64,000 nucleotides of DNA, taken from contig CAYVOI010000001.1 of assembly GCA_964453605.1 (NCBI GenBank), positions 548,095-612,094 of the forward strand. The letters run 5' to 3'. The translations under genes and the position numbers were made by a program. The notes under the pieces were generated by a model. It made no database searches. It saw nothing but the letters and a program-made list of their open reading frames with translations, and was not told where the DNA came from. This stretch comes from an uncultured Gammaproteobacteria bacterium (lineage in GTDB: Bacteria > Patescibacteriota > Patescibacteriia > Veblenbacterales > UBA10138). This document shows, in pieces, positions 1 to 64,000 of this stretch (positions are counted from its first letter, which is position 1; each line of letters starts with the position of its first letter).

Positions 1-571
1 CCTCTTAAAGCAAACCAAACTATCGGAGAGCAAGTTCCAGGCGCTACTGTTCCAAGCAGTACAGGAAGAGGAGGCGGCTAACCGTGACATGACGTTGCTC
101 GAAACGCAGGTGCGAAAAAGACTAAACCTGCTTGGCCCTAGTGGCTTAAGCCAGTTCGGAGACACGAGTTTCAACTGGCCAGTCGACCCCGCCCGTGGCA
201 TCTCAACGTACTTCCACGACCCCGACTACATCTTCCGCAAGTATTTTGAACACCCCGGGGTAGACATTCCCACCCCCCAAGGTACGCCGATTCGCGCGGC
301 CGCCTCGGGCTACGTAGCGCGTGCGAAAGACGCAGGCTTGGGGTACAGCTACATCATGATAGTCCACAAAGGCGGCCTAGCCACGGTCTACGGCCACGTG
401 AACCAAATCAGCGTGCAGGAAGACACCTTTGTAACCCAAGGGCAGATCATCGGCGCCAGTGGGGGACTACCTGGCACACGTGGGGCAGGTCCCTTAACCA
501 CCGGCCCACACCTCCACTTCGAAATCCGCTCCAACGGCATTCCGGTGAACCCACTGGAGTACCTGCCGTAG
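1..571 (+). CDS. Peptidase M23 (LytM-type) family protein, 5'-partial. The reading frame is open from the window edge, so the true start lies upstream of position 1.
   Basis: C-terminal LytM/M23 signature (HPGVDI...GTPIRAAASGYV...GHV...GPHLHFEIRSNGIPVNP). The frame of the listed ORF (89..571) has no stop back to nt 2, and the upstream residues (LLKQTKLSESKFQALLFQAVQEEEAANRD) resemble the coiled-coil N-region of EnvC-like M23 proteins. Confidence 0.8.
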   Translation, partial: LLKQTKLSESKFQALLFQAVQEEEAANRDMTLLETQVRKRLNLLGPSGLSQFGDTSFNWPVDPARGISTYFHDPDYIFRKYFEHPGVDIPTPQGTPIRAAASGYVARAKDAGLGYSYIMIVHKGGLATVYGHVNQISVQEDTFVTQGQIIGASGGLPGTRGAGPLTTGPHLHFEIRSNGIPVNPLEYLP

Positions 572-683
572 TAGCTGTAGAAGTTCAGGTAAGTATTTGA
601 CGTAGCGTAGACGTATGCTAGGTTAGCGTTATATAAAAACAGAAACTAATTAAGGTAAACCAAACAATCACAGGGGTAACGCC

Positions 684-1004
684 ATGAAAAAAGTTTTGCT
701 GGTTATAGAAAATGCCGAACTAGCTGAAGTTTACAAACAGGGTCTGGTGCAACGCGGCCACGAAATAATGGTGGTGGGGGACATCTCAGAAGCAAGCCGC
801 CAGGCGTACCTTGCGTTCAAGCCCGAGGTGATTGTGTTCAATGAGCACAATCCCGACGTCAAAGACCTAACACCACTCGAGCGGATGAATCGCCACAGTG
901 CGTTCGTAAAAGACCACTACGTGAGGGGATTCCCACCTGAGGTGGTCTACATTACCACCGATGTCGACTACGCCACGGTGCTCATCCGCTCGTTCGAAAA
1001 CTGA
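684..1004 (+). CDS. Stand-alone CheY-like receiver (REC) fold protein that lacks the canonical acidic pocket; probable pseudo-receiver.
   Basis: MKKVLLVIENAELAE...EVIVFNEH...VVYITTD follows the REC beta-alpha layout. The usual DD pair is replaced by EN and the phospho-acceptor Asp position reads N/E. There is no output domain. Confidence 0.45.
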   Translation: MKKVLLVIENAELAEVYKQGLVQRGHEIMVVGDISEASRQAYLAFKPEVIVFNEHNPDVKDLTPLERMNRHSAFVKDHYVRGFPPEVVYITTDVDYATVLIRSFEN

Positions 1005-1022
1005 AGTAAAATCATTTCAACG

Positions 1023-1052
1023 ATAAGCCATTTCTATATAGAAATGGCTTAT
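1023..1052. terminator. Perfect 30-nt palindrome/hairpin between convergent genes (bidirectional intrinsic terminator candidate).
   Basis: ataagccatttctat|atagaaatggcttat is a perfect 15+15 inverted repeat. It lies between the stop of 684..1004 (+) and the stop of 1065..2024 (-) and is flanked by T/A-rich sequence. Confidence 0.55.
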
Positions 1053-1064
1053 CTTCGTTGGTTC

Positions 1065-2024
1065 TTATGACTTTAGAGGGTGGAACTTCTTGTGTGTGCT
1101 CTCGGCGTACTTGTCGGAGGCGTGCACATAACGTGTGGTAGTGTCTAGCGACTCGTGCCCCAGGAGTACCTGAATAGCCGCCGGGTTGGCGCCACTCTCC
1201 GCCAGGTAGGTGGCAAAACCGTGCCTTAGGCTGTGAGCTGAAGTGGGCACGTTTATCTGCAAGCGCTCGCGGTAGCGTTTTATTTTCATTTGTAAATAAT
1301 TGGTAGAAATGCGCTTGCTTACCTTGCCGGCATTTTCACCGCGGTAGGGGATAAAGAGAGCCGGGAGTTCATCGTTCCTAAACTTCAGGTAGTTCGTCAC
1401 GTGTTTATGGGCGCGTGGTGTCAGGTACACAAATCGCTCTTTCTTACCCTTACCCATAATGAATATGCGCCCGGTGGCGTCTATTTGGCTGCGGTTTAAG
1501 CTCACGAGCTCCGAAATACGCATACCAGTGGCAAATAGCACCTCCAGCATAGCGCGGTTCCTGAGCACTACTGATTTATTTTTCTCAAGTGCATTCGGTG
1601 ATTCAATCAAACGGACGAGCTCTAACAGCTCAGCCACCTGCGGGTGCTTTTTCTCGGTCTTCACTAGCTTCACTGCTTCAGGCGGTAGGGGAGTGGTGTA
1701 GTCCATGGCAATAAGGTACCTAAGGTATGCCCTAAAGCTCGACAGCATGCGGTTAATCGAGTAACTCTTGAGGCGTTTTTCGGCGTGCTGGTTAGCACCC
1801 GTGCGGCGGTCTATAGACGTGAGGTAAGCTTTATATCGCTCGATGGCCTTTTTGTCTACCTTCGTAAAGGGGAGCTTGAGCTCGACTAAAAACTGCTGGA
1901 ACACCTGCAGGTCTCGCTCGTAGTTATAAATGGTCTCCGGCGAGTAGTTATTGGTCTGCAGTGAGAGCAAGAAGTCATCTAGGTGGGGGAGCTCTACGGT
2001 AGAACTGATTTTAGCTTTGGCCAT
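1065..2024 (-). CDS. Tyrosine site-specific recombinase, XerC/XerD (phage integrase) family.
   Basis: C-terminal catalytic motifs HSLRHGFATYLAESGANPAAIQVLLGHESLDTTTRYVH (the R..H..R..Y tetrad) and an N-terminal core-binding domain (SPETIYNYERDLQVFQQFL). Confidence 0.85.
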   Translation of the reverse strand: MAKAKISSTVELPHLDDFLLSLQTNNYSPETIYNYERDLQVFQQFLVELKLPFTKVDKKAIERYKAYLTSIDRRTGANQHAEKRLKSYSINRMLSSFRAYLRYLIAMDYTTPLPPEAVKLVKTEKKHPQVAELLELVRLIESPNALEKNKSVVLRNRAMLEVLFATGMRISELVSLNRSQIDATGRIFIMGKGKKERFVYLTPRAHKHVTNYLKFRNDELPALFIPYRGENAGKVSKRISTNYLQMKIKRYRERLQINVPTSAHSLRHGFATYLAESGANPAAIQVLLGHESLDTTTRYVHASDKYAESTHKKFHPLKS

Positions 2025-2280
2025 ATGCTGATGTGTTTTAACTGAGTGTAAGGGATATTATACTCAGTTTATCATATAGTAGAAATGCAGGCAACTAGGG
2101 CTACACGTAACCCTCTATCCTTTAAAGAAGGTGCGATCAATAAAATCCGCCTATACAAACGAAGTACACTATAACTTCTAGCATTCCTTGGCGTGTAGAC
2201 AACTGTAGCTCTGGTGGGGTAGTACTCTGGTCTGTACCATACAAATTTGCTCATAGCCGCCACTCCCCTGCTACCTTCAT

Positions 2281-2313
2281 ATAACAAAACACCCCCTGAG
2301 ACTCAGGGGGTGT
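2281..2313 (-). terminator. Rho-independent terminator downstream of the small RGG/zinc-ribbon gene.
   Basis: Minus-strand reading is acaccccctgag-t-ctcagggggtgt (12-bp GC-rich stem) followed by TTTTGTTAT. It sits just past the stop codon at 2325. Confidence 0.6.
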
Positions 2314-2324
2314 TTGAGGTAGCA

Positions 2325-2558
2325 CTAGTAACGAGGCGGACGGCTCTTGCGTAGGCAGTCGCGACAGCGAATGGTGTTGAGTCTGGCTGGGTCAGGTTGG
2401 AACGGCAGCTGCGTGATAGCTACACCGCAGTCAGCGCACTTGATGTTCATGGCAGACACATCAATGAGCTGGCGAGGTGCGCGGTTGAAGCCACCGCCAA
2501 AGCCGCCACGGTTACCACCTTGGTAACCACCGCGGGAATTATCGTCTTGGTAGGTCAT
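2325..2558 (-). CDS. Small RGG-box protein with a C-terminal C4 zinc ribbon (putative nucleic-acid binding).
   Basis: N-terminus is rich in RGG/GGF repeats (SRGGYQGGNRGGFGGGFNR). C-terminus reads CADCG...LPFQPD...IRCRDC, a CxxC-x17-CxxC ribbon. The same ribbon/LPFxPD motif recurs at the C-terminus of the ATPase at 58779..60689. Confidence 0.55.
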   Translation of the reverse strand: MTYQDDNSRGGYQGGNRGGFGGGFNRAPRQLIDVSAMNIKCADCGVAITQLPFQPDPARLNTIRCRDCLRKSRPPRY

Positions 2559-2689
2559 GGAGCGAAGTACACCCCCTTTCTGAGTTGGCTATTAGGACGA
2601 ACTTTCGCTTTATGACCTACGTGTTGGGTAAGCGTTTGACGAAACTCTATCCTAACTTGACTCTAGTATAGCATGGGCACCGTAGTCCG

Positions 2690-3949
2690 TCAATACACAG
2701 CGGGCGAGGTCAACTTCTCAAACACCTGCTTGAGCATGGTATCAACTCGGATAGTCCAGGTGTGTGCTTTAACAAACTCCTGACGCTTAACTACATCGGC
2801 CTGGCTCGTTTCTCCGAGCGCGGTTAGTACCTCATGGTTAAACTGCGCTGGTGTGGGGCCTACGTGAACGAACGAGCTAAACTCCTCTAGCCCAAGCAGT
2901 GACGTGGTAACAACCGGCTTGCCGAGGCTCAGGTACTCGTAGAGCTTTAGCGGGTTGGTGTGCCGATTAAACTCGTTCTGCAGGTGCGGAATAATGGCGA
3001 CGTTGAACTCACGCATATAGGCTAAAGCCTCGCGGAACGGTTTACGGCCAAGGAAGTGAATATTAGGCAGTGGCGGTATGGTAGCCCCGGCCTTATGACT
3101 AAGGCTTGGCCAAGTGAGGCCAGTAGCACCCACAATGGCAATGGATTTCGTAGGGTTTTGCTGAGCGAGATAAGAAAGCAGTTGGGTGTCGATGCGGTCT
3201 TTCTGTGGTGTGCCGACGTAGCCAATAATAGGACGCGGTAAGCTAGCGATATCGGTGCCGACAACCTTCGGTGCCTGGGCCACGTGCTCCAGGCTTACGC
3301 CGTTCGGTACAAAGGTGCAATGTGGTCGATCGAAAAAAGTTACCAGGTCAGACGAGGTGGTAAAAATAAAGTTGGCACGCTGACGTATAGTCTCGTAGTT
3401 CAGCTTCAGGCGGTCTCTGACCTTCTGGTAGCTCGAGTGCTCAAGCCAGTTATCAACTGCGTCAAACACTGAGGTGCGCTCACTAAACTGCCCAAAATAG
3501 CCTACAAAGGTCGGCAGGTACGACCACAGCACAAGGTTCTTGCAATCAAGCCGCTCGAGCTCACGGTGCAAGCGCCGATAAACAAGCGCTTCCGACCAGA
3601 CTGAGCTGACATCTGAGTACACAAAGAGCTTATAGGGCACACTCCCCTGCTCCACCCCTGGTAAACGGTAGCCAGTACGCTCGAGTTCGGCTTCGCGCAC
3701 CGCTACGAAGCGATGGGTTAGGCTCTGGGACACTACTTTTCCACCTACGCCACCGACCACGTTCTGCAGCCACTGCCTGAGGGCCCGCTTCCAGGTGAAC
3801 GGCAGGTACTCAACGTAGACCACCTTACGCACCCGCTCGTCTTGGAGCAGGGTGTGGAGCACGTGAAAGTTACGGTTGGCAATACCAGCCTGCCACTCCG
3901 TGTAGCAGGACATGCCAAACATCACGATGTCGATTTTTTCAGTTGCCAT
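2690..3949 (-). CDS. Glycosyltransferase, GT-B fold (family GT4/GT1-like).
   Basis: C-terminal nucleotide-sugar binding region with the EF...KLYEYLSLGKPVVTT motif typical of Glycos_transf_1. It overlaps the downstream glycosyltransferase by 11 nt. Confidence 0.75.
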   Translation of the reverse strand: MATEKIDIVMFGMSCYTEWQAGIANRNFHVLHTLLQDERVRKVVYVEYLPFTWKRALRQWLQNVVGGVGGKVVSQSLTHRFVAVREAELERTGYRLPGVEQGSVPYKLFVYSDVSSVWSEALVYRRLHRELERLDCKNLVLWSYLPTFVGYFGQFSERTSVFDAVDNWLEHSSYQKVRDRLKLNYETIRQRANFIFTTSSDLVTFFDRPHCTFVPNGVSLEHVAQAPKVVGTDIASLPRPIIGYVGTPQKDRIDTQLLSYLAQQNPTKSIAIVGATGLTWPSLSHKAGATIPPLPNIHFLGRKPFREALAYMREFNVAIIPHLQNEFNRHTNPLKLYEYLSLGKPVVTTSLLGLEEFSSFVHVGPTPAQFNHEVLTALGETSQADVVKRQEFVKAHTWTIRVDTMLKQVFEKLTSPAVY

Positions 3950-5018
3950 AGAGGAAACGCCTTAAAGCAGCGACTTGAGCAGCTGGCGTAAACTGTGTAA
4001 CGCGCTTTTGACCTATAGCCCCGAGTCGCACCCGCTCAGCTTGGTCCCGGAGGAGCCTACCACAGGCGGCTAGAAGCTCCTGGTCTGTCTGTACTAGCAC
4101 GCCACCCTCCCCTACCGCCTCCGGCACGCCCGCCACCCGAGTTGCTACCACTGGCTTGCCAGCTGCCTGAGCCTCAAGGTACGCAATACCAAAACCCTCC
4201 ACATCAACAGGGTCAGGCTCAGGTGTCAGCACAAACACATCACAGAGCAAGTACCAGGCGGCCAGCGCTTGGTCATCCGCCCCACCAACAAAAACTACGG
4301 GTAAGTTTTGTTGAACGGCCAACTGCTTGAGTCTCTCGCCTTCGGGACCGCTGCCTACCACCACGTAAGCAAGGTTCGGAAACTCTTGCCCAAGCTGGGG
4401 TAGTATGGAGAGCACGCGCTCAATCCCCTTACGTTGAACTAGCCGCGCCACTGTCAGCAGGACCAACTTACCTTCAAGCCGATGCCTACGCCGTAGCTCA
4501 TCTAGTGCTTCGGGTGAAACTGCCATAGGTAAATCAAGCGATGGGTAGACTACAGCTGTGTGCTGTGGGGTGGCTCCTGCAGTTTCGGCCAATGACTTGG
4601 TGAATTCACTATTAGCTACCACAAACTTAGCGCGGCGGAGAACCTGCTTGGCCAGAAACTTTTTCCAAGCATTACGCTGGCTGAGTGTCACGTCGAGCCC
4701 GTGGACAAAAACCACGTACGCTTGCCCACGTAGCAAATGTAACAGCCAGAGCGCCGTACCAATAGGCAGCAGCTGCCCAGCGGCCACTACATCAGTCCCG
4801 AATTGCCGTTGCCACTTCGGCACACGCCAAAGTAGCGGCAGCCACCGTGGCCAGAACGGCCAGTCCCAACGCGTGCGCTCAACTTGTGGCGAGGCTACAC
4901 CCGCTACCGACGTTACCACCACCATGGTAGGGAGCCCCCGTACCAGACTGCCATAGTAGCGCGCTACCCCTCCCGTCGCAGGTAAAAAATCACTCGTAAT
5001 GAGCAACAGCCGCTCCAT
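3939..5018 (-). CDS. Glycosyltransferase family 4 (Glycos_transf_1).
   Basis: E-x7-E motif region EGFGIAYLEAQAAGKPVVATRVAGVPE and a GT-B N-domain. Confidence 0.8.
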   Translation of the reverse strand: MERLLLITSDFLPATGGVARYYGSLVRGLPTMVVVTSVAGVASPQVERTRWDWPFWPRWLPLLWRVPKWQRQFGTDVVAAGQLLPIGTALWLLHLLRGQAYVVFVHGLDVTLSQRNAWKKFLAKQVLRRAKFVVANSEFTKSLAETAGATPQHTAVVYPSLDLPMAVSPEALDELRRRHRLEGKLVLLTVARLVQRKGIERVLSILPQLGQEFPNLAYVVVGSGPEGERLKQLAVQQNLPVVFVGGADDQALAAWYLLCDVFVLTPEPDPVDVEGFGIAYLEAQAAGKPVVATRVAGVPEAVGEGGVLVQTDQELLAACGRLLRDQAERVRLGAIGQKRVTQFTPAAQVAALRRFLYGN

Positions 5019-5021
5019 AGC

Positions 5022-6473
5022 TTACGTCTGACCTTCACGGCCAGGCTTGAGTACCTGCACTAAACTTACAACCTCCTCCCAGCGTATAGCTTTAAGCACT
5101 AAAACCGCGGCTGTATACACCACTACCCCGAGCGGCAGCAGCACTATGAGGTGTAGGCTACTTTTGGTTGCAACAAGCACAAGTACCATACAGAGCCCAG
5201 CGGCGGCAATACGCGCGAGACGCCCCGCCAGCCAGGCTTTAGGGTACATAATCAGCTTACGTACCACGGCCCACCCCAAGGTCAGCAACACAAGCGTACT
5301 ACAGAACGACGCCAGTGCGGCGCCGGTTGGGCCAGCTATAGGGATAAGCAGGAGGTTCAGCACTATACTGACTGCTGTTGCTAGTGCAATATTAGCCGTA
5401 TTGCGCTCTTGTCGGTTACACCCGGCGAGTAAGCTCCCCACGGGAAAGGTAAGGAACAGGAACATAAGGCTAAACATTAAAATCTGGAGTGGGACGATTG
5501 CCTCAGTGTAGGCGGGATAGAGCGCGCGAACCAGCTCAGGTGCGAGCACCACAGCGCCAAAACTAATCGGCACCGCGATAGCACTCAGGTACACGACCGC
5601 ACGGGTAAACGTGCTTCCCAACTTTTCCGGCGCCTGCCTAAAGTAAGCGCTAAACCCTGGGAGGAGCGAGGCGGAGAAAGCGGTGGGGATGAACTGGAGT
5701 GCGAACGTAACTTTATAGGCCACGCTGTAGAGCCCAACTGCCCGGTCACCCGACATCACCGAGAGCAACACGGTATCGATGTAGCCGTAGATGCGGAGGA
5801 GCACAGCGGCCAGAGCAAACGGCCAGGCCATGGTAAAGAGCTCGCGTAACCCCCCAAGCTGAAACAGGGGCTTAAGGCGAACAGCAAAACGAAGCCGGAG
5901 CTGCAGTAAAGCGTACAGGCCGTGCACGAGCACCCCAAACACCAACGCCCCCATAAACCACCTAAGGTCATGGGTGAAGCGGGAAACCGTGAACCCGGCC
6001 GCGGCCACCACGAGCTGCAATAGTATCGCCCCAATGCTCTCCCAGGTGAGGGTGTGAAACCCGCGGATAGTAGCGTACGTTGAAAGGATAAACGAATCTA
6101 CCACCATGACCACACTGGCTAGGTAAACCAGCTGACGCGTGAGGGCAGGGTACCCTAAGGCGTGTGCCACCAGAACCACCACGGCTATAGCAACAGCGCC
6201 CATAGCAACCTTAAACCCAAACACCAACCGCACGTAGCGCTCCGCCACGGCCGGCTGGCGCGCTACCTCACGGGTGAGCACCGAGGAAAGTCCAAGGTCC
6301 AAGAGTACTGAAAAAATCGTGGTGAGCGACAGCGCCACCACGTACTTCCCCACCGACTCTGGCCCCAGAGCTCTCGCTAGAAAGGTGAAATACAAAAACG
6401 AGATCACCTTTTGGGCGACCAGGGCGAAGGTAAAGTAGCTCGTATTACGAGTAAGCGTAGCCTCAGCCGGCAT
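5022..6473 (-). CDS. Polysaccharide/oligosaccharide flippase, MOP superfamily (Wzx-like polysaccharide biosynthesis protein).
   Basis: About 12-14 predicted TM helices and the characteristic N-terminal Polysacc_synt region. It is co-linear with the two glycosyltransferases. Confidence 0.75.
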   Translation of the reverse strand: MPAEATLTRNTSYFTFALVAQKVISFLYFTFLARALGPESVGKYVVALSLTTIFSVLLDLGLSSVLTREVARQPAVAERYVRLVFGFKVAMGAVAIAVVVLVAHALGYPALTRQLVYLASVVMVVDSFILSTYATIRGFHTLTWESIGAILLQLVVAAAGFTVSRFTHDLRWFMGALVFGVLVHGLYALLQLRLRFAVRLKPLFQLGGLRELFTMAWPFALAAVLLRIYGYIDTVLLSVMSGDRAVGLYSVAYKVTFALQFIPTAFSASLLPGFSAYFRQAPEKLGSTFTRAVVYLSAIAVPISFGAVVLAPELVRALYPAYTEAIVPLQILMFSLMFLFLTFPVGSLLAGCNRQERNTANIALATAVSIVLNLLLIPIAGPTGAALASFCSTLVLLTLGWAVVRKLIMYPKAWLAGRLARIAAAGLCMVLVLVATKSSLHLIVLLPLGVVVYTAAVLVLKAIRWEEVVSLVQVLKPGREGQT

Positions 6474-6921
6474 GGCCTCAGTATAGCCTATGACCTAACT
6501 AAAGGTAAGCGCCTAGAGTACCCCAAAGCCAAAATACCTAAATAACTTTAGGTATTTCAGGGTTACCACCTCATTGCGCCCGAGAGTGCAAGCGCTGACC
6601 AGGCGCAGAGTATGGGGAGTATGGTTGAAATTGAAACGGGTAAGCCCGTATACGTAACCCCCTCTCCCCCACCAGAGCCAACCAACACTTACACTAGCCG
6701 CCAGGCGGTGAACGCTGGTGGCTCAAAACCTGTTGGTAAGCGGGGCGGTACAGCCACCCCGCTCGAGGTGACCTGAGCACGACTACGCCCATATGAGGGT
6801 ATCGTGGTTAAGGGTAAGCCAGAGTAATCGGGTGGTGTTCTCCGCCACACAGTTCGTCCCGCCCCAAGCTACCACACCAAGTACCTAGGATGTGCCTTTG
6901 CTATGAACGCACCGTGAAGCC

Positions 6922-7962
6922 TTAGGTAGCAGTGCGCTGTTTCACTGCTGGAAGCTCCAACCTAACGTTGGTACCCTTCCCCGGCTCACTGTCAACGCGT
7001 ATTCTGCCTGCGTGGCGTTTGATAATTTCGCGCACAATCGCTAACCCCAGACCAGAGCCGGCACCCTGCCGGTTGGCGCTGGCTTTGTAGAAACGGTCAA
7101 AAATGTGGGGCAGGTCGTGCTGGGCAATACCCGCACCACTATCAGCCACGGTGAGCACCGTGGTAGACTGCTGCCGCACCAGCGTAACGCTCACCGTACC
7201 ACCCGGGGGAGTGTGGTCGATAGCGTTGCTTAGCACGTTCATAAGCATGCGCTCCAGAGCGCTGCCGTTACCCATAACCACACAAGGATCAAGTGTGCGC
7301 AGCTGCAAGGTTACCTCCTCATCGGCCGCCAGCTGCCGCAGCTTAGTGGTAACGTGGTAGATGAGCTCAACCATATCAGTTTCAGCAAATACCAGCTGGA
7401 GCTTGGGGTTATCGAGCCGAGCCAGGGAGAGGAGATCTTCTATAATCTTGGTCATCCGCTCAACCTCTTGTAGGTTACTCCGCAACGCAGCACGGAGCTC
7501 TTCGGGGTTATCAGTTTGCTGGCGCAAGCCGAGTTCAATATCAGTTTTCATGATGCTCAAGGGCGTACGCAGGTCGTGCGCCGCGTCAGCCGTGAACTGT
7601 CGGCGGGCGCGCATGGCTTTCTCGACTGGTCGCTGAATAACACCGCCGAAGATGTAGGCTAACGTCCCCACCAACAGAAACAGCCATAGCCCAAACATGA
7701 GCTGGGTGTGGTCGAGGCTGGCGCGCAGCTCAAGCAGCGTAAGCTCGCGTACCGCCAGATCAAGCCGCAGCTGACTGAGGCTATGCGCAATCTGCTGATC
7801 ACGTACGTAGGCAAACAAGCGATCCGTAACCAGGATGCTCAGACACAGGACGCCTATGGTGAACAGAAAAAACTTAAGACGGACGTTCGAAAAAAACTTA
7901 ACCCCTAATTCGGTAGCCAACGCCCCGTATCGTCTCCAAGAGTTTTTCATGGGTAGAGTCAT
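6922..7962 (-). CDS. Two-component sensor histidine kinase (HisKA + HATPase_c) with a membrane-anchored N-terminus.
   Basis: H-box AAHDLRTPLS, N/G1/G2 boxes (NAIDHT...DSGAGIAQHDLPHIFDRFYKA...GSGLGLAIV) and two N-terminal TM segments. The annotated start overlaps the upstream regulator by 65 nt, so the true start may be an internal codon. Confidence 0.85.
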   Translation of the reverse strand: MTLPMKNSWRRYGALATELGVKFFSNVRLKFFLFTIGVLCLSILVTDRLFAYVRDQQIAHSLSQLRLDLAVRELTLLELRASLDHTQLMFGLWLFLLVGTLAYIFGGVIQRPVEKAMRARRQFTADAAHDLRTPLSIMKTDIELGLRQQTDNPEELRAALRSNLQEVERMTKIIEDLLSLARLDNPKLQLVFAETDMVELIYHVTTKLRQLAADEEVTLQLRTLDPCVVMGNGSALERMLMNVLSNAIDHTPPGGTVSVTLVRQQSTTVLTVADSGAGIAQHDLPHIFDRFYKASANRQGAGSGLGLAIVREIIKRHAGRIRVDSEPGKGTNVRLELPAVKQRTAT

Positions 7963-8572
7963 CTACCTTCTTACGCAGGTTCTTGATATGGACGTCCACC
8001 ACGTTGCTGAACGAATCAGCCGCAAAGTCCCAGACGTGGGCAAAAATCTGTTCCCGGTTTACCACCCAGTCTTTATTTAACATCAGGTACTCAAGGAGTG
8101 CAAACTCTTTGAGGGTCAAAGAAATTTCATGATTCCCCCGCCGGACTGCTCTAGTAGTTGGATCCAGCACCAGGTCCTTAGCCCGTAGTTCCTGCGGTAG
8201 CGACGCGCGCGGACGTCGGAGCAGTGCGTGTACCCGCGCCAGGAGCTCGCTAAACGAAAACGGTTTGACCAGGTAGTCGTCGGCGCCATGGCTCAAGCCT
8301 TCAATAATATCTTCAGTGCTATCGCGCGCGGTCAGTACTAGTATGGGTGTAAAAATGTTATTCCGCCGGAGATCACGGCAGATGGCTACACCATCTTTAC
8401 CAGGCAACATGAGGTCTAAGATCACCAGGTCGTAGTCCGCATGGTTAAGCTCCAGACGACGATATCCGGTGGTGCCGTCGAGCAAAAAGTCAACCGCAAA
8501 GCCTTCTTGCTCCAAGCCTTTCTTCAAGGATCGCGCTAGCTTTTCTTCATCCTCAATAATAAGAATTCTCAT
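7898..8572 (-). CDS. OmpR/PhoB-family response regulator (REC + winged-helix Trans_reg_C).
   Basis: MRILIIEDEEKLARSLK...DLVILDLMLPGKDG...VLTAR together with a C-terminal wHTH (LTLKEFALLEYLMLNKDWVVNREQI...GVGYRI). Confidence 0.9.
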   Translation of the reverse strand: MRILIIEDEEKLARSLKKGLEQEGFAVDFLLDGTTGYRRLELNHADYDLVILDLMLPGKDGVAICRDLRRNNIFTPILVLTARDSTEDIIEGLSHGADDYLVKPFSFSELLARVHALLRRPRASLPQELRAKDLVLDPTTRAVRRGNHEISLTLKEFALLEYLMLNKDWVVNREQIFAHVWDFAADSFSNVVDVHIKNLRKKVDDSTHEKLLETIRGVGYRIRG

Positions 8573-8774
8573 AGGCGGGGGCTCTAACCTTAAGGAGTAG
8601 GTAGCATCCTGCTAGGCTATGAAGTCTTCATGAAGAACCTTATAGTCCCAGTATATACCTAAAAACGTTACGGCAAACCAGGGAGTTTCATGAATAAGCG
8701 GCCCTACCGCTAACCTTAGGGCTTTTTCAAATCTAAAAGCACCCAGGGCTCTCCCCGAGTGCTTGAACATCTTG

Positions 8775-9329
8775 CTAGCGCTTGCTGAACTGTGGTGCGC
8801 GGCGAGCTTTCTTGAGGCCGTACTTTTTGCGCTCTTTAACCCGTGAATCGCGTGTTAAGAAACCTGCGGTCCGGAGATTTTTACGGAGTTCAGCGTCAAG
8901 CTGGAGTATGGCCCGAGCTATACCGTGGCGTACGGCTACGGCCTGGCCGCTCTTGCCACCACCCTGCACCATAACGCGAACATCAACCTTACCCTCAAGC
9001 CCCGTGACCTTGAGAGGATCGAGCACTACCTGCTGGTAGTCAGCCGTTGGGAAGTACTTCTGTAGGTCAAGGTTATTCACCACGACCTGGCCCTGACCTT
9101 TGGGGAACAGGCGCACGCGGGCAATAGCAGACTTACGACGACCAACGGAATGTAAAAAGTCGTAAGAGTGCTTAGCTGCAGCTGCGGGCGCAGCATGACG
9201 AACGTGTGCTGGGGCACTAGGTACCACAGCCTTTTCGGCAGTCACTTTCTTAACGGGGTGAGCAGCAGCCTTCACAGGACGCTTGGGCTGCGGCTTGGTA
9301 GCTAACGGTTTCTTAGCAGTACTCGGCAT
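8775..9329 (-). CDS. rpsI: 30S ribosomal protein S9 with a ~55-aa Lys/Ala/Pro-rich N-terminal extension.
   Basis: [12 protein letters not shown]...[20 protein letters not shown]...[12 protein letters not shown], the classic S9 core and C-terminal tail. Confidence 0.9.
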
Positions 9330-9332
9330 AGG

Positions 9333-9725
9333 TTAAGCGGTAGCGGGTTTAGTCTTGTACACCTTGAGGTGGCGGAGAAACTCGGCGTTCAGGCGGTTCT
9401 TTGGCAACATGCCGCGCACGGCGTGGCGAACCAGGTCCGCCGGGCTCTTCTCAAACTCTTGCCGCAGCGTGGTGGTCTTTATGCCGCCGGGGTAGCCGCT
9501 AAAGCGGTGGTAGAGTTTTACGTCCAGCTTGGTGCCGGTAAAACGGAGTTCAGCCGCATTCACCACGTGCACTTCTACGTTTGGCACCACGTTCGGCGCA
9601 AAGTTAACTGTGCGCTTACCCCTGAGGTGGTTAGCCACCTCAGTCGCGACGCGGCCTAACGACTTGCCGTTGGCATCAACTACGATGACGTTCGGTTTCT
9701 TCAACATAGGTTTATACAAATTCAA
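9333..9725 (-). CDS. rplM: 50S ribosomal protein L13.
   Basis: KPNVIVVDANGKSLGRVATEVANHLRGK...MLPKNRL, the L13 signature. Confidence 0.9.
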   Translation of the reverse strand: MNLYKPMLKKPNVIVVDANGKSLGRVATEVANHLRGKRTVNFAPNVVPNVEVHVVNAAELRFTGTKLDVKLYHRFSGYPGGIKTTTLRQEFEKSPADLVRHAVRGMLPKNRLNAEFLRHLKVYKTKPATA

Positions 9726-10062
9726 CCTGTACCATGGCGGCCCGGTCGCCTTGGCGCAACCCTAGTTTCGTTATGCGGGTGTACCCACCAGCCCGAGACT
9801 TGTAGCGAGGACCAAGCACCTCCAGCACCTTGCGCACCGCGCCTTCGGTCGGTAGCCTCTGGAGCAAGAGCCTACGGTGAGCAAGTGATGGTTCCTTACC
9901 GACCGTAACCAGGCGTTCCACGTACGGCCGTACCACACGGGCCTTAGCCTGCGTGGTCTGCACCTTTTCGTAGAGCACCAGGCTCTGCGCCAGGTTCTTC
10001 ACCAACGCACGACGAGGGCCAACCTTACGGTCAAGTATTTTGCCTGATTTGCGGTGACGCAT
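9712..10062 (-). CDS. rplQ: 50S ribosomal protein L17.
   Basis: MRHRKSGKILDRKVGPRRALVKNLAQSLVLYEKVQTTQAKAR...GGYTRITKLG, the L17 signature. It overlaps rplM by 14 nt. Confidence 0.9.
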   Translation of the reverse strand: MRHRKSGKILDRKVGPRRALVKNLAQSLVLYEKVQTTQAKARVVRPYVERLVTVGKEPSLAHRRLLLQRLPTEGAVRKVLEVLGPRYKSRAGGYTRITKLGLRQGDRAAMVQVEFV

Positions 10063-10080
10063 AGGTAGGTTCCGGAACGT

Positions 10081-10872
10081 TTACTCTTTCTTGGGACGGC
10101 CACGCTTTTTAGCAGGCTTAGGTTCGGCTGGGGTACTCTGAGCTTCAACCTCAGTAGAACTATCGGTCGTAACCATAGACTCTGCCACTGGCTGGCCAGC
10201 TACCACGGCAAAGTGGTCTATGAGTAACGAACTTGCGTACTTTACCGCCTCCAAGGGGTTCAAAGACCCGTCAGTTTCCACATCCAGGCTCAGCTTATCA
10301 AAGTTAGTCATCTGCCCTACGCGGACGTTCTCCACGGTGTAGCCAACCCGATGTACTGAGCTGTAGAGCGCATCAACTGCAATGGTACCTATCTCAAGCT
10401 TCTCTTTCTCGCGGGACTCAACTGGTACGTACCCCCTCCCCTGCTCCACCACAAACTCCACCTCGAGACTAGCTTTTTTATCGGTCAGGGTGGCGAGGTG
10501 CAAATCTTTGTTCATAACTTCAACTTCCCTGTTCTCAGAAATATCACCAGCGGTAACTTCGCGCTCCCCGCTCACCTTGAGGTTAAGCTTGGTGGGCAAC
10601 GCCGAGTGGCTTCTGAGCCTCAGCTGTTTAACGTTCAAAAGAAAATCAACCACGTCTTCCTTAACCCCCGGGAGGGTGGAAAACTCGTGGTCAACTCCGG
10701 TTATCTTCACTGCGGTCACAGCCGCGCCAGGAAGAGACGACAGCAGCACCCGCCGTAAGGCATTACCGAGAGTGGTGCCGTAGCCTGGGTAGCACGGTTC
10801 TATAGTGATACGCGCGTGGTTGGGACCAAGCGTTTCGCTGGTCACGTGTTGTGGAAGTGGTAGTGCCTCCAT
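10081..10872 (-). CDS. rpoA: DNA-directed RNA polymerase alpha subunit, N-terminal-domain-only form. The alpha-CTD is replaced by an acidic linker and an AT-hook-like KRGRPKK tail.
   Basis: RpoA NTD motifs (ITIEPCYPGYGTTLGNALRRVLLSSLPGAAVTAVKI..GV.HEFSTLPGV.EDV). The protein is only 263 aa and ends ...TPAEPKPAKKRGRPKKE. Confidence 0.85.
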   Translation of the reverse strand: MEALPLPQHVTSETLGPNHARITIEPCYPGYGTTLGNALRRVLLSSLPGAAVTAVKITGVDHEFSTLPGVKEDVVDFLLNVKQLRLRSHSALPTKLNLKVSGEREVTAGDISENREVEVMNKDLHLATLTDKKASLEVEFVVEQGRGYVPVESREKEKLEIGTIAVDALYSSVHRVGYTVENVRVGQMTNFDKLSLDVETDGSLNPLEAVKYASSLLIDHFAVVAGQPVAESMVTTDSSTEVEAQSTPAEPKPAKKRGRPKKE

Positions 10873-10899
10873 AGGTGTGAGCGAAGTTAATAAGCTAAA

Positions 10900-11514
10900 T
10901 TAGCGTGAGTAGAACTCAACAATGAGCTTCATGTCGAACGGCTGCTTCACCTGCTCTGGAGTGGGCAGGGCTACAAGCCTGGCCTTAAACTCTTTTTGGT
11001 CCACGGCCAGCCAATCGAGCTCCACTGGCTGCTTACCCCAAATTTTACTAAGGGCTACAAAGTAGGGTTTCTGCAGGCTCTGCGGGTCAACGCTTATCAC
11101 CTGGCCGGGGCGCACCGTGTAGGAAGGAATGTCTACCTTGTGGCCGTCCACCTGCATGTGCCCGTGGTTTATAATTTGCCTGGCACCAGCCCGAGTTTTA
11201 CTCAGGCCCATGCGGTAAACCAAGTTGTCTAAGCGAGCTTCCAACAGCTGCAGCAGTACGGCGTCCGTAGCACCCTGCTTTTTGAGCGCGGTTTCGTAGT
11301 AGCGGTGGAACTGGCGCTCCAGCACGCCGTAGACCCAGCGCGCTTTCTGCTTTTCCCGAAGTTGCAAACCGTACACGGTGAGCTTCCCCCGGCCCTTCAC
11401 GCCGTGCATGCCTGGCGGGTAGTTACGCTTAACTACCGGGCACTTGTCTGAGGTGCAGAGCTTTTCGCCGACGCGGCGGCAGAGCCTGTGTTTGGGACCT
11501 AAGTAGCGAGCCAT
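10900..11514 (-). CDS. rpsD: 30S ribosomal protein S4.
   Basis: MARYLGPKHRLCRRVGEKL...S4 domain (RLDNLVYRMGLSKTRAGARQIINHGHMQVDGHKVDIPSYTVRPG). Confidence 0.9.
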   Translation of the reverse strand: MARYLGPKHRLCRRVGEKLCTSDKCPVVKRNYPPGMHGVKGRGKLTVYGLQLREKQKARWVYGVLERQFHRYYETALKKQGATDAVLLQLLEARLDNLVYRMGLSKTRAGARQIINHGHMQVDGHKVDIPSYTVRPGQVISVDPQSLQKPYFVALSKIWGKQPVELDWLAVDQKEFKARLVALPTPEQVKQPFDMKLIVEFYSR

Positions 11515-11524
11515 AGCAGCAAGG

Positions 11525-11977
11525 TTACACGCGGCGCGGCCGACGGGGCCGGCAACCGTTGTGTGGAGTAGGAGTTATGTCTTTAATGGAAAGCACGTTG
11601 AGGCCATTGGCGTAGAGCGCGCGAATGGCGGCTTCGCGCCCCACACCCACACCCTTTACCAGCACATCAACGTCCTTCACACCGTAGTCGCGTACGCGTT
11701 CAGCCACTGCCCTGACCACCACACCGGCAGCGTACGGGGTCGACTTCTTCGGGCCCTTGAACCCAGCTCGACCCGCCGAGGCGGAAACGAGGGCATTACC
11801 AGCTTGGTCAGTGAGGGTCACAATAGTATTGTTGTAGGTAGCCAAAATGTGCGCCTGAGCCCGTACAACTTGCCGCTTCTTCTTGACGCGGCGGCGCTTA
11901 GGCTCGGCTGTAGCAGCACCCTCGGCTGGCGCAGCCGCGGTGTCTTGTTCTGGCTTTTTTAGTTCGACGTCAGACAT
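11525..11977 (-). CDS. rpsK: 30S ribosomal protein S11 with a basic ~35-aa N-terminal extension.
   Basis: AHILATYNNTIVTLTDQAGNALVSASAGRAGFKGPKKSTPYAAGVVVRAVAE...NGCRPRRPRRV. Confidence 0.9.
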   Translation of the reverse strand: MSDVELKKPEQDTAAAPAEGAATAEPKRRRVKKKRQVVRAQAHILATYNNTIVTLTDQAGNALVSASAGRAGFKGPKKSTPYAAGVVVRAVAERVRDYGVKDVDVLVKGVGVGREAAIRALYANGLNVLSIKDITPTPHNGCRPRRPRRV

Positions 11978-11986
11978 AAAAATAGT

Positions 11987-12376
11987 TTAGGTCTTCTGCG
12001 CGGTTGGCTTACGGCCACTGCCCATGGTCTTACGCACGTTGCCGCGTACCGTGCGGGAGTTGGTCTTGGTGCGCTGGCCGCGAACAGGCAGCTTGCGCGC
12101 GTGGCGCATGCCGCGGTAGGAACCAATTTCTTTGAGTCGCTTTACGTTGAGCATCACCTCGCGCCTCAGGTCACCTTCCACGCGGTAGTTCTTCTCTATG
12201 ATATCGCGGAGTCTCGCTACCTGCTCTTCAGTTAGGTCTTCCGTGCGGGTGTTGTAGTCAATCTTGGTCTCGGTCAAAATTTTCTGCGCCAAGGGCAAAC
12301 CAATGCCATAGAGGTACGGCAGGGCGTACTCTATACGCTTGCCTTTAGGGAGGTTTACACCGGCGATACGTGCCAT
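11987..12376 (-). CDS. rpsM: 30S ribosomal protein S13.
   Basis: [34 protein letters not shown]...[22 protein letters not shown]. Confidence 0.9.
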
Positions 12377-12385
12377 AGGAGCTCG

Positions 12386-12499
12386 TTAACCTTGACGCTG
12401 CTTATGCTTGGGATTGCTGCAGAGCACCATCAGCCGCTTGTGGCGCCTGATGACTTGGCACTTGCTGCACATTTTCTTTACCGAAGCGCGAACTTTCAT
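12386..12499 (-). CDS. rpmJ: 50S ribosomal protein L36 (37 aa). It is absent from the ORF track because it is shorter than 60 aa.
   Basis: Manual translation of the minus strand gives [37 protein letters not shown]. This is the C-x2-C...C-x4-H L36 zinc ribbon, sitting in the canonical infA-rpmJ-rpsM slot. Confidence 0.8.
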
Positions 12500-12505
12500 A
12501 CATCG

Positions 12506-12763
12506 TTAAAAGCGATAAACAATTCTACCTTTGGTTAAATCGTAGGGTGTCATTTCCACCTTAACCCGGTCGCCAGGGATGAGGCGAATTTTGAACATCC
12601 GCATCTTACCTGATAGGTGACCTAAAATCTCGTGGCCGTTGTCGAGCTTGATTCGGAACATCGCGGCTGGCAGAAGCTCGGTAACCTCGCCCTCTACCTC
12701 CAAAAACCCTTTGGGGTTGGCCTGGATGCTTGATTCAGATGACACGTCAGCACTCTCAACCAT
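12506..12763 (-). CDS. infA: Translation initiation factor IF-1 with a ~15-aa N-terminal extension.
   Basis: [68 protein letters not shown] (S1-like OB fold of IF-1). Confidence 0.9.
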
Positions 12764-12927
12764 TGTTGCTTTTTAGGGCAAAAATAAAATTATGTCCGTG
12801 GCGCTAAGCCTAGTGCTTAGAGCCCGACATAACGTCAGTACGAACCTTCCTCAAGAATCGTACCTGGATGCGGTGTGAATAAGCCTAAGGTTATGGATGT
12901 AAAACGCTACTCTAGTATAGAAGTTTT

Positions 12928-13587
12928 TCACTTAGTGTCAAGGGTAAAGGCTATGGCTTGAGGGTTATTGGGCATTTTTTTGCTAACATTAGCTAAAAAA
13001 CTAGGATACACCTGAATGGTAACCTCACCTACACCAAGCTCGTCTTTAAGCCACCCTTGGGCATCAGCCATGGGTAGCCCAGCAAGGTGCTTTTGCCAAT
13101 CGCCGAAGGGGAAATCACGGTAGACTTGTGTGTGCACAGTCAGCTGCACGGTGAATAGACGGCCTGAACGCCCAACCACAACCTTGCCCCAGGTCAGTCC
13201 CCTCGCTCCCGGACGCTCAAGCTGCCCCTCCCCCACCACCTGTACGAGAGCATGATCGACTATATCTTGCACAGCGCCCTGCCGCACCGCCACCTGCTGG
13301 TCGCGCGGCACGTTGATAGTGTAGACTGCTTCGCCCAATAGTGTACTACCAGATGTAACAAGTTTACCTGGCACAACTAAGCTAGAGATAACTGGTTCGG
13401 TAACGTCAAGGTCTACCTTAAGCGGCACAACTACCTGTGCCACTTCATAGCGCGGGGTAACGTGCACTACCACACGTGGCCAGACTAAACTCGCTAACCC
13501 CACAAGGAGTAGCACCACACCACCGAGGAACAGGTACAGCCAACGCTTACCTCGTCCGCTACTTACCACTGACGAAGTTCTAGCCAC
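12928..13587 (-). CDS. Hypothetical single-pass membrane-anchored protein of unknown function.
   Basis: The N-terminus (RGKRWLYLFLGGVVLLLVGLASLVW) is a signal-anchor. The rest has no recognisable domain. It lies on the same strand and between infA and alaS. Confidence 0.35.
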   Translation of the reverse strand: MARTSSVVSSGRGKRWLYLFLGGVVLLLVGLASLVWPRVVVHVTPRYEVAQVVVPLKVDLDVTEPVISSLVVPGKLVTSGSTLLGEAVYTINVPRDQQVAVRQGAVQDIVDHALVQVVGEGQLERPGARGLTWGKVVVGRSGRLFTVQLTVHTQVYRDFPFGDWQKHLAGLPMADAQGWLKDELGVGEVTIQVYPSFLANVSKKMPNNPQAIAFTLDTK

Positions 13588-13596
13588 AAGCTCTTG

Positions 13597-15423
13597 CTAC
13601 TGAACTACTGCCTTAATGCGCCGTACCCCAGCTGCCACCGCCTCTTCTTTCTGAATTTTGAACTTCCCTATCACGCCAGTGTGTTCCACGTGCGGGCCGC
13701 CGCAGAACTCACGGCTAATAACTTCGTTGGTCTTAGGGTCATACACCGTGTACACGCTGACGGTGTCAGCATACTTTTCACCGAACACGCCAATAGCGTT
13801 TAACTTCCGCGCTTCCCCGAGCGGCATTATTTCTTTCTTGACCGTAAGGTCACGCGCTATCCAGCCGTTGACTAATTCTTCTACGTTTTGCTTTTGCTCA
13901 TCAGTCATTTTTTCGGGGTGGGTAAAGTCAAACCGCGTGCGTTCTTTGGTGATGTTACTCCCCTTTTGCCACACCTGGTCGCCTAAGACTTTTCGGAGCG
14001 CGGCGTTCATGAGGTGAGTGGCGGTGTGGAGCCGTACCACTTCATCGGTGTGATCAGCCAAGCCACCCTTAAACACACCAGCGGAAGCGGTACGGGAAAG
14101 CTCTTGGTGTTTCTTAAACTCAGCTTCAAACTGCTGCTTATTCTCTGCGCCCACATCGCCCGACATTTGAGCCGCTAGTTCTTGGGTCAATTCCCAAGGG
14201 AAACCATAGCTCTGGTATAAATCAAAGCCGTCGGTACCCGTGAGGCTGCCGCGCGCCATGCGCTTCTCAAACTCTCTGAGGCCTTTTTCAAGTGTGCTGC
14301 CAAACTTTTCTTCCTCAGCCGCTATAGCTTTAAAAATAGCTTCAGAGTGCTGTACCAGCTCTGGATAAACGTGGTCATATATAGTTACCACCTGCCCCAC
14401 TAAACCTTTGAGCCAGTGGGGTTTGAGGTTAAGGAGTTTAGCGTAGACCATCGAGCGCCGGAGCAACCGCCGCAGCACATATCCACGGTCTTTGTTCGAT
14501 GGCTCCACGCCATCACCCACCATGAAGGTAGCGGCACGCACGTGGTCTATAATCACGCGGGCTTTGCGCACCTGGTCGTTGGTCAGGCCGTGCAGCGACA
14601 GCCCAATGACATCAAACATGGGCTTAAACAGTTCAGTGTCGTAAACAGAAGTTTGCCCTTTAAGCACTGCCAGGGTTCTATCTAAGCCCATGCCTGTATC
14701 CACATTGGGCCTTGGTAGAGGCTCAAATATATACTCAGGCTTGGCTGTTTTGCCGTGCCCCGCACCGAGCTCTGCTCTGGTGCGGCGGTTGTACTGCATG
14801 AAAACGTCGTTCCAAATTTCTACCCAGCGTTTGTCACCCTTGGACTCTTGGAAGTTAGCTGGCGCCGGTGTACCGTCGTCCACCCAGTAGAACATTTCGG
14901 TGTCTGGGCCGCAGGGGCCAGTTTGCCCAGCTGGGCCCCACCAGTTGTCCTCCTTACCCAAAAAGGCAATGCGTTCAACACTCACTCCGTGCGACATCCA
15001 AAGCTTGGCCGACTCTTCGTCACGCGGGGCGTTTTCATCACCCGCGAAACAGCTAAACGCCAGCCGCTCCAGCGGCAGCCCTAACCACTTCTTGTCAGTT
15101 AAGAACTCAAAGCTCCAAGCAATGGCGTCTTTTTTGAAATAGTCTCCCAAGCTCCAGTTCCCGAGCATTTCAAAGAACGTGAGGTGGGTGTTATCCCCTA
15201 CCTCATCGATGTCCCCCGTGCGAATGCATTTCTGTACCGAGGTTAAGCGCTTACCACCAGGGTGTTCCGCGCCTAAGAGGTACGGCACCAGCGGGTGCAT
15301 GCCGGCGGTGGTGAATAGCACGGTTGAGTCATTCGCCGGCACCAAAGAAGCGGACGGAATAACCGTGTGCCCCTTAGCCTTAAAAAAATCGAGGTACTTT
15401 TGCCTAAGCTCCTGCGCGATCAT
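13597..15423 (-). CDS. alaS: Alanine--tRNA ligase, short form (catalytic, tRNA-recognition and editing domains; no C-Ala/DHHA1 tail).
   Basis: N-terminal class II motifs (FTTAGMHPLVPYLLG...KCIRTGDIDEVGDNTHLTFFEMLGNWSLGDYFK...WWGPAGQTGPCGPDTEMF), an editing-domain HxxxH...CGGPHV motif, and a length of 608 aa against ~870 aa for typical bacteria. Confidence 0.85.
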   Translation of the reverse strand: MIAQELRQKYLDFFKAKGHTVIPSASLVPANDSTVLFTTAGMHPLVPYLLGAEHPGGKRLTSVQKCIRTGDIDEVGDNTHLTFFEMLGNWSLGDYFKKDAIAWSFEFLTDKKWLGLPLERLAFSCFAGDENAPRDEESAKLWMSHGVSVERIAFLGKEDNWWGPAGQTGPCGPDTEMFYWVDDGTPAPANFQESKGDKRWVEIWNDVFMQYNRRTRAELGAGHGKTAKPEYIFEPLPRPNVDTGMGLDRTLAVLKGQTSVYDTELFKPMFDVIGLSLHGLTNDQVRKARVIIDHVRAATFMVGDGVEPSNKDRGYVLRRLLRRSMVYAKLLNLKPHWLKGLVGQVVTIYDHVYPELVQHSEAIFKAIAAEEEKFGSTLEKGLREFEKRMARGSLTGTDGFDLYQSYGFPWELTQELAAQMSGDVGAENKQQFEAEFKKHQELSRTASAGVFKGGLADHTDEVVRLHTATHLMNAALRKVLGDQVWQKGSNITKERTRFDFTHPEKMTDEQKQNVEELVNGWIARDLTVKKEIMPLGEARKLNAIGVFGEKYADTVSVYTVYDPKTNEVISREFCGGPHVEHTGVIGKFKIQKEEAVAAGVRRIKAVVQ

Positions 15424-15435
15424 AGCAGCCTCAGG

Positions 15436-16584
15436 TTACCAGAGAAACCCTTTCTTTTCAACCTTATCTATAACTGCACCGCCAAGAACGTAAAGGTCGC
15501 TAGGCGACCCACGTTCCACGGCTTTGTAGAATACAGTTGATTGCCCGGGCGTAATGGCGCGCTGATTTTTAGTAAAGGTTATAGAGAGAGTTCGCCCACG
15601 CTTCACTACTTGTGCTGGCACCACAGGGTGTCGGTAGCGGTGCCGCAGCAAAAATGTAGCTGGTAGCTTAGGGCTGCTGCCTGCTACCCAGTGTACCTGG
15701 CTAGCGCTTAGTGTACGTGCAAGTAAGTGTCTTTGTTCTGTAAGTGTTCCAACAATGAGCGTGTTCTGCTTCCACCGTCTACCTAGCACGTACCAGGGGC
15801 CCCCAGAAAGCCCAAGGCCATGTCGCTGGCCGACAGTATAAAAGGCTAACCCCTTATGCTGCCCCAGCACCTGGCCTTTCGTATTCACCATCGGCCCTGG
15901 TTTTTCCTTGAGCCTAGTCCGTAAAAAATCTTCCACCCGTACCTCACCAATAAAGCAAATGCCAACACTGTCTGGCTTCTCTGCCACTGGCAACTTGGCG
16001 CGCTGTGCTATCTTCCTGACCTCCGGCTTTGTGAGCTCACCTACTGGAAACAGTAAGTGCTTAAGCTGCTGCTGTGTTAGCGTGTACAGAAAGTATGACT
16101 GGTCTTTGTTAGCATCACTGGCCGCCAGCAGCTGGAGTGGCCCAGTGCGCGGGTGAGCCACGCGGGCGTAGTGGCCAGTGGCAATAAAGTCCGCGCCTTC
16201 TTTCAGGGCGCGCTGCAAGAACAGTGGAATTTTGACGTACTGGTTGCAGCGAACGTCGGGGTTGGGGGTGCGGCCGCGCGCGTACTCACGGAAAAAGTGA
16301 TCTATAACAAGCTTGCGGTACTCGCGCTCAAAGTCCCATACTGCAAAAGGGATTTTGAGTTTTTTAGCTACCGCTTGGGCGTCGTCACGCTCCCTGACCC
16401 AGTTACACTCCCCAGCTAGGTTGTCGTGGGTGCCGGTCCAGTTCTTCATAAACACACCTTTAACGTGGTAACCTTGTTTTAAAAGCAGGTATGCCGAAAC
16501 TGCAGAGTCGACTCCGCCCGAAAGCGCTACATACACCGTAGGTTGGGTTTTGGGCATAAGGTTAGTATACCAAAACCCGTCCAC
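15436..16584 (-). CDS. mnmA: tRNA-specific 2-thiouridylase MnmA.
   Basis: PP-loop SGGVDSAVSAYLL, the CNWVRERDDAQAVAKKLKIPFAVWDFEREY... region, and a C-terminal barrel. A GTG start is inferred. Confidence 0.9.
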   Translation of the reverse strand: MDGFWYTNLMPKTQPTVYVALSGGVDSAVSAYLLLKQGYHVKGVFMKNWTGTHDNLAGECNWVRERDDAQAVAKKLKIPFAVWDFEREYRKLVIDHFFREYARGRTPNPDVRCNQYVKIPLFLQRALKEGADFIATGHYARVAHPRTGPLQLLAASDANKDQSYFLYTLTQQQLKHLLFPVGELTKPEVRKIAQRAKLPVAEKPDSVGICFIGEVRVEDFLRTRLKEKPGPMVNTKGQVLGQHKGLAFYTVGQRHGLGLSGGPWYVLGRRWKQNTLIVGTLTEQRHLLARTLSASQVHWVAGSSPKLPATFLLRHRYRHPVVPAQVVKRGRTLSITFTKNQRAITPGQSTVFYKAVERGSPSDLYVLGGAVIDKVEKKGFLW

Positions 16585-16614
16585 CCTGGGCGGACGGGTT
16601 AAAGATTACACGGA

Positions 16615-17550
16615 TTACTTCACCAACTCTCCTATAACCACAAAGCGCTTAAAGGCGGTACCAATAGGCCACGAGGTTTGGAGCGTTACCAGCTTACGCT
16701 TGTAGGCGTACTGCCCCAGGTAGCTAACGTCGGTAGCGGCTACCACCTTGGCCTCGAATACACGGTAGGTAAACGCTTGCCCTTGTGCGTTCGTCAGGAT
16801 AATATCAGCGCCAATTTTGATTTGCGGTAGCACCGCGAACACGGTACGGTAGCGCCCGTTGCTCCACCAGTAGTCACTGGAGTGACCAAAAATGTAGTCG
16901 TTGCCTAAGTTGCCCGGGTTAGCGCTCCCGGGGTAGTGCACCACACCGTTCTTAAGCCCCGCCTGGAACGCGTCCTCCGTAGCTTGCGTCACGTACACCA
17001 CGGGCACCTGCAGCCCGAGGCTTGAAACCGTAAGTGTGTTGGCAGGAACACCGGGACTCGCTGCCAAGGTTACTGCAGCTGGGCTAGGGTTAGTCAGCGT
17101 AGCAATAAAGCTGGCCGCAGTACTAAGGCTAGGTACGCGGTAGCGGTGCGCGTCAGTTGGGTTTACGTACCACAGCTCACCACGTGTCTCGACCGCCACA
17201 AAGAGCTTACCCTTCTGCTGTTTGGCAAAGGCGAAGTTAATAGCCTGGCGGTCCGTGGGCTTAGTGTAGTTCACCAAACCATCACCTACAGGTATACGCG
17301 CCAAGTTAGCATTGGTAATGCCAATGACTTTCGGGGTAGGCAGTGGTACTGGTGCAGTGGGAGCTACGGCCAAAGCTGCCGTGGTAGTCTGCTTAGGCGT
17401 TTCGGCCTGCGCTACCGCGGGCGGCAACGAAAATGAACCTGGGGCTACGGCGTAGCGCACGTTGAGCCACAGCGACTGCGCGTTGAGAAGCACAGCCGCC
17501 ACCACACTCAACCCAAGAGCTGCTGCCAGTACTCGCCAGGGGCTAGTCAT
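16615..17550 (-). CDS. Secreted sortase-fold protein with Ser in place of the catalytic Cys (TLQTS instead of TLxTC). Its N-terminal half shares a module with the C-terminal region of the adjacent LPXTG giant.
   Basis: Signal peptide, then sortase landmarks in order: VHYPGSANPGNLGN...IFGHSS (the PGxxGN + GH loop), KLVTLQTSWP (position of TLxTC) and FKRFVV (catalytic Arg). The Ser codon is TCG, two substitutions away from any Cys codon. Confidence 0.6.
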   Translation of the reverse strand: MTSPWRVLAAALGLSVVAAVLLNAQSLWLNVRYAVAPGSFSLPPAVAQAETPKQTTTAALAVAPTAPVPLPTPKVIGITNANLARIPVGDGLVNYTKPTDRQAINFAFAKQQKGKLFVAVETRGELWYVNPTDAHRYRVPSLSTAASFIATLTNPSPAAVTLAASPGVPANTLTVSSLGLQVPVVYVTQATEDAFQAGLKNGVVHYPGSANPGNLGNDYIFGHSSDYWWSNGRYRTVFAVLPQIKIGADIILTNAQGQAFTYRVFEAKVVAATDVSYLGQYAYKRKLVTLQTSWPIGTAFKRFVVIGELVK

Positions 17551-17577
17551 AGCTGTTCTGTAGTATACCTCTCGGAG

Positions 17578-20500
17578 TTAACCCTGGCTCCACTCGCGGC
17601 CTACGGTAGTAAAGCCAATGGCCATAATGCCGAGAAGGGGCAACCCGAAGAGTATATCGCTCGGGAAACCAGTACGCGGCAAGCTAGTTGTACTCTCACC
17701 CAAAACTTTAGGAGCTGGCGGGTAGCAGGCTGAAATGGTAGAAAGTGCAACATTGCCAGCGCGGTAGCCAAGGCTAATATGCCTAAGTTCATCGTCTGAC
17801 ACACACTGACCTAAAGACTCAGGAATAAGTGAGGCCTCGCTGGTGGCTGGTACGAAGTAGCGCTTGCTGTCGTCAGGGCTCACGTACCAGAGCTCACCCT
17901 GGGACTCGGTTTGCAAGAAGAGCTTACCCCGCTGTGCCGCGGCGTAAACCATATCAACTGACGTGCTCGGCAGTGTAGTAGGCTGGTTAGCTACCGTAGT
18001 CAAGCCCAAGGGTATCTTGGCTAAGTTAGCATCTGATAGCGGAGCCGCAAAGGCCCTGAGCACATCATAGGTTGCCTTATCAGCTGGCAAGTAGAAGCGC
18101 TGGTTGGTGCCTGGAGCCAGGTACCACGCGGTGTTACCTGCCTGACACTGCAGGGCGAACCGGCCGCTGTACTTTTGTGCTACAGCGGATTTAGGTGAGG
18201 TCACCTTAGCCGCCTCAGCTGGCAAGTTGATACAAGCCGCTCCTAAAACCTGCGGCGGGGGCGTACCACCAGAGGTTACGGTGGTAACTTCGGTGGCAGT
18301 ACTCTTTTGGGCAAAGCAGCCCTTGGTGTTGTAGAAGCGAGCGTAGATGGTTTTGGAACCAGCACCTGAGCTCAAGCTCCACGACACTACTGGCGCCAGC
18401 GGCACGGAAGCCTGTGGGGTGAAGCTCTCCGTATTACTCAACACGAGGCTCGTAACATCAGCACCGTAGGTTAGGTTAAGCGCGGCCGTGGAGCCTGCTA
18501 CGCCACCAGCCGGAATAGTGAGGTTGACCGTGGCGGGGTCAACTCGGTTAATGGTTGAATCACAGTCCGTGCCGCCACCTCCCCCACCACCGCCACCTCC
18601 CCCACCACCGCCGGTGTCGTTGTTAGTTACCGTGCAGGTTTTGGTCTCGCCGGCGGCAATAGTGCCCTCACAGCCAGCGCCCAAAGTCTTGGTGTACCCA
18701 CTCTGGGTTGTTTCATCTACGCTGTAGGAGCCCGGCGATAGCGTTACCGTGACACCATCTTCACTGCCACGGAACGAAGTTCGCGAGACATTAGTACCGC
18801 TCACGGTGAGCGAAAAATCATCAGCCACGCGGCTGCCACCGTGGTCGTTAATAACGTGCTTTTTCACAATCAGCGTAGCTTGAGTTGGCACTGAGGCTAC
18901 GTCGCTGTTGGTTATAGTACAAGTTTTACTGTCGCCTGCTACCAAGGTAACGTCGCCGTTACTGTTACAGTCACCAGTCAGTGAGCTCTGCACGTAGCCC
19001 GAGGGCACGGTGTCCTCGCTCACCTGGTAGGTGCCAGGCGGCAGCGTGTAGCCTACGCCAGTTGTAGAACCGGCACTGGGGGAATTCGCTACCTCAGCCA
19101 CGCCGCTTTTTACGTGCAAGGTGAAATCGGCCGCGGCCTTGGAGCCGCCGTGGGTATTTATAACCTGCTTCTTTACGAGTAAGGTAGCGGTAGTGGGTGG
19201 CGGAGTCTGGTCGGCGTTAACAATGGTACACGTTTTGGTCACACCACTTTCTATGGTTACGGTACCGTCGGTAGCACAATCACCACCTACGCCACTCTGG
19301 AGGTAGTTGGTAGGTAAGGGGTCTTCGCTCACTGTGTAATTCCCCGGCGCGAGCACGTACGTGGTGCCAGTGGCGCTGCCAGCCGCGGGACTGCCAGTAA
19401 CGTCAGTGCCACCGCTCTCAACGTGCAGGGTAAAATCGGCTGCCGTCTTGGTGCCGCCGTGGGTGTTCACCACCTGCTTCTTGACAATGAGCGTACCAGG
19501 AACGGGCGGCGTCAACTGGTCGTCGTTCGTAATGGTGCAGGTTTTAGTCACGTTTGACTGAACAATCACGGACCCATCAACGTCACAATCGCCAGCTATG
19601 CCGGTCTTAACGTAGCCACTCGGGGCCACGTCTTCGCTGACCATGTAGGTGCCGGGCGCCAGTGTGTAGGTTACCCCAGTCTCAGATCCCGCTTGGGGGC
19701 TACCGGTAACGTCGGCCAAACCCTGCTTCACGTGTAGCGTAAAGTCGGCGGCATGTTTGGTGCCCGTGTTGTTATTGATCACGCGCTTCTTCACCATGAG
19801 GGTACCAGCTATGATCGGGCTGACATTGGTGATGGTACAGGCTTTGGTATCACCTGCGATAAGGGTAATAGAACCGTTTGAGGCACAGTCACCCGCCACG
19901 CCTTGGCTGGTATAACCACCGGTCGGTGCGTCTTCGCTCACCTGGTAGGTACCCGCGGGCAGGGTGTAGGTTACCCCAGCCTCAGACCCTGCTTGTGGGC
20001 TGCTAGAGACGTCGCTGCCAGCAGCTTTCACGTGCAGCCTGAAGTCGGCCGCGGTCTTTACACCGCCACCGCTGTTATCGACGTGCTTCTTCACCACCAG
20101 CGTAGCTAAGTCCCCCACACAGATGGTTGAGCCCGTGGTGTGCACGGTGTTACTGTCGACCCAGGTACCGAAGTTATTGTACTCAAAGGAACTGGTATGG
20201 CCGGTATTGGCAATGTCAAACGGACCACACAGACTCGGGGTTTTTACGGTCGCAGTCCACGTGATGGTACCCGTTTCGTTTGGAACTAACGTGTTAGCGT
20301 TCCAGAGTAATGTGCGGGTGCTCGAGGTATAGAGCGGTGCGCTGCCGTAGCCCGGAGTAATATTGCTGGAGTTAGTCGAGCTTACAAAAGTCAGGAGTGG
20401 ATCCACCACGTCCTTCACCTTCACTCCCCCACCAGTACAGTCAGCTGTACCAGTGTTCTTGATGTTTAACGTGTACGTTAGGACATCACCCGGACTAGCT

Positions 20501-21864
20501 GTAGTCGCACTGACAGATTTAGTAATTGTTAGTGTGCACTGCGTGGCCGGGGGTACATCATTATTCGTGACCGTACAGGTTTTGGTTTCACCGGCGGCTA
20601 TGGTCCCCGAGCAGTCCGTACCGAGCGAGGTGGCGTAACCAGCCGCGGCTGCCTCGCCAACGCTGTAGCTCCCCGGGTCCATCGTCAATGTCGTACCAGT
20701 CTCAGAGCCAGCAAACGAGCTACTCGGTGACACGTTCTGACCTGCGACCGTGAGGGTAAAATCGGCTGCCGCCTTAGAGCCGCCACTATCGTTCACCACG
20801 TGCTTTTTCACCACCAACGTAGCCGTAGTCGGGCAGCTGGTAGAGGTCACAGGCAGAGTGGCGTGCACATCTTCAGCATGGTTCACACCGTCAGACACCG
20901 TCAAGCTAAGGGTATAGCTACCGGGGGCGTAGGTATGCGGGGCAGTTGCCGTCAGGTGCTGGCCGGCACTGGTGCCGTTCTTAGTGGTAACCGTATCGGC
21001 GCTGCCGTCCCCCCAGCTGAAGGTAAACGTCAGGTTCTTGCCGTCAGGGTCGTGTGCCGTCGCGGTCCACGTGCCAACACCACAGCTGAGTGAACCGCTA
21101 AAACTATCTAGTACGATGGTTTCAGGGGTATCGTCGTTCGTGACGGTGCAGGTTTTGGTTTCACCGGCGGCAATAGTACCAACGCAATCCGCGCTGAGGC
21201 TCTTCTGGTAGCCGGGCGTAGTCGCCTCATCCACGCTGTAGCTGCCGGGGCTAAGGGTGAGCGTAACACCAGACTCGCTGCCCGTTACCGTACTCTGCGG
21301 CTGCACGTTAGTACCCGTAACATTAAGGGTAAAATCGGAAGCTTGTTTGTTGCCACCGTTATCGTTAATAACGTGCTTTTTAACAATCAAGCTGGCCGTG
21401 GTGGGGGCGCAGGTGCCGACGGTTACACTGGTAGAACCACTCACGTGCTCGGTCAGGTTGGCTACATCATACACCGTTACCTGGACGGTGTAGGTGCCGG
21501 CCGCGGCGTAGGTATGAGTTGGGCTTATGGTGTGAACCTGCATCAACCCGGGGTTAGTGTGGGTAATGCTCTGCAGTGGGCTGGCATCGCCCCAGCTAAT
21601 ATCAAAACGCAAGCTAAGCCCGCCATCATGATCGATAGCAGCTATAGTCCACGAGCCGCTGGCACAGGTGGTGGAGCCTGAGGGTGCGGTAAGGGCCGTA
21701 AGTTCGAGCGAACTAGGTTCACTGGTGTTACCAGCGCTACTGGGTACGGCGCCTAGGCCAACGGTAATAGCAACCGAGGCTAGGGCAATGGCCACTAGTA
21801 CGCCGAGGTGGACCTTGGCACTGGGTAAGCTTTGAGCGGGTTGGTTGTGAGGCATAGTGTTCAT
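17578..21864 (-). CDS. Giant (1428 aa) LPXTG-anchored surface protein. It comprises a signal peptide, 2 PKD domains, about 9 tandem ~95-aa CnaB/prealbumin-like repeats, a DUF11-like repeat, a (Gly)14 linker and a C-terminal module, ending in LPRTG + TM + charged tail.
   Basis: Repeats of LVVKKHV.N..GG.K...DF.L.V.G......G...G....L.PG.Y.V.E....GY......C......G..K.C.ITN and PKD motifs (WGDGS...HTYA.AGTYT). The C-terminus ...ESTTSLPRTGFPSDILFGLPLLGIMAIGFTTVGREWSQG is a classic cell-wall sorting signal. Confidence 0.8.
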   Translation of the reverse strand: MNTMPHNQPAQSLPSAKVHLGVLVAIALASVAITVGLGAVPSSAGNTSEPSSLELTALTAPSGSTTCASGSWTIAAIDHDGGLSLRFDISWGDASPLQSITHTNPGLMQVHTISPTHTYAAAGTYTVQVTVYDVANLTEHVSGSTSVTVGTCAPTTASLIVKKHVINDNGGNKQASDFTLNVTGTNVQPQSTVTGSESGVTLTLSPGSYSVDEATTPGYQKSLSADCVGTIAAGETKTCTVTNDDTPETIVLDSFSGSLSCGVGTWTATAHDPDGKNLTFTFSWGDGSADTVTTKNGTSAGQHLTATAPHTYAPGSYTLSLTVSDGVNHAEDVHATLPVTSTSCPTTATLVVKKHVVNDSGGSKAAADFTLTVAGQNVSPSSSFAGSETGTTLTMDPGSYSVGEAAAAGYATSLGTDCSGTIAAGETKTCTVTNNDVPPATQCTLTITKSVSATTASPGDVLTYTLNIKNTGTADCTGGGVKVKDVVDPLLTFVSSTNSSNITPGYGSAPLYTSSTRTLLWNANTLVPNETGTITWTATVKTPSLCGPFDIANTGHTSSFEYNNFGTWVDSNTVHTTGSTICVGDLATLVVKKHVDNSGGGVKTAADFRLHVKAAGSDVSSSPQAGSEAGVTYTLPAGTYQVSEDAPTGGYTSQGVAGDCASNGSITLIAGDTKACTITNVSPIIAGTLMVKKRVINNNTGTKHAADFTLHVKQGLADVTGSPQAGSETGVTYTLAPGTYMVSEDVAPSGYVKTGIAGDCDVDGSVIVQSNVTKTCTITNDDQLTPPVPGTLIVKKQVVNTHGGTKTAADFTLHVESGGTDVTGSPAAGSATGTTYVLAPGNYTVSEDPLPTNYLQSGVGGDCATDGTVTIESGVTKTCTIVNADQTPPPTTATLLVKKQVINTHGGSKAAADFTLHVKSGVAEVANSPSAGSTTGVGYTLPPGTYQVSEDTVPSGYVQSSLTGDCNSNGDVTLVAGDSKTCTITNSDVASVPTQATLIVKKHVINDHGGSRVADDFSLTVSGTNVSRTSFRGSEDGVTVTLSPGSYSVDETTQSGYTKTLGAGCEGTIAAGETKTCTVTNNDTGGGGGGGGGGGGGGTDCDSTINRVDPATVNLTIPAGGVAGSTAALNLTYGADVTSLVLSNTESFTPQASVPLAPVVSWSLSSGAGSKTIYARFYNTKGCFAQKSTATEVTTVTSGGTPPPQVLGAACINLPAEAAKVTSPKSAVAQKYSGRFALQCQAGNTAWYLAPGTNQRFYLPADKATYDVLRAFAAPLSDANLAKIPLGLTTVANQPTTLPSTSVDMVYAAAQRGKLFLQTESQGELWYVSPDDSKRYFVPATSEASLIPESLGQCVSDDELRHISLGYRAGNVALSTISACYPPAPKVLGESTTSLPRTGFPSDILFGLPLLGIMAIGFTTVGREWSQG
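18571..18612 (-). repeat. In-frame (GGN)14 simple-sequence tract encoding a poly-Gly linker.
   Basis: Plus strand reads gcc gcc acc tcc ccc acc acc gcc acc tcc ccc acc acc gcc, which is poly-Gly on the coding strand. The artefactual poly-Pro ORF 18488..18727 on the opposite strand reflects the same tract. Confidence 0.8.
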
Positions 21865-22011
21865 AATAAAGTATTTAGGTGGGGCAGCATTCCCACCACC
21901 TTTAAAGTTAATAAAATAACCCTTTACCTTAGCATGGAGCTAAAAACCTGTCAACCCCTACAAGCTAAAGCGGGGTGGGGGAACCCCCACCCCGCTTGGA
22001 ACCTAAGTACG

Positions 22012-25000
22012 TTATGGCAGCCGAGGTTTCGGCAGGTTCAGGGCCGGACACTTCATCAGGTTTATCCAGCGCTTGGTGGTCTTGTACACGTACCCGGTGG
22101 GTGTGTGGTCGTTCGGTAAACCGTAGAGCACCCACGGGCTCAAAATTTCGGCGTTGTGATCAAGCTGGTACTTCTTGACCGCGTTGTAGGTAGCTCGGTT
22201 GTACACCCCAGTGACCTTTAAGGGCCCATAGCCCAGCTCGTTCAAGAACTGTTGCAGCCGTTTGACATCAGCTGCGTTATTGCGTCGCCCAAGCTTAATG
22301 TAGGTGTGGATGTACTCTTTGCACATGGCAGTTGATTCACCGAGCACCTGGCCGGTAGGGCCAGTCGACACACCTAGGACTTGCGGCACAGCCACACTCT
22401 TGTCAGCCGCACAACCAGTGACCTCGCGGAACCTAACGTAGATAGTGCTGGTTCCAGCTGGCACAAACATGGTGCGGGTAGCGGTTGGCGCTTCAAAGCT
22501 GGCGCCGGCAAAGTCAGCGTGTACGCTGTAGGCTACCTGAACCACCGTTGCAGGGTAGGTTAGGTTGAGTGTTGCCACGTCCCCTACCAAGCTCGCCAAG
22601 GTTACTCCAATGCTCGCTGGTGTAGGTGTGGAACAGACAAACGGGCTACCGCCTCCACCACCGCCTCCACCTCCCCCACCACCGCCGTTTGAGGCTACGG
22701 TAAAGGACGTGCTGTCAGTATTGTTCTGGCTGTTGTCATCGTTCTGGCTAGCAATGGTGGCGCTGTTAGTAACCGTGCTACCAGCTGAGCTTGTAACCGA
22801 CACCACAATGTGCAGCGACTTGCTCTCGCCGTTGGCGAGCGCACCAACCGTCCAAACACCCGTGGTAGTGTTGTAGGCACCAGCGCCGTCGTCAGACACG
22901 TAGGTTACACCGGCCGGAAGCACGTCGGTCATGGTCACGCCACTGGCCGCGGCTGGACCAGCGTTCGCCACCGTCAGGGTGTACGTTACCTGGTCGCCCT
23001 GGTGCGGCGCAAAGCTGCTCACCGTTTTGCTGGCCGAGAGGTCAGCGTTGGTAGGTTGGACCGGTACAAACGTGTTAGTTACCGTACAGGTTACCGCTTC
23101 ACCGGCCACCACGGTCACGCTGCCGTTTTCAGTACAGCCGTCACCGTAGCTCACCTGCCAGGTTACCCCTGGGTTTTGCTCCTGCACCTGGTAGGTGCCG
23201 GCTAGCAAGGTGTACGGGGTACCAGGTGTACTCTGACCCGCCGCTGGCGAACCAGCTACATCACCATCAGCCAAAACGTGAATGCTGAAATTGGCGGGCA
23301 GGTCGCCCTCGCCACCACCAGAAACTACCTTAACCACGCGGAGGGTGCCCTTAGTTGGGCTAAAGGTATTGGTAATGGTGCAGGTAGCCACCTCACCCAA
23401 AGACAGGGTGATGCTACCGTTCTCAGTACAATCACCGGCGAAACTTGCCACGTAGTCAGCTGGGCCGCCGCTCTCCGACACGGTGTAGGTACCAGCGCTA
23501 AAGGTGTTCTCGCTACCACTTACCACCTGGGTTTCACCCACAAACAGGTTGAAGTCGGCAACTTGAGCCGTGCCACCCGCCACCACCTTAGTTACGGTGA
23601 GCTTAGGGGCAATGTCATTGTTGGTAATGGTGCAGGTAGCCTCTCCACCATTGGCCACGGTAACTTCGCTACAGCCATCGTAGCTAACGTCGTAGCCAGT
23701 GTTGGGCAGTTCAGTAACCGTGTAGGTGCCAGCATCAACCGTCAGGTCGTTCTGGCCATCAGCCTCAAAGGCTTGGGCCTCACCATTGTTCACGCTGAAG
23801 GAAAAGTCGCTCGAGCTAGCAGTGCCACCGTTGTCGTTCGTAACATGCTTGACCACGTGGAGGGTACCGGGCTGGTCGTTGTTCGTTATGGTACAGACCT
23901 TGGTCTCCCCCACGGCTAGAGTTACCGAGCCCTCACCGTCACAGTCGCCGGAGTAGGTAGCAGCGTAGCCCGCCGGGCCACCGCTCTCCGACACCGTGTA
24001 GGTGCCAGCGCTAAAGGCGTTGCTCTGGCCGCTCGTTACCTGCGTGTCCCCGACAAACAGATTGAAGTCAAACACTTGGGCAGTACCACCGTTGTCGTTC
24101 GTTACCACCTTAATAACCGTTAGGCCGGGTGCCACGTCGTTGTTCGTTATGGTACAACTGGCTACCTCACCCAACGACAGAGTGATGTTACCCTGAGGGT
24201 CACAGTCACCACTGAAGGTGCCAACGTAGCCGGCGCCGGGGTCTGCCTCGCTCACGGTGTGCGGACCAGCAAGTAACGTCTGCTGCTGGCCGGAGGTAAC
24301 CTGGTTACCATCAACCATGAGGGTAAAATCAGTCACTTGCTTGGTGCCACCGTCGTTGTTCGTAACCACCTTGGTCACGGTCAGCTTGGGAGCAATATCG
24401 TCATTCGTGATGGTACAGCTCTTAACGTCGCCTAAACCCAAAGTAACGCTACCTTCGGCGTTACAGTCGCCACTGAAGGTAGCCGTGTAACCAGCCGAAC
24501 CGACCTCGCTCACGATGTAGGTACCGGCGTCAAACGTGTTCTGCACACCGCTGGTAACACCAGCCTCGCCAACGAACAGCGGGAAGTCTGACACCTGCTT
24601 GGTGCCGCCGTCGTTGTTCACTACTACTTTGGTCACGGTCAGCTTAGCGGCTACGTCGTCGTTCGTTATGGTACAAACGGCCACATCACCAACGGCCAGA
24701 GTGACCTGGCCTTGGGCGTTACAGTCGCCACTGAAGGTAGCCGTGTAGCCTGACTGGTTCGTCTCAGACACCTGGTACGTACCAGCGTTAAACCCATTCT
24801 GAGCCCCTGAGGTAACCGAGCTCTGTCCCACAAACAGTGGGAAGTTGGACACTTGCCTAGTGCCACCGTTGTTATTGATAACAACTTTAGTAACGGTGAG
24901 TTTGGGTTGAATGTCGTTATTCGTTATGGTGCAAGACTTAACATCGCCCAGGCTCAGGGTTACGTGACCTTGCGCGTCACAGTCGCCGGAGTAGGTGGCA

Positions 25001-26487
25001 GCGTAGCCCACTGCACCGGTCTCCCCTACCGTGTAGGTACCGGCGTTAAAGCCGTTCTCTGCCCCTGAGGTAACAGAAGTTTGGCCTACGGTGAGTGGGA
25101 AGTCCTGAACAGTCTTGGTACCGCCGTTGTCGTTCGTCACAACCTTGGTCACCGTCAGCTTGGGTTGAATGTCGTTATTGGTGATACTACACGTTACCGT
25201 CTGTCCAAGCGACAAGGTAACCTGGCTACCAACTAAGTTTCCGCCATTACAGCTCCAGCTGCCAGCACTGTAGCCAGTCACGTTAGACTCGGACAAGGTG
25301 TAGGCTACCCCGGCTTGCACGGTGTGGAACGTGGTCGAGTTACCGAGGTCGCTGAAACCGCCAGTACCCGTAGCCGTTAAGGTCCAGTCCGCCGGAGTCT
25401 TACTCCCACCATTGTCATTGGTCACCTGCTTTACCAATTTCAGAGTGGGAGCAATGTCATTATTCGTTATGGTACAGCTCTTGCTCTGGCCAGCCACCAC
25501 GGTAACGTTACCGTTGGCATCACAATCACCTGAGTAGGTGGCGGCGTAACCGGCCGAACTGGTTTCGCTCACCACGTAGCTACCGGCGGTAAAGGTGTTG
25601 GTAGCCCCCGAGGTAACCTGGGTCTGCCCCACGAACAAGGGGAAGTCTGACACCTGCTTGGTGCCACCGTCGTTGTTCGTAACCACCTTGGTCACGGTAA
25701 GCGTGCCAGTGGTGGGGGCATTGTCGCTGTTCGTTATAGTACAGGTCTTAGCCTGACCTGAAGCAATGGTACCAGAGCAGCCAGCGCTCAAGGTTTTGGT
25801 GTAGCCGTTAGTTGCAGCCTCATCAACACTGTAGGTGCCTGAGGTAATGTTCTGACCAAACGAAACGCCCACGGTTGTGCCAGGGTTCTCGGCACCCGCG
25901 AAGCTTGATTGGTTAAAGGTTAAACCGGTCGAACCGGTAACGTTCATGGTAAAGTCCGAAGCTACCTTGGTACCACCATTGGTGTTCACTACATGCTTAA
26001 TCACGTTAATGGTGGCGGGTGGAATAATAGCGTTCACATCAACCTGAGCTAGGTCAGCACCGTCTTGACCTGTTGGCTGGCCATGGTACACCATCACCCG
26101 GATGGTGTAGGTACCCGTAGCTGGGTAGGTGTGGGTAGCAGTCCAGTTGGTGGTGTAAACCTTGGTGCCGCTGTTACAGGTCGTGCTTGAGAGCGTGGCG
26201 GGTTCAGGCGTAGCTAGTAAGCCATTCGCAAGGTCCCAGGATAGTACGGAAACGCTCTGCCCGGCTGGACAGGTACCCTTGTACGGGTTAGCACTAGCAG
26301 AACCACTCAGCGTGATAGCAAACGGCGCGACCGCGGCAGAGCTGACGGTAATAGCGTACCCGCTCACAATAGCGTTAGCAGTGGTAGGAACTACGAGCTG
26401 TAAGCCAAGTACCAGGGCTGACAGTGCAGCCCCGCGGAAGCGGCGTAGACTCTGGCTGGTGTGTACCATAGGCGTGTGGGTTAGCAA
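22012..26487 (-). CDS. Giant (1491 aa) secreted surface protein, paralogue of 17578..21864. It comprises a PKD-like domain, about 11 CnaB/prealbumin-like repeats, a DUF11 repeat, a (Gly)13-14 linker, a shared post-Gly module and a C-terminal PG_binding_1 (peptidoglycan-binding) domain. It has no LPXTG.
   Basis: The same ~95-aa repeat family (LTVTKVVTNDNGGTK.V.DF.L.VG...VTSG....F.AGTY.VSE....GY.AT.SGDC...G.VTL..G..K.CTITNND). The C-terminal segment NAADVKRLQQFLNELGYGPLKVTGVYNRATYNAVKKYQ matches the PG_binding_1 helix bundle. Confidence 0.8.
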   Translation of the reverse strand: MLTHTPMVHTSQSLRRFRGAALSALVLGLQLVVPTTANAIVSGYAITVSSAAVAPFAITLSGSASANPYKGTCPAGQSVSVLSWDLANGLLATPEPATLSSTTCNSGTKVYTTNWTATHTYPATGTYTIRVMVYHGQPTGQDGADLAQVDVNAIIPPATINVIKHVVNTNGGTKVASDFTMNVTGSTGLTFNQSSFAGAENPGTTVGVSFGQNITSGTYSVDEAATNGYTKTLSAGCSGTIASGQAKTCTITNSDNAPTTGTLTVTKVVTNNDGGTKQVSDFPLFVGQTQVTSGATNTFTAGSYVVSETSSAGYAATYSGDCDANGNVTVVAGQSKSCTITNNDIAPTLKLVKQVTNDNGGSKTPADWTLTATGTGGFSDLGNSTTFHTVQAGVAYTLSESNVTGYSAGSWSCNGGNLVGSQVTLSLGQTVTCSITNNDIQPKLTVTKVVTNDNGGTKTVQDFPLTVGQTSVTSGAENGFNAGTYTVGETGAVGYAATYSGDCDAQGHVTLSLGDVKSCTITNNDIQPKLTVTKVVINNNGGTRQVSNFPLFVGQSSVTSGAQNGFNAGTYQVSETNQSGYTATFSGDCNAQGQVTLAVGDVAVCTITNDDVAAKLTVTKVVVNNDGGTKQVSDFPLFVGEAGVTSGVQNTFDAGTYIVSEVGSAGYTATFSGDCNAEGSVTLGLGDVKSCTITNDDIAPKLTVTKVVTNNDGGTKQVTDFTLMVDGNQVTSGQQQTLLAGPHTVSEADPGAGYVGTFSGDCDPQGNITLSLGEVASCTITNNDVAPGLTVIKVVTNDNGGTAQVFDFNLFVGDTQVTSGQSNAFSAGTYTVSESGGPAGYAATYSGDCDGEGSVTLAVGETKVCTITNNDQPGTLHVVKHVTNDNGGTASSSDFSFSVNNGEAQAFEADGQNDLTVDAGTYTVTELPNTGYDVSYDGCSEVTVANGGEATCTITNNDIAPKLTVTKVVAGGTAQVADFNLFVGETQVVSGSENTFSAGTYTVSESGGPADYVASFAGDCTENGSITLSLGEVATCTITNTFSPTKGTLRVVKVVSGGGEGDLPANFSIHVLADGDVAGSPAAGQSTPGTPYTLLAGTYQVQEQNPGVTWQVSYGDGCTENGSVTVVAGEAVTCTVTNTFVPVQPTNADLSASKTVSSFAPHQGDQVTYTLTVANAGPAAASGVTMTDVLPAGVTYVSDDGAGAYNTTTGVWTVGALANGESKSLHIVVSVTSSAGSTVTNSATIASQNDDNSQNNTDSTSFTVASNGGGGGGGGGGGGGSPFVCSTPTPASIGVTLASLVGDVATLNLTYPATVVQVAYSVHADFAGASFEAPTATRTMFVPAGTSTIYVRFREVTGCAADKSVAVPQVLGVSTGPTGQVLGESTAMCKEYIHTYIKLGRRNNAADVKRLQQFLNELGYGPLKVTGVYNRATYNAVKKYQLDHNAEILSPWVLYGLPNDHTPTGYVYKTTKRWINLMKCPALNLPKPRLP
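22648..22689 (-). repeat. In-frame (GGN)13-14 tract encoding the poly-Gly linker of the second giant paralogue.
   Basis: Plus strand reads acc gcc tcc acc acc gcc tcc acc tcc ccc acc acc gcc. The poly-Pro in ORF 22565..22876 (+) is the opposite-strand artefact. Confidence 0.75.
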
Positions 26488-26608
26488 ATCGGTTAGCCAC
26501 TAAGTTTATGGCTAAACGTAGTTAAAGATTATGCAGGTAAAGCGTTACACTAGTAATGTAACACACGACCTTACACTGAACCAAAAAGGTTGTCAAGTGG
26601 ATAATTAA

Positions 26609-26680
26609 TCTAGCTGAATACTAAAGTTATTCAGCTAGAACGAGGGTAAGCACAGAGCCCACCAGAGTTTGGTGGGCTCG
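26609..26680 (-). terminator. Two consecutive hairpins downstream of the 3373-aa gene (candidate terminators). The first contains the conserved ctgaatac-N-aaagttattcag motif.
   Basis: Hairpin 1 is tctagctgaata-ctaaagt-tattcagctaga (12-bp stem). Hairpin 2 is gagcccacca-gagtt-tggtgggctc (10-bp stem). Both lie 100-170 nt past the stop at 26779. Confidence 0.45.
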
Positions 26681-26778
26681 GTGAGCTAGCTAAGCTTCCT
26701 GAAACTTACGGCAGGTTCCAGAACGCCTGGGCGGGCCCCACCCGGGCACGTAGACTGGCCCGGGTGGGGTGAGGAGGC

Positions 26779-29700
26779 CTAGTGGGCTTGGTGATTGCCC
26801 TTATCAAGGTTCTTGGCCGACACCCGAAGTACAACTGTGGAACCAACTTTGATTTCGTAGCTGGCGGTATCTTTCGTACCAGGTTCACCAAAATCGGTGA
26901 AGACAAAGCTAATGGTAGCACCTGGAACGCCATTGTAACTGCCAACCCCAGTTGCGGTGTAGGTATTGAAACCATTAGCCGTACTCTTTGGTGGCGCGGG
27001 GTTACCGGTCTTAGTGCAGGTAACTGAAGTTAAGCTATCGAGGTGGAACCGCTGAGCGTTACCCGTTTTATCGTTCCAATTAATCTCCAGGTTGTTCGGG
27101 TTCTGGGTCAAATCGCAGTGTAGCTCAAACCCATGGGTAACCCGTACACCCCCGAGCGGCAGGTCAGTTCCGGTTTTGGCAGTGAATATGCTGCCACCAC
27201 CAGTCATCCGCCGAGCAATGATTTTAACGGTAATAGAGCCGGCCTCGCTGGTTACGCCGTTGGCTGGGGTGATGTCAGTGCCGAACGAGTCGGTGCCGTG
27301 ACCAGCTACGTTGAAGGTGGTGTCGGTGCTGATTACCACCGTACAGGTCCAAGTCCAGGTCTCACCTACGTCCATGATACCGTTACCGTTGGTATCACCA
27401 CTCTGGTAGGCGCAAATGCCAGCTGGAGTGCTCGACGTTTTGGTCATGGTTTCGGTGTGGGCGCCGTAGGTCAGTACGACCGAAGGGTTAGTGAGTGGTA
27501 CCTGACCGTCGTTGGTGTCGGTAATGGTCAGGGTAACGTTCTCGCCAGGCGCAACTTCTTGCGGGTTAGAAGTTATCGAGATGGTGGTGTGTGGCTTCTT
27601 CAGAGCGTTGGTAATGGTCTTCGAAGCCGTTTGATTGGCAACCACAGTTACCCCGCCGCTACCGCTGACAGACCAGGCAATGCCTGGGTTAGCTTCAGTA
27701 ACCGTGTAGGTCCCAGGGATTAGCGGGCTCAGGTGGATGGTGGTAGGAGCTTGCAGCACACCATCAACCACGGTGAAGGTAATATTGTGACCCGAGGGGT
27801 ACGAAGGACCAGTGACCGTTATGGTGAAGGTTTGGTCAACATTCACCAAACCCGCGCTGGGGTACTGGCTTACATCCACGGCCTTGGTAACATCGAGTGC
27901 GCCAGCCACATAGAGCTTGTTAGCATTCGCACTGTCGCCCGACAGGCTGTCACCCGAGGCGCGGGTCAGGCTGACGCCGCCCACTGAGAAGGTGGTAGTA
28001 GCGTGAATGTCTACACTACCCGGAGTCGAGGAATTTATCTGCACCGAGCAGGAACCGCCCGTAGTGGTGCAGGTGTTGCTACCGCTGGTGGGGATGAAGT
28101 CAGCACCGGCGGTGTTGTTGAGCAAGGTGAAGGTTACCAAGGTACCGTTCGGAGCCGGCACCCAGCCGCTACCCGCGTTCTGCGACACCGTAGCAGTAAT
28201 GGTGTGGGGGCTGCCGATGTTGTTGGTGGCGGTCAACGGTGAGAGGACTATCTTGGCGTCCACGTAGGTCTTAGTCGCTGGGCCACTGTTGCCAGCCGTA
28301 CCGTTAGTTTGCAGCTTGAAGGTTACGCCGTTCACCACTACCTGTGAACGAGCGGTAACCGTGAACACACCGGCAGTTGAGGAGTTCAGGGTAACGCTGC
28401 ACTGCCCCGCGGCATTCACGCCGTCGGTACAATCAGACGCGTCGAAGCTGGTTGGTGTGGGGCTCACTATGGCGTTCGCCAAGGTGCCAGCGGGCACGGG
28501 GCCGAAGCCGCTCCCGGTGTCCTGCTCAACCGTTACCGTAAAGGTGTGCTGGTGGCCAACTTCGTTGGTAGCAGAGCCTGGGGTAATGGAGATGCGGGCG
28601 TTTACGTACGTTTTTTGTGCAGCAGCGCTGTCACCCGACAAACCGTCGCCTGTCGCGCGGGTCAGGCTGACGCCGCCCACCGAGAAGGTGGTAGTAGCAT
28701 CAACCGTGTTGCTGCCAGTACTGGTTGACGTGATGGTGATAGAACACAGGCCACTGGCATTGGTAACGCATGAGCTTGGCCCCACAAACGTGGCTGAGCC
28801 TGACGTAATGGAGAAGTTCACGGTTACGCCCGCGGCGTCAGTTACGCCGCTACCGTCGTTCTTGGTAACATGGGCCGTAATAACGTGGTTCTGCCCCACG
28901 GCGTTGGTCGCGGTCAGAGGCGACAGGGTTATGGAGGCATCCGCCCAGGTCTTGTGCGTATCACCGCTATCACCCGACAGGCCATCGCCAGTCGCTCGGG
29001 TAATAGAGACACCGCTCACGGTAATGGTGGTTGAGGCGTGCACTGTGCCAGTGCCAGCCGAAGTCGAATGGACAATGATAGTACACTGACCGTTAACATC
29101 CGTGGTGCCCGAGGTGCAGGTGCCACCAGAAATAGAGCCCGTACCAGTGATACCACTACTGACGGTTTCGCCCGCAGCCGCCACCAAGCCCGCACCATCA
29201 CCCAAATCTTTCTTAACGGTTACGGTAAAGGTGTGGTCGTGACCAACTTCGTTAGTACTATCACCAGTGATACTAATCTTGGCATCCACCCAGGTTTTGG
29301 TTGGCTTAGCGCTGTCGCCCGACAAACCGTCACCCAAAGCACGGGTGATAGATACACCACCCACCGATACCGTGGTCGAAGCGCTCACCGTACCCACGCC
29401 GGCGGTAGCTGAGTTTACGATAATCGTACACTGGCCGCTGGCATTGGTGGTACCCGTCTGACAGGTGCCCGTACCGGTGAGTGAGCCCGTACCGGTGATA
29501 CCGGGCGTCACGGTAGCGCCCGACACTGGGCCAAAGGTGCCGGTGCCGGGGTCGGAATTCACAGTTACCGTAAAGGTGTGAGGGTTACCGACTTCGTTGG
29601 TCGAGCTCTGATCGACGAGGATCTGCAGGTCGACGTAGGTCTTTTGTGCATCAACGCTGTCACCTGACAAGCCGTCACCGGTGGCGCGGGTCAGGCTGAC

Positions 29701-32700
29701 GCCGCCCACCGAGAAGGTGGTAGTAGCGTGGATGGTGTTAGCACCAGTGCCAGCGGCATTGATTTGCACCGTGCACTGTCCGCTGGCGTTGGTGACGCAG
29801 GTATTAACACCACCGACAAAGGTAGCGGTACCCGAAGTTACCGAGAAGGTAACGGTTACACCATTCGCGGGCACTGAGCCCGTACCTGGATTCTTAGTGA
29901 CCGTGGCAGTAATGGTGTGGGACTGGTTAACGGCGTTGGTGGCTTGGCCAGGGGTAATTTGAATGTTGGCGTCGACCCACGTCTTGGTAGCCGGGCCGCT
30001 GTTGCCGCTCAGGCCGTTGGTAGTGCGCGACATGGACACGCCGCCTACCGTAACGCTGGTAGAAGCGTTCACCACTGTTACACCAGCTACAGCCGAGTTC
30101 AGGTCAACGGTGCAGGAACCAGAGCCTGCGGCGGTTACACAGCTCGGGGCCGAAAGGCTACCTGGGCCTGAGGCAATAGAGAAGTTGATGGTGGTGCCAT
30201 CGGCGGCATTGGCCCAGCCCGAACCGTTGTTCACATCCACGTGACCGGTGAAGGTGTGAGCGTGGTTAACTTCGTTCGTGGCGTCCTGAGCAATAGAGAT
30301 CTTGGCGTCCACGTAGGTCTTGGTAGCGGGGCCGCTGTTCGGCGCACTGCCGTTGGTTTGCAGCTTAAAGGTAACGCCACCGACTATAATGGTTGAACGG
30401 GCGGTAATGGTGAAGACGCCGGCTGAGCTTGAGTTGATTGTTACCGTACACTCACCATTCACATCGGTGCCAGCGTTACAGTCGCTAACATTGAGACTCG
30501 CGGCCGGGCTTACGATGGCGTTCGCAATGGCGCCGTTTACTGGCTGGAAGCCAGAGCCATCGCCGTTGTCGGCCTCAACTTTCACGGTGTAATCGTGCGG
30601 CTTGCCAACCTCGTTAGTGGCGCTCGGCGGGTTGATGCTAATGCGTGCGTTCACCCACGTCTTGGTGGCCTGGGCGCTGTCGCCCGAGAGATTATCGCCC
30701 AAAGCTCGGGTAACCGACACGCCGCCCATGGTAACCGTGGTGGTAGCGCTCACCGTGCCAACGCCAGTCGTGGCTGAGTTTACAATAATGGTGCACTGGC
30801 CGGAAACGTCGGTAGTGCCAGTTTCACACGTACCAGCGCCCGTGAGCGAACCAGCGCCCGTGATACCTGGGGTAACGGTCTCACCAGCTGCGGCTACCCA
30901 GCCTGTGCCGGGGTTCTTCATCACGGTAACCGTAAAGGTGTGGCTATTACCAACCGCGTTGGTGCTATTCTGGTCAATGGATATCTTCGCATCTACGTAC
31001 GTCTTGGTGGCAGGGCCGCTGTTGTCGCCCTGGCCGTTGGTCTGGAGCTTGAACTGTACGCCGCTCACCACTACGGTGGAGCGAGCAATAATGGTGAACA
31101 CGCCAGCTGAGCTGGAGTTTACCACCACGTCACACTGGCCGTTTACATCCGTACCGGCGTTACAGTCGCTAACGTTTAGGCTAGTGGCGGGAGTTACCAC
31201 GGCGTTAGCAATGGCGCCCTGAATCGGCGTCCAGCCGCTGCCGGTGTCCTGCTCAACCGTTACGGTAAAGGTGTGGGACTGACCGACTTCGTTGGTGGAA
31301 GCCTGCGGAGCAATACTAATGCGCGCATTGACCACGCCAAAGGGTTCGCAATCGGAATCATCCCCAAGGTAGTTGCTGTTGCCAGCTACGCTCGCACGGT
31401 AGGCGTACGAGCCAGTAGTAAGCGGCGAGCTGTCGGCCGACTTAGCTGCCGAACCTTCTGTACCGTTGTTCGCCACCGATGCGCCTTGAGAACAGCTGTC
31501 GCTGTAGGCGCTGGTCAGGGTGAAGGAAGGAGTGGGTACGGTGAACCCTGCCACGCCGCCGGTTACGGTAGCGGTGTCGTGGGTTACTGAGCCAACCGCC
31601 ACGCTGGTGCCGGTAATATCCTGGTGGGCGGCGTTGTGTACATTCGTAGTTACCGTGAGTTGCGCCTTGTTCACCGTGAACAGCTCACAAGCACCGGTAG
31701 CGCCCAGGTAGTTTTCGTTACCTGCTACCTCGCCGCGGTAGGCGTACGTGCCAGCGCCGAGCGCGGCACTGTCGGCCGACTTAGCTGCACTGCCTTCCGT
31801 ACCATTGTTCGCTACCGCCGCACCTTGGGAACAGGTCTCAGTGTAGTTGCTGGTCAAGGTGAAGGTAGGAGTCGGCACCGGGAAGCCTGCTACGCCGCCG
31901 GTTACGGTGGCGGTGTCGTGCATTATCGAACCCAGCGGCACGCTCGCGTTCGTCTTGTCAGCGTGCGCAGCGTCGTGAACAATCGTTGAAACACTGAGCT
32001 GCGCCTTGTTTACCGTCAAAGGTTCGCAAGGAGCGGTTGAACTGTTGTAGTTGGCATCACCAGCGTACACAGCCTTGAACGAGTACTGGCCAGCCCCCAG
32101 CGGCCCTTCCGAGCTCGAGGGGTGAGCAATGCCCGAGGCGTCAACTGCCACTACACCAGCGCCGCTCCCCTGCCCTTCACAGGTGTTACCCGTGTAGAAG
32201 CTAAAGGTTACGTTGCCAGTTGGGATAATTGAACCAACCTGGCCGGTGAGTGTGGCCTTGTCGTGCACCGTGGTGCCAAGGTCTACCGAGGTCACTACGG
32301 CGTGGGTGGCATCGTGAATGTCGGTCGCAAGCTGGGTGTTAGCCTTGTTCACGTGCACGGTTTCACAAGCCGCCGTTGAGCCGTTGTAGTTACTGTCGCC
32401 CGAGTAGCTGGTGAGGAACGAGTAGTCGCCAGCCGCCAGGTTGTTGTGCGAGCTCGACTCGTTGCCCAGAGCCACGGTTTCGTCCGCGTGGGTGCCGGTA
32501 CAGTTGTTGCTGCTGTAGAACTTGTAGGTCAAGGTACCCGTGGGAGCGATGCTACCAACCTGGCCTGTAACGTCGGCCTTGTCGTGAATAGAAGAGTTGA
32601 GCGCGATGGAAGTACCCTGCACGTCAGCGGTGTGGTTGCTGCCCAGGTGAATGGCGGTAGAGGCTTGCGTGTCAGCCTTGCTTACCGTGAAGTGTTCACA

Positions 32701-35700
32701 CTCGCTAGTGCTGCCGGTGTAGTTGCTGTCGCCAGCCCAAGAAGCCTGGAAGGCGTGCGCGCCAGCCTGCAGCGCTGGGCTCGACTGCGAGGGGTGAGCT
32801 ACACCGGGGTTAGCGCCATTGAGGGCTATTGGGCTGCTGGAAACCGGTGTACCCGTACAGGTGTCGTTATTGTAGAAGTTAAAGGTGACGTTGCCAGTGG
32901 GGGCAAAACCGTCGCTCACCGTAACCATGGCTTTGTCGTGCATCACGGTACCAAGCGCTACTGCGTCGTTAACATTTACCACTGTTTCGTCAGCCTTGTG
33001 GAGCTCGGTGTTCACGCTGGAAGTGCCCTGGTTTACCGTAAGTGGCTCGCACGAGCTGGTGGAACCTAGGTAGTTGGCGTCGCCAGCCACGCTCGCCTGG
33101 AAGTTATAGCTGCCAGGGGCAAGCGCGCTGGTGTCAACCGAGCGCGGGCCGCCCGTGCCAGTGTCAGCACTGCCGGAAGTAGCAATAGCGCCCTGGCCGC
33201 AGGTAGCGCCAAAGGTGAAGGTTACCGCACCAGTTGGCGTAAAGCCGCCCACCTGGCCAGTAATGCTCGCCGTGTCGTGGACAATGGAGCCCACGGGCAC
33301 GCTCGTCACGCTGCCGTGGTTGGCGTTGTGAATGTCAGTAGAAATTTGGAGCTGAGCCTTATTCACGGTGAACGGTTCACAAGCGCCGGTGGCACCGTCG
33401 TAGTTACTGTCGCTCGCAACTTGCGCACGGTAGGCGTAAGCACCAGCACCAAGCGCAGCACTGTCAGCCGACTTAGTAGCCGAGCCTTCGGTGCCGTTGT
33501 TGGCAACCGCGCTACCTGCAGCGCAAGTGCCGGTGTAGCCGGAGGTCAGGGTAAAGCTTACAGCCGGAACTGGGAAGCCAGCTACACCGCCGGTTACGGT
33601 AGCGGTGTCGTGCATAATTGAACCCAAGGGGACGCTTCCGTTGGTCTTATCGGCATGGGAGGCGTCGTGAACGTTGGTAGTAATGCCGAGCTGAGCCTTG
33701 TTCACGTGGACCGTTTCACAAGCACCAACCGAGGAGTTGTAGGTGTTGTCACCTGAGTAGCTGGCCTTGAACGAGTAGTCCCCGGCGCCCAGAGGGCCCT
33801 GGGCAAAGCCAGTCGCGTCAACCACGCCACTAGTGAGTGCCAGCGCGCTTGAAGTAGCGGCAACGGTGTTGGCGCATGTACCGTTGGTCCAGTACTGGAA
33901 GGTTACCGTACCAGTTGGTGTGCCAGCGCTGCCCGTGACTGTGGCCTGGTCATGAATGGTGGAGCCCAGGGCAATGTTAGTACCCTGAACGTCAGTCGAG
34001 TGGTTGCTGCCGTTGTGAATAGCAGTAGTGGTAGTGGAGTTTACCTTGCTGATGGTAACCGGCTCAGCCGAGCAGCCTGAGGATGCTGGGTTGTTGTTGG
34101 CGTCGCCAGCGTAGTCAGCAGTCCAGTGCCAGGTACCAGAAACGTTAGCAGCAAAACCACCGGTAGTAGCGTACGGAGCGCTGGCGTCAACATCGGTGTA
34201 CGAAGCAGCACCCGAGCACGTAGCGTCGGCGGGTGGGAACAGCTTAAAGGTTACGCTGCCGGTGGGGTTAAACCCGCCCGAGAGCGTAGCAGTGTCGTTC
34301 AAAGTTGCACCCACGTTCCCGCTCGCCGGGTTAGGCGTGGTAGAAATGGTGGGTGAAGCCTTAGTCGTAGTAACCGTTTCAGCCGCACAGGGGCTGGTTA
34401 CCGTATTATTATTGCTGTCGCCGTTGTACGTAGCTATCCAGTGGTAGGTGCCAACGGCGTTGGTGGCAAAGCTGCCTGAGGTAGCCGAGCCAGCGGAGAG
34501 CGCGTTGGTGCTGGTAAATACCGCGGCCGAAGCACAGGTAGCATCCGCTACTCCGTAGAGGTTAAACGTTACCGTGCCCGTGGGGTTAAACCCGCCAGTT
34601 ACGCTCGCGTTGTCGCTTACCGAAACACCCACTACTCCACCAGCCGAGGGCGTGGTGTTAATGCTTGGAGTAACTTTGGTAACAGCCAAAGGCTCACAAA
34701 CGCCATCGCCAGCAACGTAGGTGCCATCGCCATTGTAATGTGCCTTGAACGAGTAGCTACCTACGGCTAAAGGCCCTTGGGGGAACCCGGTTGCATCTGC
34801 TGCACCGCTCGAGAGGGTAACGGGGCTTGACGTAGCTGCCGCCGGGGCCGTGCAGGTACCGTTAGTAAACCAACTGAATACAACGGTACCAGTTGGGGTA
34901 CCAGAACTACCAGTAACTGTTACTGAATCGTGCACCGTGGTGCCAGCCGGAACCGAGGTCACTACAACGTGCGAAGCGTTGTGAATGGCCGTGTTTACCG
35001 TAGGCGTGACCGAGATCACCGTGAACGGTTCACAAATGCCAGTAGCGTTGGTTACGCTTGAACCACCACTAATAAAATCAGCCTTGTAAGAGTAGCTGCC
35101 TACGCCAGGCGTGAACGTGGCGGATTCAGCTGTACCAGTTTGGGCACCGCTTGGCACAGCAACACCAGTTTGATCAGTTGGTGTGCCAGTACAGTCTATG
35201 GTCGTGTAGCGGTGGAAGGTAAAGGTACTGCCCGAAGGAATAGTAGTCGAGGCCGAACCAGTATCAACTGTGGCGTTGTCGTGAACAACTGTGCCACTAG
35301 CCACGGTTGTGTTGGTGATGTCGACGTGGCTCGCGTTATGTACGTGGGTTGTTACGGTCGGAGTTACTGGAGGAATAAACACTGCCCCAGCCGCCATCTG
35401 GTTGTCGAGGCTTCCACCAGATCCGTCAAACGTGTTCAAGTAAAAGTGGTACGGGCTTCCACTGACGCCAGTCGCACCTTTTCCGGCTCCCCAGCTGCGG
35501 CCGGTGCCATCGCCACCCAGGGCAATGTCTGCAGCAGCGCGCATCAAGGCGGCTGTACCATTCGACGTCCAAGTTAGGTTGTACCAAAGGTAGGTGTCAC
35601 CTGTGTCGGCACCGTTAGACACTGTGGTACAAGAAGCGCCCGTCTTATTACCACAGTGACCTTCGAGTGTGAGGGTAACGGCCGTTATTGCCGCGTCGGA

Positions 35701-36900
35701 GTACAGGTCAATGGTGCGGTTGCCAAAATGAACCTCATAAGCCGTTATCCTAGTTTGCGTGCTGCCATCCTGACTTACAAACGCATCATCTGGTACGGAC
35801 GGTGATACGTGGTTGGAGCCAGTCTGTGAGTTGAGTGAAGCGCAGGTTGCGTTGTTAGGGCCCGTTCCACCGGTACATGGGTTTAAAGTCGTCGTTATAC
35901 CATCTTCGGCAGCAGCTTGAATAGCTTGTGCGTCAGAAACAATCCAGTCATATGCGTGGTTTCCACCTTTCGTAGTTTGGACACCAAAGCGCAATATGTG
36001 CGTCCCTGCCCCCAAGCCAGTGATCACCACCTCTTGGTGGGTGGCCATGCCTTCGAACAGAGAATTATGAGCCGCCGTCAGGTTTCCGCTTGTCCAACCA
36101 CAGTTACCTAAGGTTCCCGTCTTATTATTTTCACACTGGTTCCACATTACAACACTGGAGTCTGTAAATGTGGTTTGGGCCAGTATAGCTCCGCCCTGGG
36201 AGTCAGAAGCGGTCACCATGTAGTTGGGGCGGTACACACCATCGAGCTGGTACTGGTAGCTAAAGTCACCATTAGCATCAGAGGTTACCGTATCAGTATG
36301 CGTTACCTGGCTTGAGCCATCGGGGAAGCCACCGACAATTTTCAAAACAAAACTCGTGAACGACTGAAAGAACTTACCAAAAATGGTCACCAAGTCGGTT
36401 GGCGCGTAGTCAGGCTTGTCGGTTGAAAGCTGCGGGGCGGGCGCTGGAGTAGTATCGGCCGCAGGAGTTGCCGCTGTGGTGTCTGTGGTTACCGTCGTAT
36501 CGGCAGTTGCAGAAACATCGCTCGAGGTTGCAGCTACATCACCCACCGTCGGCGTGCCCGCGGCGCTGCTGGTGTCAGTGGTTACTGCCGGAGCGTCAGT
36601 GGAAGTGGACGAGGTGTCAGCCGGAGCAGCTGCCGTGTCCACGGTTGGGGTGGACGAGCTGGTGTCGGTGGTAACAGTATCAGCTGGCGTGGTGACAGCG
36701 GCACTCGACGTGTCAGGTGCAGCCGTGCTGTCGGACGGCGTGCTGCTAGAAGTGTCAGTGGTCGTCTGCACTACAGCTGGCGCGTCGGGCGCAGCCGCTG
36801 CTGTATCAGCCAACACTGGTCCAGCCACGTAGAGCAGCTGGGTAGCGACAACAACACCAGTAAACCAGGTGCGCACCGCTCTTGAGGGTGTGTAAGACAT
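26779..36900 (-). CDS. Giant (3373 aa) secreted adhesin-like protein. It comprises a signal peptide, an S/T/A/D-rich low-complexity region, a globular N-domain, about 13 type-A and about 11-12 type-B tandem Ig-like (Big/invasin-like) ~100-aa domains, and a C-terminal DUF11-like/Cys-containing domain.
   Basis: Type-A repeats end in G.CEPFTVNKAQL.V.T and contain a VHDA.H....T.V.LGS.MHDTATVTG core. Type-B repeats begin KTYVDAKISI...TNEVG..HTFTVTV and end ...GGVS.TRA.GD.LSGDS. No LPXTG or PG-binding anchor is seen. Confidence 0.8.
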   Translation of the reverse strand: MSYTPSRAVRTWFTGVVVATQLLYVAGPVLADTAAAAPDAPAVVQTTTDTSSSTPSDSTAAPDTSSAAVTTPADTVTTDTSSSTPTVDTAAAPADTSSTSTDAPAVTTDTSSAAGTPTVGDVAATSSDVSATADTTVTTDTTAATPAADTTPAPAPQLSTDKPDYAPTDLVTIFGKFFQSFTSFVLKIVGGFPDGSSQVTHTDTVTSDANGDFSYQYQLDGVYRPNYMVTASDSQGGAILAQTTFTDSSVVMWNQCENNKTGTLGNCGWTSGNLTAAHNSLFEGMATHQEVVITGLGAGTHILRFGVQTTKGGNHAYDWIVSDAQAIQAAAEDGITTTLNPCTGGTGPNNATCASLNSQTGSNHVSPSVPDDAFVSQDGSTQTRITAYEVHFGNRTIDLYSDAAITAVTLTLEGHCGNKTGASCTTVSNGADTGDTYLWYNLTWTSNGTAALMRAAADIALGGDGTGRSWGAGKGATGVSGSPYHFYLNTFDGSGGSLDNQMAAGAVFIPPVTPTVTTHVHNASHVDITNTTVASGTVVHDNATVDTGSASTTIPSGSTFTFHRYTTIDCTGTPTDQTGVAVPSGAQTGTAESATFTPGVGSYSYKADFISGGSSVTNATGICEPFTVISVTPTVNTAIHNASHVVVTSVPAGTTVHDSVTVTGSSGTPTGTVVFSWFTNGTCTAPAAATSSPVTLSSGAADATGFPQGPLAVGSYSFKAHYNGDGTYVAGDGVCEPLAVTKVTPSINTTPSAGGVVGVSVSDNASVTGGFNPTGTVTFNLYGVADATCASAAVFTSTNALSAGSATSGSFATNAVGTYHWIATYNGDSNNNTVTSPCAAETVTTTKASPTISTTPNPASGNVGATLNDTATLSGGFNPTGSVTFKLFPPADATCSGAASYTDVDASAPYATTGGFAANVSGTWHWTADYAGDANNNPASSGCSAEPVTISKVNSTTTTAIHNGSNHSTDVQGTNIALGSTIHDQATVTGSAGTPTGTVTFQYWTNGTCANTVAATSSALALTSGVVDATGFAQGPLGAGDYSFKASYSGDNTYNSSVGACETVHVNKAQLGITTNVHDASHADKTNGSVPLGSIMHDTATVTGGVAGFPVPAVSFTLTSGYTGTCAAGSAVANNGTEGSATKSADSAALGAGAYAYRAQVASDSNYDGATGACEPFTVNKAQLQISTDIHNANHGSVTSVPVGSIVHDTASITGQVGGFTPTGAVTFTFGATCGQGAIATSGSADTGTGGPRSVDTSALAPGSYNFQASVAGDANYLGSTSSCEPLTVNQGTSSVNTELHKADETVVNVNDAVALGTVMHDKAMVTVSDGFAPTGNVTFNFYNNDTCTGTPVSSSPIALNGANPGVAHPSQSSPALQAGAHAFQASWAGDSNYTGSTSECEHFTVSKADTQASTAIHLGSNHTADVQGTSIALNSSIHDKADVTGQVGSIAPTGTLTYKFYSSNNCTGTHADETVALGNESSSHNNLAAGDYSFLTSYSGDSNYNGSTAACETVHVNKANTQLATDIHDATHAVVTSVDLGTTVHDKATLTGQVGSIIPTGNVTFSFYTGNTCEGQGSGAGVVAVDASGIAHPSSSEGPLGAGQYSFKAVYAGDANYNSSTAPCEPLTVNKAQLSVSTIVHDAAHADKTNASVPLGSIMHDTATVTGGVAGFPVPTPTFTLTSNYTETCSQGAAVANNGTEGSAAKSADSAALGAGTYAYRGEVAGNENYLGATGACELFTVNKAQLTVTTNVHNAAHQDITGTSVAVGSVTHDTATVTGGVAGFTVPTPSFTLTSAYSDSCSQGASVANNGTEGSAAKSADSSPLTTGSYAYRASVAGNSNYLGDDSDCEPFGVVNARISIAPQASTNEVGQSHTFTVTVEQDTGSGWTPIQGAIANAVVTPATSLNVSDCNAGTDVNGQCDVVVNSSSAGVFTIIARSTVVVSGVQFKLQTNGQGDNSGPATKTYVDAKISIDQNSTNAVGNSHTFTVTVMKNPGTGWVAAAGETVTPGITGAGSLTGAGTCETGTTDVSGQCTIIVNSATTGVGTVSATTTVTMGGVSVTRALGDNLSGDSAQATKTWVNARISINPPSATNEVGKPHDYTVKVEADNGDGSGFQPVNGAIANAIVSPAASLNVSDCNAGTDVNGECTVTINSSSAGVFTITARSTIIVGGVTFKLQTNGSAPNSGPATKTYVDAKISIAQDATNEVNHAHTFTGHVDVNNGSGWANAADGTTINFSIASGPGSLSAPSCVTAAGSGSCTVDLNSAVAGVTVVNASTSVTVGGVSMSRTTNGLSGNSGPATKTWVDANIQITPGQATNAVNQSHTITATVTKNPGTGSVPANGVTVTFSVTSGTATFVGGVNTCVTNASGQCTVQINAAGTGANTIHATTTFSVGGVSLTRATGDGLSGDSVDAQKTYVDLQILVDQSSTNEVGNPHTFTVTVNSDPGTGTFGPVSGATVTPGITGTGSLTGTGTCQTGTTNASGQCTIIVNSATAGVGTVSASTTVSVGGVSITRALGDGLSGDSAKPTKTWVDAKISITGDSTNEVGHDHTFTVTVKKDLGDGAGLVAAAGETVSSGITGTGSISGGTCTSGTTDVNGQCTIIVHSTSAGTGTVHASTTITVSGVSITRATGDGLSGDSGDTHKTWADASITLSPLTATNAVGQNHVITAHVTKNDGSGVTDAAGVTVNFSITSGSATFVGPSSCVTNASGLCSITITSTSTGSNTVDATTTFSVGGVSLTRATGDGLSGDSAAAQKTYVNARISITPGSATNEVGHQHTFTVTVEQDTGSGFGPVPAGTLANAIVSPTPTSFDASDCTDGVNAAGQCSVTLNSSTAGVFTVTARSQVVVNGVTFKLQTNGTAGNSGPATKTYVDAKIVLSPLTATNNIGSPHTITATVSQNAGSGWVPAPNGTLVTFTLLNNTAGADFIPTSGSNTCTTTGGSCSVQINSSTPGSVDIHATTTFSVGGVSLTRASGDSLSGDSANANKLYVAGALDVTKAVDVSQYPSAGLVNVDQTFTITVTGPSYPSGHNITFTVVDGVLQAPTTIHLSPLIPGTYTVTEANPGIAWSVSGSGGVTVVANQTASKTITNALKKPHTTISITSNPQEVAPGENVTLTITDTNDGQVPLTNPSVVLTYGAHTETMTKTSSTPAGICAYQSGDTNGNGIMDVGETWTWTCTVVISTDTTFNVAGHGTDSFGTDITPANGVTSEAGSITVKIIARRMTGGGSIFTAKTGTDLPLGGVRVTHGFELHCDLTQNPNNLEINWNDKTGNAQRFHLDSLTSVTCTKTGNPAPPKSTANGFNTYTATGVGSYNGVPGATISFVFTDFGEPGTKDTASYEIKVGSTVVLRVSAKNLDKGNHQAH
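27940..29730. repeat. Intragenic near-identical DNA repeats (~60-70 nt cores recurring at ~0.7-1.0 kb spacing) within the type-B domain array of the 3373-aa gene.
   Basis: gcgcgggtcaggctgacgccgcccac(c/t)gagaaggtggtagtagc recurs near 27960, 28650 and 29680. Accordingly the spurious + strand ORFs there share ...AGQADAAH... peptides. Confidence 0.6.
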
Positions 36901-37357
36901 AAACCTTTCGGTTAGAGTATAGATAAAGCTAAATTACTTTGGCTATTAATAAAGACGCTTCCCTAATTAAGGAAGCATGAAGAACAATAAAGCCAGACCC
37001 ACGGGGTGGGTAGTATGCGCACAACCTGGACATGTAGCGCCGTGTATAACCATTTCTTGCCTATATGGTTAGGGTTTAACCAAATAAATGTATTCCGTAA
37101 CCCCTCCAGGTCTGTACAAAATACCACCTATTCTTACCAGAAGTAAAGTTTTTGTCAATAGCACTTTTCAACAGCCTACAGCCCAACTGAATACCAAAGT
37201 TATTCAGTGCCTAAAAAACTCAAGCAGACAGGGGTACATAGTACAGACCCAAAAACTGCTTGACTTCTGCCTCTACTGCCTGGGTGGACCCTACCCTACT
37301 GCTTGGGTATAGGCTACTATAGAGGGCAGGTAACCTTAACACCTAACCCAAAAGCCT

Positions 37358-37672
37358 ATGTATACCTGGCTTAAGCTACACTGGCTCAGGCTTACCGCTG
37401 TGCTGTTCCTTATCGGCATTGTGGCGCAGCCCACCGATGTTGTGTACTACCAGCTTACAAACTGGTTTGTGACTGGAGCAGCTGTCACCATTGCCTGGCA
37501 AGCGCACCGACAGCGGCAGGAGTTCTATATGTGGCTCTACGCGCTGCTGGCGGTGTGCTTTAACCCGCTAGCGCCGCTCTACCTCCCGCAAGATACCTGG
37601 CGCCTAGCTGATATGGCCGCAGGTTTGTTCCTAGTCACCTCCATGTTTGTGGTACGAGCCAAGAAGATGTAG
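37358..37672 (+). CDS. Small (104 aa) hypothetical integral membrane protein.
   Basis: Three predicted TM helices (LTAVLFLIGIVAQ, FVTGAAVTIAW, LYALLAVCF...GLFLVTSMFVV). It is followed immediately by a strong hairpin terminator. There is no homology call. Confidence 0.35.
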   Translation: MYTWLKLHWLRLTAVLFLIGIVAQPTDVVYYQLTNWFVTGAAVTIAWQAHRQRQEFYMWLYALLAVCFNPLAPLYLPQDTWRLADMAAGLFLVTSMFVVRAKKM

Positions 37673-37686
37673 AGAAAGTCTGTATA

Positions 37687-37720
37687 CCAAAAGTCTCCCG
37701 CCTAAACGGGAGACTTTTGG
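37687..37720. terminator. Bidirectional intrinsic terminator between convergent genes.
   Basis: ccaaaagtctcccg-cctaaa-cgggagacttttgg is a perfect 14-bp stem with A/T runs on both sides. It lies between the stops of 37358..37672 (+) and 37733..39874 (-). Confidence 0.6.
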
Positions 37721-37732
37721 TATTAAGTAACC

Positions 37733-39874
37733 TTAGTTACCAACGCAGATGTAGTTAACTACATCACTGTTGTGACCTGAGTTACCGTCTTGAGTGATTG
37801 TAAAGGTGTTTATACCTTGGGAAAGATGCACCGAGGCACCAGAGGTGTCAGTTGCAGTGCACACATAGCTCGACGAAGAGGTGTACTGCGCTGAACCGGT
37901 TAGGTTCACTGTCTTGCTTCCACTGCTAAGAGTTGCTGAACCAGTGACTATGTGCGTACTCACTTGCTGAGTTCCCGAAGCGTTGTAAATAGCTTCGGTG
38001 CCGGCTGGACCCTGCGGACCTTGAGGACCAGTGGCACCAGTGGCTCCGTTGGTACCATTAGTACCGTTCGTACCAGCTGTACCTTGAGGACCTTGTGGAC
38101 CAGTTGCGCCTGTAGCACCAGCTGGGCCAGTGGCTCCGGTTGCACCAGTATCACCCTTATCGCCTTTTGGTCCCTGGGCGCCAGCTGCTCCCGTTGCACC
38201 TGTGGCACCCTGAGGGCCCTGAGGACCTTGGGGACCAGTAGCACCAGCTGCGCCGGTTGCACCTGTGAGACCAGTTGCACCCGTGTCGCCCTTGGGACCC
38301 TGAGGACCAACATCACCTTGTGGGCCTTGGGCACCTGTGGCACCCATGTCCCCTTTGGGACCTTGCGGGCCAACTGCGCCGTCAGCACCAGTAGCACCTA
38401 TGGCGCCAGTGTCACCTTGTACACCTTGAGGGCCTTGAGGACCAACGGCACCATCGGCACCCGTTGCGCCTATGTCCCCTTGGGGACCTTGCGGGCCACC
38501 GGGACCAACATCACCAGTATCACCTTTTGGACCCTGGGCACCAGTGTCGCCCTGAGGACCTTGAATACCCTGATCGCCAGTCGCGCCGGCATCACCTTTA
38601 GGACCAACGGGACCAATAGGACCGACATCGCCTTGTGGGCCTTGGGCACCAGCGGGGCCTACGTCGCCTGTAGCACCCTTATCACCTTGAGGACCCTGGG
38701 GACCGGTAGGGCCAACAGCTCCGTCAGCACCAGTTGCGCCGGTGGCACCGGTATCGCCCTTATCGCCCTGGGGGCCCTGAATGCCTTGGGCACCAGTGTC
38801 ACCCTTGGGACCAGCGGGGCCAACATCACCAGTATCACCCTTAGCACCTACAGGACCCTGAATACCCTGTTCACCCTGAGGGCCAGTGGCACCAGTGTCG
38901 CCCTTGGGGCCCTGGTCGCCAGTAGCGCCAGTATCACCCTTCGGGCCTTGTGGACCAACGGGGCCAATATCACCTTGATCACCCTTCGGGCCTTGTGGAC
39001 CAACGGGGCCAACCGGACCAATTGCGCCATCACCACCAGCTGGACCTTCTGGACCCTGCGGGCCTTGGGGACCTTCTGGACCCTGTGCACCCACAGGACC
39101 CTGCGGGCCAACCGGACCTTGGTCACCATTGGGGCCCTTATCACCAGTAGGGCCCTTGTCGCCGGTGGGGCCTTTATCACCAACTGCACCTTGGGGGCCG
39201 GTAGGGCCTACGGGACCTTGTGGACCAGCGGCACCAGCAGCACCGGCGTCACCTTTGGGGCCTTGCGGACCCGTAGGACCTACGGAACCCTGAGGACCTT
39301 GTGCGCCCGTGTCACCCTTAGGACCTTGAGGACCAGCCGCGCCGGTTGCTCCAGTATCACCCTTGGGACCTTGGGAACCAGTTGCACCGGCGGCACCGGT
39401 GTTACCTGTAGCACCTTTAGCACCAGCAGGGCCAACTGGACCAGCTGGACCTTGTGGGCCAGCGGGACCTTGAGGACCAACAGGGCCCTGAGGGCCAACT
39501 GCACCATTACAAACGTAGCTCGTAGACCGCACCTCGGCTGGATCGAGTACGCTGTTGCTATTTAGATCAAGTCCAGTGTCTATTTTCTGTCCACCGGTTG
39601 GACACACGGCTGAGCCAACCGGGACTGGGGTTACGGCCACCAGGGCAGTGTACCCCTTAGGGGACGTGGCCTCGCTGTCGACGGCAGCAAGTTGAGCCTG
39701 CGCCACAGCAGCTACGCCAAAGTTACCAAGCGCCATGAGCGCTGACAACCCGACCAGAACGGTTTTACGATGCAAAAAGTGTTGGTGCATAAATTTTGCA
39801 ATAAAATAATTAGGCTTAAAATTAGGGCTAAAAAATACCTTAGGTAAACTAACTATTCTGCATTGTCTGCGCAC
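37733..39874 (-). CDS. Bacterial collagen-like triple-helix repeat protein (713 aa). It comprises a signal peptide, an N-terminal region, ~480 aa of uninterrupted Gly-X-Y, and a C-terminal ~100-aa non-collagenous domain.
   Basis: [31 protein letters not shown]... continues as GXY for about 160 triplets, rich in [12 protein letters not shown]. The long antisense ORFs 37952..39565 and others are artefacts of the repeat. Confidence 0.85.
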
Positions 39875-40052
39875 CTTACTATAAGGCTAAAAACTTGTCA
39901 AGCCTTCGGGGTGTGCATAGCCTTAGGCGAGCGTTTGGCGCAGTGAGCTGAGAAAGGCATTCGAGGTAAGCTGGGGCTTTTGTTCGCACCAAAAGCCCAG
40001 GGGGGGCCAGGCCAGCATCCCTCAGGGAGCCCGTTGCCACCCCACAGCCAAA

Positions 40053-40086
40053 CCGTCAAATTTCTCCGGCCGGAGAAATTTGACGG
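40053..40086. promoter_or_regulatory. Perfect 34-bp palindrome (candidate operator or hairpin) downstream of the PaaX-like gene.
   Basis: ccgtcaaatttctccgg|ccggagaaatttgacgg. A near-identical second copy lies at 40752..40781 on the other side of the gene. Confidence 0.4.
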
Positions 40087-40140
40087 CTCTTCATCAACCT
40101 CAACAGCGCCCTAGCGCCCGATAAGCCCTTCGGGCTGGTG

Positions 40141-40695
40141 CTATCGAGGTAGCCTAAAGAAACGAGAGGCTTGAAACAAATTCACCCAATCCCCCAACCC
40201 AACCTGGCGTACAAAAGCTGCCACGAGCTGGTAAGCCTCAACGGGGCCCCACCACACACTCTGCTGAAGCTTTCTAAACCCACCCTGCCTCAAGAGCCAG
40301 CGAAGCTGCCGACGCGCACGCTCTTCTGTTTCGGGGACATCGAACACTACCACCGTATACTTCGCTTGGTCATACTTCAGGGTCAGCTGCCTTAACCGCT
40401 CAACAAAGAGAGCGGCCTGGCCCTTCGGGGTAAGCGCCACTGCAAAACGCTTACCAACTCTCCGCGCGGTTATATACCTCGCGCGCCGCAGGTTCCGAAA
40501 AGCTGCCTCAGCTGCTGAGTGCCGGCGTAAACGCTTAAGCTCCTGAACATACCCATGCCCACCTCGACGGTAAGCGGAGCCATACCCACTGCTCAGATCA
40601 GCAAAAAACTGACTAAGCTGAACCGTGGTATCCTGAAGTTCAGCCAGAATGGTTAGGAGAACCTTGGTAGAAGCTCGGCGTTTCGTGCTCGGCAT
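40141..40695 (-). CDS. PaaX-like transcriptional regulator (winged HTH + PaaX-type middle domain), short form.
   Basis: The wHTH-like region (ARYITARRVGKRFAVALTPKGQAALFVERL) and the following KYTVVVFDVPETEERARRQLRWLLRQGGFRKLQQSVWWGP resemble the PaaX N-terminal and central region (WDGKWLLLL...VKKQLIWQGFGALAPSLM). A Cas2-like fold was considered and not favoured. Confidence 0.4.
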   Translation of the reverse strand: MPSTKRRASTKVLLTILAELQDTTVQLSQFFADLSSGYGSAYRRGGHGYVQELKRLRRHSAAEAAFRNLRRARYITARRVGKRFAVALTPKGQAALFVERLRQLTLKYDQAKYTVVVFDVPETEERARRQLRWLLRQGGFRKLQQSVWWGPVEAYQLVAAFVRQVGLGDWVNLFQASRFFRLPR

Positions 40696-40751
40696 AGCGC
40701 TCCGTTAAGTGTACCACTACAACCTATAGCCTACCGCTCTGTCCCCTGCCT

Positions 40752-40781
40752 GTCAAATATGTCCGGCCGGAGAAATTTGAC
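40752..40781. promoter_or_regulatory. Second copy (2 mismatches) of the 30-bp palindrome, upstream of the PaaX-like gene and downstream of the pilus-adhesin gene.
   Basis: gtcaaatatgtccgg|ccggagaaatttgac. Its right half is identical to the 40053..40086 copy. Confidence 0.4.
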
Positions 40782-40841
40782 TGGTAGCGAAGAAACACAA
40801 AAAAACCGCTATAGGGGTGCGGGAATTGCCTATACCTTCCC

Positions 40842-43313
40842 TTACTGTTCGTTCCAACTATTATTAACCGCCGATACGGGCGAGGTGGTTGGTGAAGGAA
40901 CCCATATTTTATTAATTGAACCTTGTACACTTACAAAATTCACGGACACCTTCTTAAGGCAAAGACTATAAGAAGCAGACGCATTAATAACACCGTTGTT
41001 CTCAATCTTGAGTGACCCAAACGGTGCAGCAAAAATCGCTGAACTACTATTATTTGAAGCGTCAAGCGAAGCGGCGCTGCTTGAGGTGCATTGGGCACTT
41101 GTGTCGTGATTCCCAGAAATTACCATCAAAAAATTCTGTACAGGAGAACCAGTTGTTGCTGCTAAACCATTGTCAGTCAGGGGGGTAGACGCTGGGCTAG
41201 CAATGAGCGCTGTGTCACTATAACTATTGGAAATTGTGGTACGGTAAACACGATATGATGTTGCACCAGTGAATGTATTCCACGAGACCCTAATCCTCGG
41301 GTTCGCAGCACTAGGTGTTGCTGAAACCTCGGTTGAAACACCGGTCTCAACCCCGGCTGCGTCGATAGCTGTCACCACATAGTAGTACTTGGTACCAACA
41401 GTGAGCGTTGAGCTACCGCTAGTTAAGCTCGTTGTAACATTGGCCGGAACACTACAGGTTGAGCCACAAAGTGTATCACCATTACTAACATCAATGATCC
41501 CTTTAGTATTTGGATTACTAGGATCGTCCGCTAGTAGTAACAAGGTACGAGAACTATACTGTGTACTATCGGCTACTTTTATAGTTACATTATTGCTCGT
41601 AGTAATGTTCCCTTTCACCCAAACGCTTCCGGTGAGGGTTAAATTGCTGGTCACATCTAAATCTCCATTGACTATTTGCCAACCTAAACAATAGTTAGTA
41701 GGACAGGGCGTGCCAGGCTGCAAAGTACTTGAACCACTATCAGGAAATGAGGGGTTAAATGAGGGGTTAGCTGTAGCTGCTAAGTTAGCTAATAAAGCTG
41801 GACTAGTATAGCTACCTGAACTGGTAGTACGGTAAACGTTGTAAGAAATTGCCCCACTCACTGCTGGCCAGCTTAGCTGTATGGTACGCTGAGTGCTGCT
41901 GGTCACTTGTTTAGAAACTTCAATAGATGGAGCAGTCTCAAGAGTTGAAGTACCTGTTCCAAAATCATGAACTACAGCTGTAATCTTATAATAATACGTA
42001 GTAGGGGGGCTATAGGTAAGCGTACCACCAGATTGTAGTGTAGGGACACTAACACTAGGTATACTTGAGGCCATAGTTTGAATTTGGCTCTCCCATGTAC
42101 TAATATCTGTGCCTGTAATTGGTAATGTTTTAGCCGCTGGCAGGGTGTCGGTTAAATTACCAGTGCCCACAGTAGCGCTAGCCGTTATGGTCTGATAGTA
42201 GGCATTTCCGTTTACCGTTGCACCTAAAATGTTACTCGCCCACGCATCTCCAGTCACCGTCACGTTGCTTAAGCTTTGGTACTTACTGCCAAACCAGGTC
42301 TTGAAGTTAAGGTCCGCCCCTGTTGAGACCCAACTTGTACCATTCCAAACTGAAGCGGAACCGCCTGCATAACTGCTGGCTGTATCCTTACCCCAAGCCC
42401 AGTAATTGGTTGGACTGATTGAAGTATCGACTGGATCAAGCAGAATCCACAATTTCTGGCCTGGTGTTACGCTGATGGGTGAGGATATGTTTACGTATAC
42501 TGAACCTAGTGAAGCGATAATATCAGGTGCGTCAAAATAGTCAAAAGCGTAGATTGTACTACCCGGATGGCCTAAGGTATCATTAGCTATTCTCCAATAA
42601 AGCTTTGTTGGATCTGGGCTGCCCATCTTCTGCAGCTGCACCGAAAAACGATTAAAACTACATACTGGCTGGCCAACCTGTCCGCAAGAGCCAATGGTAA
42701 ATTGCTGAGCGACTTTACCCGAGGTTGTCGCCTGCCCAAATATAACTACGTCGTAGGGTGGGCTGGTTTTATTACTAGTGTCTTGCTGATCAAGCGTGGC
42801 GTCATCAGCTACCGTGGCATTACCATTAACAGTAAGTGACCCACTAATAGGGCCATTCGAAAATGCATCACCGTTGATAGTATTACTATTAACAGCAGTA
42901 TCTATCCCCCCCTTATCTGTTTGGGTGCCATAGTTGAACCCACCTGCAAAGCCGGAAGCGTTCACCGTTACCTGCAGTTTACGTACCTTACCAGTGGTGT
43001 CAGAAGCCGTAGCAGTTATTATGCGTTGGAAACCATTACCAGCCACCACAACACTTACGGGCACATTACCAATAGTATAAGGAGGAATAGTACGGGGGGA
43101 CGAGTCGGCTATAACATCGTAGATTGCCTTGTTTAAGGCAGCTTCAGCACTAAAAAAAGTTTGCTCGGTCGCAACTTCAGCCTCCACATTCTTAGCCTGC
43201 CGGGTGGTGAGCGTGGCCACAGTAACCATAATAGCCACGGTAAAAACCGACACCCCCACTAGCATAAGGATGGCGATAACACCGCGCGGCTGAGTTTTTG
43301 TGCTTAGGCTCAT
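40842..43313 (-). CDS. Large (823 aa) type IV pilus-associated protein with a PilX-N-like N-terminal anchor and two fibronectin-III-like domains (candidate pilus tip adhesin).
   Basis: The N-terminus QPRGVIAILMLVGVSVFTVAIMVTVATLTTRQAKNVEAEVATEQTFFSAEAALNKAI matches PilX_N (pseudopilin-like TM + helix). FN3-like segments read ...SGAISYNVYRTTSSGSYTSP... and ...GATSYRVYRTT. It is the first gene of the pilin-pilC-pilB run. Confidence 0.55.
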   Translation of the reverse strand: MSLSTKTQPRGVIAILMLVGVSVFTVAIMVTVATLTTRQAKNVEAEVATEQTFFSAEAALNKAIYDVIADSSPRTIPPYTIGNVPVSVVVAGNGFQRIITATASDTTGKVRKLQVTVNASGFAGGFNYGTQTDKGGIDTAVNSNTINGDAFSNGPISGSLTVNGNATVADDATLDQQDTSNKTSPPYDVVIFGQATTSGKVAQQFTIGSCGQVGQPVCSFNRFSVQLQKMGSPDPTKLYWRIANDTLGHPGSTIYAFDYFDAPDIIASLGSVYVNISSPISVTPGQKLWILLDPVDTSISPTNYWAWGKDTASSYAGGSASVWNGTSWVSTGADLNFKTWFGSKYQSLSNVTVTGDAWASNILGATVNGNAYYQTITASATVGTGNLTDTLPAAKTLPITGTDISTWESQIQTMASSIPSVSVPTLQSGGTLTYSPPTTYYYKITAVVHDFGTGTSTLETAPSIEVSKQVTSSTQRTIQLSWPAVSGAISYNVYRTTSSGSYTSPALLANLAATANPSFNPSFPDSGSSTLQPGTPCPTNYCLGWQIVNGDLDVTSNLTLTGSVWVKGNITTSNNVTIKVADSTQYSSRTLLLLADDPSNPNTKGIIDVSNGDTLCGSTCSVPANVTTSLTSGSSTLTVGTKYYYVVTAIDAAGVETGVSTEVSATPSAANPRIRVSWNTFTGATSYRVYRTTISNSYSDTALIASPASTPLTDNGLAATTGSPVQNFLMVISGNHDTSAQCTSSSAASLDASNNSSSAIFAAPFGSLKIENNGVINASASYSLCLKKVSVNFVSVQGSINKIWVPSPTTSPVSAVNNSWNEQ

Positions 43314-43828
43314 GGGTTGGTATAAAGCGAGGAATGGAGTACGACTGTGGAGCTTAAACTAGTACAGGGCCAGGGTGGTGGAGTTGAGAGACAATCAGTT
43401 GTGGTATTAGCCTTGGTCACGTACAAATTTATAGTAATAGCATTACTAGTCTTTATAAAGCTCAAGCTAGCGACCCGCACAGTGGAGCTAGAAATAACCA
43501 CCGCGGTGCCGGAGTTCTGTTGGTAGGTTGCGGTGCTGCTTGCGCTATCGAACGCATAGGTAACAGTTTGGCCTGCACTCATAGTAAGCCCCAGGCTGTT
43601 CGAGGTTACGGTGCCCAAGGTTTGAGCGTGACGAATATCATTAGTTATACGATCCATAATAAACTGCGTGTTACTCTGCACCTCTTTTACTACCTTACTC
43701 CGAGCAGCGTTTTTAGTAACATCGGCCACAAAGGCTGCAAACACGGTTATAGCCACGGTGATAATGCTGACGTACACCAACAGCTCTATGAGGGTAAACC
43801 CAGTTTTGGTATGAGCTAATTTTTCCAT
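43310..43828 (-). CDS. Prepilin-type N-terminal cleavage/methylation domain protein (minor pilin/pseudopilin).
   Basis: MEKLAHTKTGFTLIELLVYVSIITVAITVFAAF matches the canonical G|FTLIELLV class III signal. Confidence 0.75.
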   Translation of the reverse strand: MEKLAHTKTGFTLIELLVYVSIITVAITVFAAFVADVTKNAARSKVVKEVQSNTQFIMDRITNDIRHAQTLGTVTSNSLGLTMSAGQTVTYAFDSASSTATYQQNSGTAVVISSSTVRVASLSFIKTSNAITINLYVTKANTTTDCLSTPPPWPCTSLSSTVVLHSSLYTNP

Positions 43829-44298
43829 GCGGTTAGGATATGAGTGAGGCTAACCACCGGCTGGCTTGAAGCTGAGCAACTGGTTAAGGAAGAAAACACC
43901 TGCACGGTTACCTGCTTAACGTCATTTGGGCGCGAGGCCCCCACGTTGTTGGCGACCGTAACCTTACGGTAGAGTGCTGGTGTACTAGAAACCTGAACAC
44001 AAGATTCACTATACTCACCGTCTCCCGAACCCCAACAGGTAGTGTAGCCGTAGCTCGACATGGGCGTACAGGTACTGGGGGGCGATTCTCGAAATTGTGT
44101 ATAGTAGGTGGCGTCCACGTTTTCCATAGCTTGTCGCGCATAGCCAAGCGCCCGTTCCTTAAGCTCACTCATCCGCTCTAGCCGGTGCACCGCGCCCAAG
44201 GTATTACCAATAACCACAACCAAAATAACCACCATGGCCAAGCTGAGTAACACCTCTATGACCATTGACCCACGCGGGCGCTGGAATTGCTGTGCCAT
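43816..44298 (-). CDS. Pilin-like protein with a degenerate prepilin N-terminus (GspJ/PilW-like minor pilin candidate).
   Basis: QRPRGSMVIEVLLSLAMVVILVVVIG has the hydrophobic alpha1 helix with the invariant E5, but S replaces the usual F at +1. Confidence 0.5.
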   Translation of the reverse strand: MAQQFQRPRGSMVIEVLLSLAMVVILVVVIGNTLGAVHRLERMSELKERALGYARQAMENVDATYYTQFRESPPSTCTPMSSYGYTTCWGSGDGEYSESCVQVSSTPALYRKVTVANNVGASRPNDVKQVTVQVFSSLTSCSASSQPVVSLTHILTAWKN

Positions 44299-44303
44299 AA
44301 AAA

Positions 44304-44834
44304 CTACTGCACGGTAATTTTACCTACCGTGGTGACGCTAATAGTTTTGCTGGAGCCGCCAGAAATACCCACCACAATACTCTTGGCGGTAGTGGTACCG
44401 CTCAACCGGTCAAAACATACATCGAGCGGTACACCACTAATGGCAATACCATAGCCGCCGAGAGCGTAGGTAGTGGTGGCACTGGGGCAAGAGGTTGGCA
44501 TAGCAGCACTACAGGTGGACACGCTGAACAAGCAGTACTGACTAGCAGTAAAGTGGACACCCTGCGCAGTACCACCTTGCGAAGCCATGGCGCTCGACTG
44601 GGCTAGCCGAAGGGCCGAGGCAATTTCGTCGGCCGTATTCCCTAACGCCACGTTCTGTCTGAGGGAAGCGTATGAGGGTATGCCAATAGCAAGCATCAAC
44701 CCCAAAATAGCTATGGACACCAGCAGCTCTATCATGGTGAACCCCGCACCACTTTTTTTAGAAAAAAAGTGGTGCGGGGTAAATCCCTGACGTGGGCCGC
44801 GCATAGGGGCTAAATAGTTTGTGAGAACTTCCAA
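44304..44834 (-). CDS. Prepilin-type N-terminal domain protein (GspH/FimT-like minor pilin). It has an unusually long leader, so the start may lie downstream.
   Basis: ...KKSGAGFTMIELLVSIAILGLMLAIGIPSYA contains the G|FTMIELLV motif at residue ~30. Confidence 0.7.
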   Translation of the reverse strand: MEVLTNYLAPMRGPRQGFTPHHFFSKKSGAGFTMIELLVSIAILGLMLAIGIPSYASLRQNVALGNTADEIASALRLAQSSAMASQGGTAQGVHFTASQYCLFSVSTCSAAMPTSCPSATTTYALGGYGIAISGVPLDVCFDRLSGTTTAKSIVVGISGGSSKTISVTTVGKITVQ

Positions 44835-46018
44835 ATGGGCGTGAGTATTGCTACCGCCACAAACCCTACCGCCAAACCAATGCAGAGCAAGAGTAGTGGC
44901 TCGATCACAGAGGAAATGTTCCCTAAAGTGGTAGTGACCGATTTTTCGTAGAAGCTGGCTAGCCGCCCGAGCATGTGGTCCACCCGACCAGTGCGCTCCC
45001 CCACCTCTATCATGCGGGTGGCTATAGGCGGGTAGAGCTTGGGGTGGCCTTTCAACACCTCGGTCATGGGAATGCCCTTCTGCACAAAACCAACGCCTGC
45101 CTTAATAGACTTTTGGTAGCGGCTGTTACTGGTGACTGAGGCCGCCAAGTCGAGGGCCTGGTCAATGGGCACGCCGCTCCTAAGCAGTGCCGACATAGCG
45201 CGGGCAAAGCGCGCCAGGTTGAACTCAATCATGATAGTTTTAATTTTTGGCAGCTTGAGCAAAAACCCGTCCCAGTACCACTGGCCCTTAGGCCGCTTGA
45301 TGTAGAGACGAAACGCGTAGAGCAAACCTAACAAGGCGGGGATAACAAACACGCCCCAGGCGATGAGGAAGTTGCTCAGGGCCACCAAAACCTTAGTGGC
45401 GAGGGGTAGAGTGACATGGCTGTCGATAAGGAGCTGGGTGACTTTAGGGATGACGAACGTCATCATGAAAATGATCATGGCAAACAGCGCACAGAGTATA
45501 ATAGAAGGGTAGATCATAGCGCCGCGCGCCTTCACTAGCAGTTCGTAGTCGCGCTCCTGCTGCTCTAAGAGGTAGGAGAGCACGTCCGCCAGCTTCCCCG
45601 TGGTCTCCCCTACCCTAATCAGGTTGACGTAGAACTTGGAGAAGTGCTCCGGGTGGCGAGCTAGGGCGGCGTAGAGTGGTTGCCCACGCTGCACGTGGGC
45701 GTGAATGTCGAGGAGAACAGCCTTGAGCTTCTGGTTGTTGGACTGCTCGGTGGTAACCCTAAGGGCCTGGTCCAGCGCCATACCAGACTCGAGCAGAGTG
45801 TAGAGGTTGTTGGTAAAAAAAATTTTGTCGAGGCGCGAAATTGTACTTAAGAACTGGTCTAAGCTGGCAAAGCGTGGTTTACGCTCCCGCTTTAAGCTCA
45901 CAATGAGCAAGCCCTGCGCCTCCAGCTCGCGCGTAGCACGCTTCAAGCTTTTGGCCTCGAGCTTGTTCTTAACGTACTTCCCGGCGCTGTCGAGCGCAGT
46001 ATAGTTGAACGTGTGCAT
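44810..46018 (-). CDS. pilC: Type IV pilus assembly platform protein PilC (GspF family, two T2SSF domains).
   Basis: Duplicated T2SSF domains with 3 TM segments. Example motifs are LLRSGVPIDQALDLAA and ESGMALDQALRVTT. Confidence 0.9.
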   Translation of the reverse strand: MHTFNYTALDSAGKYVKNKLEAKSLKRATRELEAQGLLIVSLKRERKPRFASLDQFLSTISRLDKIFFTNNLYTLLESGMALDQALRVTTEQSNNQKLKAVLLDIHAHVQRGQPLYAALARHPEHFSKFYVNLIRVGETTGKLADVLSYLLEQQERDYELLVKARGAMIYPSIILCALFAMIIFMMTFVIPKVTQLLIDSHVTLPLATKVLVALSNFLIAWGVFVIPALLGLLYAFRLYIKRPKGQWYWDGFLLKLPKIKTIMIEFNLARFARAMSALLRSGVPIDQALDLAASVTSNSRYQKSIKAGVGFVQKGIPMTEVLKGHPKLYPPIATRMIEVGERTGRVDHMLGRLASFYEKSVTTTLGNISSVIEPLLLLCIGLAVGFVAVAILTPIWKFSQTI

Positions 46019-46020
46019 GT

Positions 46021-47778
46021 TTACTCCTTGGTAACCCGGAGGACTTCCTCAAAGGTCGTGTACCCCTGCAACACTTTGAGCACGCCGTCTTCAGCCATGG
46101 TGAGGGTACCCTGAGCTTGAGCCGCTTGCTTAATAGCGTCAGCGGTGGCGCCTGAGGTTACGAGCTCTTCCATGGCGCGGTCCACCACCAGCACCTCGTA
46201 GATGCCAATGCGGCCCTGGTAGCCCGTGCCATTACAGCGGTTGCACCCCCGCCCACGGCTAAGCCGTACCTCCCAGAGTGGTGGGTTGGGTGGTGGCACT
46301 AAACCCTCGGCTCGGAGCTTGGCAAATACCTCCTCCAGGTTAAACATAGCAGCGTAGCCCTCCAACACTTTACGGGACGAGGGCATGCGCTCGGCACAGT
46401 GCCGGCAGACCTTCCGCACCAGACGCTGACCTACCACCACGTTGACCACCGAGCCAATTTGGAACGGGGCCACACCCATCTCGATAAGCCGCTGTACAGC
46501 GAGGAACGCACTGTTGGTGTGGAGGGTGGAGAGCACGAGGTGGCCAGTCATGGCAGCGTTGATAGCCATGTCCGCAGTTTCCGAATCGCGAATTTCCCCC
46601 ACCATCACAATGTCCGGGTCTTGCCGGAGCAGGGACCGTAAGCCCGCTGCAAAGCCTAAGTTCACCACGGGGTTTATTTGCATTTGGTTTATACCCTCGA
46701 TGCCGTACTCAATGGGGTCTTCCACGGTGCAGATGTTGACATTCTCACGGTGTAAGAGCCGGAGGAAGGAGTAGAGGGTGGTAGTTTTGCCTGAGCCTGT
46801 CGGGCCCGTGACCAGCACCATGCCGTGAGGTTTCGCAATTTCACGTTTTATGACTCCAAGGTCCCGAGGGTTCAGGCCGAGCTTGCCTAAGGCAAACTGG
46901 CGCTCTTTGGTGTCGAGCAAGCGCATAACCATTTTGGTACCGTGCAGGGTTGGAATGGCCGAGATGCGAATAGCTACCTCGCGCTCGTTAAAGCTCACGC
47001 GGAAACGGCCGTCCTGCGGTAGGCGGTACTCGTCGAGCTTGAGGTTGGCCATCAGCTTAAGCCTGGCCACGAGCGGCGGCAGCACGGCGTGGGGGAGCTC
47101 TACAATTTTGTGGAGCATGCCGTCGATGCGAAAGCGAATAATAACCTGATCAGTCGTTGGTTCAAGGTGAATGTCAGAAGCGTTCTGGCCTAAAGCCCGG
47201 TCGATAACCGTGTCCACCATTTTTATAATAGGCACGTGTTGCGCCAGTTTTTCCGCCGAGTCGTGGCTTGAGAGCGAATCACTCACACTGTCGGCGATAA
47301 TCTTGGCAAACTCCTGCGTTAGCTCACCTTGGTACTTCTTAATCGCGCTCCGCACGTCTTGTGGTGTGGCCAGGTACACCTGGGGTTTGAGGCCCGTTTT
47401 CTTTTTTACAAAATCAACCACCCTGGCGTCCGACGGGTCAACCATGGCGACACTTATCTCTGCCCCGGCTTTCTTGAACACTACCACCGAGTGCTGCTCG
47501 GCCGCCTCTTTGGGGATGAGGTTAAGGACGTAGGGGGAAATAACCCGCTTACGCAAACTGACGACCGGTACACCATAGAACTCAGCTAAACAGGAGAGCG
47601 CCTTGCCCTGGTGCACCTCCTCGTGCTCCAGCAAGAGCTCGCCCAAGGGGCGGTCAGTGAGCTTGGCCTGCTTTACAAAATCTTTCAGCTGGTCACGACG
47701 AAGACAGCCCCGGCTCTCAAAGAGCTTGCCCAAGCGGCCGTAATCAATAGTTGTCTTCCCAAAACCAAATACTCCCAT
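46021..47778 (-). CDS. pilB: Type IV pilus assembly ATPase PilB (GspE family) with N-terminal GSPII_E_N domain.
   Basis: Walker A GPTGSGKTTTLYS, Asp box, Walker B (VMVGEIRD), His box (LVLSTLHTNSA) and a C-terminal tetracysteine motif (CRHC...CNRCNGTGYQGR). Confidence 0.9.
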   Translation of the reverse strand: MGVFGFGKTTIDYGRLGKLFESRGCLRRDQLKDFVKQAKLTDRPLGELLLEHEEVHQGKALSCLAEFYGVPVVSLRKRVISPYVLNLIPKEAAEQHSVVVFKKAGAEISVAMVDPSDARVVDFVKKKTGLKPQVYLATPQDVRSAIKKYQGELTQEFAKIIADSVSDSLSSHDSAEKLAQHVPIIKMVDTVIDRALGQNASDIHLEPTTDQVIIRFRIDGMLHKIVELPHAVLPPLVARLKLMANLKLDEYRLPQDGRFRVSFNEREVAIRISAIPTLHGTKMVMRLLDTKERQFALGKLGLNPRDLGVIKREIAKPHGMVLVTGPTGSGKTTTLYSFLRLLHRENVNICTVEDPIEYGIEGINQMQINPVVNLGFAAGLRSLLRQDPDIVMVGEIRDSETADMAINAAMTGHLVLSTLHTNSAFLAVQRLIEMGVAPFQIGSVVNVVVGQRLVRKVCRHCAERMPSSRKVLEGYAAMFNLEEVFAKLRAEGLVPPPNPPLWEVRLSRGRGCNRCNGTGYQGRIGIYEVLVVDRAMEELVTSGATADAIKQAAQAQGTLTMAEDGVLKVLQGYTTFEEVLRVTKE

Positions 47779-47896
47779 AGGTTGTCTACTGTAGTTATCG
47801 CTAGGCTGGTCGAAAAGTTACACCTGAGTGGCCTAAAAAGTCATGCAAAAAGCACTCCCGAATATACCACTCCCGTAAAGCTCTGTCAATACGCAC

Positions 47897-47925
47897 CAAA
47901 CACAAAACCCATTCGCTAAGCGCGA
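47897..47925 (-). terminator. Intrinsic terminator downstream of the CAP-domain gene.
   Basis: aacccattcgc-taagc-gcgaatgggtt is an 11-bp stem. It is followed on the minus strand by TTTTGTGTTT and lies 25 nt past the stop at 47948. Confidence 0.5.
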
Positions 47926-47947
47926 ATGGGTTCAGTACCAGAACAGG

Positions 47948-49285
47948 CTAAACCACGGTCAGTACCAGTGCCAGCGCCAGCACCAAGCCAGCGTGGCTAA
48001 TGACCGAGACGTGCTGCACGCGAATTTTGATAAAGATGTTGAGCAAGAGCGCCGCCGTCAGGAAGACGACAAAGTAGAGGTAGAACTGTGTGACTGAGTC
48101 ACCCAGGTTATGGACCGTGAGGAAGCCAAAGAACTTGGCAAACCGGTCGGTACCTTCGTTAAAGGTGTAGAGGTGCTGGGTGGTGGCCGCGGGGGCAAGG
48201 AGCACCAGCGGGCGATCGGTCACTAAACCGTCACGCCCAACAGCCGTAACCGAGAGCATCTCCCCGCTCTTACTAAACTCGGCAGCGTTGAACGGTAGCG
48301 TACCGCTCCAGGTAGCGCTGAGGGGGTCGGGAATCAGTGGAACGCTCTGCGAGGCCAAACGTGCGGTAACGCTCTCCGCCCCCGTAACGAGCACGCTCAG
48401 CTGGTAGGCGGCACCTACGGGCGTGAGCTTGAGGCTAGCATCGTAGACCACGGGCGCCGTAGCCGCCGGCGCGGCGGCAGCGGGAGCCGGAACGGGCGCG
48501 GGTGTGGTTGCGGCCGGCGGCGGAACTGGCTTTGGTTTCGGCGTGGCCTCGGCCGCGGCCACCGTGCCAGGCGTGGCTGGCGCAGGAGCCGGTACCACCG
48601 TCTTGGTGACCGGCGCTGAGGTAGTACTCGGGGTGAGGTGCGGCGCGGGCGGGGTAGCGGTCGCCAGCACCACCGGAGCACCAAAGTGCTCCACCACGAA
48701 AATGCTGTCAAAACCCTCGAACGTACCCATAGCTACGCCAACACCCATTTCAGTATAGTTCGGCTGGACAATGTTGGCGCGGTGGGTGGGTGAGGCCAGC
48801 CAGCCTTCTTGCACGTCTTCAGCGCTGGTAAAGTGCACGGCCAAGTTCTCACCGGCGTAGGTGTAGCGGTACCCGGCAGCGGCAAACCAGCTCCAGGGGC
48901 TAGCGCCATTGGGGCTTACGTGGGCAAAGTACTGCTGCTGCAGCATGTCGTTGGCCTTAGCCTGAGCTGACTGGTCGAGCTTAGTGTTCTCTTTGAGCAC
49001 GCCCAGGCTTAGGTTAGCGCGCGTTTGGTTGGTAAGGTCGATGATGTTCTGCCGCGTGATGGCGCTCGAGTATAGGCTGGAGGACGGCAGCACCAGTGGC
49101 ACCACAATCACGAGCACCTTGAGGAGCACCAGCACCACGCTGTACCCAACCAGCACCGAGTGCTTCAGCACGTGGGGGCGGTAGCCATTACCCTGGTGGG
49201 GTATGAAGTGGTCTTTGAGGTGGCCACCGACCTTCTGTAAGTGGTGCTTAACCTGGGCCATAAAGTTCTGAGGTGTGTATGCCAT
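47948..49285 (-). CDS. Membrane-anchored secreted protein with a CAP domain (SCP/PR-1/YkwD-like), a Pro/Ala-rich linker and a C-terminal TM segment.
   Basis: CAP motifs are ...QTRANLSLGVLKENTKLDQSAQAKANDMLQQQYFAHVSPNG...YTYAGENLA...GWLASPTHRANIVQPNYTEMGVGVA. It has an N-terminal signal-anchor and a PAPVPAPAAAAPAATAP linker. Confidence 0.7.
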   Translation of the reverse strand: MAYTPQNFMAQVKHHLQKVGGHLKDHFIPHQGNGYRPHVLKHSVLVGYSVVLVLLKVLVIVVPLVLPSSSLYSSAITRQNIIDLTNQTRANLSLGVLKENTKLDQSAQAKANDMLQQQYFAHVSPNGASPWSWFAAAGYRYTYAGENLAVHFTSAEDVQEGWLASPTHRANIVQPNYTEMGVGVAMGTFEGFDSIFVVEHFGAPVVLATATPPAPHLTPSTTSAPVTKTVVPAPAPATPGTVAAAEATPKPKPVPPPAATTPAPVPAPAAAAPAATAPVVYDASLKLTPVGAAYQLSVLVTGAESVTARLASQSVPLIPDPLSATWSGTLPFNAAEFSKSGEMLSVTAVGRDGLVTDRPLVLLAPAATTQHLYTFNEGTDRFAKFFGFLTVHNLGDSVTQFYLYFVVFLTAALLLNIFIKIRVQHVSVISHAGLVLALALVLTVV

Positions 49286-49439
49286 ACGTGCTGCCGAGGT
49301 AACAGCCTACTCTACACCAACGTAGCACGTTTGTCAAGCCTGAACCATACTACTCAAGGCCAGAACGCAAGCTGAAACTGAACCTACAGCACTGAGCGTG
49401 TAGACGTCTCGGCCGAGGTAGTACGCAGTCCTGACCAGG

Positions 49440-52400
49440 CTACTGACGAGCACCGGAGTAGGCAATAGCTCTGACCGTGTCCCAATCGGCAGCGCTCTGG
49501 GGTGCGTGGCCATAGGTAGCGGTGAACGACTTAGCCGCTGCCGCTTCACTCCCCAAGTTACGGCCGGTTGGCCGTAGGCCATAGGCCATCACAGTTACCG
49601 CCGCGTCGTCATGTGCGTTGCTGTCGCGCTGTGGCTCACGTTTGTATATTTTCACAAAGGCCTCTTCCGCCTGCTGTTCTTTGGCTTGGTTACGCTGGGT
49701 AGGCCAGCGGCCGTTGGCAATTTTGATCACGTCCTGCCAGTCGCCTTCAGTACTCGGCGCTTTGCCAAAAGCCGAAGCGAAACTGGACACTACACCCGCC
49801 CGCTCCCCCTGGCCTAAGCGCTGCGTGGTCGGGGTACCAAGCGCAATAAAGTCTTTTAGCTGTGGGGTAATGGTAGCAAGTTCAGCTTGTAACACTTTTA
49901 TTTTGGCGATGATCGTCTCAGCGCGCTGCAAGAGCGCGGCGGCTTGGCTTGGATCAACGCTTGTCACCTGGTCAACGTTGTTGGTAGCAACCGCTTGGGC
50001 GTCGATGGTAATGTCGTTTAGGCTCGTTGCCGAAGATGTAGTGTGGAACGTCGCTACCGGGCTGCCGTAGTAATACCCCGTGGCATTGTGACCTTCTACC
50101 TTGTAGTAGTAGGTTCTATTGGGTAGGAGGTTTAAGAGCTGTATCGTATAGACCGTGGCTAGCTCGGTGCTCTGGGTGATGGGCATCACAAACGACAGGT
50201 CGTTCGCACTTGAACCAAAACCATAAAACACACGGCCCGTGGCTGGCTGATCAACCTTCCAGTCCACAGTAGCGCCCTGGCTAGTGATGTTAGAAACGTT
50301 CACATCATAAGCGCCGATGCTGTGGCCATCTGGGGTACACTTCTGGTACTCATGGGTGTGATCGCCAAAGTAGGCCCAGACTAATCGGTACGAACCGTCG
50401 GGGTTTGTTTTCCAGTCTAGGTCATTAACCCCCGGCGTATACCACTCAGACCAAGTACCCGAGAACCACTGGATGCGGTAGTTCAGTACCTCGGGGTGTT
50501 TAGAGCTGTCGAGTGTGCCAAACTCGGTTGTGTGCAGGGCCGGCTCTGTTATGGTCGTGAACGTTGCGCAGAACGAGGGGTCGCGAACTACCACCGTAAT
50601 CCCCTGCATGTCGCCTTGGCCAGAAGCGTCCACCATTTTGAATGCAACTTGATAGGTGCCCGGCGTACTAAAGAAATGGTAAAACTTTCCGTCAGTGTTC
50701 GTATCTACGCTCGTACCGGTTGCCCAGCTCGCTGAATAGGTGAGCGTGCCACCGCTGGGGTTATTCGGCTCAACTTTGAACTGCGCTGAACCCCCCACAT
50801 CAATGGTGCGCGTACCAAAAATGTACTTAATGGTTGGCCGGATGGTCGTACCACCAGAGTTGGTGATCACACTCAGAATAGGCTGACCATCGACGTAGAG
50901 GTGGCTAGCGGTATCGCTCAAAGTCCCGTTTTGGTTCGCGTCGTAGCCCAGGTCAGCTTCACTGACTGAATAGCTCAAGTACCCCAGCACGGGCGCACCC
51001 AGAGCAAACGTATCACCATTGGCAATACTACCGGCTGTACTTAGTACCACAGTAAGGTAGCGGTAAGAACCGGGGTTCAGGGTCAATGGTGAAGTGGCAC
51101 TACCGGGCGTAGGTAGCGTACCAAAGTTCAAAGTATCAAAAGTAGTCATTGCCACACTATTACTTAGGTAATCAGAAGAGTTTTCACTTGAAGCGTATAG
51201 AGTGTAGCGCTCGTTGGTGCCTGTGTGGCTGCCCCCATCAGCGAACTGTGCCGACGTCAAGGTAACCTTAGCCGAGCCGTTGTTCTGGAGCTTGAACCTC
51301 CCCAAAGCTGTACCGGTCGCTACCACTTCAGTTACAGGGGTGGTTGGCTCAAACGCGCTCACCACTACGCCGAAAGGGACAATGTTGCTCCGGGCATTAC
51401 TTTGACCATTTAAGTTTCCGCCTGCATATGTTGGCGCCACGCCGGTCTGTGCGCCTCTCGCAGTAATGTCAGCTCCAGCTGTCATATCAAGGCTCAGGTA
51501 GAAATCATCCCCCAGGTAGCCTATGCCCCCACCTCCAACACTGGCTTTGGCGTAGATGGTTACCACTGTGCCCGGCTGAACCGGTTCAGCAAGTAGGTTA
51601 TCAGTTGCCGTCCAGGTGGTAGAACAGCTGTTGTTAACGCAAGTTGAGAACTGGCTCGCTGTAGCAAATGGGGTACTATCCATGGGGGCGGCACCTACTT
51701 GACGGTACAGTGTTATATTCACTAAGTCATTCTGGTGTAACCTAGAACCTGCAGCGTGGAGAGTGAGTCGACTAACTTTCTGCGCCTCACCTTGAGCATA
51801 GAGCTTAACAGCCAAGTATGTTTTACCTTGAGTGCCCACAGGTACTAACTGCTGTACAGTCGGGGTGGCATTAACACCCGAAACCAATGAGCCGGTGAGT
51901 GAGGTTGTGGCGCCAAACTTACAACTGGTCAGTTGCGCGACATCGGTAAGGCAAGGCTGGACTCCAGTAATATCTAGTCCCGTTTGGTAGACAAATGCAC
52001 TTAGCGCGGTTTGAATGTCGGCTGTACTATATCGGTTGGCTACAAAAGCGGCGTCGGTTGCAAACTTCATAGCCTGACCACCATAGAGGAGGTACGTTGC
52101 GCCACTGGTGGTTGTTGAGTAGCGGAAAATGGTACCATCGGGGTAAATTGAACTGAGTGGAGCACCGAGCGAGTAGTTCGCCCAGAACGCATCAGGCACA
52201 GTTAGAACCCTAGCGGACCAATTCGGACCGTAGAGGGTAGGCAGCAAGTCAGACGAGACTAGGTGTAAGACATTGGGGTACGAAATAGCGTACACACTAG
52301 TGTCAGTACTAATTTTCACAAGCCAGGTACCGGGCCGAACAGTAACATCACCACCTATCGGCAGCGCCTGTAGTTGTGATGGCGTAACCACCTTGACCTG

Positions 52401-53615
52401 GTTCTCACTCAAACCCCACGAGTAAAACACTTGCTTCCAATCGGTCCAATCAGGAGTACGGGGGAACACATAACGCTTACCATCGCTCCCCATGTAGTAT
52501 ATCCAGTTGCAAGGGTCATTGGTGCCGGCATCCACGGTGCAGGCCAGCTTGAATAAATCACCAGGGTTAAGTCCTGACGATGCTACCAGTGTAAACGTCG
52601 CTGTCACCGATTTCGCACCACTCATGGTAATGGTGCAGGTGCCTGTGCCAGTACAACCACCGCTCCAGCCAGCAAAGGTGGAACCGTTTTGAGCCATAGC
52701 GGTCAACGTAACCGTGGCACCACTCAAGAAGCTCGCGCTACAAACGCTGCCGCAGTTTATAACACTACCCGGTTGCAAGGAAGTACCTTCGAACACGGTG
52801 CCTGAACCAGTACCGACTTTCGAAACCGTCAACGTGAAGGTTGGAGTTGTAGCTGTGGTGGTGAATGAGAGTACCGAACCGTAACTTTTCCCAGCGCTAT
52901 TTTCTCCTATGGCACAGTAGTAGTAGGTGGTTACCGAGCTCAGCTGATTTACATCATAACTATAACCAATAAGAATCGAACCGCTACCGTTGCTGATGCC
53001 GCCGGTGGCAGGCAGGCGCGTGCCAAAGCTATCAGTACAGCTGCCAGGACTGGTAGTAGACAAACGGAACCAGCTAGACGTGGCTAGACCGTTCGGGTTG
53101 GTGGTGCCCTGGAGGGAGGCCGAAGTTGCTGTGACCAATGTCGCTGCTCCCGAAGTAACGGTGGGTGCCGTAGCGCTAGTGGTAAAGGTTGCGGTAACGG
53201 TTTGGTTGGCGCTCATAGTAACGGTACACGACGTACTGGCGGTGAGCGAAGCGCTGGAGTTTAGAGCGGCGGTGACAATGGGAGTACAACCACTTAAGCC
53301 CACGGTCGAGCCGGTGGCTGGGGTAGCACTTATGATTACCGTGGTGCCAGCTACAAACGACGCGCTACAAGCTGTGCCGCAGTCAATACCCCCTAGGTTA
53401 GACGTTACAGTGCCACTCCCCGTGCCAGCCCTCACCACCGTCAGTGCATAGTACACCGAGCCAGTACCCGACCCATCGATGGGTGTGGTAGCAGCACTAG
53501 CAAACTGCCCCAGCATGCTGCTGTATAACAAAATACCCATCACCAAGATGCTAGAAGCACCTAAAAAGTGGTGCGGCTTGTGGAGCTTGGCGAGCTGATG
53601 TAACCCTTGGGTCAT
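49440..53615 (-). CDS. Giant (~1391 aa) secreted beta-rich surface protein with a PKD-like domain and a C-terminal coiled-coil/helical region. The true start is probably at 53615 rather than the ORF-track start at 53726.
   Basis: An internal Met (MTQGLHQLAKLHKPHHFLGASSILVMGILLYSSMLGQFASAA) is a signal peptide preceded by a perfect AGGAGG 9 nt upstream. The 37 codons further upstream lie in AT-rich promoter-like DNA. A PKD-like segment reads FYHFFSTPGTYQVAFKMVDASGQ. Confidence 0.55.
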   Translation of the reverse strand: MTQGLHQLAKLHKPHHFLGASSILVMGILLYSSMLGQFASAATTPIDGSGTGSVYYALTVVRAGTGSGTVTSNLGGIDCGTACSASFVAGTTVIISATPATGSTVGLSGCTPIVTAALNSSASLTASTSCTVTMSANQTVTATFTTSATAPTVTSGAATLVTATSASLQGTTNPNGLATSSWFRLSTTSPGSCTDSFGTRLPATGGISNGSGSILIGYSYDVNQLSSVTTYYYCAIGENSAGKSYGSVLSFTTTATTPTFTLTVSKVGTGSGTVFEGTSLQPGSVINCGSVCSASFLSGATVTLTAMAQNGSTFAGWSGGCTGTGTCTITMSGAKSVTATFTLVASSGLNPGDLFKLACTVDAGTNDPCNWIYYMGSDGKRYVFPRTPDWTDWKQVFYSWGLSENQVKVVTPSQLQALPIGGDVTVRPGTWLVKISTDTSVYAISYPNVLHLVSSDLLPTLYGPNWSARVLTVPDAFWANYSLGAPLSSIYPDGTIFRYSTTTSGATYLLYGGQAMKFATDAAFVANRYSTADIQTALSAFVYQTGLDITGVQPCLTDVAQLTSCKFGATTSLTGSLVSGVNATPTVQQLVPVGTQGKTYLAVKLYAQGEAQKVSRLTLHAAGSRLHQNDLVNITLYRQVGAAPMDSTPFATASQFSTCVNNSCSTTWTATDNLLAEPVQPGTVVTIYAKASVGGGGIGYLGDDFYLSLDMTAGADITARGAQTGVAPTYAGGNLNGQSNARSNIVPFGVVVSAFEPTTPVTEVVATGTALGRFKLQNNGSAKVTLTSAQFADGGSHTGTNERYTLYASSENSSDYLSNSVAMTTFDTLNFGTLPTPGSATSPLTLNPGSYRYLTVVLSTAGSIANGDTFALGAPVLGYLSYSVSEADLGYDANQNGTLSDTASHLYVDGQPILSVITNSGGTTIRPTIKYIFGTRTIDVGGSAQFKVEPNNPSGGTLTYSASWATGTSVDTNTDGKFYHFFSTPGTYQVAFKMVDASGQGDMQGITVVVRDPSFCATFTTITEPALHTTEFGTLDSSKHPEVLNYRIQWFSGTWSEWYTPGVNDLDWKTNPDGSYRLVWAYFGDHTHEYQKCTPDGHSIGAYDVNVSNITSQGATVDWKVDQPATGRVFYGFGSSANDLSFVMPITQSTELATVYTIQLLNLLPNRTYYYKVEGHNATGYYYGSPVATFHTTSSATSLNDITIDAQAVATNNVDQVTSVDPSQAAALLQRAETIIAKIKVLQAELATITPQLKDFIALGTPTTQRLGQGERAGVVSSFASAFGKAPSTEGDWQDVIKIANGRWPTQRNQAKEQQAEEAFVKIYKREPQRDSNAHDDAAVTVMAYGLRPTGRNLGSEAAAAKSFTATYGHAPQSAADWDTVRAIAYSGARQ

Positions 53616-53750
53616 GTTTGTTTTCCTCCTAAATAGCTCCCTAAAAATTAGAGCGCTAAAATAATTATTTAGGCTAACTGTAGCCATTACAGTAATAATT
53701 TTAGCACAAAATGAAGAAAAAATCAAGCTAATATCCGATAAAAATCAAAC

Positions 53751-53774
53751 AGGGGTGAACCTAGGTTCACCCCT
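53751..53774 (-). terminator. Intrinsic terminator downstream of the SPFH gene.
   Basis: aggggtgaacc-ta-ggttcacccct is an 11-bp stem followed on the minus strand by GTTTGATTTTTAT. Confidence 0.55.
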
Positions 53775-53795
53775 ATCGTAAGTGCGTACTAACAG

Positions 53796-54563
53796 CTATG
53801 CTCGCTTCATTCGCTCTTCACTTAAGAAATTCTGAATGTCATTCACGGTACCCATGAGCTGGGCCGGGAAAATGATGGTGGAGTTTTTCTCAGTCGCTAT
53901 CTCAGCTAAGGTTTGCAGGTTCCTAAGCTGCAACGCAATAGGGTGGGCCATCATAATGTCGGCGGTATCGGCTAGCTTTTGAGCGGAGAGGAACTCACCC
54001 TCAGCAGAAATTATCTTGGCACGCTTTTCACGCTCAGCCTCAGCCTGCTTGGCAATGGCCCGCTGCATATCGTCGGGCAGTTGTATGTCCTTAATGTCCA
54101 CACTACTTACCACAACCCCCCACTGCTCGGTGTAGGAGTCCAGGTACTTGGTAATTTCAGCGTTAATAGTTTCACGCTCCGAGAGAATTTCATCAAGCTG
54201 GAACTTACCCACAATATTGCGGAGCGACGTTTGGGCAATTTGGTCTATGGCATCACGAACGTTCTGAATAGCCACAATGCTCTTGACGGGGTCCACGATA
54301 CGGTAGTACGAAACTGCTGAGACATCGACCGAGACATTGTCTTTGGTGATTATCTTCTGCGCTGGCACAGGTAGTGTCACCACGCGAAGGTCAACTACTC
54401 TCAAGCTTTGGAACAGCGGCACTATCCAAGTAAGCCCAGGGTTACGCTCACCGACGATTTTACCAAACATGAACACTACCCCGCGCTCGTACTGCTGCAC
54501 CGTTCTCAGGCCAGCGAGCACTATAATTATAATGACGGAAACCACATACCACATAGCGCTCAA
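53796..54563 (-). CDS. SPFH/band-7 (stomatin/prohibitin-like) membrane protein.
   Basis: N-terminal TM, then YERGVVFMFGKIVGERNPGLTWIVPLFQSLRVVDLRVVTLPVPAQKIITKDNVSVDVSAVSYYRIVDP...RNIVGKFQLDEILSERETIN, followed by a coiled-coil tail. Confidence 0.85.
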   Translation of the reverse strand: MSAMWYVVSVIIIIVLAGLRTVQQYERGVVFMFGKIVGERNPGLTWIVPLFQSLRVVDLRVVTLPVPAQKIITKDNVSVDVSAVSYYRIVDPVKSIVAIQNVRDAIDQIAQTSLRNIVGKFQLDEILSERETINAEITKYLDSYTEQWGVVVSSVDIKDIQLPDDMQRAIAKQAEAEREKRAKIISAEGEFLSAQKLADTADIMMAHPIALQLRNLQTLAEIATEKNSTIIFPAQLMGTVNDIQNFLSEERMKRA

Positions 54564-54566
54564 GAG

Positions 54567-54815
54567 TTAAGGGTAAATTTGCTTGCCGTCGTCGTCCTCG
54601 ATGATGATGGCGTTGGTGGGGCAAGCGCGCGCCGCTTCTAAAATTAAAGCGGCATCCACCGGCAGCTCTTTGTAATCAACCCACTCACTGGTCTTGTCTC
54701 CGGCCGCACGCTTAATGACCGCTTTGCCCTCTTCATCAAGCTCGAACACTTCCGGGAGCAGCGCAATGCAGCTCGCCGCGCCAATACAGAGTTCTCGGTC
54801 AACCCGTACACGCAT
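54567..54815 (-). CDS. Small ferredoxin, probably of the [3Fe-4S] single-cluster type (Fer4_15-like, the class that includes P450-associated ferredoxins of actinobacteria).
   Basis: MRVRVDRELCIGAASCIALLPEVFELDEEGKAV...AARACPTNAIIIED gives the C-x5-C ... CP pattern with only three Cys. Confidence 0.65.
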   Translation of the reverse strand: MRVRVDRELCIGAASCIALLPEVFELDEEGKAVIKRAAGDKTSEWVDYKELPVDAALILEAARACPTNAIIIEDDDGKQIYP

Positions 54816-54821
54816 ACGTTC

Positions 54822-55910
54822 TTACGGTTTGAGGGGAGGAAGGATTGGTTTTAGGTCAAGGTCGAAACAGTAGTGCCCTGCGGGATGCGTCCAATTCACA
54901 TCATACGGACTATAGAGCGGTACCGCCCGCGGCGCTGGCGACGTACCAGCTGGTTCAGCTGCCTCAAACGTGGCACAGATTTGAACAGCAGTACCACTAC
55001 CGGGCTTATACTCGTACGGTTGACCCGTGAGTGGGTCTTGGGGCACTGTAGGAGCATAGCCGTTTTGAAGTGCACCTAAATCCGCCGGCAAACGACCCTT
55101 TTGGCTATAGTAGCTAGTAACCCCGTTATAGATACTTTGCAGGTCAGTCACCCGCTGCTGGTCGCGCACGGCCTGCTGTCGTTCAAACGGTGTGCCGTTG
55201 AGGTAGAACCCAAAGGCTATCGCAGCCACCACCACTACGGTGAAAGCGATACCATGGGCGCGGTGCCAGGCCTTAGGGTAGGCTGCTTTTCTCTCGTCAC
55301 GCTTGACAGTTACAAAGTAGTACACAATCACCCACCCGCCAATGAGGAGTATGGTCAAAACTTTGAGCAAGAACCGCGCGTTGACTTCGCCCGCCAAAAA
55401 ACGGTCCACCAGCGCAATCAAGTCCCCTATGACCGTGGCGGCGGCTAAGAACAGCGCCAGGTAGATGAGCACGCGCCGCACCTTGGACATGGCGCTGGTG
55501 CGCCCGGCGGCCACGTCCCTCACCAACACCCAGGTAATAGCAAAAAAGACAGGGGCGGCGACGATGAGCGAAGCCAGTGGCCACGGTATGGCGCCACTGT
55601 CGCTTCCGTAGACGTTACCAACCACGTCGGGATAGTAGCGATTGATGGCCGCAAACATCACGCCTCCGAGCGAGGTAGCGGCAATACCCAGGGTAATAAA
55701 CTGCAGTAGGTAAAAGAAAATCTCGCGGCCCGAAGATTTTGGCGCGGGGGGCGCGGGCGGCACTAAATCACCGGTTGGCATGAGCGCCTGGGCAACTACA
55801 CCAAGGTCCCAGCCTGAGGTTGCCAGCATGGTTTGGATATCGGCATCACTCTTCCCGGCCGCGCGCGCTTTAGCTACAAACTGAGAAAGTTGTTCGTTGG
55901 TCTGTTTCAT
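54822..55910 (-). CDS. Hypothetical polytopic membrane protein with a ~50-aa cytosolic N-terminus and a C-terminal extracytoplasmic domain.
   Basis: Four to five TM helices (FFYLLQFITLGIAATSLGGVMFAA, LASLIVAAPVFFAITWVLV, VLIYLALFLAAATVIGDLIALV, ...). No recognised domain. Confidence 0.35.
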   Translation of the reverse strand: MKQTNEQLSQFVAKARAAGKSDADIQTMLATSGWDLGVVAQALMPTGDLVPPAPPAPKSSGREIFFYLLQFITLGIAATSLGGVMFAAINRYYPDVVGNVYGSDSGAIPWPLASLIVAAPVFFAITWVLVRDVAAGRTSAMSKVRRVLIYLALFLAAATVIGDLIALVDRFLAGEVNARFLLKVLTILLIGGWVIVYYFVTVKRDERKAAYPKAWHRAHGIAFTVVVVAAIAFGFYLNGTPFERQQAVRDQQRVTDLQSIYNGVTSYYSQKGRLPADLGALQNGYAPTVPQDPLTGQPYEYKPGSGTAVQICATFEAAEPAGTSPAPRAVPLYSPYDVNWTHPAGHYCFDLDLKPILPPLKP

Positions 55911-55916
55911 AAAGGT

Positions 55917-56333
55917 TTAGAGTGCAATAAGAACCGCACCAGCGGCCATGAGTATGGTACCAGCAATCACCTTAAACGTTAAGCCTTCACCAAGGAGTAA
56001 GCCGGCTAGCACAACCGTAAAAACCAATGATAGCTTATCAATGGGCGCCACCCGCGAGGCCGGGCCGGCCTTAAGCGCGTAGAAGTAAAAGAGCCACGAG
56101 AGCGCGGTAGCAATGGCTGAAAGAAATAGGAAGAGCCAGGTTTTGTTGGATAAGTGTGCGAGCTCGGCCAGCTTCCCTTGGTACAGTACAATAGCCCACG
56201 CAAACAAGAGTATGAACACCGTGCGAATGGCGGTAGCGAGGTTAGAGTTCACCCCGGCTACACCTATTTTAGCCAAGATAGCCGTGAGGCTGGCAAAGAA
56301 AGCGGATAAGAGAGCAGCTACAACCCAGGACAT
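55917..56333 (-). CDS. EamA-like (DMT superfamily) small 4-TM transporter.
   Basis: MSWVVAALLSAFFASLTAILAKIGVAGVNSNLATAIRTVFILLFAWAIV... has the single EamA-domain architecture. Confidence 0.6.
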   Translation of the reverse strand: MSWVVAALLSAFFASLTAILAKIGVAGVNSNLATAIRTVFILLFAWAIVLYQGKLAELAHLSNKTWLFLFLSAIATALSWLFYFYALKAGPASRVAPIDKLSLVFTVVLAGLLLGEGLTFKVIAGTILMAAGAVLIAL

Positions 56334-56337
56334 AGAG

Positions 56338-57834
56338 CTAGCGGATAGTAATAATAGGCATGCGCTCTTGTGCTTTAAGCCCTAAGGTCAGCCGCGCTTG
56401 GGTAGGTGCGTAGAGCGTAAAAAGTTTGGCGCCCTTAGCCACGCGCTCACCAAAGCGCACGTGCAGGTGCAACCCGGCAATTTTCTCGTGCGGCGCCCCG
56501 AGGTTCATGCAGACTTCGTTAATAGCTTTGTCATCTACCACCACCACACTACCTGGTTTGTCGGCGTGAATTTCGTAGCGGTAAGCGCCAGTGGCGACGG
56601 CTTCAGCGTCTAGGTTCGGGTTACCACCCTGCGCTGCGATAATTTGCTGCATCTTATGCCACGCCGCACCGCTCTCGAGCTGCCGGCGAGCCAGACGCTC
56701 ACCTTCACCACGCTTACAAAACCCTTTAAGCTCCAACAGCTCACCTGCCAAGTACACGCTCTTGTCTTCCAAATCTTGCGGCAGTAGGCTTTTCCGCTGC
56801 AACACCCTGAGCACGTCCCTAGCCTCGAGCGCCGGGCCAACGCCCCGCCCCACCGGCTCACGCGCTAACGTTTTTATCACCTTCACCTTCATACCAAACT
56901 TCCGGCCCAGGTACACAAACTTGCTCTCGAGCTGGTCGGCAGTTTTTGCCGAGCCAATTTTGGCAGTTGAACCAATAGGCATGTCTATCACGAGGTAATC
57001 CACCCCCATGGCTACCTTTTTCGCCATAATAGAAACTATCATCTTGTCATAGGGCTCGAGCGCCAGAGGCCTGGACAGCTTGATGATGCGGTCGTCGGCT
57101 GGCGCGATGGAGAGCCCACCACCCCACACCAAGCAAGCACCAGTCTTTTTGACAATGGAGCGAATCTCTGACATGGAAAACGTCACCGGGGCCAGCACCT
57201 CCATGGTGTCAGCGGTTCCGGCCGGGCTGGTTATGGCCCGGGAAGAGGTCTTGGGCATGGTGAGGCCCAAAGAGGCGATGATAGGGGTGACTATCATGGT
57301 AGTGCGGTTACCGGGCACACCACCCACCGAGTGCTTATCCACTACCTCTGTTTTCAAATTCATCTGCTCCCCGGTTTCAGCAATCGCTTTGGAGAGGTAG
57401 TAGAGCTCCTGGTCAGTGTTCGGCTTCACAAACCCCGAGGCGACGTAGTACGTCATCTCCACCGGGGAGAGACGGTTCTCCACAATATCAACAATAATAG
57501 AGCGGACTTCGTCGTAGCTTAGCTCCTTGCCTAGGAGCTTCTTCTTAATAGCTTGAATGGACGGCGGCCGCGACAGCTGTTTGAGCTCAACCAGCAGGTC
57601 GCTCTTGAGCTTAGCCGGTTGCCAAACCTCACGCCACAAGCCAACTTCACCCCTGGCTACCCGCGAGTGTGACAGCTCAGCCGCCGCCACCGTACTCTTA
57701 CCCCCGGCCCAAGACAGCTCCACCCGGTCGCCGGCTTGAACGCCAAACGCTTCCGCCTCAGTCTCGTTCAAAACCACGAGCGGCTCACCGCCAGATGAGA
57801 GATCAAGTTTTCTAGTTTTAAGAAAAATGGGCAT
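56338..57834 (-). CDS. AMP phosphorylase-like protein (thymidine/pyrimidine-nucleoside phosphorylase family with the ~80-aa N-terminal extension).
   Basis: Glycos_transf_3 / PYNP core (SVGGVPGNRTTMIVTPIIASLGLTMPKTSSRAITSPAGTADTMEVL) and a PYNP_C domain. The 498-aa length and N-terminal extension match archaeal-type AMPpase rather than DeoA (~440 aa). Confidence 0.7.
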   Translation of the reverse strand: MPIFLKTRKLDLSSGGEPLVVLNETEAEAFGVQAGDRVELSWAGGKSTVAAAELSHSRVARGEVGLWREVWQPAKLKSDLLVELKQLSRPPSIQAIKKKLLGKELSYDEVRSIIVDIVENRLSPVEMTYYVASGFVKPNTDQELYYLSKAIAETGEQMNLKTEVVDKHSVGGVPGNRTTMIVTPIIASLGLTMPKTSSRAITSPAGTADTMEVLAPVTFSMSEIRSIVKKTGACLVWGGGLSIAPADDRIIKLSRPLALEPYDKMIVSIMAKKVAMGVDYLVIDMPIGSTAKIGSAKTADQLESKFVYLGRKFGMKVKVIKTLAREPVGRGVGPALEARDVLRVLQRKSLLPQDLEDKSVYLAGELLELKGFCKRGEGERLARRQLESGAAWHKMQQIIAAQGGNPNLDAEAVATGAYRYEIHADKPGSVVVVDDKAINEVCMNLGAPHEKIAGLHLHVRFGERVAKGAKLFTLYAPTQARLTLGLKAQERMPIITIR

Positions 57835-58772
57835 TAGCGGGTGGTAATCCAGGGGTAGCGTTTTCTGACTAAGCCCGCGACCTGGCTTGGTTTAATGACA
57901 CCAAACTCAGTGATAAGACCAGTCATGTAGCGCGCTGGTACCTTATCAAATGCGAAATTGAGTGCTTTAGCACCGCGCGGTGCGTGCGGCCAAAGTTCTT
58001 TGGGGGACCTGAGCTCAAACGTGCTCTCGCCTCGCCAGTCAACTTTAAGCAGTGGCGCGGCCACGTACACGGGTACCCTTGAATCGTAGGCGGCGAGCGC
58101 CATACCAAAGCTACCAATCTTATTCAAGACTGAGCCGTCGCGGGCAATACTGTCGGCCCCGAGGAGCACCCAAGAAACTTTAACACCATCCCCCGAGTGG
58201 TTAGAGATCAAAAACGCCGCCGCACTATCGACGACCATAACCGTGGGTACATGAGCTTTACGCAAGCGTTTGTCGGTAATACGCCCCTGCAACAGTGGCC
58301 GGGTTTCGGTGTGGTAGACCCTAAAACGTTTACCGGCTCGGTGCGCATCAGCCAAAACGTGCTCAGCCAGCGACGAGTGGCAGTGGGTAAAAATGGTTTG
58401 CCCCCGGCGCACGAGCCGCTCCCCTGCTTTCACGACCAGACCGTTGGCCTCCCCGAGGTACTCAGCAAGTGCACACTCAAGGTGGTGCACGAGCTCACGC
58501 CAGGCAGTAGCTGAGCTACCACGTGTGGCGTAGTTACGCAATTCACTCACCAACCAACGAGACAAGTTGCGCGCCAAGGGCTCTGTAGGACGCACCGTCG
58601 AAAGCTCCCTTGCCACCGCGCTCAAGCGCGCCCAGTCGCGGCGACTCGCAGGTGGCGGGAGTGAACGTGCAAAGCGCGCCAGCTCATGAAGGGTGGCAGT
58701 AGCTGCCGCCGTCGCACCTTGAATACGAACACTGCGTACGTTGTACTTGAAACGTCTACGAGAGGTACTCAT
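57834..58772 (-). CDS. Ribose-1,5-bisphosphate isomerase / eIF-2B alpha-beta-delta family (MtnA-like fold).
   Basis: ...HTETRPLLQGRITDKRLRKAHVPTVMVVDSAAAFLISN...VLLGADSIARDGSVLNKIGSFGMALAAYDSRVPVYVAAPLLKVD matches the IF-2B family. It overlaps the AMPpase start by 1 nt. Confidence 0.7.
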   Translation of the reverse strand: MSTSRRRFKYNVRSVRIQGATAAATATLHELARFARSLPPPASRRDWARLSAVARELSTVRPTEPLARNLSRWLVSELRNYATRGSSATAWRELVHHLECALAEYLGEANGLVVKAGERLVRRGQTIFTHCHSSLAEHVLADAHRAGKRFRVYHTETRPLLQGRITDKRLRKAHVPTVMVVDSAAAFLISNHSGDGVKVSWVLLGADSIARDGSVLNKIGSFGMALAAYDSRVPVYVAAPLLKVDWRGESTFELRSPKELWPHAPRGAKALNFAFDKVPARYMTGLITEFGVIKPSQVAGLVRKRYPWITTR

Positions 58773-58778
58773 GGTGTA

Positions 58779-60689
58779 CTAGCTATCAAACTTCACCACC
58801 TGCCCAGGCCTCAAGGGCCGGGGCCCGGGCGGCGAGGAGGGCACTGGAGCTTGGTGGAGTGGCGCCCTAGGGTCTGGCCGACGAGCACCACCATTAAAAG
58901 AAACGGGGGCTTGTTTCAAGGCTTCGGTCAGGGAAATGCTTGGTGGGGGCGCAGGTACCGCGGGATCGGGAATGTGGACAGTTGGTTTTGGTTGAGCTAC
59001 AGCTGGTTGCGGCGAAGACTGCTGATCAGGTTGTACCGGCGGTGGTAAGGTAGCAGCACTAGACTCTACCAGAGACGCCTCAGCTGGCGCGGCAGGGGTC
59101 TGTGGTACCTCCGTCACCACCAAGCGAGGTTTGGGCTTAGGCACCAGGCCCTGCCTGACACGCTTCATGTCTTCTTTGCAGTACACGGGCCTGATGCCGT
59201 CAGGCTTGAACGGCAGCTGGACTTTACGGCCACAGACCCAGCAATTGGCCTCGAACAAATCACGAATCGGGTTTACCACGTTGAGGCGAGAAGGTTCAGC
59301 CAACTCTGCTCCCCGCTGGCGGAATGACCGCGGCACCGCACGGTAGGTGGCCTCCTCTGGGTCTAAGCTGCGCGAGTCCTCACTGGCGTTACCTTTGAAC
59401 ACGTCTTCCACGCCGGCCCAGCGCAAAATTTTCTCCTCCACGGCGGCACGGTTTTTGGCGTAGCGCTCGCGCGACACGCGAATCACCTTGTCACGGTTGT
59501 TAGTGCGTACACTAACCGGTGGCAGTGTAGTGGCGCTGAAGGGCGCGCTCGTGACGCCGTCTACCATGAGCTTCAGGTAAATGTGGTAGTTGGGCAGGCT
59601 CACCAGGTCAGCCTGGGTAAAGGTAGGGTCAAACTCCGTTTCCAAGAACTCGGCGTCCTCAGCTCCCACGCGGAACACCACCATAGTACCGACGTTGCCA
59701 AACACCGCCGCCTTGACCACGTCCCCCAGCTGCTCAATGTACTGGTGGGCAATAATGAGGTCCAGGCGGTACTTGCGGGCCTCGGACAAAATAGTGGCAA
59801 AGCTCTCGGTGGCAAAGTTTTGAAACTCGTCCACGTAGAGCATAAAGTCAGCGCGCTCTTCCTCTGGTGTGTCGATACGGCTCATGGCAGCCAGCTGCAG
59901 CTTGGTTATCATCATGGCCCCGAGTAGCGCCGAGTTGTCCTCGCCCACCCTGCCCTTACTAAGGTCCATCAGAAGTATTTTGTGGCCGTCGATAATTTCC
60001 CTAAGGTCGAGTGTGGACTTGGGCTGACCAACGATGTTGCGAATAATGGAGGAGGAGAGGAACTGCCCAATTTTGTTCTGAATAGGCGAAATGGCTTCGG
60101 TGCGGAACTTTTCGTTGTAGTTGTCGTACTCATCTATCCAGAAGCTCCTAACCACCGGGTCAGAAACTTTTTCCAAAACCTTCTTGCGGTAGTACTTATC
60201 AACTAATATGCGCGTGATGCCGAGGAGGGTGGAGCCTGGGTACTCGAGCAGCGACAGAATGGCGTTGCGGAGAATGTACTCTAGGCGCGGCCCCCAGGAA
60301 TCGGCCCAAATTTTCTTAAACACGCCAATCAGGCCCGACGCCACCAGGTGGCGGTACTTGGGGTCTACCGACTCCAGCGGGTTGAAGGCTACCGGGTAGT
60401 CAACGTCGGAGGGGTTAAAGTACACCACCTCGTTCACGCGGTGGGAGGGAATGATGTCTAAAATTTTCTCCACTAGGTCGCCGTGGGGGTCAGCCACGGC
60501 CACGCCGAACCCAGCCCGAATGTCGCTCGCGATCATGTTCTCGAGCAAGACCGATTTGCCAGCGCCAGACTTACCGATGATGTACATGTGGCGCCGGCGG
60601 TCGTCGAGCTTGATGCCGAACTTCCGGGAACTGTTCCGGAAATTAGTGACCGCAAAGGGGGTGATGGTGTAGCGAGGTAAGGTGTCCAT
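58779..60689 (-). CDS. Soluble TraD/TrwB/VirD4-like (FtsK-HerA superfamily) P-loop ATPase with a C-terminal zinc ribbon and a Pro-rich tail.
   Basis: Walker A YIIGKSGAGKSVLLENMI followed by VAVADPHGDL (a TrwB_AAD_bind-like pattern), Walker B MLYVDEFQNF, ...IIAHQYIEQLGD, then C-terminal CWVCGRKVQLPFKPDGIRPVYCKED and a PAAP...PPPSISL tail. There is no N-terminal TM segment. Confidence 0.55.
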   Translation of the reverse strand: MDTLPRYTITPFAVTNFRNSSRKFGIKLDDRRRHMYIIGKSGAGKSVLLENMIASDIRAGFGVAVADPHGDLVEKILDIIPSHRVNEVVYFNPSDVDYPVAFNPLESVDPKYRHLVASGLIGVFKKIWADSWGPRLEYILRNAILSLLEYPGSTLLGITRILVDKYYRKKVLEKVSDPVVRSFWIDEYDNYNEKFRTEAISPIQNKIGQFLSSSIIRNIVGQPKSTLDLREIIDGHKILLMDLSKGRVGEDNSALLGAMMITKLQLAAMSRIDTPEEERADFMLYVDEFQNFATESFATILSEARKYRLDLIIAHQYIEQLGDVVKAAVFGNVGTMVVFRVGAEDAEFLETEFDPTFTQADLVSLPNYHIYLKLMVDGVTSAPFSATTLPPVSVRTNNRDKVIRVSRERYAKNRAAVEEKILRWAGVEDVFKGNASEDSRSLDPEEATYRAVPRSFRQRGAELAEPSRLNVVNPIRDLFEANCWVCGRKVQLPFKPDGIRPVYCKEDMKRVRQGLVPKPKPRLVVTEVPQTPAAPAEASLVESSAATLPPPVQPDQQSSPQPAVAQPKPTVHIPDPAVPAPPPSISLTEALKQAPVSFNGGARRPDPRAPLHQAPVPSSPPGPRPLRPGQVVKFDS

Positions 60690-60695
60690 AGCAGC

Positions 60696-62117
60696 TTACT
60701 CTAGGAACGGCAGGTTGCCAGGGGGGGCGCCCTTAGCCTCCTCCGCGCTGACCTGCGGTTCAGGGGCGCTCACCGGCCTCAGGTACCCCCTGCCCATGAC
60801 CGGCAGCACGAAGGGTGGCTCAGCCTTCTTGACCTCAGTCTTCTTTACGAGCGGCGCCTTAACTGTTACCACCGGGAAGTGGTACATGGTGGCGAGCTCC
60901 TCGGTGTTAAGTATGACGCCGTGGCCAAGCCCGCGGTGCGTGCTGCGCGCTTTGAACGAGCGCAAGATGCTGCGCCGCTTATGGTCGAGCCGTGACTGTT
61001 TAAAGAAGTAGGCCACTTGGGTAGTTACGCGCTTGCCTGGTTTCCACTCGTTGAGGTTGTGGGTGCTGAACTGTTGAATCGCTCCCACTACGGCAGAAAC
61101 CCCCCTACCCTTCAGGAACGTTTCGCGTCGGCCCCAGTAGACCAGGCGGAACTTGGTCAGGAACCCAATCTTAGACGCCTTGCGTTCGATGGCTTCCACA
61201 ATGGTACGCTCGCCTGGCGTAAGCTTCATAACCTCGCTCACCAGCTCCTGTTGTTCAGACTCAGACAGGCCGCTGTACCCCGCGCACCAGGTGGGTTCAA
61301 TAATACCGGCAAAGAGAATTTCAACTATGGTGCAGAGGGTTTGGGTGGGCAGCTCAACAAACAAAAAGTAGAGTATACCATGCGACGAACCATGTTCGCG
61401 CTTAACCAAACGTTGTACCTCGGCCAGAGAGCGTTCGGTCCAGGCGCCCTTGACCGGCGTCAGCACCCACTGCAGCCAAATGTCCTCATCAGCGCCGATC
61501 CGACCCAACACCTCGAGCAACGAGGCCATGGGGTCTTTAAAATCACCGCTCAAGGTGTGCTCAAAATCGGGGTAGGTGCGAATGGGGTAAACGTCTTTCT
61601 TCACCAGCTGAAACTCAGTCCCCCACAGGTCGTGGGTTTCGGTATCGAAGTTCGAGGGCAGGCGCCCGACGTAATCCTCCACCGCCGTTATTTCGGCATC
61701 GGGGTACTGGGCGTAAATAGCTGCCTCCAGCAGGTCGCGCCAGTACACGGGTGTGCGCACCAGGTACTGAATGTAGCCGCCCAAAGATACGAGCTCAAAG
61801 CTAATTGATTCCTGATGCTTGCCATGCCAAAACCTATCCCATAGGGTGAAGCTATTGTACGCCCCCGACACGGTGGAAAAAATCTGCTCCACGGCCTGCG
61901 GCGACTGTTCGGTCTCGCGTGGTACGTCGATGGCTAGCAGTACGTACTCCAAGCTGTGGAGGAACTTGTGCCGCCTCGAGTTCACCCAGGCGGTCCAGGC
62001 CGCCCACAAGAACACGAACACCACCACCACCCAGCCACCATGCACCAACGCCCACCACGCAAAGGCCCAGGGGCTGTCGCTGGGGATACCAGTGAAATCA
62101 AGGCTCAGCTCAAACAT
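60696..62117 (-). CDS. Hypothetical membrane protein (2 N-terminal TM helices + large cytoplasmic domain), tightly coupled to the ATPase downstream.
   Basis: WAFAWWALVHGGWVVVVFVFLWAAWTAWV forms a TM hairpin. The remainder (~400 aa) has no recognisable motif. The gap to the flanking genes on either side is 3-6 nt. Confidence 0.4.
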   Translation of the reverse strand: MFELSLDFTGIPSDSPWAFAWWALVHGGWVVVVFVFLWAAWTAWVNSRRHKFLHSLEYVLLAIDVPRETEQSPQAVEQIFSTVSGAYNSFTLWDRFWHGKHQESISFELVSLGGYIQYLVRTPVYWRDLLEAAIYAQYPDAEITAVEDYVGRLPSNFDTETHDLWGTEFQLVKKDVYPIRTYPDFEHTLSGDFKDPMASLLEVLGRIGADEDIWLQWVLTPVKGAWTERSLAEVQRLVKREHGSSHGILYFLFVELPTQTLCTIVEILFAGIIEPTWCAGYSGLSESEQQELVSEVMKLTPGERTIVEAIERKASKIGFLTKFRLVYWGRRETFLKGRGVSAVVGAIQQFSTHNLNEWKPGKRVTTQVAYFFKQSRLDHKRRSILRSFKARSTHRGLGHGVILNTEELATMYHFPVVTVKAPLVKKTEVKKAEPPFVLPVMGRGYLRPVSAPEPQVSAEEAKGAPPGNLPFLE

Positions 62118-62120
62118 AGC

Positions 62121-63245
62121 TTAGGCGGCAGTGCGGGCTACGGTGTACCGACCGTCGGGCAGGCGCTCAAAGCGCTTACGGTTAGTAAGCGCCAAGTGGA
62201 TGGTCCCCGGCTTGACCACACGTTGCTTCAGGAGCTCGGCCACCAGCTCATCGCGGTGCATCGGTGCACCGCGCTGCTCGAGTATGCTCAGCAACACATC
62301 AGCCACTACGCCTGGACGGTAGCCCCACTCCTGTAGAGCGTAGATGCCCCTCCCCACCAGCACGTACTTCTTGTCCATGATGAGTTCGTTGTGCACCGTC
62401 GGTGGGTAGGCTACCTTGTGGTCGAACTTGGCTTCGTTAATAAGGCGCGTAATGTCCCTAAAGTGCAGCGGCTTAGCCTGCTTTTTTAAAACGAGGTAGA
62501 TTTTGTCGTTCATGCGTTTCGGGTTCACCGTTTCCCAGTGCCCCAAACCCCACTCACCAAAGGTGTTCCTCCTCACCTGACGGCTAATGGCGAGTAACCC
62601 CAACAGGACCCGGCCGTCGGCCAAGGTGCCACCCAGGGGCCCTGCCAGGTTAGCCCGGCTGAGCTCAGCTGCCAGCTCAGCCTCAGGCACGGGGGTTCCT
62701 CGTGCGCTAATGAGGTCTTGGGTGTGGGTAATCAGCTTATGTAGCGCGTCGAGCGAAGCACTACGCAAACGCCAGCTTGAGTGGTACTCAGTATCTTCGC
62801 CACCAAACTCCACTACCACGTCGGTGAGCAACTGCTCCAGGTAGAACCCAATGACGTGTTTGTTCTTAGTGTCCCCGGCTTCGAGCAAGAGCTCGACCAA
62901 GTGTTCGTCAGTCGCGGCGCCGCCTTCAGCTTCTAACAGCTCTAAGACCACCTGTCGTACCGGGCCGATGGTGTCTTGGTTGGCCTTACCCTGGGTAAGC
63001 TTCTGCACGCTGAGGCGCTGTATCTGGCGTATGCGTTCACGGGTTACCTGGAGTGTAGCCCCGATGCTCTCCAACGTTTCTGGTTCAGCACCCGTGAGGC
63101 CAAACCTGCGTTCCAAAATCTGGCGCTCGCGTTCACCAATGGTTTCCAAGAGCTGCCGCAGGGCCGCTTGTGGCAAAAAGTGCTCGCGGTGCGAAACCTG
63201 TTGGGTGGAAATGATTTTATCAAGTATAGACTCTTGCTCTGTCAT
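62121..63245 (-). CDS. Protein with an N-terminal sigma-70 region-4-like HTH followed by two HARE-HTH-like (RNA polymerase delta-subunit-like) winged helices. It is not a complete sigma factor.
   Basis: ERERQILERRFGLTGAEPETLESIGATLQVTRERIRQIQRLSVQKL matches sigma70_r4. C-terminal segments IYLVLKKQAKPLHFRDITRLI and VADVLLSILEQRGAPMHRDELVAELL resemble the HARE-HTH of RpoE/delta. No region-2 is present. Confidence 0.45.
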   Translation of the reverse strand: MTEQESILDKIISTQQVSHREHFLPQAALRQLLETIGERERQILERRFGLTGAEPETLESIGATLQVTRERIRQIQRLSVQKLTQGKANQDTIGPVRQVVLELLEAEGGAATDEHLVELLLEAGDTKNKHVIGFYLEQLLTDVVVEFGGEDTEYHSSWRLRSASLDALHKLITHTQDLISARGTPVPEAELAAELSRANLAGPLGGTLADGRVLLGLLAISRQVRRNTFGEWGLGHWETVNPKRMNDKIYLVLKKQAKPLHFRDITRLINEAKFDHKVAYPPTVHNELIMDKKYVLVGRGIYALQEWGYRPGVVADVLLSILEQRGAPMHRDELVAELLKQRVVKPGTIHLALTNRKRFERLPDGRYTVARTAA

Positions 63246-63293
63246 AGATGTCTGTATAGACAGGCTTAAAATACTATGGGCTACTATATATTT

Positions 63294-63322
63294 AGTATAT
63301 CATAATTACCAATTTCTGTCAA
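63294..63322 (-). promoter_or_regulatory. Sigma-70-like promoter candidate for the 62121..63245 operon.
   Basis: Minus strand reads TTGACA - 17 nt - TATACT, about 45 nt upstream of the ATG at 63245, in an AT-rich intergenic segment. Confidence 0.35.
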
Positions 63323-63382
63323 TAGAAAAATAATAAAACAAACACCGGCTATTCTAAACCGGTTTAAACCTAATTCTAAAAC

Positions 63383-64000
63383 CTACTTCTTCGCCTTAGC
63401 GGCCCCGGGGTTCGACCAGTAGTTCCAGTCCACAATGAGAGGGCTGGCTACAAAGATAGACGAGTACGTACCGATAGCAATACCGACCAAGAGCGCTAAC
63501 GTGAAGTGTTTAATGGTATCACCACCAAACAGGTAGAGCGCGGTCAGCACGAGGAGGGTGGTGAACGAGGTGTTGATAGAGCGAACAATAGTTTGGTTAA
63601 CGCTCTGGTTTACTACTTCCTCAAAGCTCCCGCTGGTCCCCCGGAACAAGTTCTCGCGCGTGCGGTCGAACACCACAATGGTATCGTGCACCGAAAAACC
63701 TAAGACGGTGAGTACGGCAGAAACAAACAGTGCATCCACCTCCACGCCGTAGAAGTGCCCCAGCGCGCTGAACACGCCAATAGTTATGAGCACGTCGTGG
63801 ATTAATGCCACCACCGCCACGACGCCGTACTTCCACGACGCCACCGGCCGTGACACTTTCCGGAAGGCCCACGCAATGTAAGAGACAATGAAGAACAGGG
63901 CTAGCGCAATGGACCACAGCGAGCGCGACTTGAGCTCGGCGCCAATAACTGGCCCCACAGACTCAAACCTAAGTTCACTTACCTCTCCCCCGCCACTGGC
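63383..64000 (-). CDS. secF: Protein-export membrane protein SecF, 5'-partial (the frame is open to the window end).
   Basis: ...RFESVGPVIGAELKSRSLWSIALALFFIVSYIAWAFR...FSVHDTIVVFDRTRENL... is the SecD/SecF C-terminal TM bundle. There is no stop between 63958 and 64000 in frame. Confidence 0.8.
   Translation of the reverse strand, partial: ASGGGEVSELRFESVGPVIGAELKSRSLWSIALALFFIVSYIAWAFRKVSRPVASWKYGVVAVVALIHDVLITIGVFSALGHFYGVEVDALFVSAVLTVLGFSVHDTIVVFDRTRENLFRGTSGSFEEVVNQSVNQTIVRSINTSFTTLLVLTALYLFGGDTIKHFTLALLVGIAIGTYSSIFVASPLIVDWNYWSNPGAAKAKK

Follow-up and report, generated by a model that had tools for sequence, protein, structure and literature searches.

By the labels of its relatives (Patescibacteria, Doudnabacteria, Veblenbacteria or Saccharibacteria), the window (the whole 64,000-nucleotide stretch of DNA that was analysed) comes from a small-genome Patescibacterium. 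Within the window, the interval 17578-26487 singled out by the earlier note corresponds exactly to two adjacent open reading frames on the same strand, here called P1 (1428 aa) and P2. The gene order is P2, then P1, then a sortase homologue, all encoded on the minus strand (Table 1). Depending on the start codon, P2 comprises 1491 aa (from a TTG) or 1485 aa (from an ATG at 26469); the ATG is the likely start, giving a protein of about 1485 aa. Between the two genes, a GC-rich hairpin is followed by the sequence TTGACA-N17-TAAGGT, and a second copy of the latter is found upstream of P2 (approximately 26568-26596). These promoter-like elements were read from the sequence by eye, while the hairpin also appears in a computed listing; a promoter scan missed them because the second hexamer is off-consensus.

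Table 1. Features of P2, P1 and the adjoining sortase homologue, with positions in the window
Feature	Position	Strand	Residues (aa)	Basis and remarks
P2, secreted stalk protein with C-terminal PG_binding_1 module	22012..26487	-		ORF; Pfam SpaA_2 x11, DUF11, PG_binding_1
P2 signal peptide and probable degenerate PKD-like head	26032..26469	-		Signal peptide ends ...TTANA; PKD below cut-off
P2 SpaA_2 units 1-11	23074..26019	-		Unit 1 type A, unit 11 type B
P2 DUF11	22705..23043	-	1149-1261	Directly before Gly linker; Pfam 108 bits
P2 Gly13 linker	22648..22686	-	1268-1280	Read from sequence
P2 post-Gly module	22387..22647	-	1281-1367	Six-strand beta-sandwich in AF2 model
P2 junction PQVLGVSTGPTGQVLGESTA	22327..22386	-		VLGEST same as motif before LPRTG in P1
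P2 PG-binding module	22015..22326	-	1388-1491	PG_binding_1; two conserved Cys; ends in TGYVYKTTKRWIN..C..LNLPxPxLP
P2-P1 intergenic region	21865..22011	-		GC-rich hairpin ~21968-21997, then TTGACA-N17-TAAGGT ~21926-21954
P1, secreted stalk protein with LPRTG sorting signal	17578..21864	-		ORF; Pfam SpaA_2 x7, DUF11, PKD/PKD_4
P1 N-terminal signal or anchor segment	21730..21864	-	1-45	Hydrophobic stretch VHLGVLVAIALASVAITVGLGAV, by eye from translation
P1 head	20845..21687	-	60-340	PKD, SpaA_2 unit 1, PKD; Pfam
P1 DUF11	20140..20532	-	445-575	Inside repeat array; Pfam 46.6 bits; NCBIfam B_ant_repeat
P1 SpaA_2 units 3-7	18622..20109	-	586-1081	Units 3-6 type B, unit 7 type A
P1 Gly14 linker	18571..18612	-	1085-1098	Mixed GGN codons
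P1 post-Gly module	18265..18570	-	1099-1200	Two bracketing Cys; homologous to P2 module
P1 GELWYV repeat pair	17716..18240	-	1209-1383	175 aa; two bracketing Cys; between post-Gly module and sorting signal
P1 sorting signal	17581..17709	-		KVLGESTTS-LPRTG, 23-aa hydrophobic stretch, REWSQG; LPRTG at 17668-17682, aa 1395-1399
Sortase homologue	16615..17550	-		311 aa; 27 nt downstream of P1; Pfam Sortase; N-terminal TM segment
Sortase homologue, single GELWYV repeat	17095-17319	-		
Sortase homologue, catalytic domain	16618-17046	-		
Sortase homologue, TLQTS	16672-16686	-		

Head, repeats and linker

The earlier note had described both proteins as carrying PKD, prealbumin-like repeats, DUF11, a (Gly)13-14 linker and a conserved module behind it, and had called their architecture identical. 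Most of these elements were recovered: Pfam detects SpaA_2 in seven stretches of P1 and eleven of P2, DUF11 is present in both proteins, and the linker consists of 14 glycines in P1 and 13 in P2. The PKD assignment holds for P1, in which both models score above their cut-offs and match two stretches each (PKD_4, 35 bits, cut-off 27; PKD, 30.3 bits, cut-off 23.5), but the head of P2 misses both gathering cut-offs (18.9 bits for PKD vs 23.5; 15.4 bits for PKD_4 vs 27). As its motif THTYPATGTYT aligns with the C-terminal motif THTYxAxGTYT of the genuine PKD of P1, the P2 head is likely to be a degenerate relative of that domain. The head of P0009 is similar to it as well. The architectures are not identical, as DUF11 follows unit 2 in P1 and unit 11 in P2, the repeats differ in number and type, and P1 possesses two PKD domains and an additional pair of GELWYV repeats that had gone unmentioned.

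Throughout the 18 aligned SpaA_2 units a lysine, a glutamate and an asparagine are invariant (the asparagine partly by construction of the unit boundaries), and each unit of P1 and P2 also has two invariant cysteines. Units 2, 4-8 and 10 of P2 represent a P2-specific expansion, with 59-73% identity.

The first six glycine codons are the same in both linkers, and a different codon pattern is found in L054, a P1 orthologue. In orthologues the linker is Gly12 or Gly10, or Gly8 preceded by a Pro-rich stretch, or else Pro7 and then GCSGNCGGG, and linkers rich in Gly, Ser or Pro precede VLG in members of the PG-binding family. The poly-glycine linker appears to serve as a spacer only. We considered it as a slippage-prone or functional motif and rejected this, as the codons are mixed GGN and orthologues have Pro-rich or shorter glycine runs.

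Homology of the modules behind the linker, as proposed in the earlier note, was confirmed with 39% identity over 120 columns, which include part of the glycine run (E = 2e-6); over the module proper, identity is 32%. No Pfam or NCBIfam family matches this module, even at E values up to 10. Homologues of the P1 module occur in L001, L003, L005 and L007, and the P2 module is 46% identical to that of the LPRTG protein in L007, which belongs to another lineage, versus 32% to that of P1. The subtype of the module is uncoupled from the type of anchor. Foldseek searches with an AF2 model of the P2 module returned Fn3 and BIg domains (E about 1e-2, probability up to 1.0), the model itself being of low confidence (pLDDT 52-70) because it was computed almost from a single sequence. 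The P1 module is probably an Fn3/Ig-like beta-sandwich.

The sorting signal of P1 and its neighbouring sortase homologue

The C-terminus of P1 has the layout of an LPXTG-type sorting signal, as the earlier note had recognised, with LPRTG followed by the 23-aa hydrophobic segment FPSDILFGLPLLGIMAIGFTTVG and the tail REWSQG, in which a single Arg beside a Glu provides a weak positive charge. P1 is the sole LPXTG-type ORF within the window. The same signature is found in the orthologues from L001, L003, L004, L005 and L007, with the pentapeptide kept as LPRTG; the tail after the hydrophobic segment reads G[RK][ED]W in close orthologues and is of the classical RRRK type in more distant relatives. 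In L003, the post-Gly module leads directly into VLGVTTELPRTG, without a GELWYV pair.

The GELWYV pair of P1 and the N-terminal module of the sortase homologue next to it share 41% identity. No Pfam or NCBIfam model matches the repeat, even at E values up to 10, and its AF2 model (pLDDT 78) has no significant match in the PDB, the best Foldseek hit being chemokine-like with E = 0.5. A profile search with the repeat retrieved 3517 cluster representatives, and pairs of it are carried by peptidases, by a transglutaminase-like plus CAP protein, by beta-helix proteins and by CARDB proteins. The repeat is a widespread, unannotated module of Patescibacteria and, to judge from the architectures that carry it, may retain proteins at the envelope.

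The sortase homologue is the only one in the window and matches PF04203 with 69.7 bits (cut-off 26.6) over the full profile (1-125). Its catalytic domain spans aa 169-311. It differs from known enzymes at the catalytic position, where TLQTS replaces TLxTC: Ser293 lines up with the TLVTC cysteine of 8t28, a class C sortase, and the whole protein contains no Cys at all. The His (His223) and Arg positions can be aligned with those of 8t28 (IFGHSS with ITGHRG and KRF with HRI), and both are kept in relatives. The protein could not be assigned to any of the classes A-F with NCBIfam models, the best being SrtD with 41.5 bits (cut-off 140) and class D with 40.6 bits (cut-off 165), while the rest scored lower. 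The Cys-less, TLQTS-type state is shared by 45 of 47 related Patescibacteria loci, the other two being frameshifted at that very point. In at least 33 of 45 related loci, the sortase gene sits directly downstream of an ORF with a C-terminal sorting signal, at a distance of less than 300 nt, and LPRTG is the signal in 36 of all 39 such ORFs detected at those loci. A cassette of a P1-like LPRTG protein and a sortase is present in L001, L003, L004, L005 and L007, and in the closest relatives both the sortase homologue and its substrate have a GELWYV repeat. The literature searched yielded no relevant paper on serine sortases or on sortase substrates of Patescibacteria.

While the sorting signal itself agrees with the claim of the earlier note that P1 is covalently anchored in a sortase-dependent manner, that claim must be qualified with respect to the enzyme: covalent anchoring is on weaker ground than it would be in a canonical LPXTG protein because the sortase homologue lacks the Cys nucleophile. 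Penicillin-binding proteins are an established chemical precedent for transpeptidation through a serine acyl-enzyme, and this speaks against the alternative that the Cys-less homologue is a non-catalytic LPRTG-binding partner or a hydrolase, with P1 being tethered by its C-terminal helix and the GELWYV pair, or else released. Such a loss of transpeptidation would fit with the Ser at the nucleophile position, with scores far below the cut-off of every NCBIfam sortase class, and with the occurrence of a possible interaction module (GELWYV) in both proteins; sortases are moreover described as cysteine transpeptidases in two papers (PMC8225981, PMC11987632). However, 45 genomes have kept TLQTS[YW]PxGTAxxR together with the His (in GHS) and the Arg, and the sortase genes are tightly coupled to ORFs with sorting signals that are nearly always LPRTG. 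Conserved neighbours of the active site together with a conserved cleavage motif are to be expected if the enzyme is active and not if it has decayed, and we regard a non-covalent fate of P1 as rather unlikely.

We tentatively propose, with slightly less than even confidence, that there is a large clade of Cys-free sortases in Patescibacteria, which would use Ser as the nucleophile (TLQTS[YW]P) and be dedicated to VLGxxxE-LPRTG signals. In the lineage of the window, the GELWYV/GEAWYV repeat that enzyme and P1 share, presumably an envelope-targeting one, would bring the two together at a site in the envelope. If so, P1 and P2 would be a natural pair that carries a serine-sortase anchor and a PG_binding_1 anchor on one stalk design.

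The PG_binding_1 tail of P2

The C-terminal segment of P2 is a PG_binding_1 domain, and the protein has neither an LPXTG signal nor a C-terminal hydrophobic stretch, in agreement with the earlier note. PF01471 matches with 34.7 bits in the whole protein and 39.4 bits in the tail alone (gathering cut-off 23; profile positions 2-42 of 57). An AF2 model of the tail has pLDDT values of 95-98 over tail residues 110-211, and Foldseek relates its fold to the N-terminal domain of SleB (6tci; TM 0.71 normalised to the target, probability 1.0) and to CtpB (4c2c; probability 1.0), with E-values of only 0.06, partly since the query included the beta-sandwich. We identified 19 homologous C-terminal modules on other passenger proteins. 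The passengers are unrelated to one another: some have chitobiase C-terminal domains, some SpaA_2, and some nothing but a PKD-like head. Near a sortase, a tail of this type is absent from 50 related genomes; it turned up solely in L053, a metagenomic contig.

The tail would hold P2 on peptidoglycan non-covalently. One might instead imagine P2 to be secreted, with the PG_binding_1 domain as its business end, directed at the peptidoglycan of another bacterium (host or prey), a role that would fit a Patescibacterium living as an episymbiont: the signal peptide looks cleavable (AxA), there is no membrane or covalent anchor, the same module terminates small proteins with little else, and every Patescibacterium in cultivation lives attached to a host bacterium (PMC11623550). 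We consider this improbable, as the module occupies the cell-proximal anchor site of P1 and relatives, behind the same hinge, base and VLG junction, and as the variable PKD-like head is distal, a placement that other stalked adhesins share.

Origin of the gene pair

P1 and P2 can be aligned over 1004 columns with 35% identity (E = 1e-102). The breakpoint could be mapped in this way, as the earlier note had suggested: homology extends from the head through the poly-glycine and post-Gly regions to a shared P-Q-V-L-G junction, after which different anchors follow. At the DNA level, blastn detects similarity between the two genes solely in a 39-nt tract of glycine codons. The SpaA_2 units are up to 73% identical within one protein, while the best pair between P1 and P2 reaches 58%. 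The same P2-then-P1 tandem is found in a related population (JGI 3300044673), each orthologue being ~76-77% identical to its counterpart in the window. Other relatives are arranged differently, with different N-terminal domains in L005 and L053, two DUF11 domains in L053, and a DUF11 domain at the start of the L003 protein.

P1 and P2 are old paralogues that took shape through the shuffling of modules at VLG junctions, and the different anchoring modules that they carry represent an ordinary modular design. Old stalk paralogues with exchangeable anchors, and not a recent duplication combined with a simple tail swap, are in our judgement the probable overall explanation. The two would be members of a family of Patescibacteria surface proteins with a stalk and Sec-dependent export, and are probably adhesin-like fibrils. 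Their domain order suggests a shared design in which an N-terminal PKD or PKD-like head is followed by a rod of tandem SpaA_2 units and DUF11, by a flexible Gly-rich hinge, by a small, disulfide-bracketed beta-sandwich as the base and, after a conserved P-x-V-L-G junction, by an exchangeable anchoring cassette. In P1 this cassette would consist of the GELWYV pair, VLGESTTS-LPRTG, the hydrophobic stretch and the Arg, and the sortase homologue most likely processes the LPRTG, which would result in covalent attachment to the wall. In P2 it would be a disulfide-closed PG_binding_1 module with a presumed non-covalent hold on peptidoglycan. The pair probably arose by an ancient duplication or by recombination, followed by a separate repeat expansion in each gene and by shuffling at the VLG junctions.

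There is only a small chance that P1 and P2 are separate assemblies, each put together from one shared stock of mobile domains (PKD, SpaA_2, DUF11, linker and base module). The extensive shuffling seen in L005, L053 and L003 and the uncoupling of post-Gly subtype from anchor type are compatible with such an origin; the conserved tandem position and the collinear layout of the two proteins (head motif, a leading type A unit, a type B unit towards the end of the array, then Gly linker, base module and PQVLG) are not easily reconciled with it. Independent assembly differs from the explanation that we favour in degree and not in kind. The model of the earlier note, in which a gene was recently duplicated in tandem and the anchoring tail was then cleanly exchanged, is largely refuted and very improbable, as the adjacent position on one strand, the common head motif, the same relative order of type A and B units, the shared linker and post-Gly module and the six identical leading Gly codons, unlike those of L054, are outweighed by the low protein identity, the confinement of DNA similarity to the Gly tract, the repeats having been expanded independently in each gene, the persistence of the tandem in a relative at ~76% per orthologue, the closer affinity of the P2 post-Gly module to that of L007, the different position of DUF11 and the extra GELWYV pair of P1.

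Significance and comparison with known systems

The Cys-free sortase clade, the GEAWYV repeat and the PG-binding anchor are worth more than the finding of two anchors itself. If active, the Cys-free enzymes would redefine sortases beyond cysteine transpeptidases and might provide a new ligation enzyme. The GEAWYV repeat, represented by more than 3500 sequence clusters and lacking a Pfam or NCBIfam model, occurs on many secreted enzymes, and the C-terminal, Patescibacteria-specific PG-binding anchor could serve in predicting the surface proteome. Surface proteins of Patescibacteria are thought to serve in attachment to host bacteria.

As in the sortase-substrate pairs of classes B to F, a gene with a sortase fold is located directly downstream of a presumptive substrate, and a lineage-specific signal, VLGxxxE-LPRTG, is kept over many genomes. 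Unlike sortases of these classes, the homologue has Ser for the catalytic Cys, no Cys anywhere, and scores under every NCBIfam class cut-off; also unlike those pairs, the enzyme of the closest relatives carries the GELWYV repeat of its substrate.

The tail of P2 resembles the PG_binding_1 domains (PF01471) of SleB, CtpB and further wall enzymes, matching the HMM above threshold and the helical-bundle fold of 6tci and 4c2c. It differs from them in being the presumed C-terminal anchor of a giant, non-enzymatic protein and in having the insertion SPWVLYGLPNDHTP and two conserved Cys. Its invariant end, TGYVYKTTKRWIN..C..L.LP.P.LP, is common to a subfamily specific to Patescibacteria.

Tandem prealbumin-like domains (Pfam SpaA_2, SpaA) are shared with the CnaB/SpaA-type LPXTG adhesins and pilins of Gram-positive bacteria, as is the combination of a C-terminal LPXTG signal in P1 with a dedicated sortase gene next door, and the invariant Lys, Glu and Asn of the P1 and P2 units are, as a sequence pattern, reminiscent of their isopeptide-forming domains. 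In contrast to Gram-positive pilins, neither a pilin motif nor a further pilin gene was evident here, and there are two invariant Cys per unit; the hinge of 13-14 glycines, the extra base module before the anchor and the Ser for Cys in the sortase are further differences from these adhesins and pilins.

A close parallel in overall organisation is offered by the internalins of Listeria, among which InlA is an LPXTG protein anchored by sortase and InlB is held non-covalently by GW modules. Here, too, paralogous surface proteins have a homologous functional part and stalk, and C-terminal anchors that would be covalent in one and non-covalent in the other. P1 and P2 are unlike InlA and InlB in being composed of SpaA_2, DUF11 and PKD domains where internalins have LRR and IR, in having PG_binding_1 instead of GW, in residing in a Patescibacterium, and in the Cys-less sortase that adjoins P1. 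Alternative anchors on paralogues are a familiar principle of the Gram-positive surface, which is extended here to the poorly understood envelope of Patescibacteria.

Architecture of the two stalk proteins

P1 and P2 encode homologous stalk-like surface proteins; their alignment spans 1004 columns, 35% of them identical (E = 1e-102). Pfam finds in P1 seven SpaA_2 stretches, DUF11 (aa 445-543) and two stretches each of PKD and PKD_4 above cut-off. In P2 it finds eleven SpaA_2 stretches and DUF11 (aa 1149-1261), and PG_binding_1 scores 34.7 bits against a cut-off of 23. The tandem prealbumin-like repeats and DUF11 that the earlier note ascribed to both proteins are present in each, DUF11 at differing positions. 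A PKD domain, also claimed for both, is above threshold in P1 only; it is degenerate in P2, where the head scanned alone reaches 18.9 bits against 23.5 and its THTYPATGTYT aligns with the PKD motif of P1. All the elements described exist, but with PKD degenerate in P2, DUF11 moved and a whole extra module in P1, the architectures are not identical.

The proposed Gly linker is found in both (14 residues in P1, 13 in P2, with mixed GGN codons), as is the conserved module behind it, at 32% identity for the module proper and 39% when some of the Gly run is counted in (120 columns, E = 2e-6). Pairwise alignment locates the breakpoint: post-Gly homology extends for about 90-100 residues and stops at a common P-Q-V-L-G. 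Beyond it, P1 has a 175-aa segment without a Pfam match; KVLGESTTS-LPRTG comes next, followed by 23 hydrophobic residues and a final REWSQG. No other ORF in the window ends in an LPXTG-type signal. P2 continues through GQVLGESTA into the PG-binding module, which scores 39.4 bits when scanned alone. The two different ends were correctly recognised in the earlier note.

Linkers in orthologues read Gly12 (locus L003), Gly10 (P0001), PTPPPVCTSNCGGGGGGGG (L005), GGGGSGGGGGGG (L007) and PPPPPPPGCSGNCGGG (L001), and the linker is a low-complexity hinge, not a specific motif. The post-Gly module conserves one Cys near either end; AF2 models it, at a low pLDDT of 52-70, as a beta-sandwich of six strands, with weak Foldseek matches to Fn3 and BIg-like domains (E ~1e-2, probability up to 1.0).

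Features of the locus (approximate positions marked ~)
Feature	Position	Strand	Description
Sortase-domain gene	16615-17550	-	begins 27 nt past P1 stop codon
GELWYV/GEAWYV repeat, sortase	17095-17319	-	N-terminal region of sortase
P1	17578-21864	-	ORF, 1428 aa, ATG start
GELWYV/GEAWYV repeats, P1	17716-18240	-	P1 tail
Promoter-like TTGACA-N17-TAAGGT	~21926-21954	-	upstream of P1; identical to that upstream of P2
P2	22012-26487	-	ORF, 1491 aa from TTG
P2 PG_binding_1 module	22015-22326	-	Patescibacteria-specific C-terminal subfamily (P0005-P0023)
Promoter-like TTGACA-N17-TAAGGT	~26568-26596	-	upstream of P2; identical to that upstream of P1
Giant secreted protein	26779-36900	-	3373 aa, upstream of P2; Big_3_5 and Big_1-like repeats
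Collagen-type protein	37733-39874	-	713 aa; DUF7151, then long triple-helix repeats; Pfam Collagen 246.9 bits
SpaA_2 type A			P1 units 1, 2, 7; P2 unit 1
SpaA_2 type B			P1 units 3-6; P2 unit 11
SpaA_2 type C			P2 units 2, 4-8, 10

Age and mode of the duplication

The pair had been read as a recent duplication followed by a swap of the anchoring module. We reject a recent origin, as the proteins have diverged to 35% identity, blastn of one gene against the other finds no DNA match beyond a 39-nt Gly tract (89.7% identity), and the tandem is kept in another population. On the contig L053 (JGI sample 3300044673) the terminal part of a P2 orthologue (P0005, 76% identical) is followed after 161 nt by a P1 orthologue, with 77% identity across 378 aa; another contig from this sample holds a P1-type tail (P0001, 74%). 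Because the order P2-then-P1 is the same in L053, the tandem is older than the split of the two populations, and the divergence of P1 from P2 is much older than that split.

The repeat units, whose comparison had been proposed for dating the duplication, do not bear out a recent date either. When both proteins were cut into their 18 SpaA_2 units, the best identity between a P1 unit and a P2 unit was 58%, with up to 73% within one protein. Three types were distinguished, P2 units 3 and 9 falling outside them. The order is collinear, with type A at the start and type B late, and the arrays have grown independently in the two proteins.

The first six Gly codons (GGC GGT GGT GGG GGA GGT) are the same in P1 (18571-18612) and P2 (22648-22686), and the pattern differs in the P1 orthologue of L054. 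Local gene conversion within the genome could account for the shared codons, as could chance, the tract being of low complexity.

An exchange of anchors is supported, within a modular family: with 46% identity, the P2 post-Gly module is closer to its counterpart in an LPRTG-ending protein of L007 (labelled Veblenbacteria) than to that of P1 (32%).

The PG-binding tail of P2

A search with the P2 tail returned 19 proteins alike over the last ~110 residues only (44-57% identity). Their passengers are unrelated: chitobiase C-terminal domains, SpaA_2 or, in P0009, a P2-like head alone. Between passenger and module there is mostly a linker rich in Gly, Ser or Pro, and then QVLGAST. In P2 this part is modelled with high confidence (AF2 pLDDT 95-98), and Foldseek pairs it with PG-binding domains from SleB (6tci) and CtpB (4c2c). 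Two Cys and the ending TGYVYKTTKRWIN..C..L.LP.P.LP, which runs up to the stop codon, are invariant or nearly so, and so constant a terminus may serve as a recognition signal in its own right.

P0009 is a 'mini-P2' of 331 aa, in which a PKD-like head of the P2 type is joined to the same tail through a Pro/Thr linker, Gly7 and QVLGAST; since it lacks the SpaA_2/DUF11 stalk, stalk length seems freely variable in this family. In P0007, P0009 and P0016 the residues just N-terminal of the module are VLGATTELPAGC, VLGASTELPNGC or LDLPVGC, reminiscent of a VLGxxxE-LPxTG sorting motif that has decayed and become fused to the module. This would fit replacement of a sortase signal by a PG-binding cassette; the resemblance could also be chance.

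The GELWYV repeat

The 175-aa segment of P1 consists of two copies of a repeat, GKLFLQxExxGELWYVxPxDxxRY...SDxxLxKIPxG, for which Pfam and NCBIfam hold no model. Unexpectedly, a search with the P1 tail matched a sortase (P0002), and the sortase of the window also has one copy, between membrane anchor and catalytic domain, 41% identical to a P1 copy. A profile search retrieved 3517 cluster representatives, the canonical members having a tandem pair at the N- or C-terminus with a TSP3 calcium-binding linker between the copies; this linker is kept in L004, L005 and L007 and lost in P1. Carriers include secreted peptidases, a transglutaminase-like and CAP protein, beta-helix proteins and CARDB proteins, a distribution expected of an envelope-retention module, the putative role of the repeat. 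The AF2 model (pLDDT 78) comprises a short helix, three strands and two more helices, with no significant PDB analogue in Foldseek. The pair is optional, as in L003 the post-Gly module is joined straight to PKVLGVTTELPRTG.

A cysteine-free sortase

The only sortase homologue in the window matches Pfam Sortase over its full length (69.7 bits), stays under the cut-offs of every NCBIfam sortase class and contains no cysteine. Aligned to the class C sortase 8t28, LVTLQTSWPIGTAFKRF stands opposite LLTLVTCTPLGINTHRI: Ser occupies the position of the catalytic Cys, His and Arg are retained, and TLxTC has become TLQTS. Among 47 related sortase loci from Patescibacteria genomes, 45 show the motif [TS][LVI]Q[TA]S[YW]PxGT..R, nearly all of them Cys-free, and the other two are frameshifted at this position; TLSTC or TISTC is found in the two most distant matches only. 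Of the 45 loci where a sortase-like ORF is present (the Cys type in two), at least 33 have an ORF with a terminal sorting signal less than 300 nt away from the sortase; LPRTG is the signal in 36 of all 39 ORFs of this kind that were found, typically with VLGAxxE in front. This conservation of motif and LPRTG coupling speaks for a functional Ser enzyme that is cognate to P1, to which it would provide a putative covalent wall link. Sortases are defined as cysteine transpeptidases in reviews (PMC8225981, PMC11987632), and no description of Ser-type, Cys-free sortases was found in the literature searched.

In L007 (~5900-10600) a P1-like gene and sortase are split by several frameshifts in a low-coverage assembly, which may be assembly error or pseudogenisation.

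Gene organisation

An in-frame ATG at 26469 is more likely the true start of P2 than the TTG, as translation from it yields a textbook signal peptide, MVHTSQSLRRFRGAALSALVLGLQLVVPTTANA. The 147-nt spacer between P2 and P1 has a GC-rich hairpin followed by a promoter-like element, which a consensus scan overlooked owing to its atypical second hexamer. With this hairpin and the same element 5' of each gene, P1 and P2 look like separate transcription units. The sortase gene is followed by mnmA, alaS and ribosomal protein genes. The giant protein upstream of P2 has an N-terminal region rich in Thr/Ser/Ala/Asp and no recognisable LPXTG, PG-binding or GELWYV anchor. A 537-aa ORF opposite the collagen-type gene is probably an artefact of its GGN/GNN repeat composition.

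All relatives found are from Patescibacteria/CPR metagenome-assembled genomes. Several loci with clear Patescibacteria-type sortase/LPRTG cassettes (L005, L015, L022, L030) are titled 'uncultured Gammaproteobacteria bacterium', labels that are probably wrong.

Proposed function and comparison with known systems

The analysis establishes homology, domain identities, gene order with its conservation, and the Ser substitution; export, orientation, wall attachment, ligand binding and the part played by the GELWYV repeat may be pictured as follows. Both proteins, judged by their hydrophobic N-terminal segments, would be exported by Sec, with SpaA_2 and DUF11 domains forming a rod that holds out a PKD-type head. 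In all 18 SpaA_2 units a Lys in the first strand, the Glu of an xSE motif, a terminal Asn and two Cys are invariant, which suggests stabilisation by disulfides and possibly by intramolecular isopeptide bonds. A small beta-sandwich base and the anchor would be attached to the rod through the Gly hinge: in P1 the GELWYV pair and the LPRTG signal, processed by the adjacent Ser-sortase, in P2 non-covalent binding via PG_binding_1. The VLG junctions (PPPQVLG and KVLGEST in P1, PQVLG and QVLGEST in P2, VLGAST across both families) would mark module boundaries, as candidate sites of cassette exchange.

Out of the ordinary at this locus is a Cys-free sortase clade tied to LPRTG substrates, as are two Patescibacteria anchoring modules that lack annotation. 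The building blocks of P1 and P2 are SpaA/CnaB-like, as in Gram-positive adhesins, and the difference in their anchors is a new instance of a known principle. InlA and InlB of Listeria are paralogues with alternative covalent and non-covalent anchors, and P1 and P2 are functionally like them.

What the first reader, a model, noticed from the sequence alone, without database searches (positions are those of the whole stretch)
58779..63245. Co-operonic trio: sigma-r4/HARE-HTH protein, membrane protein and a VirD4/TraD-like ATPase with zinc ribbon, fused to an AMP-salvage operon
Three genes with 3-6-nt spacing head a long minus-strand operon. (i) The first has a sigma-70 region-4 HTH plus two HARE-HTH-like winged helices. 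Both folds are RNAP- or DNA-associated, and the combination is unusual. (ii) The second is a 473-aa protein with an N-terminal TM hairpin and no known domain. (iii) The third is a 636-aa soluble coupling-protein-like (TrwB/VirD4/FtsK-HerA) ATPase that ends in a CxxC...LPFKPD...C zinc ribbon and a Pro-rich tail. Coupling-protein ATPases with a membrane partner and a DNA-binding protein suggest a DNA or nucleoprotein translocation module (uptake, export or conjugation-like). Yet there is no relaxase, VirB4 or pilus gene nearby, and the trio is transcriptionally welded to housekeeping nucleotide-salvage genes. I cannot match this trio to any described system. It could be a novel DNA-handling or defence-related module, or a lineage-specific housekeeping complex.
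Basis: inference. Interest (0 to 1): 0.65.

Follow-up and report, generated by a model that had tools for sequence, protein, structure and literature searches.

The report
Split type-IV coupling ATPase in Patescibacteria
Two of the three genes are the halves of one membrane-anchored motor protein, related to the coupling ATPases of bacterial conjugation and found in nearly all ultra-small Patescibacteria. The third gene is a separate DNA-binding protein that probably associates with RNA polymerase, and the link to nucleotide-salvage genes is a local accident of gene order.

Summary
They are not an undescribed system.

- **G2 and G3 are one protein, split.** G2 (473 aa) is Pfam DUF8128. G3 (636 aa) is a VirD4/TrwB-type ATPase. 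In many Patescibacteria (Berkel-, Saccharibacteria, Gottesmanbacteria) and in Bacillus phage G gp156, one polypeptide carries DUF8128 at the N-terminus and the ATPase at the C-terminus, with a seamless junction.
- **G2 structure.** It has one transmembrane helix. Its predicted fold resembles the VirB4 N-terminal domain.
- **G3 structure.** Its fold is closest to DotL, TrwB and Cag-beta.
[quoted passage not shown] The most likely role is therefore a coupling ATPase for the Patescibacteria type IV secretion system, encoded away from it here.
- **Prior report.** These orphan VirD4 homologues were described in 2025, in 2,918 of 3,035 genomes.
- **G1 looks functionally separable.** It has sigma region 4 plus HARE-HTH. 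It lies next to G2 in only 41 of 74 loci. Its Saccharibacteria orthologue is essential, while the adjacent fused ATPase is not.
- **AMP-salvage adjacency is clade-specific:** 6 of 80 loci in one direction and 3 of 43 in the reverse test.

Verdict: a new variant of a known kind, of moderate interest.

The parts
63294..63322 (-). Promoter-like site TTGACA-17-TATACT with a TG extension, in the 137-nt SecF-G1 gap. Predicted start of the operon.
   Evidence: 11 of 12 consensus matches; gap length. This is a pattern match only.
62121..63245 (-). G1: a 374-aa protein with sigma-70 region 4 plus winged-helix/HARE-HTH domains. It has no sigma region 2, so it is not a sigma factor.
   Evidence: The Saccharibacteria orthologue SEML1_0294 is essential in Tn-seq.
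62979..63176 (-). G1 sigma region 4 (residues 24-89), including the 4.2 recognition helix TRERIRQIQ (63018-63044).
   Evidence: It matches SigA region 4 in PDB entries at E 4e-11. It is conserved across 52 homologues.
62316..62528 (-). G1 HARE-HTH winged helix (residues about 240-310), the best-conserved part of G1.
   Evidence: Pfam PF05066. NCBIfam RNAP delta model at 244-307: 29 bits against a cut-off of 42. Conservation.
60696..62117 (-). G2: DUF8128 (PF26449) protein. It corresponds to the N-terminal half of the fused DUF8128-coupling ATPase found in other lineages.
61983..62069 (-). G2's single N-terminal transmembrane segment (residues 17-45, with a conserved HGG), followed by the basic stretch RRHK.
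   Evidence: Hydropathy, AF2 helix 16-55, invariant G27.
60705..60725 (-). Conserved C-terminal PPxNLP(F) motif on G2's disordered tail. The tail lies beyond the point where fused homologues continue straight into the ATPase. I infer it is a tether to G3.
   Evidence: P466, N468 and P470 are invariant. The motif is present in 45 of 54 loci. In fused homologues the G2-like part ends at the equivalent of about residue 440.
58779..60689 (-). G3: a soluble VirD4/TrwB-type (T4CP) ATPase. It corresponds to the C-terminal half of the fused protein.
60552..60575 (-). G3 Walker A motif, GKSGAGKS (residues 39-46).
59823..59837 (-). G3 Walker B motif, YVDEF (residues 285-289). All five residues are invariant in 18 homologues.
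59172..59264 (-). G3 treble-clef zinc ribbon (residues 476-506; C483, C486, C504; the fourth Cys is replaced here).
   Evidence: Pfam zf_Tbcl_2 E 6e-10 and TIGR04272. Present in 35 of 54 adjacent G3 genes. Coordinates.
58782..59171 (-). G3's disordered, proline-rich tail (24% Pro) with the conserved short motifs ISLxEAL (58917-58937) and the C-terminal PGQVVKF (58788-58808).
56338..58772 (-). e2b2 (ribose-1,5-bisphosphate isomerase) and AMP phosphorylase. They are co-transcribed here but are a clade-specific insertion, not part of the module.
   Evidence: In L003 G3 is followed directly by EamA-DUF5671-ferredoxin.
53748..53777 (-). Strong terminator-like hairpin (13-bp stem plus a T run) after the SPFH gene. 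Predicted end of the nine-gene operon.
   Evidence: All gaps from G1 to SPFH are 6 nt or less.

Best explanation
G2 and G3 together form one machine. They are a split version of the DUF8128-VirD4-like coupling ATPase that almost all Patescibacteria encode.

**Shown**
- G2 matches the N-terminal ~380 residues of single-chain homologues and G3 matches the C-terminal ~420 residues, with a seamless junction.
- G2 has one N-terminal hydrophobic helix.
- G3 has intact Walker A and B motifs.
- G3's predicted fold is closest to solved coupling proteins (DotL, TrwB, Cag-beta).

**Inferred**
- G2 anchors a G3 hexamer to the cytoplasmic face of the membrane.
- G2's conserved C-terminal PPxNLP tail replaces the lost covalent link.
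- G2's soluble domain, which resembles the VirB4 N-terminal domain in fold, docks the ATPase onto membrane partners.
- G3's zinc-ribbon and proline-rich tail recruits the substrate or an adaptor, as the C-terminal tails of TraD and DotL do.

**Most likely function (about even odds).** It is the substrate-coupling motor of the Patescibacteria type IV secretion system, encoded away from the VirB4 cluster in this lineage. This rests on the TM-less fused orthologues, which sit directly beside PrgI-TraC-like-VirB4 genes.

**G1.** It is a separate protein, probably RNA-polymerase-associated, with sigma region 4 (an intact -35-type recognition helix) and HARE-HTH. It heads the same predicted operon but has its own essential role.

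**AMP-salvage genes.** They are a clade-specific insertion into an older gene order: SecD-SecF-G1-G2-G3-EamA-DUF5671-ferredoxin.
For: **Fusion**
- phrog_5156 (824 positions) matches G2 at positions 49-284 and G3 at 407-806.
- hhalign of the DUF8128 alignment against phage G gp156 residues 4-324: probability 97%, E 3e-11.
- G3 matches the C-terminal half of gp156.
- Dozens of CPR proteins of 725-1142 aa carry PF26449 together with PF10412.
- BLASTP: G2 aligns to P0419 residues 7-382 (E 3e-50). G3 aligns to residues 384-803 at 59% identity. The same pattern holds for Saccharibacteria, Falkowbacteria and Gottesmanbacteria proteins.
- Fused homologues align across the G2/G3 boundary of the window in a single tblastn HSP.

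**Adjacency**
- G3 lies directly downstream of G2 in 56 of 74 loci.

**ATPase type**
- TrwB is the only sequence-level PDB hit.
- Foldseek ranks DotL (6e-10), TrwB and Cag-beta first, then HerA.

**G2 fold**
- TrwK/VirB4 chains are the only PDB hits below 1e-3.
- The VirB4-like phage G gp155 matches at 9.6e-7.

**T4SS link**
- Four of four TM-less fused orthologues (54-55% identical to G3 where compared, P0460 and P0481) are divergently adjacent to PrgI-TraC-like-VirB4 clusters.

**Prevalence**
- At least 588 species-representative genomes.
- 3,187 cluster representatives at 50% identity.
- 2,918 of 3,035 genomes have VirD4-type homologues (PMC12102498).

**G1 separability**
- G1 is adjacent in 41 of 74 loci.
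- SEML1_0294 is essential, while the adjacent fused SEML1_0293 is non-essential.
- Presence of the zinc ribbon does not track presence of G1.

**AMP link**
- 6 of 80 loci and 3 of 43 in the reverse test.
Against: - In Southlakia epibionticum the T4SS genes are essential, but the fused DUF8128-ATPase (SEML1_0293) is not. It is therefore dispensable for whatever makes the T4SS essential.
- VirD4-type homologues are more widespread (2,918 genomes) than VirB4 (2,417 genomes), and only 148 of 5,713 lie near virB4. A T4SS-independent role remains open.
- No T4SS gene is visible in this 64-kb window.
- The resemblance of G2 to the VirB4 N-terminal domain rests on fold search alone. TM-scores are low (0.35) and the model is of medium confidence (pLDDT 69.5). 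Profile-profile comparisons with VirB4, TrsD and TrsE were negative.
- Physical interaction between G2 and G3 was not tested.
- G1's adjacency to the ATPase recurs in a distant class (Saccharimonadia). That could mean a functional tie I am under-weighting.
Confidence: 0.6

Rival explanations
1. **Stand-alone DNA translocase.** The membrane-anchored G2-G3 hexamer pumps DNA on its own, independent of the T4SS. It would act either as a motor for DNA uptake (competence) or as an FtsK-like segregation pump. The zinc ribbon would bind nucleic acid.
For: - The family is present in about 96% of genomes and is usually far from virB4.
- It is non-essential in a Tn-seq library that was itself made by natural transformation. 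Such a screen cannot score a competence motor.
- A type IV pilus cluster lies 11 kb away in the window.
- HerA DNA translocases are the next-best structural matches.
Against: - The closest folds are coupling proteins, not FtsK. Pfam FtsK_SpoIIIE scores 17.5 bits against a cut-off of 24, on the P-loop only.
- Four of four TM-less orthologues sit in T4SS loci.
- No ComEC, ComEA or DprA linkage was seen in any neighbourhood examined.
- The zinc ribbon is missing in 19 of 54 G3 genes and in all fused forms listed.
Confidence: 0.2
2. **Integrated trio.** G1 is the DNA-binding adaptor of the ATPase. It would play the role of TraM or TrwA in conjugation, delivering specific DNA or a nucleoprotein to G3's C-terminal tail for translocation.
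For: - G1 heads the same predicted operon, with a 3-nt gap.
- G1 is adjacent to G2 in 41 of 74 loci.
- G1 is adjacent to the fused ATPase in a distant class, Saccharimonadia (SEML1_0294/0293).
- G1 carries several HTH modules.
- G3 has a TraG-D_C-like region and a tail with conserved short motifs.
Against: - G1 is essential while the ATPase is not.
- G1 is absent beside the ATPase in 33 of 74 loci and in six of the seven fused-orthologue contexts whose gene tables I read here; the Southlakia orthologue, known only from the published tables, is the exception.
- Presence of the zinc-ribbon tail does not track presence of G1: 21 of 31 loci with G1 against 11 of 18 without.
- The G1 domains (sigma region 4, delta-like HARE-HTH) point to RNA polymerase, not to a relaxosome.
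Confidence: 0.12
3. **Sec-linked housekeeping.** The ATPase complex assists protein export or membrane biogenesis together with SecDF.
For: - SecF is the usual upstream neighbour. It lies directly upstream of G1 in 19 of 37 assessable loci, and directly upstream of G2 in most loci that lack G1.
- SecDF also lies next to the Berkelbacteria paralogues.
Against: - In the window SecF has its own terminator-like hairpin, and G1 has its own promoter-like site.
- No coupling-protein or VirB4-family ATPase is known to work with Sec (established knowledge).
- Fused orthologues occur in unrelated contexts.
Confidence: 0.05
4. **Anti-phage defence.** The trio is a HerA- or MADS-like defence system.
For: Weak PADLOC hits: mad8 at E 6e-13 for G3, HerA at about 1e-6, and MzaA for G1's region 4.
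Against: - The hits cover generic P-loop and region-4 segments only.
- There is no nuclease, Sir2 or other effector partner.
- The family is present in about 96% of genomes of a phylum at a syntenic chromosomal site with 54-74% identity. That is the opposite of the patchy, island-borne pattern of defence genes.
Confidence: 0.03

Closest known systems
Type IV coupling proteins (VirD4, TrwB of R388, TraD, DotL, Cag-beta)
   Same: - G3 has the same P-loop nucleotide-binding domain with a helical insertion.
- TrwB is the only sequence hit in the PDB.
- DotL, TrwB and Cag-beta are the top fold matches.
- G3 has a variable C-terminal tail, as in TraD and DotL.
- Orthologues sit beside VirB4 clusters.
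   Different: - There is no transmembrane domain in the ATPase chain.
- Instead, a ~400-residue DUF8128 domain precedes the ATPase. It is either a separate gene (here) or fused, and classical coupling proteins lack it.
- G3 has a zinc-ribbon tail.
- The genes are chromosomal, present in nearly every genome, have no relaxase nearby, and are usually far from virB4.
- G3 scores far below the curated TraD and VirD4 cut-offs.
Orphan VirD4-type T4CP homologues of Patescibacteria (Quinonero-Coronel et al. 2025, PMC12102498), including SEML1_0293 of Southlakia epibionticum (Wang et al. 2023, PMC10633639)
   Same: This is the same protein family. G3 is 42-61% identical to the ATPase half of fused CPR members, and SEML1_0293 has the same layout: 921 aa with the ATPase at residues 402-719.
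   Different: - As far as I read them, the papers treat it as a plain coupling-protein homologue. Term searches of both papers found no mention of the DUF8128 module, the split and fused forms, the partner genes or the phage relatives.
- The window carries the split form with a zinc-ribbon tail.
VirB4 / TrwK, and the split TrsD + TrsE pair of pSK41/pGO1
   Same: - The layout is the same: an N-terminal non-ATPase domain followed by a RecA-like ATPase.
- TrwK is the best PDB fold match for G2.
- In pSK41 a VirB4-N-domain-like gene (trsD) directly precedes the ATPase gene trsE, just as G2 precedes G3.
   Different: - There is no detectable sequence or profile similarity of DUF8128 to VirB4, TrsD or TrsE.
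- The ATPase half is closer to VirD4-type proteins than to VirB4.
Bacillus phage G gp156 (phrog_5156) and the ~900-aa proteins of SPO1/CP-51/JL-like phages
   Same: gp156 is a fused DUF8128 + coupling-type ATPase, and the homology holds at sequence, profile and fold level.
   Different: - The phage proteins lack the transmembrane helix and the zinc ribbon.
- Their function is unknown.
- gp156 sits next to a VirB4-like gene, gp155.
RNA polymerase delta subunit (RpoE) of Firmicutes and sigma-70 region 4 (for G1)
   Same: - G1 has a HARE-HTH winged helix like the N-terminal domain of delta.
- It has a bona fide region 4 with a conserved 4.2 recognition helix.
- From my own recollection of the Pfam PF05066 description, fusions of HARE-HTH with sigma regions 3/4 have been noted and predicted to be delta-like modulators of RNA polymerase. 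I did not check this here.
   Different: - G1 has no sigma region 2, so it cannot act as a sigma factor.
- It has no acidic delta tail.
- It has extra winged helices.
- It is specific to Patescibacteria and essential in S. epibionticum.

Membership tests
Type IV coupling protein (VirD4/TrwB/TraD) | P-loop NTPase domain of the FtsK/HerA/TrwB superfamily with Walker A and Walker B motifs | tested here: met
   GKSGAGKS at residues 39-46 and YVDEF at 285-289, aligned to the TrwB motifs. These residues are invariant in homologues.
Type IV coupling protein (VirD4/TrwB/TraD) | Fold closest to solved coupling proteins, including the all-alpha insertion domain | tested here: met
   Foldseek: DotL 6e-10, TrwB about 1e-8, Cag-beta 6e-8, all ahead of HerA. 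The model is of medium confidence: pLDDT 64.5 overall, with a better core. Pfam TrwB_AAD_bind scores 29.6 bits against a cut-off of 20.5.
Type IV coupling protein (VirD4/TrwB/TraD) | N-terminal transmembrane anchor in the same polypeptide | tested here: not met
   G3 has no hydrophobic segment. The anchor is on G2, or in cis in fused homologues.
Type IV coupling protein (VirD4/TrwB/TraD) | Genetic association with T4SS (VirB4) or relaxase genes | tested here: inconclusive
   None is in the 64-kb window. Four of four TM-less fused orthologues are adjacent to PrgI-TraC-like-VirB4 clusters. The rest of this genome could not be read.
Type IV coupling protein (VirD4/TrwB/TraD) | Reaches the curated family thresholds (NCBIfam TraD/VirD4 models) | tested here: not met
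   Best hit is TIGR03743 at 41 bits against a cut-off of 366. CD1115-family VirD4 scores 37 against 250.
Type IV coupling protein (VirD4/TrwB/TraD) | Hexameric ring that recruits and translocates substrates | not testable with these tools
   This needs biochemistry or a multimer prediction. Only single chains could be modelled.
VirB4 (G2+G3 taken together) | VirB4-type N-terminal domain | tested here: inconclusive
   Fold: TrwK is the only PDB hit below 1e-3 (E 1.5e-4, TM-score 0.35), and VirB4-like gp155 matches at 9.6e-7. Sequence profiles: no similarity to At VirB4, a 9-sequence VirB4 alignment, TrsD or TrsE.
VirB4 (G2+G3 taken together) | C-terminal ATPase of VirB4 type | tested here: not met
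   VirB4 models hit only the P-loop (TIGR00929: 16.6 bits against a cut-off of 643). Coupling proteins outrank VirB4 in the fold search.
DUF8128 (Pfam PF26449) | Match to the Pfam model | tested here: met
   The precomputed Pfam annotation of the identical protein P0001 and of all close homologues is PF26449. The local, older Pfam copy lacks this model.
Sigma-70 family sigma factor (G1) | Region 2 (core binding and -10 recognition) in addition to region 4 | tested here: not met
   Only Sigma70_r4 is found. All NCBIfam sigma models match residues ~5-90 only and score far below their cut-offs.
RNA polymerase delta subunit (G1) | Delta-type HARE-HTH domain reaching the model cut-off, and an acidic C-terminal tail | tested here: not met
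   TIGR04567 scores 29 bits against a cut-off of 42. The C-terminus (…RLPDGRYTVARTAA) is not acidic.
FtsK/SpoIIIE DNA translocase (G3) | FtsK motor domain reaching the Pfam threshold | tested here: not met
   PF01580 scores 17.5 bits against a cut-off of 24, covering residues 33-55 only.
HerA-type defence systems | HerA ATPase paired with an effector (NurA, Sir2, DUF4297 or similar) | tested here: not met
   Only weak PADLOC hits. No effector gene appears in the operon or in the related loci.

The most novel reading that the evidence does not exclude
The DUF8128-coupling ATPase may be an ancient hybrid or intermediate between VirB4 (N-domain) and VirD4 (motor). On this reading, it works in most Patescibacteria without the T4SS, as a phylum-wide membrane-anchored nucleic-acid translocase.

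Its conserved operon partner G1 is an essential protein with sigma region 4 and HARE-HTH, in a lineage whose RpoA lacks the alpha C-terminal domain. G1 could tie RNA polymerase or specific DNA to this motor. That would be a new way for genome-reduced epibionts to import, export or organise nucleic acids.

The related genes in Bacillus jumbo and SPO1-like phages would then be a second, independent use of the same machine.
Probability: 0.12. Interest if true: 0.8.

Novelty: new variant of a known kind. Interest (0 to 1): 0.5.

Why it matters
- **A concrete object for an open question.** Patescibacteria make up a large share of bacterial diversity, and their type IV secretion system is the first one shown to be essential for its owner. 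Its substrate and its coupling protein are unknown. Published surveys list the VirD4-type homologues as orphans.
- **What this analysis adds.** These homologues always come with a ~400-residue DUF8128 module. The module is split off in some classes, fused in others, and VirB4-N-domain-like in fold. In one class the gene sits inside the T4SS locus. That gives a defined two-part protein whose interface, tail motifs and partners can be tested.
- **A function for a large DUF.** DUF8128 has more than 3,000 cluster representatives at 50% identity.
- **A link to phages.** The family is connected to uncharacterised phage proteins, Bacillus phage G gp155 and gp156.
- **A caution on annotation.** The G1 family, commonly annotated "RpoS", is not a sigma factor.

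Tried and rejected
- **VirB4 homology by profile comparison.** I compared the DUF8128 alignment with Agrobacterium VirB4, a 9-sequence VirB4 alignment (full length and N-domain only), pSK41 TrsD and TrsE, and phage G gp155. All gave probability below 1%. Homology to VirB4 is therefore not claimed, only fold resemblance.
- **Other family searches with DUF8128.** The local Pfam and NCBIfam libraries and PDB sequences gave nothing.
- **tblastn of G2 against phage genomes.** No match. The link to phages needed profiles and folds.
- **R388 plasmid.** The accession is not in the plasmid collection.
- **Exhaustive representative search.** It gave the family size, but its top 150 hits were all stand-alone proteins and did not reveal fusions. 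Querying with phage G gp156 did reveal them.
- **Defence reading.** Rejected.
- **AMP-salvage coupling.** Rejected after testing both directions.
- **Co-dependence of the zinc ribbon and G1.** No correlation.
- **Small proteins next to fused paralogues** (159-173 aa, 114-118 aa). They are not homologous across groups and are absent from the window.
- **tRNA and Rfam scans of the window.** Nothing found.

Full report
**1.

Three minus-strand ORFs occupy exactly the stated coordinates:
- G1, 62121-63245, 374 aa
- G2, 60696-62117, 473 aa
- G3, 58779-60689, 636 aa

The gaps are 3 nt, 6 nt and 6 nt to the next gene.

Pfam and NCBIfam confirm the domains:
- G1 has Sigma70_r4 (residues 33-83, E 4e-11) and a HARE-HTH.
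- G3 has weak but above-threshold DUF87, TrwB_AAD_bind, T4SS-DNA_transf and TraG-D_C matches, plus a treble-clef zinc ribbon (zf_Tbcl_2/TIGR04272, residues 476-506).
- G3's last 130 residues are 24% proline.

Downstream lie e2b2 (IF-2B family) and AMP phosphorylase.

A near-consensus promoter-like site (TTGACA-17-TATACT with a TG extension, 63322-63294) sits in the 137-nt gap after SecF. A strong hairpin terminator (53777-53748) follows the SPFH gene. Every gap in between is 6 nt or less. The predicted unit is therefore nine genes: G1, G2, G3, e2b2, AMPpase, EamA, DUF5671, ferredoxin and SPFH. These are pattern matches, not transcript data.

**2. Corrections to the description.**

- G2 is not domain-less. 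The identical protein and all its relatives carry PF26449 (DUF8128) in a newer Pfam release than the local copy.
- G2 has a single hydrophobic stretch (residues 17-45, with a conserved HGG) followed by RRHK. AlphaFold models it as one long helix. It is best read as one membrane anchor with the bulk of the protein in the cytoplasm, not as a hairpin.
- Pilus genes are in fact nearby. A type IV pilus cluster (PilB 46021-47778, PilC 44810-46018, pilins 43310-44834) lies about 11 kb downstream.
- No VirB4, relaxase or mobile-element hallmark is near the trio. The window is an ordinary chromosome stretch with ribosomal proteins, RpoA, AlaRS, MnmA, a sortase and giant surface proteins.

**3. The family and its neighbourhood.**

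*G2.* It has 2,708 hits in the 90%-clustered database, and every named hit is from Patescibacteria. A profile search finds 3,187 representatives at 50% identity. At least 588 species-representative genomes encode a relative.

*G3.* It is unusually conserved, at 54-74% identity across candidate phyla.

*Gene order.* In the 80 best loci:
- G3 lies directly downstream of G2 in 56 of 74 assessable cases.
- G1 lies directly upstream of G2 in 41 of 74.
- The full trio is present in 32 of 68.
- Where G1 is missing, SecF is usually the direct upstream neighbour.

Three distant genomes show SecD-SecF-G1-G2-G3 with different downstream genes.

*AMP salvage.* In L003, G3 is followed directly by EamA-DUF5671-ferredoxin-CAP. 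That is the order found in the window once e2b2 and AMPpase are removed. AMPpase lies within the flank in only 6 of 80 loci. In the reverse test on 80 metagenomic AMPpase loci, only 3 of 43 assessable loci have G3 upstream. Several equally close AMPpases lack it. The AMP-salvage link is therefore clade-specific.

**4. G2 and G3 are two halves of one protein.**

- One PHROG profile of 824 positions (phrog_5156) matches G2 at positions 49-284 and G3 at 407-806.
- A member of that family, Bacillus phage G gp156 (825 aa), aligns to the DUF8128 profile over residues 4-324 (hhalign probability 97%, E 3e-11). It aligns to G3 over its C-terminal half.
- Using gp156 as a query brought up dozens of Patescibacteria proteins of 725-1142 aa that carry both PF26449 and TrwB_AAD_bind. 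Named sources include Berkelbacteria, Falkowbacteria, Saccharibacteria and Gottesmanbacteria.
- BLASTP places G2 on residues 7-382 of P0419 (E 3e-50) and G3 on residues 384-803 (59% identity). The same split holds for the others.
- Fused homologues align straight across the G2/G3 boundary in the window.
- Wang et al. (PMC10633639) list SEML1_0293 of Southlakia epibionticum as a 921-aa protein with the ATPase at residues 402-719. This has the same layout.
- In fused proteins the G2-like part ends at about G2 residue 440. The extra disordered tail of split G2, ending in the invariant PPxNLP motif, is my candidate for the tether that replaces the peptide bond. This is inference.

**5. What kind of machine it is.**

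*G3.* Its model (pLDDT 64.5, with a better core) is closest to DotL (E 6e-10), TrwB and Cag-beta, followed by HerA. TrwB is the only sequence-level PDB hit. Walker A and B motifs are intact and invariant. The ATPase is therefore of the coupling-protein (VirD4) type.

*G2.* Its model (pLDDT 69.5, pTM 0.67) has only TrwK/VirB4 chains among PDB hits below 1e-3 (E 1.5e-4, about 445 aligned columns, TM-score 0.35). Among viral models it matches:
- gp156 (1.5e-14)
- a 913-aa Bacillus phage JL protein
- phage G gp155 (9.6e-7), a VirB4/TraG-P-loop/AAA_10-type ATPase encoded next to gp156

No profile comparison with VirB4, TrsD or TrsE gave any signal. The VirB4-N-domain likeness is therefore a structural lead, not established homology.

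*Layout.* The protein reads: anchor, VirB4-N-like domain, VirD4-like motor, variable tail. The pSK41 gene pair trsD (VirB4-N-like) followed by trsE (the ATPase) is a formal parallel to G2 followed by G3.

**6. Function.**

*The T4SS link.* All four TM-less fused orthologues I could look up are divergently adjacent to a PrgI / TraC-like / VirB4 cluster. They are 726-736 aa, and the two compared (P0460, P0481) are 54-55% identical to G3. One of the four is named Gottesmanbacteria.

*Other contexts differ.*
- Berkelbacteria carry two tandem fused paralogues (829 and 937 aa) next to SecDF.
- An "829-type" sits in a ferredoxin / 159-aa protein / fused gene / DnaX arrangement.
- Saccharibacteria place the gene before gyrBA.

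Two paralogue groups fit the published count of 5,713 VirD4-type homologues in 2,918 of 3,035 genomes, only 148 of them near virB4. Those authors suggest the gene may have been exapted (PMC12102498).

*Weighing it.* Against a simple T4SS role, the Southlakia T4SS is essential, but SEML1_0293 is called non-essential. Its read counts do fall about four-fold over the passages. On balance I rate [quoted passage not shown] as the most likely function, at about even odds. A T4SS-independent DNA pump is the main rival.

**7. G1.**

- Its N-terminus is a true sigma region 4 (SigA region 4 in the PDB, E 4e-11). The 4.2 recognition helix (TRERIRQIQ in the window protein, TRERVRQIE in the consensus) is conserved in 52 homologues.
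- It has no region 2, so it is not a sigma factor, despite the "RpoS" label in some annotations.
- The best-conserved part is the HARE-HTH (residues about 240-310). It resembles the N-terminal domain of RNA polymerase delta but scores below that model's cut-off.
- The Southlakia orthologue SEML1_0294 is a core, Patescibacteria-enriched family. It is essential at every time point, and it sits directly upstream of the non-essential fused ATPase.
- G1 adjacency is absent from 33 of 74 loci and from six of the seven fused-orthologue contexts whose gene tables I read here (the Southlakia orthologue, known only from the published tables, is the exception), and it does not track the zinc-ribbon tail.

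I therefore treat G1 as a separate, probably RNA-polymerase-associated factor that shares an old operon with the ATPase. A minority possibility is that it also serves as the ATPase's DNA-binding adaptor.

**8. Comparison and novelty.**

- The ATPase family is already in the literature as orphan VirD4 homologues of Patescibacteria.
- DUF8128 is a catalogued DUF with no paper behind it (no hits in the paper library).
- From my memory of the Pfam entry, which I did not verify here, the sigma-r3/4 + HARE-HTH architecture has been noted before.

As far as I could find, the following are new:
- DUF8128 is the constant N-terminal module of this coupling-type ATPase.
- That ATPase exists in split and fused forms.
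- The VirB4-N-like fold of DUF8128.
- The T4SS-adjacent subgroup.
- The relatives in Bacillus phages.
- The conserved SecDF-G1-G2-G3 order.

This is a new variant of a known kind. A defence role and a tie to AMP salvage are not supported.

Noticed in passing
window 10081-10872 (-): RpoA is only 263 aa. It aligns solely to the alpha N-terminal domain of solved RNA polymerases (residues ~7-231), and Pfam finds no alpha-CTD. The RpoA of another CPR genome (L005, 256 aa) looks the same. An RNA polymerase without alpha-CTD may bear on why a protein with sigma region 4 and HARE-HTH (G1) is essential.
   Followed up: partly
window 43310-47778 (-): A type IV pilus cluster: PilB-like T2SSE ATPase (46021-47778), PilC (44810-46018) and three prepilin-type genes (43310-44834). 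An 823-aa protein with no clear domain follows (40842-43313).
   Followed up: partly
window 16615-39874 (-): A sortase gene sits next to three giant surface proteins: 1428 aa and 1491 aa with SpaA, DUF11 and PKD repeats, and 3373 aa with Big_3_5 and Big_1. There is also a 713-aa collagen-triple-helix-repeat protein. A further 1428-aa surface protein lies at 49440-53726.
   Followed up: no
window 40141-40695 (-): A lone 184-aa protein with a Cas2-like / PaaX_M domain. No other CRISPR-Cas gene was seen nearby.
   Followed up: no
window 60687-60698 (-): G2 and G3 are in the same reading frame, separated only by TAA and two codons (…PFLE * A A M…). Fused homologues align through the stop in one tblastn HSP. 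Gap lengths in other loci are not multiples of three, so this is probably chance. Read-through was not examined.
   Followed up: partly
L047 5220-8289: In one close relative (SecF-G1-…-AMPpase context), G2 and G3 lie in a single 1023-aa ORF, but the G3 match starts only at residue 79, so the Walker A region is missing or diverged. This could be a natural re-fusion, a decaying gene or an assembly error.
   Followed up: no
L101 1898-7814: A Berkelbacteria contig carries two fused DUF8128-ATPase paralogues in tandem (829 aa and 937 aa), separated by a 173-aa gene, with SecF and SecD next to them on the other strand. This shows at least two paralogue groups in the family.
   Followed up: partly
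window 54567-54815 (-); L001 11305-11547; L003 12372-12620; L099 5335-5508; L104 4335-4508: A small 4Fe-4S ferredoxin recurs within a few genes of DUF8128-ATPase genes of both paralogue groups and in distant lineages. Unexplained.
   Followed up: no
L087 1223-5365 (Bacillus phage G gp155, gp156): Jumbo phage G encodes a VirB4-like ATPase (gp155) directly upstream of a fused DUF8128-coupling ATPase (gp156). SPO1, CP-51, JL and related Bacillus phages have ~900-aa relatives (SPO1 gp27.4). The function in phages is unknown.
   Followed up: partly
L011, L017, L027, L029, L060 and others: Many clearly CPR-type MAGs are titled "uncultured Gammaproteobacteria bacterium" in the records, and single ones "Acutalibacteraceae" or "Binatia". 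They have 0.7-0.9 Mb contigs and the same SecF-G1-G2-G3 synteny. These labels look like placeholders or errors, not evidence that the family occurs outside Patescibacteria.
   Followed up: no
window 59172-59264 (-): The zinc ribbon of this G3 and its nearest relatives has YCKEDM where most homologues have YCKxC. The fourth cysteine ligand is replaced. Whether zinc is still bound is unknown.
   Followed up: no
window 1065-2024 (-): A tyrosine recombinase (phage-integrase family, XerC/D-like) lies at the far end of the window, about 57 kb from the trio. It shows no sign of marking a mobile element that includes the trio.
   Followed up: no
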